Of a DNA stretch of 30,674 nucleotides, positions 1 to 30,674 are shown one piece after another. Source of the DNA: Spongospora subterranea f. sp. subterranea. Taxonomy: Eukaryota. The stretch is taken from positions 62,001 through 92,674 of the forward strand of contig JAUGWO010000080.1 of NCBI GenBank assembly GCA_049724395.1, read 5' to 3'. The translations under genes were made by a program, and so were the position numbers. The first letter of the stretch is position 1. Each line of letters begins with the position of its first letter. The notes under the pieces are model-generated. The model was not told the origin of the DNA, ran no database searches, and saw only the letters and a list, made by a program, of their open reading frames with translations.

Positions 1-68
1 GGGGCCACACGCTCTGTTTCGGCGGTTTCTGTGTCGTTTCTGCAGGTTCAGCGGGCAATCCTAGGGAT

Positions 69-887
69 ATGGACAACCGATCACTTTCTATCCTGGTTAT
101 TCTGTTCACAACCGCTCTGATTCACCGTTGTTCGTGTCAACAACCTGACGCTTCCTCGGATGATCAGAGTACTTACAAGACCCCAAGTTCGATGATGTCA
201 GCGTTGATCGCTTCCTTCACGATGATTGTGTCGTCCGAAATCGGCGACAAAACGTTCTTCATAGCCGCGATTATGTCGATGCGCCATGACCGACGCATTG
301 TTTTCTTGGGAGCGATAATGGCGCTTTTTGTGATGACAGTTCTGTCAGCTATTCTTGGGTCTGCTTTGCCGGCGTTATTACCTCGGTTTTATACTCATAT
401 TGCCGCCATTTGCCTGTTCCTAGTGTTCGGCCTCAAACTGTTGAAGGACGCACTGTCGATATCGGATGATGATCTGCAAGGAGAGATTGATGAGACCGAA
501 GCTGAGGTCAACGCAATGTCGTCGAAGAGGACTGACGAGACTGATGATGATGATATGAATGAATTGGAATCCCAAACTGGCGTATCGCTTCATAGGAAAA
601 AGAGTCATCTTGCGCTATCGACGAAATACATCTTAACTCAAGCATTCACCATGACATTTCTAGCGGAATGGGGCGACAGATCCCAGATTGCGACCATCGT
701 CATGGCAGCCGATTCCAACCCATACGGCGTTGTGATTGGTGGCGTAATGGGGCACACATTCTGTACCTTGATGGCTGTGCTGGGGGGGAAGCTTCTTGCT
801 GCTCGTATATCGGAAAGGACGGTTCATATTCTCGGCGGTGTGTTGTTCTTATTTTTCGCTGTACACTCCATCGTATCTGGTCATTAA
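69..887 (+). CDS. GDT1: GDT1/TMEM165 (UPF0016) family Ca2+/Mn2+:H+ antiporter, intronless, with N-terminal signal-like segment
   Basis: 272-aa ORF with both family motifs, EIGDKTF and EWGDRSQ. Two hydrophobic halves are separated by an acidic loop. Confidence 0.95.
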   Translation: MDNRSLSILVILFTTALIHRCSCQQPDASSDDQSTYKTPSSMMSALIASFTMIVSSEIGDKTFFIAAIMSMRHDRRIVFLGAIMALFVMTVLSAILGSALPALLPRFYTHIAAICLFLVFGLKLLKDALSISDDDLQGEIDETEAEVNAMSSKRTDETDDDDMNELESQTGVSLHRKKSHLALSTKYILTQAFTMTFLAEWGDRSQIATIVMAADSNPYGVVIGGVMGHTFCTLMAVLGGKLLAARISERTVHILGGVLFLFFAVHSIVSGH

Positions 888-943
888 CACTTCAAATCAA
901 TCTTCAGCCAATGTCAATATACAATCGCGCTTTTTTTTATTTT

Positions 944-1678
944 CTACACGTTAAGATTATCTTGATCAGCCTGCCAATCATGAATACTGATGTCAGCTCC
1001 GTAAACAGATTCCGTCGCCGAAGACCTTTTCAAATATGGGCCCATCCATGAAATTACGATGAATGAAGTCAATGAAACTAGAACCGCCACTGACAGGAAA
1101 ACATACGACAATGTGTCACGAAAGGTTAGAACCCGATAAATGCCAACATTATGAGTTAGGGTATAGGCGGCGTTGACCGGGATGTACGTCAGAACGATGG
1201 TTGGCCAGAATACGTGGCCCTTGATGAACAACGTGTCGGAAATCGTAAAGTCCACGATGAGCAGCGCCAGCGTCAGTCCATGGTCTGCGATGTTGCGAAA
1301 CAGACGGAAGGTCGTCAGGTAGCCCGGGCGAATAAACGGGTGTATGGCAACCCAATACATGGCGCACACCATAATGTTGTTTGGAATGCAGATCTCGTTG
1401 AGGATGTAGGCCGATTGCTTGATAAATGCGGGGCAGAACGAGTATAGAGCGCAGCATGAGGTGAGAAAGTATGCGAGGTTCAGAATCGACAGCCAATGCG
1501 TCAGGTACAATATGTAAGGTATATTCCCAACAGCCGTATAATCGATTATGATGGTAAACATTAAAAACATCGCGCAGGATGCCCGAAATAACGCCAGCCA
1601 GCGCCTGGACATGAAACGGCTGGACAATATAGACAGCGGAGATGCGTCGACATTACAACCTTTTTGGTATACAGTCAT
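944..1678 (-). CDS. Multi-pass membrane protein, FAR-17a/AIG1/Rolling-stone-like (putative Thr/His lipid hydrolase)
   Basis: 244-aa ORF with about 6 hydrophobic helices. YLTHW, MYW, DHG and 'IY.VLTF' motifs resemble the FAR-17a/AIG1-like family. Confidence 0.6.
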   Translation of the reverse strand: MTVYQKGCNVDASPLSILSSRFMSRRWLALFRASCAMFLMFTIIIDYTAVGNIPYILYLTHWLSILNLAYFLTSCCALYSFCPAFIKQSAYILNEICIPNNIMVCAMYWVAIHPFIRPGYLTTFRLFRNIADHGLTLALLIVDFTISDTLFIKGHVFWPTIVLTYIPVNAAYTLTHNVGIYRVLTFRDTLSYVFLSVAVLVSLTSFIVISWMGPYLKRSSATESVYGADISIHDWQADQDNLNV

Positions 1679-2122
1679 TGGCCAAGACGATATGAAACCA
1701 GGCGACGGGCGAGTCCCTGGCGATAACTCGGGCAGCAGCGGTGACGTGGAATTATCAACCGTTGGCGTTCAGATAGAGGATCGTATCCGAAAAAGGTCGA
1801 GATTAATGGGATGATGGGGCTCCCCCCAACGAAATTGTCACCGACCAACGACCTTGACTGACGCTACCCAACGCAACATGAACATGACTTGCGCACTTGT
1901 TTGACTTTAGACAGTTGCGGAGTTTTGGGTGACCTTCTGACTCCTTCCTGTTGGTATTTTTGACTAAACCGTCCCGTGCTGTTACATGACGGGAACCCTT
2001 TATGGCTTATCCGTTACACTTGTACTGGTCTATTTTTGGGGTTCACGATCGAGGGCCGTTTGGGAGGTTTGATCGACCAACGACCGAGGGCCGGTTTGGG
2101 AAGAATGATAAATACACAGTGT

Positions 2123-4028
2123 TTATTGAGCCGGGGTAGATTGTATTCTCTGTAAAGCGATTTGAGGGTCTCCTCCAGCGTTGACTAATTCGTCGTAGGC
2201 CCTGGTGGCAGGACAACCGCTATGCTGAGCAAGCTGAAGGACGAGGTCGCTTGATGGAGGGCACGGCGTGATGGAACTGCTATCCAGCACGTGTAGATGG
2301 TCGTTGCTGATCAGCCAACCGCCCCCGCTCTGGGCCATTATGAACACGCGATGGAACTCACGCAGGACTTTAGAGGTTGACGACCCTTCCATGAACTGAC
2401 CGGTTAGGGCAATCACAATTAAATTGGCTCCCAGCGCTGATACGTCCGCCACTAACTAACAGAGGACATGTTAAATGCGTCTGGAATTGTCGGCCCGTAT
2501 ACTCAGTACCGTTTGTGGAAGATTGTGCATCTGTGGTAATGCTTTCAACACCGTTAAGATTTCCTGTTTCCCACGCTTCAAAGCACCTTGACGGGCATGA
2601 AAACCGGACAGTTTCGATAGATTACGACTTGGAGAATATCGCTGACGAAGTTGTGGATCATCAATGGTAAGAGAAAAGTGTGCGGTATCCATATAAAAAG
2701 GCATTAGAGCATCACGAGACGAAGACTGGACCTATATCAACGCAATGGTCAATATTCGCAATTTATGCGAAATTAACATAGCCAGCGACCTCGAAGTATT
2801 TCATGATGATGGATTTGGCAAGCGGCTCAATTTGTGGTGGATCAAACGATGAACCCAATGGTGACGGAAGTGCTGGATCAGTATATCTTGGGGCGGATAA
2901 CTGCATGAACGACTCGCATGGTTGCCCATTGATCAGCCGCAATGACGGGAACTTGACGCTGACTAGATGGCCGGTAACCGCAGGCGACAGCGATGGTAGC
3001 GAATTCCCTGAGAATGTAAAATGCTCATCGGCGACGGCGCCGGACTACCAGAGAGAAACACCAACCGGTTAATATGAGCTCCAGCAGGTTGTTTGAGTAC
3101 GCCCTAAGATGGTCGAGCTCGTCCAGAGCGTCCAGCTTATTATCTGCCAGCGATAGATTGATGATTGCAGGTGCGGCAGACGCCAGACCGTCATACGCAG
3201 CTAACGAGCGGATGTGATTGTTATCCAAGCGAAGGGTTTTGATCGATCGGCAATTCGCCTTGATGATGTCGCAGATACGATCGACGAACCCCTTGTCGTT
3301 GAAATCAGCGGCGGGAATGATCGACGACAGCCCAGATATGGCATTGTTCAGATCAAGAAACGGCTGAGGTGTTGCCGAGTATTTCGATCCGATAAATGTC
3401 AATAGTGCAGCCTGCTCCTCTGGTGTACACCGGAAATCCGACACCAATGCGATGGTTAACCGAACACCAAACAGGGTTAGGTTACGCTGGCGAAGTATAC
3501 ACGATGTCTCCGAGGACGAATCAAACGTTCTGCGAAAGGAATTCAGAAAATCTTTTGTGGTGATTGGTTCATGAAAAGGTGTCTCACAGAATAATGGAAT
3601 TATCCGAGCGAATGTCGGCATGAGACCATCTAATCTGACGATGGGTTGCGGTGCTCAACATCTTCCCGAGATCGCTGAGCAATGGCCGCTCCTTTAACCC
3701 CGTTATCTGGGTACAAACAGCATATCAGCAACACATCTGTATAAACGGTGAACGGTTGATATCATCGTTGCGGAACGAACAGGCAATAACAGCAATACGA
3801 TATGGTCTACGATAATACCTTAATGGTGGACTTCTTGGACCTATGATAATGACCGGATTTGGACTTGGAGGAATTACCGGCCGACCTGCCGGATCTGGAC
3901 CATGATGACGACATGCCCTGAACGAGACGCCGGCCCTGGCGAGAACCCGATCTTGCACGATAGTTCCGATTCGCAGGATCAGGATAATGACGATCCGCGG
4001 ACTTGGACCGCGGCCGGCCATGGGCCAT
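2123..4028 (-). CDS. NXF1: Nuclear mRNA export factor NXF1/TAP/Mex67-like (multi-exon)
   Basis: The spliced domain order matches NXF1. It has an R/S-rich N-terminus (3820-4028), an RRM-like segment, and an LRR (TLRLDNNHIRSL, NLSLADNKL, LELILTG). An NTF2-like domain (FYMDTAHFSLT ... FHRVFIM ... WLISNDHLHV) and a C-terminal UBA/TAP-C-like tail follow. Start and exon borders were inferred by hand. Confidence 0.85.
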
Positions 4029-5988
4029 GCATGACTACCTAGAACAGTGATGGGAGTTGCGCCATCAACGTGACGCCAAGTCAGTGACAGCGCCAGACTG
4101 GTCGTCGCCTCCGACTTCAATAACCCTTGGCGATTACGACCCCGTTTCCGAATGTGATTATGAGTCATCGCATCGGTCAATTGGTGCTTTGATCGTTTTC
4201 GCCGTGTTCGTTCTTCGACTTCGGGCAAATCCGAGTCCGGCTGTTGTTGACTTGGTTAAGAATAACCTCTACCTCAGACCGGTGTAAATGAGGAAACTGT
4301 ACCGGATTTTGCAAGGCGATTCTGGAAATCTGTCAGGATAACAATGTAGTCCCATTGTTGTTGAACTTACAGCGGAAGGAAACGCCTCTTCGCGACGTTT
4401 CCTGCGCGTGCGTTCAAACGCGGCTTTCGAGTGATCATTGATCATCGGTCGTCGTTCAGAAATTTTTCAGGATTTCCAATGAGACATGGCGTTATTCTCC
4501 AGTCTGAAACGTCTTTAACGACTCGATCATCGTTCACATTCACGTGGCTGGTCATCAATTCCTGTGATTTGGATGAATTCTCCAGAAATTGAATTTCCAA
4601 CTGTACGTGGTATTCTCCTAATGCGACCTGTATCTGAATTTCCAGGTTCCAGCGATGAGTGTTGGTTTAATACACTGGTAGATATATCCCGATCAATTGT
4701 TTCCCTTCAACAAATCAATCACAGCTGCGGCGATGATTTTTTTGACGACAATACGATCTTGATCGTCAACGCTATCGTCCAGTAATGATCTCACCATACC
4801 ACACTTAACAAACAGTGGACGCCTCAGCGTGAACCGTTTTTCTTCAATGATATTTCAGGGGCATCCAGCTATTGAACGTGTTGATATTGATCCCGGCTAT
4901 TGAACATGTTAGCTCCATATCCAAATTTTCACCCGATTCACGAATATGGCCAAAAATGCTTTCGATCGCCTTTCCCACGTCATTGTTCGATAAAAACATC
5001 AGTCTAGCCATCGTAGCAGTTCCTTCATCGGCCGACGACACAATTGACAATGGCATGGGTCAATGGCGACGTCATCAGGTATTGTTGGTTTGTGAAGGGC
5101 ACAGAATTGGGATGGCGGGGAGTGCAGATAGAGCTGAGGGAACATCTCAGGACGACCTAACCGAGCAACGCCCTGGCCTCACCATTGTGCCGCTGCTCTT
5201 GACCATCTCTGATCATCGGTAGTCGACATGAGGCAACGCTTTGTTGGGTGAATATACCGTCAATCCCAACGACACACACCGAACGCGGTGATCTATGTGA
5301 GTTTTGTCCAACGAGTACTGGCGAATTTTTTGGTCAACGAACAATTGACCTAACATTAAAGGGTGGATGTCATTCGTGATAAGGTGATTATTTCGTGAGC
5401 TGTTTCATTTGTTGATTACCGTAATCAGAAACGGAGTATCGGCTCTTCCACAAAGTGGAGTGAACTCTGCACCAGCTGGACGAGCTATGTTTTTCGATCG
5501 GAACTTGCCTTGTTCGATTGTCCACAAATAAAGATGTTGCGTTGATCTGACAGGGAAACAAGTGCCCCCGACTTTGCTTCAACGCATCTGGGCGCGTTCA
5601 ACGAATTCGTACAAAGTGCCCGCTTCGCCATCGATCATGAAGATAATCGGTCTTCATTATGCTGGAAGTGATCATCTCCATCACCATTATTCTCAACAGA
5701 TTATCAATTTGTTATTGCAGATCGAGGTTGAGGTTGTTCCTATAAAGTTGCAGAAGGTGATCCAGAAACTAAACGACGTCAATCCATTCCCTGCACCAGT
5801 TGTGAAATGTTGATCGGATCTGTAGGAACTCTGCAATGCCCCTGAGTAATTCTTGTTCCCGTTCATATGATCTTTTTTTTTTGGAAAGTTCGTGGTTATT
5901 TTGGAAAACGGGATTGGTTTTGGAGATGAAGAGGACTGAGCGCGTATCAAGCGATGGTTGGATTATATTTATGGGGATATTGGCATTA

Positions 5989-7936
<1,948 letters not shown>

Positions 7937-8103
7937 TTTGTGCTATGAACGATTTCCAATCAACCAGTACTTGTGATCAATATCGCCAATAAAGTATCTT
8001 AACACACAGATTGAGGCAGTTTACAGCGATTCATGTCCGGAATGGTTGTTATATTTAAATTTGTGAGATCATCAGTGTATTTATTAGTTAATGGGTTTAT
8101 GGT

Positions 8104-10710
8104 TTAAGCGACGTAACGGAATGTGCCGGTATTAGCGGGATCCCGTTCGAGATATTCTCGGTCTAAAAGACTGCTAATCCGTTTGTGAATTTGTTCAATA
8201 GGAATGGGGAAATCCGCTTGCTCAAGACAATACGCAATGAGATGCGTTTGGGAGCACACTTTCAACTCCTTCATGCGCCTAACAAGTATCGCGTCGATCT
8301 GGTACATCCGATCTGAAACTACTTGCGCTGCCACATCTTGCGATTCGACTTTACATTCCGCTGGTTTCGATAGTAAAATTACGCGGAATGCGGGACTATC
8401 AAATTGCTTGTTTACTTGAAATTCGTCAGACTCAACAACCTATATAAATAATTAGCTTGAATGTATCACCAACACAACTGATGAACTTAACTGGTCCTTT
8501 CTTCCGTTTTTTCAAGACCCGCAACTTTTGCTTGCAAAGAGAACTTAAAGTGTGCTTCAACATTTCGTCCCAAATACTAGTTTTGTCCTTGATGGTCTTA
8601 TACGATTGAACTTCGGTTCCATCGTTGAAAGATAATAAAACCAGAGCTTGATAAACAGTAACAACAAGATCCTTTCGAACGTGAGAAAATTGCCCACGCA
8701 ATACACAATGAGCTTCATTATAAACCCATGAAAGCTTGCGACCATTGTGGCGTTTGCAATAAAACTTGTTGAACTCTTCTGCACGATTTTCGATTTCAGA
8801 TGGAATTCTTAATGGAACAGCTGGAGTTTGATTCATCGATGGGGGCCAATGAGGTGTCGTCAGAACGCTGACATTGAAATCGACCGTCGCCAAATCCATG
8901 TCCCTTTGCTGGCGAAATTCCTTGAACAAATCAGTCGACAGCTCCATGTCCTTGAACATTCCTTCCAATTTTGTTGTGAATAATGCACCACATTCCAGCC
9001 GCAGCTTGCTAATAAACCAGAAATTAGGATTGTACCAAACATTGTTTGAAGATATACCTTATCATATTTACTTCTGCTTGCCAACTGCAAGATGTAGATA
9101 ATAAAAGTCTCTGAGCAAGATCAGTTTTATAAAATGCTTCAAACATATCTTTGCCGTGGATGAACTTGAACAAAACCATGCAGCGATTGAGCTGAATTTC
9201 TAGGTCATTATCCTGAAAATTCCTAGCATCAAACGCGATGCTATGAAACACAACTATGGCTGAAAAACCTGTAGTTCAGCATGACCTTGCAGCAACCAAT
9301 CGATATGTTTGGATAGTAATTCGGCAGGCACATTGCCTCGCGATCTGAAAACGCTTTCGAATGCATCCTTGCAGGCATGCTGTAAATCGCTGGCCATATC
9401 GCCCTATAAAGAATTTGAGAAATTCAACAGGCAAAGAATCAACTCTAGAACATACGGCATCGTGAACAACAGAGTCGATATTGTCCTTGAATAAACTGAT
9501 CTGATCGATGATGTCATTATGCCCGATTACATTTGAGGTCGATGGGTCCTGAGGCTGCATAATGCGGGTACCGCCTTCAATAATGTATTCATGAAAAGCG
9601 CGACGAATGCTAGATTGGCCCTTGACGCGACACGCGAGTTGTAGAAATAAGCAAAGTGCATTCAAAGACAAAGGAAGAGAGGACATCAACTCATTGAATC
9701 CAGAGGATATCAAGGTCTGGGATATTAACAAATGAAAACCTTTACTATACCGAGGAAAACGAGTATTTGTACCTGTAAGTGGTTTGCAAATAGCGCCTTC
9801 TCAGCGGCATGTATGGTTGGCGACAGTGTTTGGGGTAGCATATAGGCGTGAATACGAGCAACTTCGTGGTCTAGTCTTGCCTGAACATGGTGTAAATATG
9901 CCACAACGTCTAGATCCAAAGACGAACACATCGACATTCCTTCCTCCTCATAAAACCTGTTGGGGCGCCTTTTAACAATATTTTGAACGCAATGTCACCG
10001 TATTACTGGCTAGTTTCTGTGATAAACTCGGTCTCAATTACGGAGTACAAATTAAGATCTCTGGTCATTGTCGTGATTTGCTTCAACAAATCTGCATGAT
10101 CAGGAATGGAAGCAGTCCCTTGACGTTCGCATTTTACCCTGGCCAGAACAGACGAGACGGTACGTGGCCAAGCATTGCCACTCAGCAGTTCGTTTCTGAA
10201 CAGGTCTCTACCTAAAATGGCCAGACTGCCAGGCTTTTTACATGTGCGATCGAGATAAAGGTATATCGCAATGATGGTTTGCATCTGATTGCAGTGTTTA
10301 CTCCAAACCGAGTTCACTTGCTCAAGCGGGTCCGAGACGGTACATTCATGAAGAGTTTGCAGCATTTCCTTACAGTGTTGTTGATAATATGCACGCATTC
10401 GATCGTACACATCCGAATCATGATCTGCGTCAAGAAATTAAAGTACCCACAACCGACACAGCAGAGATTATAACCTAATATGCAAAGGTTCTGAACATAT
10501 TTGTAAAGAACCTCGGCGTCCCCTGCATTGGCCGTTGTTTGAGCTGGTGATTTCTATCAGCGCATTCGCAAGCGCTTCAAACGCCGCGTTGGCGTAAGGT
10601 GCTTCATCAGGAGGTTCCCATTGCCCCATGACCGATATTGTAAAGGGTTGGCCTACGCGAGGTTCCAGTATGATATCCTCATCGCTGCGCTGCTTGCGCT
10701 TCTTCACCAT
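8104..10710 (-). CDS. CUL4: Cullin, CUL4-like (divergent), multi-exon
   Basis: Motifs IYLYLDRT, GKDMFEAFYKTDLAQRLLL, ECGALFTTKLEGMFKDMELS and HNGRKLSW are present. The C-terminal neddylation domain reads DRMYQIDAILVRRMK...SLLDREYLERD...YVA. Confidence 0.88.
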
Positions 10711-12315
10711 CGCCCAACGAATGGCCCAGCCCCAGTTAGGATCAACAAAACACGAAAGTCAGCTCTGGAACGATCTACCAATAGGTTAATGATCTAACTG
10801 AACATTGCGGACATTATTTGAAAAGGTGATGAGTACAAGCGACTGTAGAACATGTTTCATTTGTTATATGTTTCAGTTCATGCTCAACGATACGAGTAAT
10901 GAACAGCGCCACGTAGATTAGATCGGGTCATCGCGCCCGTCATCATCCATGACCGGTCGTGGATCAGCTTATCGATATTTTGGCCAATGCACCCCAAACG
11001 TGCAGGGATCCTAAGATCTCTGCAAGAACTCGGAATTGACTTGCTGTGATGATGCTCAGAGAACTAGGATTTATTTATTGCTGATCACATCTCTTACACG
11101 AAACTTCGTTGGTGTAGATCCAATACACGGATTTGTGTCGTTTTGGAAATCGTACTGAGAACTTTGCTTTGATTTTTTTCACGAAATTCTACAGTATTAC
11201 ACAACAAATTATCTTGTCTCGCTTATTCGTACTAATCATCAAATTTGTTCATCTGCTCCCAATTTTCTAGGAAAGCGGCGCTGTTGGTGATAACGATGGT
11301 CTGTTTTTGACAATTCAAGAAATTCGTCATACCGTTCAATATCGGTAAGTTTATTGGGACCAACTTGCGGTCTTGAGTATCGGCCATTCCTTTTCTGCTG
11401 CCTCCTAAGATTTCGGATCATCAAAGCCCATTGACCCAAAAAACATATGCGGAACCAGTTTATTCTAGAGGAGAAGATTTAACAAATCCTTAAACTAGGG
11501 ATGAATCTCAGCGAATCGCAGTGCAAGACTACTACTCACGCGTAAAATACCTCGTTCAAATCGAGTCGTCTACAATGAGTTTCCGTCCACCGTACCAATT
11601 ATTGTCATTCATTCGCTACCAGCTCGATCCTCTTAAACAAGAACCAGCCACACAAACAAGATAATAATAGTAACAGCGTTTGTTGGATTCGAGACAGTTC
11701 ATTAATGAGAATATAAACAAGCAGCATAACACTGTCACCATAGGAAGGTAGCGTCGTATAAGAAGGTATAGGCAAATCAAGTCTTCAGCTATGATATTGG
11801 ATTATCAAGATGTGATAGGGGTGCTATCTGCTGCACTGAAATGATCAATGGACTGTGCGACCTGATCATCGTGATGAACCGAACTGATCGGTGAAGCGAA
11901 GACGTGTCGAACTGATCAATGTAAAAGAAGTGAATGTATTGATTACAAACAAGTTGCGTTATGAAATAATCAGAGGCACGAGCCCGTTATTAAGGCACGG
12001 GAACACGCGCGTCAACAGAAGGGGTCAAGGAGAAGGAGTGAGACTTTCACACCTGAACAGCGTTAGTCGTTACGTATCGAGGCCGCGCTTGTGTCCCCAT
12101 CTAAGGAGTGCAGTGGTGAGCTGTGGGACGAATAGTGCGCGCCAAATTTGAACTAATGTTGAGAGTTTAAGCATAAGAAGGCTCAGACGCAAAGAGGAAC
12201 GTCGCCATTGCCAAACCATTCATCTCTGGCGTAATAGATATCCTATTTCTTCTTTCAGTTTGACGTCTTCTTCAGCTGCCCTATTCTGCCCTTCGGGTGA
12301 GTAGGGACCCGTTGA

Positions 12316-13249
12316 ATGACGGAATTATCTACCAGATCGCGAACCCGCTCACGTCAGGCATTGTCCAACATTTCTAACAATGAACTTGTTTCAACAGTTA
12401 CAAAAACAAAAACACAAACCATTCTAAAGAGAAGCAGTTTTCGAAAAGGGAAACCTAATCAGGAACTTGAGCAATATGACGTCTATAAAAATATGAGGTA
12501 GAATAAAGGACAACATAGAGCCTTTCAGTTCTGAACATTGCCAAATCAGGTTCAATGAGCTACGATATTATCGCTGTGAAGATTATATGACTTCGACATT
12601 GCAAGCGCATTTATGCCATTCTATGAGAACTATGCTAGTTGCTTGGCTAGTTGAGGTTATGGAGGAATTCAAACTGTCTTCGCAGACCCTTCATATCGCT
12701 GTATATATTTTGGATGGATTCCTAGCCCGGCATTTCAATGTCAAGCCTTGCATTCTGCAGTTGATCGGGATAACGTGCATGTTTATTGCTGCCAAGTACG
12801 AGGAGATACATCCCCTTGATCCCAAAGACTGTTCATACATCACCGATTACACGTACACAGCACAACAAGTTCTGAGCATGGAACAGCGAATTCTGGTCAC
12901 CATGCAGTTTCGCATCAGCGTCGTAACCAGCATTGAATTCCGACATCGATTTCAATGCGAGCACCCTCTGGTCGAATACCTACTGGAATTAACGCTTCGT
13001 GAACCAATGTGTCTGGTCCACAAACCTTCTGAACTTGCTGCGGCTGCCTGCGCTTACGTTCGTGCTGCAATCGGACAGTCAATCTGGCCAAGCTCCATGC
13101 AGTCCAGGACGGGGTATACATTTGGAGCACTTCGTGGATTACTCGAGGAAATCAGGAATTTGCACTGGAGAAATTTCAAGGTTCCCGCTGCCCGATATTC
13201 TCAATTAGCAGAAATATTGCCGTTAGCCTCTATTCCATCATCAATATAA
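12316..13249 (+). CDS. A-type (A/B family) cyclin; exons 12316-12497 and 12550-13249
   Basis: N-terminal destruction box RQALSNISN (12352-12378). Cyclin box MRTMLVAWLVEV...LQLIGITCMFIAAKYEEI...YITDYTY. A 52-nt GT-AG intron joins the two ORFs in frame. Confidence 0.92.
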
Positions 13250-13416
13250 ATCTGTAAAAAGGGTATAACTCATTTTTGGGTATCACCGTGTGAAAGTACA
13301 ATTCTCTCAGAATTACTCGAAAGATTTCACGGTTGGTTGATTGCAATTGTTACAAACCCTGGGCAAAGCTTAATTAAATTCGACAATAAATCTCTAGAAT
13401 TCCGAACAGCGTTACT

Positions 13417-13497
13417 GTCATCGTGTCCGAGTGGTTAAGGAGATCGATTAGAAATCGATTGGGCTTGCCCGCGCGAGTTCGAGTCTCGTCGATGACT
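13417..13497 (+). tRNA. tRNA-Ser (anticodon AGA)
   Basis: Acceptor stem GTCATCG/CGATGAC, D-arm TCCGAGTGGTTAAGGA, anticodon stem ATCGA/TCGAT with loop TTAGAAA, long variable arm GGG-CTTG-CCC and T-loop TTCGAGT. An oligo-T run follows. Confidence 0.93.
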
Positions 13498-13501
13498 TTT
13501 T
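13497..13501 (+). terminator. RNA polymerase III terminator (T5) of the tRNA gene
   Basis: TTTTT immediately after the 3' acceptor strand. Confidence 0.7.
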
Positions 13502-14330
13502 CATTTCGTTTTACGCGGGGTGTTTTTTGGTCAGCTGGACACCACAGGGTGGATCGTTGTCGTGATTGATCCAAGGAGTTCTTGAATTGCATTAGATGTC
13601 CCGCGGAGGCCAACTTGCAGTTTCCCCTCCACAGTTTTGGACGTTGATGAATATTGGACACGCCCCAAAATTGATTGGTTTCCCTGTGAGATCAATTCAA
13701 CGGTTTCAATGCTTTAAATATAAATATGTGTTGTTAGTTGACCGGTCATCAGGCATCGATGACTCGCCCATTCGTTCATAATCAATCTCATCCTGCCCCA
13801 CAAGACGCGATTCTCCCGCATTGATTATATGGGCAATGATATCTGTTGATCTGTGATATGATTCATTAGACGGTTTGCTAATTCAACTAGATTATAGCAG
13901 AATACAGTTGATGCATTACTGCCAGGTGCAGTGCTGTATTTCCAAATTTATCCTGTAGCTGCCACGTGATTTCAAATAACCCAGCACCGTTTGCGTGATC
14001 TACAATGCTGGTGAACCTTTTTAGCCTTATCCACTACGTTTACATAGATTCCAGTTGAGTTGCAATAGACCGTCAAAGTGATGATTTTCAACTATGTTCA
14101 GATAAGTTTGGCGTTGTCTGGCGCGAAACGTATCGAATGGCTTCTGCAGGACTGCGTACACAAGTGGCAACGACAAGGTCACAGGTGTAGGTGTAGCGTT
14201 AGAATCGTAATCACGTGAGTTACATCAACAGAGGTTGACCGTCCCCCTGTCAGTCACTGCACCCAACTTCAATGGTCGTGAGGAGCTTTACCTTGTACTG
14301 TTTCTTCCCAGATATGTACGGCATAGACTG

Positions 14331-14490
14331 AACTGTTGAACTGGGGTTTTATGGTGCAGGAATTGGTCATCAGTTCTGACCGACTAAAGCGTGGCAACTA
14401 ACTGTTGAACTGGGGTTTTATGGTCAAAATTGGATTCCAATTTTGTGCAGGAATTGGTCATCAGTTCCGACCGATTAAAGAGTGGCAACT
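14331..14490. repeat. Tandem duplication of a 69-bp unit; the second copy carries a 22-bp insertion with a perfect palindrome
   Basis: 14331-14399 and 14400-14490 align with 3 substitutions plus the insertion caaaattgga-t-tccaattttg(t) at 14425-14446. Confidence 0.95.
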
Positions 14491-16723
14491 GCTACACGCA
14501 GACCTGGCGTTCAGCATTGTTGAAACAGGTGCAAGGCTGTGTTGGAACATCGACACATTATAGGGTATCCTGGCGTTGGTAAGAGCAGACCGATCAGCGA
14601 CGTCTACCATCATGTAGATAGCGTGCTGTTATTTTTGAGGTGAGTCAACAAGTATTTGTCGCTGCAGTCGCCTCTGTATAATCTGCAAAAATTCCTGGCA
14701 CATCGTCGTTTCGACTTGATGAATAATGCCATGTGTCAAGATACAAAAACAGAACCGTTGCCCAAGGCTTAGGATCGGTTTACAACTTAGAATGGAATTC
14801 ATATGTCCTAAACTATCCACTAACGAGGAGTCGCAAACCGAAAGTGTTTCGGTTTTATGTTTGTAAAATTCAAAAATAGCTTTGGTTTTAAGTAAATGAT
14901 TCTGTACGCCTTGAATTGTCTATCTTTCACTGTGTCGTCATTAAACAAACACGATCATCGGCGTTAATATTGTCTAATACGGTTATCGGTCTGAATACCA
15001 ACAAGTTCACGATCATTAGGAGAGTAGTTATCTTCACTATCATTCTTTGAATCAGTACATTCTTGGTAAGCCCAACAAGTCTGTCTCAATATATTGGGTT
15101 TCCTTTGATCGACATCATCGACATTACAATCCAAGCATGACCTTGATTATTGTTTCGGTTATTTGGAAATCATCCCCGACAAGGGACACCTTGCAATCGT
15201 ATCCTCTTCGGAACAGTGGCGACATTATCTGCACGGCGATAAGTCAAACTCGCTGAGATCAAGCATCTTGTCCAGGTCATGAATCAAACCGTAACAGCCG
15301 TATAATGTTGGTCAATGTTTTTAGTTCGACTTCAGACATGGTGCACAGTTCTTCGGAAAAAACTTCATCAGGAAGGTATCCAATTGCTGCTTGCGATAAG
15401 TGGATTGTTGCCAGACACGCATCATGCTGGGGTTCATCGCAATCAGAATGAGCGTCACTGTGCGCCATGTCCGAAGTCCATCAAAATATCGATCAAGACG
15501 TTCGGGCAGTTACGGTTCATTCCAAGGACCTGGATAAGATTTGATTTTTCATCCTTTGGATCGTGCGGCTCACTGAAATCCTTGATAGGAGTCGACGAAG
15601 AATATGATAAAAAATGGGGAAGAAGATATATGGTGGAGCCGTTTCTCGACGTATCGGGGAAGGCGGTCGCAAATAATGCATTCGCATCGAGGGTGAATAC
15701 CGACAGATAGAAACAGTCCTAATTCAAACAAAACACCATCGTGTTTCTGGAATTCGGCAATTTGTTAGAAGGTGGCCTTGCACAGATTCGGCAGGACTAG
15801 AGTCCTGCAGCACTGCTGGAAAGCGTTTCAATCAGATGGCTTTTGCACCCGAAATTAGAAGGGCAAGGCTTTCCTAGAGCCAATTATTAACTCCAACTAT
15901 CAAGACATATCTGTAAACTTTCATTTTTGTAAAACCGTCCTTAATCGTCCAAATAGGTACTTGGAACAAATGAAGTCTCACTTCGAACCGTATTTAGGGC
16001 AAGGACGATCTCCAAGTCAAAAAGTGATGCAACGAGCGTCTTCAACGACTCCTGCTGATCTGCTAACATAATCATGACCTCGTCGACTACATCATATCCA
16101 ACGACCCAATTGTCTGGAAAATCGGTAGATGACGCCAGATTATAGTGCAACAGATGTGCAAAGAATGAATCAGCGACAAACAGTAACGTTTCGACGTATT
16201 TTCCGAGACAAACAGGTGGACGTCGTGATTGACACAAACGGAAAGGTCCAAGCCAACTTTCGAAGCTGGTCGAATACGCATTCCGCGTTTGTCAAGTTCA
16301 ACGGAAACTGAAACCATTCCCCACGACGCCGAGAATCAATCGCGCGTCTGGGCTGGGCGTCCCCGTTCGGCAGTGACAAGTAGTTGTTCGTACAATTGGC
16401 GACAGGTGACAGTGGAGCCACAAGTACAGTGGCTGAGTGGATCTGACACGTTCGAATATGCCGAGGGTGTGACTGGTCTGCCGCCTGAGCAGGGGCACCA
16501 CTCGACCGCGCTGGTCGCCCGCCGGTCCACGCTTGGCCAGCACCGTAAAACAGCCGCCCGTTCCTGGCAGTGGACCGATATCAGTTTACAAGCCCACTTT
16601 ACCAGGTCGAGAAGGCACCGGTATTGTTGAACTAGCGTTTTGTTGCCAATCTGCGTTTTGATCGGTCGCTGCGTCATTAATCAATATATCCGCTCCGTTT
16701 TATATTAACTAGGTAGCATCAAA

Positions 16724-17554
16724 ATGTCAGATCGTACTGAAGAGGAAGGTGATACGGAGTACAACCAGGTCCAGTATGGCGACGAAGACGATGACGACCC
16801 CGAAGACGATGAGGAAGACGAAGAGCAGGTAGATGTCGTTCAGCAAGATGACGATGAGGATGACGAAGAGGAGGACGAGGATGAAGAGTATGAAGAAGAA
16901 TACGAAGAAGAAGAAGATGATGAAGATGTTCAAGGTGTTGTTCAGATCGCTCGTGGCAGAAGAGAAGAAGAATACGACGAAGATGATGAAGACGAGGATG
17001 CCGACGACGAAGAAGTTGATGATGAATATAACGCGGACGAGGATTTCGCATCTCTTGAAGCCAGAGCAAGCGATTTGGCGGCCGAGGGTTTATCAAATGA
17101 GGCGACCATTCAGGTAAATATTAACTTTTTTTTTTCAAAACATTTTACATCATAACAAGTCAATTTTTTTCAGGTTCTCAAAGTGCTAACACCAGGATTA
17201 GTATCAAAATTACCAGAACTTGATTCATTAGATGATCGGGACGCAAATCAGTTCCGCACTCAAGTGTTGGGCACGTTGGCGTTGTGGATCGAGGTTTTAC
17301 GCGATGGTAAAGGTATAGAACGTTATAGGCGAGCAGGAGGCGTTGGCGATGCAGGAGCCGCTTCTTTAATAGAATCGCTAAACACGTGGCGCGACGCTTT
17401 TTTACAAGACGAAAATCTCGATTTGACAACCGATAATGTTGATGAGGACGATGAGGACGAAGATGACGTCGCTATTGTGAAAGAGTTTATAGATCTGCTG
17501 GATGATCTAAAACAACCTGTTAAAAAGAAACACAAAGGCGCAAATCCTGAATAG
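16724..17554 (+). CDS. Hypothetical hyper-acidic (D/E-rich) protein with C-terminal basic NLS-like motif; exons 16724-17113 and 17174-17554
   Basis: A 60-nt intron (CAG|gtaaat ... ttttcag|GTT) joins two ORFs in phase 0, giving about 256 aa. Long D/E tracts; ends PVKKKHKGANPE. Confidence 0.8.
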
Positions 17555-17715
17555 AATGATGTCATTATTAAGTAAACCATTATCAGTTTCAGTACAAGGT
17601 AATTATTCACTCAATGGCTATCGAAATGGATATTGTCTGAAAAAACACAAAGTACAAGAAAAGCTACAGTGCTTTATTTAACTATTTATAACTCGTCTGG
17701 AAACAGCACTCCTTC

Positions 17716-19530
17716 TCAAAGTTTAGAAGGAAATTTTCGGGCTGATACACCTATTCACTAGTTGTGAGACTATACAGTTATCAATGGACAAACTCGAACC
17801 CGTATAAGCGGCGTCTGGACGAATCAATTTCCCTGACACCCTTTCTTCATTGACATGAGCTACCCAACCAGCGGTTCGAGCTAGCACAAATATTGGGGTG
17901 AACAGCGATGTGGGGATGCCGCCTAAATCCATCAAAAAGACCCATCAGAAACGAGGCAGCCAAAACAGGAGTTGTTGATGACCGACATTGGTTGTATGCA
18001 GAGGCAGAGAAAAAATCTGATTGGTAAAAGACAACAGACTTAGAAGACTGCAAAAAAAAGATTTGCTCCCATACCTAGATTACAAAAAAGTCGCTTCTCA
18101 TCCCACATGAGCTGATTCAGAACTTCGTCAGGATCAGTTGACCATCGCTAAATAGTAATACAGTACCTTCTCAATCGCTTTCGATATCTCGACAAGATTG
18201 GGGTTGCCTCCAGGCAAGCTAGCTAATTCTTCGGAACACGATTTGATAACATCCGATCGCGGATCGCCCTTTTTGTAGACTCGATGACCAAATCCTATAA
18301 AAATGAAAACAACATAAATATGGTGGACAGATAGCAAAAGAATCAATTTGTAATTACCCATTATCAACTTTTTGGTCCTCAACATTTCTTTTACACCTTG
18401 AACCGCTTGATCAGGGGTGGCGAATTGCTCGATAAGGTGCATGGCTGCCTCATTTGCACCACCTATCGAACTTGTACTGTCAGTGATTTTGGGACACGAA
18501 AAGCGTCATCACCGACCGTGCAAAGCGCCTCGCAGCGTCCCAATTCCGGTACATATGCACGAATATATGTCTGATTTAGTACTAGCAGTGACTCGACAAG
18601 CGAATGTGCTGGCGGCGAATCCGTGCTCCTGAGATAGTTAGTCAGATTCCCGGTTACAAGCAAATGTGAATTGACCAAATCTGGAACAGTCATGAGAGTT
18701 ACTTTTACCGACAGCATAAAGGATGAGAGATACATTGACAGCTCGAACTGCCGCCTTCGTAGGATTAGACTGATGCAATAATCGAAGCAAATAATGTGCT
18801 AACGACTCCTGTACATAAAGAAGAGTCAGAACAGAAGAGCAAATAATGATTTTCAAATTACTGTCTGGCTAAGTCCAGATGTATCAATTCTGACACCGGA
18901 TTGGTGAAAATGATGCCAATAGCATAACACAGCAGAAAATACGGAGATAAGAGTTGTAGCTATTTGAGTGGCATGATTACCAGACGATAACTGATAGAGC
19001 CCTGAATGCATAATGAGAACATGATAATTGGGGATGGCATTACAGTACCTGAGGAAGCATCCTGCTGTTCTGGAAATAGAGTTCCTAACATTGAACAGGC
19101 TGTACGTAACACATCCATAGGATGAGCTGATGAGGGAATCAATTCTACCATGTACAGAACGTCAGAAAAAAATACCACAAACAACAATATGAGCTGTGAC
19201 CAATTATAGACTTGAGGGAGTCAGGAATTACTCGAGACTGGTTAACAACATTTTGGAATGAATTGAGTTGACTGTCGGTGGGAAGATCACCAAACATGAG
19301 CAAGTAAGCAACTTGTTCAAATATGCAATTATTTGCAAGATCAATGATAGAATATCCTGAATAAAGAGGACTCAGCGCGGTGAAATTTCCCGCAAGAACA
19401 ATAGTTGGAGACCTCGATATTGAAGGCCATGGCCCTCTGTACCGACCGAAGATATGTTTGTGGTGCCTGCGATGACGCCAGCCATGCCGGAAGCAGGCTC
19501 GGGCTTTGGTAAGGTCGTGGAGGCGGCCAT
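17716..19530 (-). CDS. prpC: 2-methylcitrate synthase / citrate synthase family (bacterial PrpC-type), intron-rich, C-terminal PTS1 (SKL)
   Basis: Spliced motifs [89 protein letters not shown] and [10 protein letters not shown]. The last exon (17716-17750) encodes [10 protein letters not shown]. The PrpC versus citrate synthase call rests on motif resemblance. Confidence 0.85.
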
Positions 19531-19859
19531 CTGGTGGTGGAGTTAGGACAAGATCAGCAATAACGGAGTGGGCGGATCGTTATACAGACCCTTTCTCTTT
19601 AATTCCTCACACTTTATATAACTATATCCGTCGTCAGATAATAAAAGTCCCACAGTTATAACACACTCCTATGTGTCCTTTAAACAGGATCAACGGGTTC
19701 CGTTTATACATTCCGACCTGATCTCGCCAAATTGAATTATCGAAAGTACGTTCGTCAGTAAAATGTTGGAGATTCCGGTGTTAGGTGTCGGGATCTTGTC
19801 AAGTTAGCAATTCTGGTTAGCGACAAGGCTGATCAGTGATCAGCGAATAAGGAAAATAA

Positions 19860-20220
19860 CAGCATGTTCAATCCTTCACCTTTTCGGGTATTTTCGCCAT
19901 GATATCATCATCATATCGGGGGATCGCGTTTTCGTTAATCCATCAAGTAAAGTCAGAATCGACACGAAATACCAGGTCAGACATCTCTGACGAAGTGTTT
20001 GTTTCGCCCGCCTCATGAAAAACCGACAGCGAAAGAAATTAAGCGCTCATGATAGCAACGTCGTCTTACATAACTTCGAAAACACCCGATAGCGCTTTCA
20101 AACCCGAATTTGGCCCCAGATACGAGGCCAATCCGCTTCCAAACCATTAAGTCAAACAACATCAGGAGTAGTGGTATTTCATCGGCACGGAAAGACATAT
20201 AAAAAATGCTCTATCAAAGA
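19860..20220 (-). mobile_element. Possible PIF/Harbinger-like transposase N-terminal remnant
   Basis: Broken peptides FRADEIPLL, VRRRCYHERL and WINENAIPRY resemble the N-terminal region of PIF/Harbinger-type transposases. Stops and frameshifts throughout; no DDE core seen. Confidence 0.3.
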
Positions 20221-20879
20221 TTAATGCAAACAGGAGATGCCCTCATGAGACCTAATTCGAGAATAAGTCAGAGGCTAATCGGATGGAGTGGAATTGAAAA
20301 TGTGTCCTCTGTCGAAATTGCCCTAATCGCCATCCTAGTTTCGTCCTTGTATTTTCAACGTTCCAAACTCTTAACAATGCATTACTTACCAAATCTACGA
20401 ATAAAGGGTTTTGATTTTTTCCCACTCAATTGGGTAAGCTACTGCTTTTTTCGCAAACGACGACCGGATTTGCAGTTTCATTCAAAAGAGATCACCTCAA
20501 CCAATGTTGGGAGAGTCGGGGCCAGAAGAGGCGAAGATATGATGCAAGGTTGTATTATAATGGTTGTCTGCTAAATATTCCAATCGAGCATGGTGGTTCC
20601 CTAAACACATTGTTTGCCGGATAAAACCAGTAAATCAATCGATTGCAACATATGGTGAAATTTGCTTGACTCCTGATGGCCATTTCAATACTCGAGCGAC
20701 CGTTGAGAACATGCTGGAGTGTTGCCAGAGTGGACCTGTTAGGGTTCAAGGCTTCTATCGGACGGATGATCAAGTAAAACGGTAGTCGATTGAGAAGCGA
20801 ATTATCTTGTCGGGAACGGTCGATTAAACATCATCCAAGGGTGACGGAGCCGCACACCAACGACCTCAGCAATGACGTC

Positions 20880-22030
20880 GCGATGTCAAGTGAGGGGATG
20901 GGAAGCGGGAGTAATAGACCCGAGGGTTTGCGGCGAGGAACTTTCGAACGCGCACAGACGTCACAAGATCGAACAAAAGAGGTGTAACCATCTTTAGCAT
21001 ACCTGGTCAGGTAAAATTGCGAGCAATTGATTCGATTTGATTTCAAAATGTCCTGCCAATGGAGAATCATGACAGGATGAAAGGATATTCAAACGCCTAA
21101 CTGCATCATCGACCACTTCAACTTCGGGGGGAGGAATGGGTCATAGCATTAATAAAGCGAGAACTACGAAAAACGGGTTATCGACGGGTTGATGATCGAC
21201 GGCCGATAATTCAGGACGACGGGACAATGCATCAGGTTTGTGAGAGAGAGATCCGGATCGGTGACGAATGACGAAGTGGGATTGAGACAACAACAATGAC
21301 CAACGAGCGTGACGCCGATTCAACAGTTTAGTTGTCATGAACCATTCGAGGTTCTGTGATCGCTCAACACCAAAATTAAGGATCCAGGTAATGCCTTTAA
21401 GCCTGAAAAGCTGTCACGATGGAATTAGCTCTTTATCTGAATCTCATAATTTAATTCCGATGGTGTAAATTTGCGAGAGTAAAACGCCACAGGGTGTAAT
21501 CCATCTGTGTGTATTCGGGACAAGATTGCACCAACTGCGTAATCGGACGCACCTGATTCGACAATAATGTCCAATTCAGGATCAAAATGGCGTAAAATAG
21601 GCGCCGATACAAAAGCTGACTTCAAAGTCTGAAATGAAGCATCAGCGCTAGTAGATGGCATCCTTCTTGGTCAACGAAAACAGTGGGTTGGTGATGCGTG
21701 AATAATTTGGAATAATCCACGATAGAAGTTCGCAAAACCCAGAAACGATTGAAGCTCTTTGACCGAATTCGGGATTGGTCAAGATATTATTGCTGAAATA
21801 CTTTCTGGATCCATGAGTAAGCCGCGAGAGGACAAGCGGAATCCTAATCTCGGAGACATGGAATACACATTTGCTCAGTTTGGCGAAGAGGTTGTGCTTT
21901 CGTAGAATTTGCAAAACAGTGTGAACGTGTTGAACATGTTCAACACCGTCCGGGGAGAAAATCAACGTGTTGCATTAATACACAACAACGAATCGATCAA
22001 TGCACTCATGTAGATGTCGTTCATGAATCG
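20880..22030 (-). mobile_element. Degenerate Ty3/Gypsy pol fragment (RT C-terminus, RNase H, integrase Zn finger)
   Basis: RFVVVY*CNTLIFS (destroyed YLDD), LFAKLSKCVF, LRHFDPE...[11 protein letters not shown]...[17 protein letters not shown]...DALSR and FVRSCDVCARSK...GLLLPLPIP. The order is RT-RH-INT, with many frameshifts. Confidence 0.92.
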
Positions 22031-22800
22031 GTGAAAACAAGCGGGTGTATTTGCCAAGCCAAAAGGCATCACCAAATATTCAAACAAACCGACTTTTGTC
22101 CTGCATGCAATTGTCCACTCATCGCCTGCCCTGATGCGAACGAGATCTTATTTCGCCATCCCGATCCTATTTACTTGGACAAGGCAACACGAGAGATTAT
22201 GCAATTCATGGAACATGCAGGCTTCGTTATCAACGTGGGCAGCAAAAGTATTCTCATCCCAACTCAACAAGTGTCTTTTTTAGGATTGATTCTGAATACG
22301 CCGCGTTTAACTATTGAAATCCCAACCGACAAACGTACTGCATACGACCATTCGATCCGTTCCTTATTACGACAGAAGTATCCGTCTGTTCGAGATCTTG
22401 CTACCCTTCGCGGCAAATCAAATTTTGTTAACATCTCATCTTCTAGGGGGCAGGCATCTTTGTCAGCACTACATTCACTCATCGGATCCCCAAATTGGCG
22501 ACATCGCGAATATCGTCGCTGGACTGTAGACGCTCGACTCTGTCTACACGATTGGATCCACCGTCATTTATTCCTTGTGGTGGGCGAACTACGCGCAGCT
22601 CAGAAGGCTATTCACGCTCTTCCATGTTGATAACATGGCAGTTCTAGGGATGCTGCAATCAGGACATTCTTCTTCCGTCCAGTGCGCTTCTATTTTACGC
22701 GCAATCCACCGTCGAATCCATATGCAAGCATTGTCTGTGCAATTCCGGTACATTCCTACGACCACTAATTGTATTGCTGACTCTTTGTCAAGACAGCAAC
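22031..22800 (+). mobile_element. DIRS-like (tyrosine-recombinase retroelement) RT/RNase H fragment, internally deleted
   Basis: GFVINVGSKSILIPTQQVSFLGLILNT...IEIPTDKR matches the DIRS-type RT end. ELRAA...DNMAV...GHSSS...YIPTTTNCIADSLSR matches a DIRS-type RNase H. The YxDD motif is degraded. Confidence 0.8.
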
Positions 22801-22869
22801 GCTATTTTATGAGAAAAAGGAAGGTTTTCCACGATTATCGTCCTGTTTGGGAATGCTGTTTTTCTTGAT

Positions 22870-23260
22870 TGTGGGCATCTCATTGAGGTGGAATCGGCTT
22901 GAGATCATTGTTGTAGCGTCGAAAGGGTTCTTGATCTTTGGCAGTAGATACGGTCAGTTCGAATGCCTCAGCGACATCGTGATTGGGGTCCTCATCTCTA
23001 CCGTACTCCAGTTCATGTTCGACAACGGCCTTGAGTGAAGGTGGGCGCAATCCCCCGATTAGAACTTGAACTCGACTTTTAGACTTCTTCTTATCTTCCA
23101 CGTCGTACAAGTGTTCTAGCCCATTACCCGTGATGAGATAGTCGAACGCTGTGAAATAACTCAAAACTCGGTCTTCGGCTCAAGGCCTTAGTGTCACCTA
23201 ATCGAAGTTCTTTCAAATCCTGACAGATTGACTGTTAAGGTCCACAGAAGTTTTTACAGT
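22870..23260 (-). mobile_element. LTR-retrotransposon gag-like remnant
   Basis: SYFTAFDYLITGNGL...VLIGGLRPPSLKAVV resembles Gypsy-type gag capsid segments. It is embedded among TE fragments. Confidence 0.45.
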
Positions 23261-23539
23261 CCGAACAATTGTTCTTTTTCTCACAAATCTTCTTCATTTT
23301 CATTTCATTTCTATCATCATCTCTCCATCGTCACATTCTTTTTATCACCAATTTCTCCAGTCTCATCCTCTCATTCCTGCTAGATTTACAATATCTTCCT
23401 TTTCCTATATCTCCCTCATCAATTTTCGAACGATTCCCTCTTCGTTATCATGGTTGTAAGTCCATCCCCTTCTCCCTCCCCCCGTCGAACTCGGTCTTTC
23501 TCCCGCCCTGATGACAATTCGTAGAGGACGCAAATACCG

Positions 23540-24560
23540 CCATGCTGCGATTGTTGCTGGAATCGTCAAAACGGCGCGACCGTGATTTGGCCGAAGAGCG
23601 TCTGGAGGGGCGCAGCTCAGCGCTTTGAGGCGTGCGGTTTCCCAGTTAAATTTGGCGCAAGGGCGTCGATCGAATCAGATTCTCATCTGCCGATCAAATC
23701 CGATCCCCATTCTCTTCCCCCGCTTCCTCATTGAGTCAGCCAACCTTCCACTCCGGTTTCACAGCAATCGACAGACAGTCATGATTTGGCGCTTCGTCGG
23801 TCTATCATGAATTTACCACAATTTTACGATTATGTCACGTTATAAGAAATTCACAAGTACTTGGGATCAACGCGACGTCGAGTGTGGGAAACCGTGCTTC
23901 TGACCCGATGTCTAAAGTTTGAGACTTTCGTGGATTCTTTTGACCGACTGATGGGTCGGCTTGGCGACTCAATGCGTTGTGATGTTCTGCTGCAATCATT
24001 GAGGGAGACGGCTCTGGAGCGAGCTTTGCAAGCTGGTGAGACTTCGTACCTCAGTCTCATTGGTCTGCTGCGCCGGTGGTATCAGAACGATCCATCAATC
24101 GTCAAACCGGCGTCAGTGGACCTACCTGCCCAACTTGATCGAGCGGTTCCTGCATCGCAGGAAATACTATCCGATTATGTGGAATTATGGCGTCGGGCTT
24201 AGTCCACGTTCAAAATCGTATACGCAGAGGCGTCTTTATTGGCTGAGATCCGTTCGGTTTTAATTTTTGTAAGAAACAATCCTTCTGCACGCTATGCACA
24301 ATTTTCCATCTGCGACTCCTCCTTCCCCACTCATTCCACCTTCACGCTCTACACTCATTCCCCATCTGCGACACCTCCCGTTACGACTCCTCTATCGTCG
24401 AACAAGCACGTTCGTTTACGCCTCAGTGTGTGCACTGTCATTCTATTGATTATCTGGTGCGACAATGCCCGGCTTGCACTGAAGCTGAACGCGAACAGCA
24501 TCTCTGGGCCTTGAATGAACTCACGGTCAAACAATTGTCAGGAGGCGCAACCCGATCAGG
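23540..24560 (+). mobile_element. Degenerate gag-like ORF with mutated zinc knuckle
   Basis: Interrupted reading frames end in CVHCHSIDYLVRQC (24427-24468), which has CX2CX4HX4C spacing with His replaced by Tyr. Confidence 0.5.
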
Positions 24561-24639
24561 CACATGTATCTAATACACACTGTGCCGTGGAAACCGAACT
24601 GACCTAACCTCACTTTGGTTAACGCCGTTTTTGAATCGA

Positions 24640-24784
24640 TGTTATTCCCGTCTTCGTCCCGACCATCTTCGTCTCTCTCTCTCCCTCGTTATAGTTCTCT
24701 CCTTCTAGCTCCCGCTTTGGCCCCCCTTCGTTAGCCTGCTTCCTCGTCTACATCTCTCAACTTCATTATTTCCGGTTCATAACA
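24640..24784 (+). repeat. Putative 5' LTR (possibly partial)
   Basis: Pyrimidine-rich segment bounded by 6-bp inverted termini TGTTAT...ATAACA, ending 14 nt before the gag ATG. No second LTR in the window. Confidence 0.5.
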
Positions 24785-24870
24785 GTTTAACCAAACCCAT
24801 GGTATCTACTCGAAACCATTCCCCCTCGCCCGTTAGTCCATCCAATGTTGAACTCGTGAATCCGCCTGAC

Positions 24871-25682
24871 GGCACTCCTATTCCATACCAACGCTAATTC
24901 AACAATTGCAAACGCAGATCTTGGATCTACAAAGCCAACTTGCAGATTTGCAAAGCCAACGATCCGAATCAGGTACCGACATGGTCACAACTCTGGCCTG
25001 CATACAAGTTGAGGTATCGGAATTACAAGTGCGAATCCCTACCCCAAACCCCACAAGCGCTTCCACAGCCTCCTATTGCTCAGTTGCCGAAACCCAACCA
25101 GTTTTCTGGCGATCGCAGTAAATTCCGACAGTGGTTCTGCCAAGTCACTAACTACCTGAGAATCTACAGTACTGGATATACATCAGACACGATGCGAGTA
25201 GGGCTGTTCAGTAGGGCTGTTCACCAGCCTCATGACCGAGTCGGCGCTCCTATGGCTGATGCCCTATGTTGAATCCAAGTCTTATATTTTAGATAACTTT
25301 GAGGGATTTATCGAAAACTTAAAACTTGATTCTACCTCAATCACAGTTCGACGTTATTCAACTTGGTTATGATTGGCTACAAAAGTTCAATCCACAGATA
25401 GACTGTCGAACTGGCAAGTTGAGAGTTTCTCATGCTGAATCCCCAGTCATTCCATTAGCATTAATGTCAGTCATCCACATGACCTCAAGGCCTGGTGCGA
25501 CGGTTTGGGGTAGGGATTCGCACTTGTAATTCCGATACCTCAGCCTGTATGCGGGCCAAAGTTGTGACCATGTCGGTACCTGATTCGGATCGTTGGCTTT
25601 GCGATTCTGCAAGTTGGCTTTGTAGATCCAAGATCTGCGTTTGCAATTGTTGAATTAGCGTTTGGTATGGAATAGGAGTGCC
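24871..25682. repeat. Inverted repeat: arms 24871-25050 and 25502-25682 (gag 5' region)
   Basis: Manual alignment gives 6 substitutions and 1 indel over about 180 bp. Confidence 0.97.
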
Positions 25683-26634
25683 TGGACGATATATTGATAT
25701 ATTCTGATACAGAAGCTGATCACATAAATCACGTTCGCTCCGTCCTGACAGTGTTACGGGAACAAGGTCTGTACGTTGAAATGGAAAAATGTGCTTTCCA
25801 CGCTTCAGAGGTTCAATTTTTTGGATATATAATCTCCAACAAATGTGTCAAAATGGACCCAGCCCGTGTCGATGCTGTTAATTCGTGGCCCCAACCCCTC
25901 TTTGTCAAGGAGTTTTACTTCAATCATTCTTAGGATTTGCAAATTTTTATCGACAATTTAATTCCAATTTCGCATCAACCTGTATGCCTTTATATGAACT
26001 AAGGTCTGACCACGTGGCCTCTAATGAATGTGGGAGAGCGAGCTGCTTGCAGTAAACTCGGAAACTCTGGATAGGCAATGTAATCAGGTGGGGGCAGGTC
26101 CCATTCGGTGTGGTCGGTAGGACAGATTATGTTGCTGAATCCAGCTGGTCTAATAGGTTCCTTCATTGGATACCCAAGCTACTTGTAGCGGCCAGGCGGA
26201 AGTAGGGAAAGTCTGGTAGTACACAGGCTTACTCAACCCATAAGAACCCGCGATCCTTTGTATACCATACCATACCATTTATATGAACTAACAACAAACA
26301 TGCAACCTTCAAGTACACTCCCCAATGTCAAATTTCCTTTCACTCCGCAATCAACTGCGCAAGTCACGAATCGACGAGATGCTGGCGGCGATCGATCGTG
26401 TTGCTGGTGGTGGGGAGTCGGCTGGCACCAAGGGTGACAGTCTAGGGATGCCTGGCGGGGTAGTCTTTCCTGACGATGACTAGAACTCTGAAGTGTCAGC
26501 TGCACTCCCAATTTCCTCTGAGTCTTCAGAGCGGGCCAAATTTTAGAACAGCCGTCAAAAGCTGTTCTCGCCGTTCATTGAATACTTATCATTGGTATGA
26601 GATGAGCGGACAGGTCCTTGTTGTCAATTCCTGC

Positions 26635-26700
26635 ACTGACGGAAAATATTTTGGAAGTCGGTACTTTACTGACAGAAAAATTATTAGAAGTCGGTGCTGT
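26635..26700 (+). repeat. Two degenerate 33-bp tandem units
   Basis: actgacggaaaatattttggaagtcggtacttt / actgacagaaaaattattagaagtcggtgctgt. Confidence 0.8.
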
Positions 26701-26713
26701 ATGAATGACTCAA

Positions 26714-26863
26714 CCGACAATACTACCATTTACTGGTGGCTATCCGACAATATTACCATTCTTTGGTGGCAATCCGACAATACCACCATTTATTGGTGGC
26801 AAACTGACAACACGACCATTAATTGGTGGCAATCTGACAATAAAACCATTTATAGGTGGCAAT
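26714..26863 (+). repeat. Five tandem 30-bp units in the LINE 5' region
   Basis: Consensus cYgacaataNNaccattNNNtggtggcaat, with units starting at 26714, 26744, 26774, 26804 and 26834. Confidence 0.97.
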
Positions 26864-27229
26864 GGCCAAAAGGAACACTAGTGACACTAAAACTATACTG
26901 GAAGTACAATGCCGTCATTTGGTGGAAACTACTGGTTAAGACGAAATATGGTCCCATTAACAGGGCCAAACAAGGGCCACAATTAACATCAACAACTATT
27001 AACAAGACTTTGACAGGAACAGTATACACGCCAAGTAATTGCACTTTTTGGTGGAAGCATAAGCGAACGACAACAACAAAAACACGGAATAATGCTCCTA
27101 ATAATAATGACATACAAACGCACAGAAGTAAGAGCAACACACATAAGAGGACACAAAACATTAATGAAACACATAATACTGACAAAAGTAAAACAATTAA
27201 GACAACACTACGACAAAATTACATAGGGA

Positions 27230-28264
27230 TAATGAATGCAGACGTGACAAATAATATCAGCACAATGAACGAATCCACAATAAGTAACGTCCCACAGATG
27301 ACTAAATGCCGTTGTATTAGGGGAATCGGCATACTATACGTGCCAGTGTCGCTCTCAGAATACATCCGTGGCGCAATTAAACCACGAACAGAAACGCTTC
27401 ATCTAGGCATCATGCAGAACGTTCCAATGGAGACCGAAACCAACAAGGAACAAACAATAGGAAGAAAACATCCCAGGGACAGGGCAACCACATCTAATGC
27501 AACATCCGATAAGACCAAAAAGATGAAGGACAAATTCATACCACGGTCAATGATGAATTATAACGGAAGCGATTTTAATGCCCAAAACACAACATGAAAT
27601 AGAAACTCTATTACCGGAACTCATCCAAGAAATACCTTGGCTCATGGCTAAACTAAAGAATGACGTTACGCCAATGGGAACAGGCACGATAATCATCAAA
27701 GGGCTAAAAATAGGTACACACCGAAGAATAGTTAAAAGAATAGTAACGAAACTAACTCCAACCACTCAGGACAATACAAAGCCCTGCAACAATACTGTGG
27801 GAGAAAAGGAATTCGAATCAGACCTACATCAGAGTCCAAACACGACACCAGCCGTAAAGTTATTGTGCAAGGCATCCCACCATACCTTATTAAAAACGGA
27901 ATGGCGATACAAGGCTGGAAAGGAAAACAACCGGACAAAGCTACCCAAATTGGAAGCAACACTACCATGTTCCAATTCCAGATGGCAAGTGATGCGAAGC
28001 AATGTCTATCGCAGGGAACGGTACATATATTCGGGAAACAATACAAGCCCCTGGCCTTCCAAAAAAAGGAAATACGAGTATGTGAAACATGCTACCAGAT
28101 TGAGTGCCTCCAAAAAAAACAAATGTGGCAAGATTGCCTGCTACATATGCAGTGAAGCTCACATGGCCGACTCATGCCCAAAGAAGAATAAGGATGAGCC
28201 TAAGTGCATTACATGCCAGGAAGAGGGACATTGGGCCATCCAATGCCCATGGCGTTACCTGTAA
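27230..28264 (+). pseudogene. LINE ORF1 (gag-like, RRM-like region plus three Cys/His knuckles), disrupted by frameshifts; start uncertain
   Basis: KVIVQGIPP...RVCETCYQIEC lies in one frame and CYICSEAHMADSC plus CITCQEEGHWAIQC in the next, switching at the A8 run 28112-28119. Further shifts are likely near 27556 and 27735-27800. Confidence 0.8.
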
Positions 28265-28528
28265 ATCAAGATTCAATAAAGCAAATATGACAAAGGGCCA
28301 CAAAAAGATGAGCAAAATGCAAATTGAATTTACCTACACTGAAAGCCGCAGTTATGACATGCTGAAGGAGTACACAAAGACTGGCAGATTGTGGTTTGTT
28401 TCATTATACAGGAAGGCCAAGATCTTATATTGCACCCCGAAATTAGATGCCGTCCCCTGCGACAACCAATTCTTCGCATCACTCGATACCTGGAATTGGA
28501 ACATGGTAAAATTGTTTCCAATTAGGGT
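27943..28528. repeat. Diverged gapless inverted repeat within the LINE: arms 27943-28060 and 28411-28528
   Basis: 118-bp arms, 91/118 identical by manual codon-wise alignment, no indels. Confidence 0.95.
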
Positions 28529-30674
28529 GTGGTTGAATGTAAAACGTGGGAAAAAACCAAATAACAGCAAAGTATGGAAAACAAGTGAAAACAAAACACT
28601 GGAACAATCAACACCATACAGTGGCGGAAACAGCAAAGGACTCCATACATCATGCATGGTGGAGATAAAAGAATACGAAATACGTATTTAGAGATGTCAT
28701 CGGAATAGGAAACTGCGCTTTCGAGGCGATCAGAGCATCAGGAGCGATCCCGAATATGACAGTGCAAAACCTACGAAAGGAAATATGTGAATTCGCTAGA
28801 AATCCTGAGCAAGGAAGAACCATTGCTAAAAAATTAAAACCCTATATAGGATCGCTGCCAAACAATGACAGCATAGGATTGGATGAATATCTGAATATAA
28901 TGAGTATCGATAGACAATGGGGAGGGTTGTTCGAACTCACCATAGCTGCATACAAATTTAAAATGAACATAATAGTAGTAAGTCAGACGAATCCAACGCT
29001 CATAACAGATATACAGAAATGGATAGAGAACACGTTACCAAAGTCACGTGATGTAACACCATGGACCAAAACAATTTACTTGTTACATCACAAGCATGGG
29101 AAACCATCAACACCAATGAGACATCAAGACTTGAACCATTATGGGACCCTTTTCCCTATAGAAACAACGGCTAGTGAATGGAATAATAGCGGTATGATGA
29201 CACCAGACAAATGTGACCTTTACATTGATCAGTACAAATTATCAAACAAAACAGACAGCTCAGCAACGCAAAATGTTAGAAATGATAATTCCAAACAGCA
29301 ATTTATGATAAAACCATCGCTAGACAAAACGATGAGACACGATAAAAACATAAATCCGAAAAGGCACCGATCATGCGACGATTCCGACGACCAACCCACT
29401 CAACGTGCCAAATATGAAAAACATCAAACGCACTCTAAACAAATCTGCACAAAAAAGCGAACATTGCTGATAGATAAGGACGGCACTGAAACGCAGTATA
29501 AAAGACGGCTTACCAACAGCGAGCGCCAATGCAAAGAAGTTGCAGACAATGAAACAGCGCGAAAAACAGCCTCAAAACAGACACCAACAAGCCAGATGAG
29601 CCACTACGAACTCACCAAATTGATCGGAAATATACTAGAACCAGACAACAAGGAAGACAATATAGCAGACACATCGGACAAAAACCTGAACGGAACTAAA
29701 ACACACAAACGGCAGATGAAAATAACTCAATATTTCATGAAAACCAATACCAAAACCAGAAAAATAAGAACAACCAGGAGCTTAAAAATCGCTCAATGGA
29801 ACGCCTGCTCCCTAAGCGAACAAAAATCAAAAGAACTGTCTCGATTTGCTAACACCAACCGCGTCGATGTAATATGTATATCAGAACTTCACCATAGACG
29901 CCAAGTAGACGATTTCCCAAACCACGAAGCCGATGACCGGTACACCCAAGCTGGAATTTTTTGGAGGGACCATGTAAATGTAGATGTGATGCGCATTCCT
30001 GCAATACAAACGTTTGGGAACGACGGAATCATGACACAAATAGTAAAAATATATAGTGAAATGATATTAATTCACATATATATACCACCGGATATAGATC
30101 GAAATACTAGAAAAACATATTGGAAACAAATCGGCAAATTCGTAGAAATGCGAGATGAACCGATACTTCTAACAGGTGACCTCAACACCAAAGATAGACG
30201 GTTTGGAATCCACCATGACGAAACTCACAAATACCTAGACAGCATATTGGAAGAATGCAAATTGATGAACAACCCGGAACGCCCAACAAGAGGAAACAAC
30301 TCATTAGATATCACCATTGCCAATCGACAGATGGCAAAGGAGATCTTACAATGGGACGTGCACGCAGAGCTAGGCAGTGACCATTCACCGACAACAATAG
30401 ATACTACAATTAGAAGAAAATCGACGAAAGGATTCCCCCTAGCCGTACACAGAACCATAATTGACACACGAGCTCATAATGAGTAACTGAAGAGGAACTG
30501 CAGAATGTTGAAAGCAAGAACATGGGACTAACAGCTTTCATTGACCTATTGCAAAATAGCATTAAGCACAAATATGTTAGACAGAATAGATGCAAATTCT
30601 GGACCACGAAACTCAAAATTGCGTTAAACTTGCGAAATAAACTCAAGCGCAAACACCAGGAAGCCATACTGAAA
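28287..30674 (+). pseudogene. LINE ORF2: N-terminal extension, OTU-like cysteine protease, PIP box, APE endonuclease (RT outside window); frameshifts near 28667 and 30481
   Basis: OTU: VIGIGNCAFEA (Cys 28714-28716), EYL..M....WGG..EL and NHY (His 29137-29139). APE (29782-30390): IAQWNACSL, DVICISE, IYIPP, LTGDLN, PTR...LDITI and LGSDH. The post-endonuclease FWTTKLK...RNKLKRK continues in a shifted frame. Confidence 0.88.

What the first reader, a model, noticed from the sequence alone, without database searches (positions are those of the whole stretch)
27943..28528. ORF2 N-terminus contains a gapless antisense copy of ORF1 that brackets the ORF1/ORF2 junction
Seen: 28411-28528 is a reverse-complement copy of ORF1 segment 27943-28060, with 27 substitutions and no indels. 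Read antisense it still gives IGNNFTMFQFQVSSDAKNWLSQGTASNFGVQYKILAF, versus ORF1 IGSNTTMFQFQMASDAKQCLSQGTVHIFGKQYKPLAF. It also stays open in the sense frame leading into ORF2. The 350-nt loop holds the zinc knuckles, the ORF1 stop and the likely ORF2 ATG (28287). Of 16 transitions, 13 give G-U/G-T pairs on the antisense/cDNA strand and only 3 on the sense RNA, though A-rich strand bias could also produce this. Inference: an old feature of the element, either a long-range stem regulating ORF2 translation or silencing, or new coding sequence created by inversion.
Basis: partly seen in the sequence, partly recalled or inferred. Interest (0 to 1): 0.72.

Follow-up and report, generated by a model that had tools for sequence, protein, structure and literature searches.

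The report
LINE with a Gag/Pol splice switch
The inverted repeat is real and sits in a LINE-like jumping gene of the potato powdery-scab protist, but it is likely a tolerated old duplication; the real surprise is a 56-base intron just upstream, whose removal gives the RNA-binding ORF1 reading frame and whose retention gives one long protease-endonuclease frame, likely a splice switch between the element's two proteins.

Summary
Observation confirmed: 118-nt gapless inverted pair, 27 substitutions. Both arms are covered in all 7 laid public runs that hold the element, so it is not copy-specific. What the surroundings show is more unusual. The element (Spongospora subterranea) has a 56-nt GT-AG intron at 27714-27769, removed in runs of 4 studies and kept in the two DNA-like runs. 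Spliced, it reads a Gag-like ORF1 (RRM plus knuckles) that aligns without gaps to two paralogues across the junction. Unspliced, one frame stays open for 1339 codons: through the intron, out of frame over the ORF1 core (0 stops in 163 codons; 4 of 50,000 resamplings), through both arms, OTU and APE. That likely explains why the arms are gapless and, with cis-preference, why a retroelement keeps an intron. A multiply spliced antisense RNA also exists, with an acceptor inside arm 2. RT lies outside the window and was not seen.

The parts
27943..28060 (+). Arm 1 of the inverted pair; codes the second half of the ORF1 RRM in one frame and linker of the long frame in another
   Evidence: frames; RRM fold
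28411..28528 (-). Arm 2, inverted copy of arm 1 (77%); on the plus strand it is read in the long OTU/APE frame; holds the 3' splice site of a minus-strand intron at 28490
28399..28410 (-). Weaker inward extension pairing with 28061-28072 (7 of 12); nothing significant further in
27714..27769 (+). 56-nt GT-AG intron (3n+2) with ACTAAC branch-like site; stop-free in the long frame; the proposed switch
   Evidence: joint in X16, X6, X3, X15; not listed in X1, X14, X2; boundaries
27523..28264 (+). Gag-like ORF1 formed only by removing the intron (227 codons from ATG 27523; 264 from 27412; up to 576 from 26476; start not determined)
   Evidence: gapless alignment of P0002/P0003 across the junction
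27835..28035 (+). RRM-like domain of ORF1
   Evidence: model pLDDT 61; best VIA-align rows are RRMs, top Z 6.2, rmsd 2.6, 62 aligned; Foldseek no match at E<=0.001; Pfam DUF4283 E 0.065
28139..28246 (+). Two CCHC-type zinc knuckles; ORF1 stop at 28262-28264
   Evidence: Pfam zf-CCHC E 8e-4, just under its cut-off
27770..28264 (+). Doubly coding stretch: ORF1 core and, shifted by one base, the long frame
   Evidence: 0 stops in 163 codons; synonymous resampling mean 6.1, zero in 4 of 50,000
26464..30486 (+). Long frame of the unspliced RNA, 1339 codons once three window-specific extra bases (27565, 28112, 28667) are left out; probably continues past the window
   Evidence: extra bases absent in runs
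28275..28280 (+). AATAAA 11 nt after the ORF1 stop; candidate poly(A) signal of a short ORF1 mRNA (use not shown)
28287..28319 (+). Three in-frame ATGs (28287, 28308, 28317), possible re-initiation sites
   Evidence: sequence
28693..29142 (+). OTU-like cysteine protease (Cys and His motifs present; Ile where the family motif, as recalled, has Asp)
   Evidence: Pfam OTU E 3.2e-6, above cut-off; motifs
29791..30384 (+). Apurinic-type endonuclease with N, E, Y, D-N, D and D-H motifs
   Evidence: Pfam Exo_endo_phos E 1.5e-8; motifs
27128..27320 (+). Second plus-strand GT-AG intron, 193 nt, seen in one run only
   Evidence: X6, depth 2021, 29 letters on the short side
28259..30349 (-). Eight minus-strand GT-AG introns: 28259-28337, 28490-28619, 28490-28648, 28771-29038, 29156-29513, 29812-29859, 29999-30234, 30235-30349; a spliced antisense RNA
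   Evidence: six in X15; two from deposited proteins P0001/P0007; 28771-29038 also as loose ends in X2 and X16

Best explanation
The repeat is a real, old inverted duplication that likely persists as a passenger in a LINE-like element whose two proteins are likely made by a splice switch: removing a 56-nt intron gives the Gag-like ORF1 frame, and keeping it gives one long frame through both arms, OTU and APE. Shown: the intron is removed in RNA-like runs and kept in DNA-like runs; both frames are open; the spliced reading is the one homologous to ORF1 paralogues. Inferred: only unspliced RNA makes the ORF2-type protein, so by cis-preference only unspliced RNA is copied back and the intron is inherited; ORF1p then has to reach that RNA in trans; the OTU protease may trim the roughly 400-740-residue leader off the endonuclease-RT part. 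Inferred for the repeat: a template switch during reverse transcription put a reversed piece of ORF1 into the dispensable linker behind the ORF1 stop; it was tolerated because the long frame stayed open (the unmutated inversion has no stop in that frame); indels have since been removed by selection on that frame, substitutions have not. The arms would still pair in full-length RNA (predicted), but no function of the stem is shown.
For: Splice joint 27711>27768 GT..AG in 4 of the 7 laid runs that hold the element, from 4 studies (X16; X6, X3, X15); not listed in DNA-like X1 and X14, nor in X2. P0002 and P0003 align with 0 gaps over 142 and 124 columns across the junction, scores 185 and 195 against 45 and 70 for the unspliced reading. 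Unspliced frame open 1339 codons; overlap stop-free in 4 of 50,000 synonymous resamplings and 2 of 50,000 codon shuffles, while alternative frames elsewhere hold 6-61 stops. Intron length fits plasmodiophorid introns of about 60 bp (PMC4471660, passages). Repeat as passenger: substitutions by codon position 9/8/10, amino-acid identity 27 of 39 against 23.2 in a cluster-keeping null (P=0.08), 13 A.C against 3 G.U mismatches on the sense RNA as composition predicts (P=0.22), antisense frame open in 47% of simulations.
Against: No RT was seen: it would lie beyond the window and no genome is held. Only X16 is on record as RNA; X6 is a guess, X3 and X15 are unlabelled; contigs give no strand, level or single molecules, and drop rare variants, so intron-less DNA copies are not excluded. 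X2 (RNA guess) shows no joint. The X3 contig is spliced and runs on to 29726, and three in-frame ATGs follow the ORF1 stop, so spliced RNA might also make ORF2p. Multi-copy status rests on depth ratios (main contigs 10-25 times deeper than relatives) that the tool says are no copy number. Against 'mere passenger': against a simple random null the amino-acid identity was significant (P=0.006), mismatches cluster (17 codons hit against 21, P=0.011), the arms still fold strongly, and windows just inside the arms pair better than shuffles (P 0.004-0.044, mostly from the first 12 nt). The window copy differs from the runs at 30426-30487, so continuation of the long frame past APE is compatible but not shown.
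Confidence: 0.6

Rival explanations
1. Same splice switch, but the stem is selected: it forms only in RNA that reads past the AATAAA after the ORF1 stop, and marks full-length RNA for export, for ORF1p binding in trans or for Dicer-type self-limitation, or it hides a cryptic acceptor in arm 1.
For: Arm pairs have mean probability 0.75 in folds that include arm 2; the AG at 27981 drops from about 0.5 to 0.1 unpaired. Arm 2 lies behind the AATAAA. The longest perfect block (19 nt) is the polypyrimidine-AG that the antisense RNA uses as acceptor in arm 2. The genus has Argonautes and one Dicer-like gene, and no RdRP was found in P. brassicae (PMC4471660, passages).
Against: Sense-strand mismatches are mostly A.C, not G.U (13 against 3); the 19-nt block is not exceptional (P=0.09); splice sites and AATAAA are equally accessible with or without arm 2; no joint uses the arm-1 AG; no covariation data.
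Confidence: 0.22
2. Ordinary bicistronic LINE: spliced RNA makes ORF1p and, by re-initiation at 28287/28308/28317, ORF2p; the stem helps ribosomes across the junction.
For: Three in-frame ATGs 23-53 nt after the stop; a spliced 3528-nt contig spans both ORFs in X3.
Against: It does not explain the stop-free overlap (P about 1e-4) or the stop-free intron; spliced L1 RNA does retrotranspose in cis and fixes the splice (PMC5860796, abstract and passages), so the intron should have been lost, yet DNA-like runs keep it.
Confidence: 0.1
3. The element is not copied through RNA (for example a Helentron-like DNA element with OTU and APE), so intron retention needs no explanation.
For: Helentrons carry APE and OTU (PMC4067079, passages); RT not seen here.
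Against: In Helentrons APE is fused behind Rep/helicase; here only about 210 low-complexity residues lie between OTU and APE, an RRM-knuckle ORF lies upstream, and an open frame continues after APE.
Confidence: 0.05
4. Arm 2 is kept because the antisense RNA encodes an ORF1-like peptide.
For: A 162-codon open antisense frame with an ATG at 28823 holds arm 2; antisense RNA exists.
Against: Such a frame is expected opposite this coding sequence (P=0.39); the splices shift or cut it; dN/dS not significant.
Confidence: 0.02
5. Copy-specific insertion or assembly artefact.
For: The window copy has three private one-base insertions and a private difference at 30426-30487.
Against: Both arms are covered, colinear, in all 7 runs that hold the element and arm 2 is in deposited proteins P0001 and P0007.
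Confidence: 0.01

Closest known systems
Ty1/Copia splice strategy (barley BARE1, Arabidopsis EVD shGAG, Drosophila copia; PMC5580714, abstract and passages read)
   Same: A short intron whose removal shifts the frame and yields a Gag-only RNA, while the unspliced RNA carries the long ORF and serves as template; in EVD coupled to early polyadenylation (here a candidate AATAAA).
   Different: Those are LTR elements with the intron at or after the end of Gag, so Gag-Pol contains Gag. Here the element is LINE-like and the intron lies before the RRM and knuckles, so the long product skips the ORF1 core by reading it out of frame for 163 codons.
APE-type LINEs with RRM plus CCHC ORF1 (I/Jockey/R1/Tad-like; group names recalled)
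   Same: RRM-like domain followed by zinc knuckles, then APE with all motifs; A-rich sense strand.
   Different: ORF1 needs splicing; ORF2-type frame shares the ORF1 N-terminus and has an OTU domain before APE; ORF1p would work in trans. Clade not determined, RT not seen.
Human L1 SpIREs (PMC5860796, abstract and passages read)
   Same: Splicing inside a LINE RNA in or near ORF1.
   Different: In L1 splicing damages ORF1p and the spliced form is fixed in dead-end copies; here splicing creates ORF1 and DNA keeps the intron.
Penelope-like elements that retain introns (PMC8557442, passages read)
   Same: Retroelement that keeps a spliceosomal intron; the paper calls this highly unusual among retroelements.
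   Different: PLEs have GIY-YIG or no endonuclease and the reason for retention is unknown; here APE and a frame-based reason.
Drosophila TART spliced antisense transcripts (PMC1636488, abstract read)
   Same: Non-LTR element with multiply spliced antisense RNA.
   Different: Here one antisense acceptor lies in an inverted copy of ORF1; no telomeric role examined.
Twin-priming / template-switch inversions in LINE copies (recalled; named in earlier finding e1-7152194)
   Same: Inverted piece of the element within the element.
   Different: Those are usually dead single copies; this one lies in frame in the dominant, apparently intact form.

Membership tests
APE-type non-LTR retrotransposon (LINE) | APE endonuclease with catalytic motifs, upstream of RT | tested here: met
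   Pfam PF03372 E 1.5e-8; motifs WNA, ISELH, IYIPP, GDLN, LDITI, SDH; position relative to RT not seen
APE-type non-LTR retrotransposon (LINE) | Non-LTR reverse transcriptase domain | not testable with these tools
   window ends at 30674; no genome held; no related loci; contigs of X3 and X6 run about 1.5 kb further but their letters are not given
APE-type non-LTR retrotransposon (LINE) | Gag-like ORF1 (RRM and CCHC knuckles) | tested here: met
   two knuckle patterns; RRM-type rows lead the fold search at Z 6.2 (middling Z); formed by splicing
APE-type non-LTR retrotransposon (LINE) | 3' tail, target-site duplication, 5'-truncated dispersed copies | not testable with these tools
   3' end outside the window; copy number only hinted by depth ratios
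APE-type non-LTR retrotransposon (LINE) | Bicistronic, unspliced RNA with separate ORF1 and ORF2 (usual, not strictly defining) | tested here: not met
   unspliced RNA has one long frame and no complete ORF1
Ty1/Copia with spliced Gag RNA | LTRs, aspartic protease, integrase | tested here: not met
   OTU and APE instead; works like it, is not a member
Ty1/Copia with spliced Gag RNA | Splicing coupled to early polyadenylation | tested here: inconclusive
   AATAAA after the stop; contigs cannot show ends; X3 spliced contig runs on
Helentron | Rep/helicase fused in front of APE | tested here: not met
   no such domain between OTU and APE; definition from PMC4067079
Conserved functional RNA stem | Compensatory changes across relatives | not testable with these tools
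   no differences listed in the arms among laid contigs except one 4-nt gap in a minor X6 contig; diverged subfamilies did not lay over the arms at 80%; Rfam nothing
ADAR-edited hairpin | Excess A-to-G giving G-U pairs on the sense RNA | tested here: not met
   3 G.U among 27 mismatches

The most novel reading that the evidence does not exclude
A LINE lineage that has replaced the bicistronic ORF1/ORF2 design by a splice-and-poly(A) switch: a short spliced RNA makes ORF1p, which acts in trans; the intron-retaining RNA makes an OTU-processed polyprotein read out of frame across ORF1 and is the only template; and the inverted ORF1 copy, present only in full-length RNA, folds back on ORF1 as the tag that tells the genomic RNA from the ORF1 mRNA.
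Probability: 0.18. Interest if true: 0.9.

Novelty: new variant of a known kind. Interest (0 to 1): 0.72.

Why it matters
LINEs are taken to make both proteins from one unspliced RNA, to use them in cis, and to lose introns. An element in which ORF1 exists only after splicing, while the inherited RNA must keep the intron to make the ORF2-type protein, would show that the Copia/retroviral way of setting the Gag:Pol ratio arose independently in a non-LTR element, and would give a natural case of ORF1p acting in trans. It also gives a concrete, testable reason for intron retention in a retroelement. The inverted repeat on its own is of modest interest unless covariation or function turns up.

Tried and rejected
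No genome held. Word-based protein searches: none for OTU-APE (lengths 332-1059 only), only P0001 for the ORF1 region. Related loci: none in metagenome or viral contigs. HMMER over representatives gave 5 hits, of which P0004 and P0005 are unrelated repeat proteins and were dropped. Raw-read run X24: 0 reads laid, no test; 8 of the 24 listed runs were laid. The protein atlas did not answer. PDB sequence searches uninformative; single-sequence OTU model unusable, pLDDT 38; Foldseek no match; alignment A1 used the wrong frame and was replaced by A2. Rfam: one chance hit, E 0.4. Rejected: G-U asymmetry as selection; antisense protein; ADAR editing; a longer gapped duplication into the loop (after skipping 12 nt P 0.04-0.23, alignment P 0.55); stem hiding the splice sites or AATAAA; a local inversion as cause of the 30426-30487 difference (6 of 8 letters fit but P=0.19; my note overstated it). 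Hint only, not evidence: in X6 the contig over 27972-28118 has depth 11,765 and the 4024-nt contig starting at 28113 has mean 786, so at most about 267 of its words could be that deep, which would fit an abundant RNA ending before arm 2; the tool states that contigs show neither level nor ends. Literature: ten full-text searches, listings only except the papers named; none listed a LINE whose ORF1 requires splicing, nor OTU in a LINE; the library lacks most subscription papers and Repbase reports, and no supplements were opened.

Full report
OBSERVATION. The inverted pair is as described: 27943-28060 against 28411-28528, 118 nt, no gaps, 27 substitutions, 16 transitions, of which 13 give G-U on the minus strand and 3 on the plus strand. 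It is far beyond chance (E 2.8e-19; score 50.5 against at most 13.5 in 20 shuffles) and folds on either strand (z -9.6 and -12.4). The ungapped match extends 12 nt further inwards; a longer gapped extension was not significant once those 12 nt were left out.

WHAT IT LIES IN. The last 4.2 kb of the window hold a LINE-like element: an RRM-like domain (top fold rows are RRMs, Z 6.2, a middling value), two CCHC patterns, an OTU-like protease and an APE endonuclease with all motifs. RT would lie beyond the window and was not seen; no genome is held. A protein 100% identical over the shared part is deposited for Spongospora subterranea (P0001), a plasmodiophorid protist; two ORF1 paralogues at 27-32% identity come from the same species (P0002, P0003).

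NOT COPY-SPECIFIC. Twenty runs of 8 studies hold the stretch or part of it; I laid 8 of the 24 listed, 7 of which hold the element. In DNA-like X1 one contig of depth 2140 covers 27340-29000 with 2 other letters and 3 one-base gaps; in X14 the contigs over most of both arms have no other letters. All 7 runs cover both arms. Related subfamilies at 80-90% appear at 10-25 times lower depth but do not lay over the arms, apart from the last 29 nt of arm 1 in one contig, so covariation could not be tested. Three bases (27565, 28112, 28667), each in a short run of one letter, are private to the window copy and account for three of its four apparent frameshifts before APE.

THE FOURTH FRAMESHIFT IS AN INTRON. 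Four runs from four studies join 27713 to 27770 (X16, on record as oligo-dT RNA; X6, X3, X15). The skipped 56 nt read GTACAC...ACTAAC...CTCAG, the size reported for plasmodiophorid introns (about 60 bp; PMC4471660, passages). X1, X14 and X2 show no such joint. Independent support: P0002 and P0003 align to the spliced reading without a gap over 142 and 124 columns across the junction (scores 185, 195) and only to its first part in the unspliced reading (45, 70). Their N-termini put the equivalent start near ATG 27523 (227 codons), though upstream starts are open too.

THE UNSPLICED RNA HAS ONE LONG FRAME. With the three private bases left out and the intron kept, 26464-30486 is open for 1339 codons: the ORF1 N-terminus, the intron itself, the RRM and knuckles read one base out of frame, both arms, OTU and APE. 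The overlap has 0 stops in 163 codons; resampling synonymous ORF1 codons gives 6.1 on average and zero in 4 of 50,000; the third frame has 9. The stop at 30484 lies in a stretch (30426-30487) where the window differs from X6, X3 and X15; a frame is open from there to the window end, so continuation is compatible but not shown.

MECHANISM. Shown: spliced RNA has a complete ORF1 frame; unspliced RNA has none but has the long frame. Inferred: this is a switch. LINE proteins prefer their own RNA (PMC5860796, passages), so if only intron-retaining RNA makes the ORF2-type protein, only it is copied and the intron is inherited; ORF1p must then come in trans. An AATAAA 11 nt behind the ORF1 stop could end a short ORF1 mRNA before arm 2, as early polyadenylation does for Arabidopsis Copia shGAG RNA (PMC5580714, abstract and passages); its use is not shown, and a spliced X3 contig runs on to 29726. 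The OTU domain may release the endonuclease part from its leader (untested). Three in-frame ATGs after the stop keep re-initiation on spliced RNA possible.

WHAT THIS MEANS FOR THE REPEAT. Both arms lie in the long frame, which is enough to explain why they have no indels; the unmutated inversion of arm 1 has no stop in that frame, so it could be tolerated at birth. The other clues fade under controls: the element's sense strand is 39% A, which predicts 69% A.C among transition mismatches (13 of 16, P=0.22; against 50:50, P=0.011); the antisense ORF1-like frame stays open in 47% of simulations; dN/dS in that frame is 0.53 and amino-acid identity 27 of 39 is significant against scattered substitutions (P=0.006) but not against a null that keeps their clustering (P=0.08); the 162-codon antisense frame is ordinary (P=0.39). 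The mild synonymous lean is what either selection on arm 1 alone or capture from a diverged relative would give; I cannot tell a self-duplication from capture. The stem is still predicted to form in full-length RNA (mean pair probability 0.75) and to cover a cryptic AG at 27981, but leaves the real splice sites and AATAAA unchanged. I rate passenger above selected stem by roughly 3 to 1.

ANTISENSE RNA. P0001 and P0007 skip 28259-28337 and P0001 also 28490-28619; X15 skips six further or shared segments. All eight read GT..AG with pyrimidine-rich 3' ends on the minus strand, so a multiply spliced antisense RNA crosses the element, as for TART (PMC1636488, abstract). The acceptor at 28490 is the end of the 19-nt perfect block of the repeat (block length itself P=0.09). 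It offers a second source of double-stranded RNA and a plausible template for the switch that made arm 2 (inference). Whether it comes from many copies or one locus is unknown.

COMPARISON AND NOVELTY. It works like BARE1/EVD/copia splicing but is no LTR element, and the intron sits before, not after, the Gag core. In L1, splicing harms ORF1p and is fixed in dead-end copies. Intron retention is called highly unusual among retroelements and is known for Penelope-like elements (PMC8557442, passages). Helentrons share OTU and APE but have Rep/helicase before APE (PMC4067079, passages); PMC8616336, PMC5718144 and bioRxiv 10.1101/2023.05.27.542554 (passages) added nothing on LINE introns. Ten searches listed no LINE of this design; the library is incomplete and no supplements were read. 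Three earlier scan notes describe inverted pieces in LINEs of other genomes as debris or ADAR fossils (unchecked leads); here ADAR does not fit and the element looks intact in the runs. Verdict: the repeat alone about 0.4; the splice-switch architecture found around it 0.72; new variant of a known kind.

Noticed in passing
window 24871-25050 and 25502-25682: A second, much younger inverted pair (181 nt, 96%) in degraded gag/RT debris (weak Pfam DUF4939 and RVT_1 hints nearby); inverted duplications recur in this region.
   Followed up: no
window 15258-15349 and 15457-15545: A third inverted pair, 74% with gaps, about 107 nt apart, in the host-gene part of the window.
   Followed up: no
window 26714-26863: Five-unit 30-nt tandem repeat read in the long frame as a Trp-rich 10-residue repeat (DNTTIYWW-like); 26464-27564 has 0 stops in this frame against 24 and 38 in the others. 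The 5' end of the element was not determined.
   Followed up: partly
window 27128-27320: Second plus-strand GT-AG intron (193 nt) in X6 only; removing it closes the upstream frame at 27406 and leaves ATG 27412 onward.
   Followed up: partly
window 26880 joined to 28440: Loose ends in DNA-like X14 and RNA X16 join the 5' region directly to the middle of arm 2; no GT-AG on either strand; probably an internally deleted derivative lacking ORF1 and arm 1.
   Followed up: no
window 30426-30487: The window copy differs from X6, X3 and X15 by about 8 substitutions and 10 gap letters; local inversion not established (P=0.19).
   Followed up: partly
window 28671-28990, 27767-27884, 28205-28349: Related subfamilies at about 83-90% identity are present in DNA-like and RNA runs; one lacks 5 letters at 28304-28312, which would shift the long frame unless compensated outside the aligned part.
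   Followed up: no
window 21651-22868 and 25690-25990: Degraded RT/RNase H-like pieces in opposite orientations (one weak Pfam RVT_1 hint), suggesting nested LTR or DIRS-like debris upstream of the LINE.
   Followed up: no
window 27968: A 4-nt gap inside arm 1 in a minor X6 contig (depth 1840 of 21,738).
   Followed up: no

What the first reader, a model, noticed from the sequence alone, without database searches (positions are those of the whole stretch)
28669..29160. LINE ORF2 carries an OTU deubiquitinase-like protease ahead of the APE endonuclease
Seen: the ORF2 frame is open from 28669, upstream of the ATG used by the ORF track, and reads YVFRDVIGIGNCAFEAIR...LRKEICEF...DEYLNIMSIDRQWGGLFELTIAA...IYLLH...NHYGTL. 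It is in frame with an intact-looking APE domain. Established: this matches the OTU signature (GDGNC-F Cys loop, WGG-xx-EL, terminal HY). Ubiquitin/SUMO-type proteases occur in only a few non-LTR lineages (Ulp1-like in NeSL, Josephin-like in Dualen), and OTUs are better known from Helitrons and viruses. Inference: this LINE family encodes its own deubiquitinase or self-processing protease. Caveat: the usual Asp at Cys-3 is Ile and His+2 is Gly, so this copy may be atypical or decayed.
Basis: partly seen in the sequence, partly recalled or inferred. Interest (0 to 1): 0.88.

Follow-up and report, generated by a model that had tools for sequence, protein, structure and literature searches.

The report
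Spliced LINE with built-in OTU protease
A multi-copy jumping gene of a plant-root protist carries a ubiquitin-protease-like domain inside one long reading frame, and likely makes its packaging protein from spliced RNA and its copying enzyme from unspliced RNA, with the protease predicted to cut that enzyme free.

Summary
The OTU domain is real: Pfam OTU passes its curated cut-off, and the model (pLDDT 88) matches OTUD3, Otu2 and viral OTUs. It is not decay. Cys is invariant in 8 of 8 close relatives, Ile/Val at Cys-3 and Gly/Ala at His+2 are family traits, and 16 of 27 listed differences are silent.

28669 is not the start. Four single extra bases in the window are missing from the main contigs of all 4 runs laid. 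Without them one frame runs from 26379 past 30420: leader, ORF1's DNA in the shifted frame, OTU, PIP-like box, APE. Removing a 56-nt GT-AG intron, seen spliced in one RNA run, gives a 608-residue ORF1p instead. A distant relative keeps the same layout and a predicted intron at the same codon.

Relatives without OTU carry a conserved RLPPPGN peptide at this spot; the OTU clade lacks it. Best guess: a leader-releasing protease (about 0.5), with deubiquitinase activity the main rival. No activity was tested, and the RT lies outside the window.

The parts
26341..30674 (+). 5' part of a multi-copy APE-type LINE; it runs off the window before the RT
   Evidence: Many different flanks join at 26339-26341 in contigs, plus an empty-site-type contig at 26340 in 4 of 4 runs; A-rich coding strand from about 26800
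26379..30423 (+). Long frame of the unspliced RNA (1347 codons from the first ATG to 30423, still open): leader, overlap with ORF1, OTU, linker, PIP-like box, APE
   Evidence: after leaving out single bases at 26466, 27565, 28112 and 28667 that the main contigs of 4 of 4 runs lack; start codon inferred
26379..27713 (+). ORF1 exon 1, shared N-terminus of both predicted proteins
   Evidence: residues 354-406 align weakly with relative L001 (E 8e-4)
26714..26863 (+). Five 30-nt tandem repeats inside the leader frame
   Evidence: a low-depth relative lacks a net 120 nt here, in frame
27714..27769 (+). 56-nt spliceosomal-type intron (GT...CTAAC...CAG), phase 1 in a Gly codon, open in the long frame; its removal shifts the frame into ORF1 exon 2
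   Evidence: Skipped in one contig of polyA RNA run X16 (depth 13.5), not skipped in X1, X2 or X14; predicted 50-nt counterpart at the same codon in L001
27770..28264 (+). ORF1 exon 2: RRM-like region (label inferred) and two CCHC-type knuckles; dual-coding with the long frame
   Evidence: zf-CCHC 19.8 bits (cut-off 20.8), DUF4283 E 0.09; 27-29% identity to L001; shifted frame stop-free in 0 of 5000 synonymous recodings
28139..28246 (+). Two zinc knuckles of ORF1 (28139-28177 and 28205-28246)
27943..28528 (.). Inverted repeat, arms 27943-28060 and 28411-28528, 77% alike; the second arm is an inverted copy of ORF1 DNA now read in the leader
   Evidence: RNA fold z -8.7 against 20 shuffles
28617..28634 (+). 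YSGG|NS, candidate cleavage site just before the OTU (weak)
   Evidence: GG also present in P0062; absent in P0004, P0016, P0019/P0138 and P0034
28638..29165 (+). OTU-fold cysteine protease domain; Cys 28714, Trp 28918, His 29137; no acidic third residue
29713..29736 (+). PIP-box-like motif QMKITQYF (consensus recalled)
   Evidence: a matching motif in 30 of 40 relatives examined
29785..30395 (+). APE endonuclease with its catalytic motifs
28771..30349 (-). Antisense transcript(s) with GT-AG introns at 28771-29038, 29156-29513, 29156-29859, 29999-30234 and 30235-30349
   Evidence: CT..AC joints in RNA-type runs X2 and X16 only; library protein P0002 equals the window with two of these introns removed, 241 of 241 residues
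30426..30487 (+). Stretch where the window differs from all 4 runs; the source of the apparent stop

Best explanation
The stretch is a conserved OTU-fold cysteine-protease domain inside the long reading frame of a multi-copy LINE, and it likely acts as a self-processing protease that frees the endonuclease and reverse transcriptase from a leader of about 750 residues. Shown: the OTU fold, the conserved Cys/His pair, selection on the domain, one open frame from 26379 through ORF1's DNA to the APE, and a spliced RNA that shifts into the ORF1 knuckles. Inferred: unspliced RNA is the template for copying and is translated into a leader-OTU-PIP-APE-RT polyprotein; spliced RNA makes the abundant ORF1p; the OTU works as a Cys/His dyad, cuts the polyprotein, and has replaced the RLPPPGN peptide that relatives carry at this position. 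It may also remove ubiquitin, as viral OTU-fold proteases do.
For: Domain. Conservation and selection. In-frame link to APE in a divergent family: P0038 spans the His strand, linker, PIP-like box and APE start and groups with the window's APE (95/81). Long frame and intron. Same layout in L001 (one 1891-codon ORF with the knuckle ORF nested in the +2 frame), with a predicted intron at the same Gly codon; knuckle pairs hidden in the shifted frame of P0006 and P0013 (0 of 200 shuffles each). Shifted frame stop-free in 0 of 5000 recodings in both elements. Position: 25 of 40 relatives carry R[LI][PR]PPG just before the PIP-like box and APE; the window family, P0038 and P0025 do not; five relatives lacking it begin with a Met at or just before the PIP-like box. 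Precedent: TYMV PRO, an OTU-fold dyad without third residue, processes a polyprotein and removes ubiquitin (PMC3744425, passages); Copia elements make Gag from spliced and Gag-Pol from unspliced RNA (PMC5580714, passages).
Against: No activity data. No conserved Gly-Gly or LxG cleavage motif lies between OTU and APE, and GG before the OTU is seen in only 2 of 6 lineages. The function of RLPPPGN is unknown and it is not a 2A motif, so 'replacement' is an argument from position. Sense splicing was seen in one contig of 1 of the 2 RNA-type runs laid; X2 shows the unspliced form at depth 120. Internal ATGs exist (27992, 28194, 28287; two inside L001's predicted intron), so the enzyme could start downstream. 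Helitrons and Ginger transposons carry OTUs with no such leader. No single protein with OTU plus RT was found; the OTU-like start of P0031 is not significant (E 0.057), and this family's RT is outside the window.
Confidence: 0.5

Rival explanations
1. The OTU is mainly a deubiquitinase that stays attached to the LINE enzyme. It protects the enzyme from proteasomal removal or, brought in by the neighbouring PIP-like box, trims ubiquitin at PCNA-bound insertion sites.
For: The closest folds are true deubiquitinases: OTUD3 Z 15.3 (rmsd 2.5, 132 aligned), Otu2 Z 14.5 (rmsd 2.7, 135 aligned). A PIP-like box lies 190 residues downstream. The same role is proposed for transposon-borne OTU, VTD and Josephin domains. 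No clear cleavage site was found.
Against: It does not explain why the OTU clade lacks the RLPPPGN peptide, nor how a 750-residue leader would be shed. The third catalytic residue is absent. Ubiquitin-binding surfaces were not examined.
Confidence: 0.3
2. The OTU is a conserved but catalytically weak or dead module (ubiquitin-binding or scaffold), and the enzyme is made by internal initiation after ORF1.
For: Ile/Val replaces Asp at Cys-3 in 8 of 8 close rows and no acid or Asn sits at His+2; ATG 28287 lies 23 nt after the ORF1 stop.
Against: Cys, His and the Trp are kept across lineages down to 35% identity. The Cys-3 residue contributes its main-chain nitrogen, and dyad OTUs are active. Internal initiation does not explain 163 stop-free codons in the overlap of two distant elements.
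Confidence: 0.15
3. The OTU-APE pair belongs to a Helentron or another nested DNA transposon, or is a chance chimera in this one copy.
For: Helentrons carry both OTU and AP endonuclease. An inverted fragment of ORF1 lies just before the OTU, and distant OTU hits include proteins that look transposase-like by eye.
Against: No room for Rep or helicase: about 205 residues separate OTU and APE. One unbranched DNA contig at depth 2140 spans 27340-29725. The APE's nearest full-length relatives are APE-RT-RNase H proteins. P0038 repeats the link in another family.
Confidence: 0.04

Closest known systems
RNase H-bearing APE-type LINEs (I/Ingi/Tad-like group; group name recalled, not placed by RT phylogeny)
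   Same: CCHC-knuckle ORF1 and APE in the window; RT, RNase H and C-terminal zinc motif in the nearest full-length relatives; the clade profile matches human L1 ORF2p best in the PDB (E 9e-31).
   Different: ORF1 is split by an intron and nested in the shifted frame of one long ORF; an OTU domain and a PIP-like box lie before the APE.
Protease-bearing non-LTR elements: NeSL and Utopia-1_TSP (Ulp1-like; PMC4640811, passages) and Dualen (Josephin-like; bioRxiv 2021.04.23.441226, passages)
   Same: A ubiquitin/SUMO-type cysteine protease N-terminal to the retrotransposon enzyme.
   Different: Other protease families and RLE-bearing lineages; no OTU in the passages seen.
OTU domains of Helitrons/Helentrons and Ginger1 DNA transposons (PMC2836005, PMC4067079, PMC9741609; passages)
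   Same: Pfam PF02338 carried by a mobile element; activity stated as untested as of 2022.
   Different: DNA transposons; here the OTU sits in a retrotransposon frame with a family-specific G[IV]GNC loop.
Viral OTU-fold processing proteases, TYMV PRO (PMC3744425, passages)
   Same: OTU fold, Cys/His dyad without a third acid, embedded in a polyprotein (TYMV PRO Z 6.7, rmsd 3.1, 93 aligned).
   Different: The LINE domain is structurally nearer OTUD3, Otu2 and nairovirus OTUs, and keeps the oxyanion Trp; no cleavage site is known.
Ty1/Copia EVD splice switch (PMC5580714, passages)
   Same: Spliced RNA for the structural protein, unspliced RNA for the polyprotein; splicing changes the frame.
   Different: An LTR element, where splicing creates a stop; here splicing adds the knuckle-bearing half of ORF1p from an overlapping frame.
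2A/StopGo peptides before the APE in L1Tc, Ingi and other LINEs (PMC3894237, first third read; PMC3708506, listing only)
   Same: A device placed just before the APE that separates it from an in-frame leader.
   Different: No DxExNPGP here; the device is a protease domain, or in relatives an unrelated RLPPPGN peptide of unknown action.

Membership tests
OTU cysteine protease (PF02338) | Profile match above the curated cut-off | tested here: met
   30.8 bits against 23.3; Atlas 0.94, 192 of 256 features
OTU cysteine protease (PF02338) | OTU fold | tested here: met
   pLDDT 88.3 on the 99%-identical P0001 with a 20-row alignment; Foldseek E 9e-7; Z 15.3, rmsd 2.5, 132 aligned to OTUD3
OTU cysteine protease (PF02338) | Catalytic Cys and His conserved | tested here: met
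   Cys in 8 of 8 rows; His in 5 of 5 rows that reach it, plus P0038
OTU cysteine protease (PF02338) | Asp/Asn as third catalytic residue at His+2 | tested here: not met
   Gly or Ala in 6 of 6 clade sequences; also absent in 10 of 11 more distant hits with the His motif. Not universal in the family: TYMV PRO has Ser
OTU cysteine protease (PF02338) | Oxyanion hole (main chain of Cys-3, conserved Trp) | tested here: inconclusive
   Trp kept at 28918; Ile/Val at Cys-3; model geometry could not be inspected
OTU cysteine protease (PF02338) | Cleaves ubiquitin or peptide bonds | not testable with these tools
   Needs a bench assay
APE-type LINE | APE endonuclease with catalytic motifs | tested here: met
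APE-type LINE | ORF1 with CCHC knuckles upstream | tested here: met
   Two knuckles; zf-CCHC 19.8 bits, just under the 20.8 cut-off; the RRM label is unproven
APE-type LINE | Reverse transcriptase downstream of the APE | tested here: inconclusive
   The window ends first; the nearest full-length APE relatives have it; no genome is held
APE-type LINE | Dispersed copies with a common 5' end | tested here: met
   Different flanks at 26339-26341; depth 2140 against 42-85 for four divergent contigs listed for X1; not calibrated on a single-copy gene
APE-type LINE | 3' tail and target-site duplication | not testable with these tools
   The 3' end is outside the window
Canonical bicistronic LINE layout | Separate, unspliced ORF1 and ORF2 | tested here: not met
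   One long frame with ORF1 nested and intron-split
I/Ingi/Tad-like RNase H group | RNase H after RT, and placement by RT phylogeny | tested here: inconclusive
   RNase H in relatives only; no reference clade set was available
Helentron | Rep and helicase ahead of the AP endonuclease | tested here: not met
   No such domains or room between OTU and APE
2A/StopGo peptide | Terminal NPGP/HPGP motif | tested here: not met
   Not in the window frame and not matched by RLPPPGN; motif definition

The most novel reading that the evidence does not exclude
A clade of protist LINEs expresses itself like a Copia element: a retained intron switches one RNA between ORF1p and a long polyprotein over a dual-coded region, and interchangeable devices in front of the APE (a self-cleaving OTU here, a new recoding or self-cleaving RLPPPGN peptide in relatives) release the enzyme.
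Probability: 0.35. Interest if true: 0.9.

Novelty: new variant of a known kind. Interest (0 to 1): 0.78.

Why it matters
How LINEs make much ORF1p and little enzyme is a long-standing question; the usual answers are reinitiation or 2A peptides. This family points to a third route, splicing over an overlapping frame, which also requires an intron to survive retrotransposition. It adds OTU to the proteases carried by non-LTR elements and gives a compact, well-folding 170-residue domain with which to test what transposon-borne OTUs do, which a 2022 paper states was untested. The RLPPPGN peptide is a candidate for a new translation-recoding element.

Tried and rejected
Single-sequence AlphaFold failed (pLDDT 37); the alignment-based model was used instead. 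PDB sequence search gave only weak viral OTU hits (best E 0.045). Searches for one protein holding OTU plus RT found nothing; the 'near' search returned 4 already known proteins. The OTU alignment found no loci in metagenome or genome contigs; the RT alignment found none in viral contigs and 18 + 1 loci elsewhere, of which 0 of the 18 metagenome loci hit the OTU profiles (L019 was not scanned) and only L001 holds the ORF1 overlap. P0031's N-terminus looks like an OTU end by eye but is not significant. Ubiquitin-like domains ending in GG in P0099 and P0129 were seen by eye but got no Pfam hit and did not align with each other: unproven. A -1 frameshift instead of splicing: no slippery heptamer at 27600-27900 in the window, two in L001. 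Terminal inverted repeats: none found in 4 loci examined. Rfam: one chance-level hit. The RRM label is not confirmed by PDB search. The OTU tree is mostly unresolved, so no donor can be named. Decayed-copy reading rejected. No complex prediction was run. The first comparison of P0002 with the window used a wrong offset and was repeated correctly.

Full report
1. Observation. The frame 28669-30486 is open for 605 codons and contains the quoted motifs. Pfam finds OTU (E 4.8e-7, 30.8 bits, cut-off 23.3) and Exo_endo_phos at residues 375-549. A model of library protein P0001 (99% identical to residues 1-184) built on a 20-row alignment has pLDDT 88.3. All Foldseek rows shown are OTU structures, and the independent structural search ranks OTUD3 (Z 15.3, rmsd 2.5, 132 aligned), yeast Otu2 (14.5) and OTUD1 (14.3) first. 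The domain is an OTU.

2. Organism. No genome is held. Library protein P0002 is labelled Spongospora subterranea and matches the window at 241 of 241 residues once two introns are removed; OTU and APE relatives P0019, P0138 and P0025 carry the same label. The window is therefore most likely from this plasmodiophorid or a very close relative (inference).

3. Not a decayed copy. In 8 aligned close relatives (6 lineages, 35-100% identical) G-x-G-N-C is invariant and Cys-3 is Ile in 6 and Val in 2. His is present in the 5 rows that reach it and in P0038, followed at +2 by Gly or Ala in all 6. Among more distant hits, 10 of 11 with the His motif also lack an acid or Asn there. Of the 27 differences inside the domain that one search listed (148 further rows of that table were not shown), 17 are at third positions and 16 are silent, against 21% expected (p 1.7e-5); these are pooled from several low-depth contigs. 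In viral OTUs the Cys-3 residue contributes its main-chain nitrogen, and TYMV PRO is active without a third residue (PMC3744425, passages). Activity is plausible but untested.

4. A multi-copy element with errors in this assembly. Of 20 runs that hold the stretch, 4 were laid. One DNA contig spans 27340-29725 unbranched at depth 2140, while four divergent contigs listed for that run have depth 42-85. That suggests tens of near-identical copies, though depth is not a calibrated copy number. Contigs with different flanks meet at 26339-26341, marking the 5' end. The window has one extra base at each of 26466, 27565, 28112 and 28667 relative to the main contigs of all 4 runs, and differs at 30426-30487. 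Four indels against very few substitutions point to assembly error (inference); a private defect of this copy is not excluded. Three library proteins read through 28667.

5. The real layout. With those four bases left out, the unspliced element has one frame open from 26343 to beyond 30423 (1347 codons from ATG 26379). It runs through the DNA of ORF1's C-terminal half in the shifted frame and on into OTU, linker, a PIP-box-like motif (consensus recalled) and APE. One contig of polyA RNA run X16 skips 27714-27769, a 56-nt GT-AG intron with a CTAAC branch motif. The DNA-type runs X1 and X14 and the RNA-type run X2 do not show the skip. Removing it yields a 608-residue protein that shares the leader's first 445 residues and ends in two zinc knuckles. 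The 163 overlapping codons have no stop in the long frame; 0 of 5000 synonymous recodings achieve this (mean 6.7 stops), whereas the third frame has 9.

6. The layout is conserved. Metagenome locus L001, whose APE is about 37-48% identical and which has no OTU, has one 1891-codon ORF from leader to the end of the element, with a 180-codon knuckle ORF nested in the same relative frame. It is again stop-free in 0 of 5000 recodings. Among 5 candidate introns passing my filter, a 50-nt one splits a Gly codon at the position matching the window's intron, and the two exon-2 products align from their first residue at 27% (E 8e-23). The L001 intron is predicted, not observed. Library proteins P0006 and P0013 hide a knuckle pair in the shifted frame with the same spacing (0 of 200 shuffles each); of the other 21 library proteins scanned, most with short leaders, 19 showed none and 2 a single match.

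7. What sits before the APE. Of 40 library proteins with at least 45 residues before the APE-start motif (a few are mis-anchored), 25 carry R[LI][PR]PPG, part of a longer R-x-EE-x2-D-x-I-x-R-L-P-P-P-G-N peptide, right before the PIP-like box, and 30 carry the PIP-like box. The window family, P0038 and P0025 lack the peptide and fall in one supported APE clade (95/81; P0038 and P0025 are short rows). P0038 holds the OTU His strand, linker, PIP-like box and APE start in one frame. Five relatives without the peptide start with a Met at or just before the PIP-like box. The peptide also occurs in elements with an ordinary separate ORF2 and a short hydrophobic leader (L013). I infer that the mature enzyme begins near the PIP-like box and that the peptide and the OTU are alternative ways to shed an in-frame leader. 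This parallels 2A peptides in other LINEs (PMC3894237, first third read), but RLPPPGN is not a 2A motif (PMC12338488, passages) and its action is unknown.

8. Mechanism. Shown: points 1, 3, 5 and the sequence facts of 6 and 7. Inferred: unspliced RNA serves as template and as message for a leader-OTU-PIP-APE-RT polyprotein; spliced RNA gives ORF1p, as Copia elements do for Gag (PMC5580714, passages); the OTU cuts the polyprotein (0.5). Against: no conserved cleavage motif, internal ATGs, one spliced contig only, and no RT seen for this family. Main rival: a deubiquitinase that protects the enzyme or acts at PCNA (0.3); both activities could coexist. A dead module (0.15) and a Helentron or chimera (0.04) are less likely.

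9. Antisense RNA. Five CT..AC joints appear only in the RNA-type runs; they are GT-AG introns on the minus strand. One (28771-29038) is in both X2 and X16, and P0002 independently contains two others. Four splice combinations tried gave no antisense ORF above 140 codons across this region. These may be read-through or regulatory transcripts; they could also explain why X2 shows the sense intron unspliced (inference).

10. What is known. OTU domains are reported in Helitrons/Helentrons and Ginger1 (PMC2836005, PMC4067079, PMC9741609; passages); Ulp1-like proteases in NeSL and Utopia (PMC4640811, passages); Josephin-like in Dualen (bioRxiv 2021.04.23.441226, passages). Searches listed no paper on an OTU in a LINE; searches none on an intron-split LINE ORF1; search 60 none on the peptide; search 59 none on these elements in plasmodiophorids. 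I judged most of these from listings and abstract openings. PMC10318531 has no mention of transposons. Repbase Reports and most subscription journals are not covered and no supplements were read, so a prior description cannot be excluded. Earlier scan notes (unchecked) mention similar overlaps or optional introns in LINEs of other genomes.

11. Verdict. A real OTU domain in a recently spread LINE family whose expression layout is itself unusual. New variant of a known kind; interest 0.78.

Noticed in passing
P0007, P0020, P0036 and 22 more; L001:2521, L002:861: Conserved peptide R-x-EE-x2-D-x-I-x-R-L-P-P-P-G-N directly before the PIP-like box and APE, doubled in P0036, often after a hydrophobic helix; candidate new recoding or self-cleaving element.
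   Followed up: partly
window 28771-30349 (-): Antisense transcripts with five GT-AG introns; two of them abut at 30234/30235 (AG|GT), as at a recursive splice site.
   Followed up: partly
window 27943-28060 and 28411-28528: Inverted copy of ORF1 DNA, 91 of 118 positions paired, predicted to fold around the knuckles and the ORF1 stop; possibly a scar of the OTU capture.
   Followed up: partly
P0099 (345-412) and P0129 (360-432): More distant LINEs with ORF1-like and ORF2 parts in one frame have a stretch ending in LQGG or IIGG before the APE that looks ubiquitin-like by eye; no Pfam support.
   Followed up: partly
window 26880-28440; P0137: Internally deleted copies: a 26880-28440 joint in X16 with matching loose ends in DNA run X14; P0137 joins the leader near 27200 to the OTU in frame.
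   Followed up: no
window 21000-26340: Decayed retroelement remains (weak RT hit at 21651-21974, gag-like hit at 24898-25269) with a 161-nt inverted repeat, 96% alike, at 24890-25050 and 25502-25662; the LINE is inserted at their edge.
   Followed up: no
P0001, P0136, P0137, P0003: Pieces of this eukaryotic element are filed as hypothetical proteins of Bacillus on contigs of 433-837 bases: likely contamination of bacterial assemblies.
   Followed up: no
P0007, P0012, P0015: Relatives whose RNase H is split by a long insertion of about 200-400 residues.
   Followed up: no
window 26340-26467: The first 127 bases have about three times the depth of the rest in run X1 and are shared with contigs that then diverge; possibly short derivatives or sister families with the same 5' end.
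   Followed up: no
window 1-20000: Compact host genes: GDT1 (69-887) and a cyclin (12497-13249) confirmed by Pfam; others (cullin, kinase, citrate synthase, NXF1-like) named by eye only.
   Followed up: no

What the first reader, a model, noticed from the sequence alone, without database searches (positions are those of the whole stretch)
29713..29736. Canonical PCNA-interacting PIP box between the OTU and endonuclease domains
Seen: QMKITQYF sits in a basic, low-complexity linker about 15 aa before the APE domain and fits Qxx[ILM]xx[FY][FY] exactly. Established: human L1 ORF2p uses a PIP box located after the endonuclease, and PCNA ubiquitination controls the choice of damage-tolerance pathway. 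Inference: an OTU-PIP-APE arrangement could tether a deubiquitinase to PCNA at the nick or replication fork and strip ubiquitin repair signals during target-primed reverse transcription. I do not recognise this module as described.
Basis: partly seen in the sequence, partly recalled or inferred. Interest (0 to 1): 0.8.

Follow-up and report, generated by a model that had tools for sequence, protein, structure and literature searches.

The report
PCNA-docking motif in protist LINE retrotransposons
A jumping gene (LINE retrotransposon) in this protist genome carries a short motif, kept across most of its family, that likely docks its DNA-cutting and copying enzyme on the cell's replication clamp PCNA, and this lineage adds a predicted ubiquitin-type protease whose target is unknown.

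Summary
The motif is real. QMKITQYF lies at 29713-29736, in a disordered linker between an OTU domain and the APE endonuclease of a LINE. It is conserved beyond chance. Among 32 relatives in one APE clade, 19 have a strict PIP box 13-45 residues before APE (0.07 expected) and 29 a relaxed one, while the spacer is about 12% identical. No OTU was found in the other 31 rows, so the PIP predates the OTU and likely docks the endonuclease/RT on PCNA by itself. PCNA binding is untested. Removal of ubiquitin from PCNA is possible but unsupported (about 0.2). Unexpectedly, ORF1 has a 56-nt intron. Spliced RNA gives the zinc-knuckle ORF1; unspliced RNA reads an overprinted frame into OTU-PIP-APE. Relative L001 has the same layout. 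In relatives a conserved RxEE...RLPPPGN block sits where this lineage has the OTU, so the OTU may instead process the polyprotein. An OTU on ORF2p has one precedent. My searches found no description of a pre-APE PIP. Verdict: new variant of a known kind, interest 0.66.

The parts
29713..29736 (+). PIP box QMKITQYF (P0001 residues 349-356)
   Evidence: identical in the majority contig of run X4 (record 15, 0 differences)
28672..29193 (+). OTU-like cysteine protease; catalytic Cys codon 28714-28716 (GIGNC), His codon 29137-29139 (NHYG)
   Evidence: Pfam PF02338 E 3e-6; model pLDDT 89.6; Foldseek to vOTU, OTUD3, Otu2 at E 3e-6 to 6e-6; motif positions
29194..29712 (+). Disordered linker of about 175 residues between OTU and PIP
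   Evidence: FoldIndex; about half as long in P0039; diverged subfamilies stop aligning just upstream of the PIP (loose ends 29689-29709)
29737..29781 (+). Variable basic spacer of 15 residues between PIP and APE
   Evidence: 13-45 residues in relatives, mean 12% identity; 11 listed variants, 9 non-synonymous taken singly
29782..30390 (+). APE endonuclease with motifs QWNAC, ISELH, HIYIPP, TGDLNT, SLDIT, GSDH all present
30426..30674 (+). Frame break in the window copy (30426-30487 differs from short-read contigs), then the start of the APE-RT linker; window ends before RT
   Evidence: tables 3-4; (tblastn of P0010 continues in another frame)
26449..27713 (+). ORF1 exon 1, the shared N-terminus of both products (start codon inferred); includes 30-nt tandem repeats; single extra letters at 26466 and 27565 against the contigs
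27714..27769 (+). 56-nt intron GT...AACTAAC...CAG, phase 1, itself free of stops in the read-through frame
   Evidence: spliced joint in run X3 only (depth 56.9; 0 in X4, X13, X17); phase check and homologous donor in L001
27770..28264 (+). ORF1 exon 2: weak DUF4283 (RRM-like, recalled) stretch and three Cys/His knuckles; overprinted by a stop-free second frame that leads into the OTU
   Evidence: similar to L001 ORF1 (E 1e-6)
28265..28671 (+). Read-through segment before the OTU; holds an inverted copy of an ORF1 piece (28399-28528) and the only GG outside the OTU fold (YSGGN)
26340..30674 (+). The LINE as a whole (5' end near 26340-26392; 3' part beyond the window)
   Evidence: flat contig cover from about 26390 to the window end in X4; contig starts

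Best explanation
QMKITQYF is a family-wide PIP box that likely docks the LINE's endonuclease/reverse-transcriptase protein on the host clamp PCNA; it predates the OTU domain, which this lineage added in front of it and whose substrate is untested. Shown: the motif, its conservation against a variable spacer, the single OTU-PIP-APE frame, the OTU fold with Cys and His, and a spliced form of ORF1. Inferred: spliced RNA makes abundant ORF1 protein, and unspliced RNA makes a long polyprotein (ORF1 N-part, overprinted frame, OTU, PIP, APE, then RT as in relatives). Also inferred: the PIP, on a flexible 13-45-residue leash, holds APE and RT at PCNA-loaded DNA such as replication forks, where nicking and target-primed reverse transcription would start. 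The OTU is likely an active protease. It would either free the enzyme from the polyprotein or travel with it and cut ubiquitin from nearby proteins.
For: Clade of 34 APE rows with SH-aLRT 99 (81 rows, quick tree). Of 32 rows with 28 or more upstream residues, 19 are strict (shuffle mean 0.07, maximum 2 in 5,000) and 29 relaxed (mean 2.4, maximum 9). Outgroup: 0 of 12 strict. Downstream sequence: 1 strict hit in 27,403 residues. Median pairwise APE identity is 37%; collapsed at 55% identity, 11 of 20 groups are strict and 17 of 20 relaxed; among rows with APE-only score of 100 bits or more, 19 of 30 are strict. Positions 2, 3 and 6 vary and the spacer varies in length and sequence. In-genome variants: 3 of 25 listed changes fall in the motif, one silent and two at free position 6, against 9 of 11 non-synonymous in the spacer. 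In relative P0018 the motif has pLDDT about 30 with a short helix at positions 4-8, while APE scores 72-94, so no packing on APE is predicted (9-row alignment). L1 needs PCNA and prefers S phase and lagging-strand templates (PMC10830420, PMC12503042 passages).
Against: No binding data of any kind. The canonical L1 PIP shows that a consensus match can mislead: it packs on palm and fingers, and a later study places PCNA binding at a different motif. 3 of 32 rows fail even the relaxed pattern (P0155, P0031, P0047). The three other OTU-lineage sequences with a motif have lost one aromatic (P0026/P0189 YL, P0039 CF, P0035 YI and YS); they may be decayed copies or weaker binders. The relaxed pattern was set after seeing the data. 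The queries contained the motif. Rows are related, and the tree is a quick search without bootstrap. Variants near contig ends are not listed by the tool, so invariance of Q1 within the genome is weakly tested. The Q codon is CAG in 4 of 4 elements with DNA (joint chance about 0.02, post hoc), so an RNA-level constraint is not excluded. Run X3 is not on record as RNA.
Confidence: 0.68

Rival explanations
1. One reading: the OTU stays attached to PIP-APE-RT and removes ubiquitin from PCNA at the insertion site, damping damage-tolerance signalling. This can hold on top of the best explanation.
For: One frame and a second such element. Cys kept in 5 of 5 other OTU lineages that cover it and His in 4 of 4. 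The linker has no GG, the usual OTU cut site (recalled), so the OTU would stay attached. A 90-180-residue leash spans about 5-7 nm. Rad18 ligase activity restricts L1 (PMC6203705 passages). The viral enzyme BPLF1 deubiquitinates PCNA (review passages).
Against: The PIP works without an OTU in the other 31 rows as far as tested. The motif is weaker in the OTU lineage. The OTU lacks the Asp of GDGNC and a polar residue two after His. In the Rad18 paper the substrate shown is ORF1p, not PCNA. Any nearby ubiquitinated protein is an equally good candidate.
Confidence: 0.2
2. The OTU is mainly a polyprotein-processing protease. It frees the PIP-APE-RT part from about 730 residues of ORF1-derived and overprinted sequence, taking over the job of the RxEE...RLPPPGN block of relatives. 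It may also be a deubiquitinase, like some plant-virus and arterivirus OTU-like proteases (recalled).
For: The unspliced frame is stop-free over 1,317 codons in four segments. L001 has one 1,891-codon frame with the same layout, and the shifted-frame double-knuckle signature occurs in 7 of 200 sequences against 0.15 in shuffles. 23 of 32 rows have the PPPG block before the PIP, 7 begin within 45 residues of APE without it, and only the window element and P0032 have neither. The block sits where 2A peptides sit in other APE elements (PMC3708506, PMC13405545). A YSGGN lies about 20 residues before the OTU. Such a role was proposed for Helentron OTUs (PMC4067079).
Against: The block is not a 2A consensus and its activity is untested. 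The GG is seen in only 1 of 5 other OTU lineages (P0063). P0032 has neither block nor OTU. The split between block and N-terminal start is partly by construction and rests on predicted starts.
Confidence: 0.35
3. The motif is an intramolecular helix that packs on APE or RT, like the L1 PIP helix, and does not bind PCNA.
For: Precedent in L1; conserved hydrophobic positions 4, 7 and 8 would also suit packing.
Against: The spacer varies from 13 to 45 residues and Q1 is kept in 31 of 32 rows (partly selected by the pattern); the model of P0018 leaves the motif unpacked (which covers only part of RT).
Confidence: 0.12
4. The motif binds another reader of PIP-like motifs (Rev1 C-terminal domain, Mlh1 or the 9-1-1 clamp; recalled), or reflects an RNA signal.
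For: W, L or M at position 8 in several rows; CAG codon in 4 of 4 elements.
Against: Q1 with I/L4 is the PCNA signature (recalled); no splice joint at this CAG among the joints listed, and the candidate branch sequence is not kept in a sister subfamily (loose ends, P0026).
Confidence: 0.1

Closest known systems
Human LINE-1 ORF2p-PCNA interaction (PIP 407-415; PUB motif in the wrist)
   Same: APE-RT non-LTR protein that engages PCNA; PCNA binding reported as required for retrotransposition (PMC10830420 passages).
   Different: Here the motif is N-terminal to APE in a disordered linker, not in the folded tower after it. Full-length relatives carry their own RNase H. The L1 PIP itself is disputed (PMC7617806 passages).
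RNase H-bearing APE retrotransposons (I group and Ingi; group label recalled)
   Same: APE-RT-RNase H-zinc finger ORF2 in relatives; ORF1 with three knuckles; Ingi has APE, RT and RNase H (PMC12278014 passages).
   Different: No 2A consensus in the window element or its clade; ORF1 present, split by an intron and overprinted by the frame leading to ORF2; not placed among named clades.
Non-LTR elements with N-terminal ubiquitin-type proteases: Symbiodinium ORF2p with OTU, Dualen/RandI with Josephin, NeSL/Utopia with Ulp1
   Same: Cysteine protease fused N-terminally to the retrotransposon enzyme (PMC13405545 section 14; PMC4640811 passages).
   Different: No PIP mentioned in what I read; different clades. 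The preprint's supplements were not seen and may show the Symbiodinium architecture.
OTU domains of Ginger1 transposons and Helentrons
   Same: Transposon-borne OTU with proposed roles in repair signalling or subunit cleavage (PMC2836005, PMC4067079 passages).
   Different: DNA transposons; C-terminal fusion or separate ORF; no PIP described in those passages.
EBV BPLF1, USP1 and Ubp10 as PCNA deubiquitinases
   Different: Unrelated protease folds (recalled). A PIP box in BPLF1 is recalled only; the primary paper was not held.
copia-type splicing (recalled, no call)
   Same: Spliced RNA gives the Gag-like protein and unspliced RNA gives the enzyme polyprotein.
   Different: copia is an LTR element; here a 56-nt intron switches frame inside an overprinted ORF1 of a LINE.

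Membership tests
Canonical PIP box | Lies in an accessible, disordered segment | tested here: met
   FoldIndex negative; pLDDT about 30 in relative P0018
Canonical PIP box | Conserved against variable flanks | tested here: met
   19 of 32 strict, 29 of 32 relaxed; weaker in the OTU lineage
Canonical PIP box | Binds the PCNA pocket | not tested
   no docking model or binding data obtained
PIP degron (CRL4-Cdt2) | TD at positions 5-6 and a basic residue 4 after the box (recalled) | tested here: not met
   TQ and N in the window; TD in 4 of 32 rows
APE-type non-LTR retrotransposon | APE domain with catalytic motifs | tested here: met
APE-type non-LTR retrotransposon | Reverse transcriptase downstream of APE | tested here: inconclusive
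   window ends before RT; present in the full-length clade members scanned
APE-type non-LTR retrotransposon | 3' tail and target-site duplication | not testable with these tools
   3' end is outside the window; no genome held
I group (RNase H-bearing) | Knuckle ORF1 plus APE-RT-RNase H-zinc finger ORF2 (recalled) | tested here: met
   ORF1 in the window; ORF2 domains in relatives
I group (RNase H-bearing) | RT phylogeny with named clades | not testable with these tools
   no named reference set; hits are unnamed
Ingi clade | No ORF1; 2A-like peptide before APE | tested here: not met
   ORF1 present; no D[VI]ExNPGP in the window or clade; definition from PMC3708506
L1-type PIP | Located after the endonuclease, in the tower | tested here: not met
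   motif precedes APE; 1 strict hit in 27,403 downstream residues
OTU deubiquitinase | OTU fold with catalytic Cys and His | tested here: met
OTU deubiquitinase | Third catalytic residue (Asp/Asn two after His) and GDGNC loop | tested here: inconclusive
   H-Y-G and GIGNC; another residue could serve; geometry not inspected
OTU deubiquitinase | Cleaves ubiquitin conjugates | not testable with these tools
   needs an assay
PCNA deubiquitinase (USP1/BPLF1-like function) | Removes ubiquitin from PCNA K164 | not testable with these tools
   needs an assay

The most novel reading that the evidence does not exclude
An undescribed LINE clade switches between ORF1 and ORF2 by splicing one small intron in an overprinted frame, frees a PCNA-docking ORF2p through a new PPPGN recoding or cleavage motif, and in this lineage has swapped that motif for an OTU that cuts itself free, stays on PIP-APE-RT and strips ubiquitin from PCNA at the insertion site.
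Probability: 0.15. Interest if true: 0.87.

Novelty: new variant of a known kind. Interest (0 to 1): 0.66.

Why it matters
PCNA use by retrotransposons is documented, in what I read, only for human L1, where the binding site is disputed. A clean, exposed, clade-wide PIP box before the endonuclease suggests that a second lineage reached PCNA independently, and it gives an eight-residue handle to test whether LINEs insert at replication forks. Transposon OTU domains have been noted for years without a known substrate; a natural OTU next to a PIP makes the two standing ideas (repair signalling against self-processing) directly testable with small domains. The intron-controlled ORF1/ORF2 switch would be an unusual way for a LINE to set the ratio of its two proteins.

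Tried and rejected
No genome is held for this window, so copies were judged from contigs of 6 public runs (X3, X4, X7, X13, X16, X17) out of 24 listed. Word-index protein searches with P0001 found nothing: OTU region among longer proteins and whole protein at near lengths. No full-length OTU-PIP-APE-RT protein was found. Locus scans: APE alignment in viral contigs, 0 of 29 candidates; OTU alignment in metagenome contigs, 0 of 180. No docking model of the peptide on PCNA was obtained, so binding stays open. Rfam gave one chance hit, and folding of the SINE-like insert and of the element's 5' end gave no signal (z 0.37 and 1.14). The idea that the element targets 26277 was dropped: that repeat is a separate insert with its own 14-bp duplication. 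A splice acceptor at the PIP's CAG was considered and found no support. The Fisher test is circular and is not used. Helentron origin was rejected by domain order. Scan notes held nothing. Atlas searches only returned OTU and APE families. PMC13534243 ('pip' was 'pipeline') and part 1 of 4 of PMC6338049 were not relevant. Rows dropped before counts: 12 of 93 APE domains as 80% duplicates, fragments with under 150 APE residues, and 2 of 34 clade rows without upstream sequence. Of 16 short fragments listed apart, 8 are strict (one is the window's own), 3 relaxed and 5 have none. Contig depth was not used as copy number or expression.

Full report
Observation. Window 29713-29736 encodes QMKITQYF in the stop-free frame 28669-30486 (P0001). 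Pfam finds OTU at residues 14-117 and APE at 375-549. The motif ends 15 residues before APE, in a basic, predicted-disordered linker. A strict match arises in 1.4% of shuffles of this protein, and the window has 3 other matches in six frames, so conservation had to decide.

What the element is. A phmmer search of 1.84 billion representatives gave 135 hits, and a profile search gave 44. Full-length relatives are APE-RT-RNase H-zinc finger proteins, so this is a LINE; the window ends before its RT. The tool labels the 99%-identical fragment P0003, and P0026, P0189, P0020 and P0198, as Spongospora subterranea; two other near-identical fragments are filed as Bacillus, likely contamination. Most other relatives come from unnamed metagenomes, so the host range is unknown. 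Short-read contigs lack the window's single extra letters at 26466, 27565, 28112 and 28667 and differ at 30426-30487, so those breaks belong to this copy or its assembly. The two main X4 contigs together span 27340-30674, with 3 and 10 gaps, and no listed gap falls between OTU and the end of APE.

Conservation of the motif. An APE-only tree (81 rows, quick search) puts P0001 in a 34-row clade with SH-aLRT 99. Of 32 rows with upstream sequence, 19 have a strict PIP and 29 a relaxed one (Q, I/L/M and at least one aromatic); shuffles give 0.07 and 2.4. The sister group has 2 strict of 12 and the outgroup 0 of 12. The spacer is 13-45 residues and 12% identical on average. Collapsing at 55% identity leaves 11 of 20 groups strict and 17 of 20 relaxed. 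Within the genome's own subfamilies, the 3 listed changes in the motif are silent or at free position 6, while 9 of 11 in the spacer change the residue. Against: 3 rows fail both patterns, and the nearest OTU-lineage relatives read YL, CF, YI or YS at positions 7-8. A model of relative P0018 leaves the motif unpacked at pLDDT about 30. PCNA binding itself is untested.

The OTU. It models at pLDDT 89.6 and matches viral OTUs, OTUD3 and yeast Otu2. Cys and His are kept in every close relative that covers them; the loop reads GIGNC and there is no polar residue two after His. An OTU profile over 189 proteins and 32 loci found no OTU in the other 31 clade rows, although only 9 have room for one upstream and the sister row P0006 has no upstream sequence. 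P0039 links an OTU end, QMKITQCF and APE over a shorter linker. P0035 has OTU and two PIP-like motifs but stops before any APE. The OTU is therefore a later gain in one branch, and the PIP is older.

How the protein is made. Run X3 shows a joint that skips 27714-27769, GT to AG with a CTAAC branch-like site; it is absent from X4, X13 and X17. X3 is not on record as RNA, so an intron-less DNA copy is not excluded. Splicing joins the ORF1 N-part in frame to the knuckle exon. Without splicing, the four segments between the single-letter differences are stop-free over 1,317 codons and lead into OTU-PIP-APE. The second frame over ORF1 exon 2 is open more often than synonymous shuffles allow (P 0.004 for the first window piece, 0.5 for the short second piece, 0.015 for L001). 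L001 has a GT at the same Gly codon, candidate acceptors 41 or 50 nt on, and one 1,891-codon frame. The shifted-frame knuckle signature occurs in the window, L001, P0007, P0014, P0166, P0191 and P0195: 7 of 200 sequences, against 0.15 in shuffles. In these relatives an RxEE...RLPPPGN block stands between the overprinted part and the PIP. It occurs in 23 of 32 rows; 7 rows start just before the PIP instead. The window element lacks it and has the OTU in that place.

Mechanism. Most likely (0.68) the PIP tethers APE and RT to PCNA on DNA, as proposed for L1; this step is inferred from the motif and its conservation. For the OTU, polyprotein processing (0.35) and removal of ubiquitin from PCNA (0.2) are both open and can coexist. 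If the cut is on the N-terminal side, at the YSGGN seen 20 residues upstream, the OTU would stay on the PIP-bearing chain, but that GG is found in only 1 of 5 other OTU lineages.

What is known. L1's PIP (407-415) lies after the endonuclease and packs on RT (PMC10830420, passages); AlphaFold3 and pull-downs point to another motif (PMC7617806, passages); a review leaves it open (PMC12503042, passages). An ORF2p with N-terminal OTU and others with Josephin are reported (PMC13405545, passages and section 14; supplements not seen). Ulp1 occurs in NeSL and Utopia (PMC4640811, passages), and OTU in Ginger1 and Helentrons (PMC2836005, PMC4067079, passages). BPLF1 deubiquitinates PCNA (PMC4865505, PMC4092849, passages). 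2A peptides precede APE in six clades (PMC3708506, passages). Ten full-text searches (mostly read as listings) showed no PIP before APE, no OTU-PIP-APE element and no account of this clade. The library lacks most subscription papers and Repbase Reports. No search addressed introns in LINE ORF1s, so the novelty of the splice switch is unchecked.

Verdict. This is a new variant of a known kind: a LINE clade with a conserved PIP box before the endonuclease, a likely splice-controlled ORF1/ORF2 switch, and a lineage-specific OTU of unknown substrate. Interest 0.66.

Noticed in passing
window 27714-27769; L001 1841-1890: Conserved small intron in ORF1 of a LINE; spliced form gives ORF1, unspliced form reads an overprinted frame into ORF2.
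   Followed up: partly
relatives, e.g. P0008, P0023, L001 near 2480-2545: 17-residue block RxEExxDxIYRLPPPGN directly before the PIP in 23 of 32 rows, often after a hydrophobic N-terminal stretch; sits where 2A peptides sit but is not a 2A consensus; possible stall, skip or cleavage motif.
   Followed up: partly
window 26003-26277: SINE-like 275-bp insert with a 14-bp target duplication (25989-26002, 26278-26291) and an (ACCAT)n tail; contig depth about 100 times the LINE's in X4; L001 ends in a similar (TTCCA)n tail, so this clade may mobilise it.
   Followed up: partly
window 28399-28528 and 27943-28072: Inverted 75%-identical copy of an ORF1 piece just upstream of the OTU, perhaps a trace of the OTU capture.
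   Followed up: no
window 26714-26863: 30-nt tandem repeats giving SDNTTIYWWQ-like units in the ORF1 N-part.
   Followed up: no
window 29713-29715; L001 2557, L002 894, L007 81: The PIP glutamine is encoded by CAG in 4 of 4 elements with DNA, though CAG is 31-50% of their Gln codons.
   Followed up: partly
window 24871-25050 and 25502-25682: Near-perfect inverted duplication (161 nt at 96%) in a retroelement-like remnant with a weak DUF4939 hit.
   Followed up: no
L002 4790-4840, L004, L009 3' ends: 3' UTRs of relatives hold a tRNA B-box-like stretch (GGTTCGAGTCC; box consensus recalled).
   Followed up: no
P0002, P0004, P0187, P0188: Pieces of this element are filed as Bacillus proteins, likely contaminated assemblies.
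   Followed up: no
P0070, P0114, P0115, P0127 and others: The closest OTUs outside the element share an unusual HH...NH[YF] tail and lack the polar residue after His; some have C-terminal parts that look transposon-like.
   Followed up: no
window 21648-22868: Decayed reverse-transcriptase remnants on both strands (weak RVT_1 hit on the minus strand).
   Followed up: no
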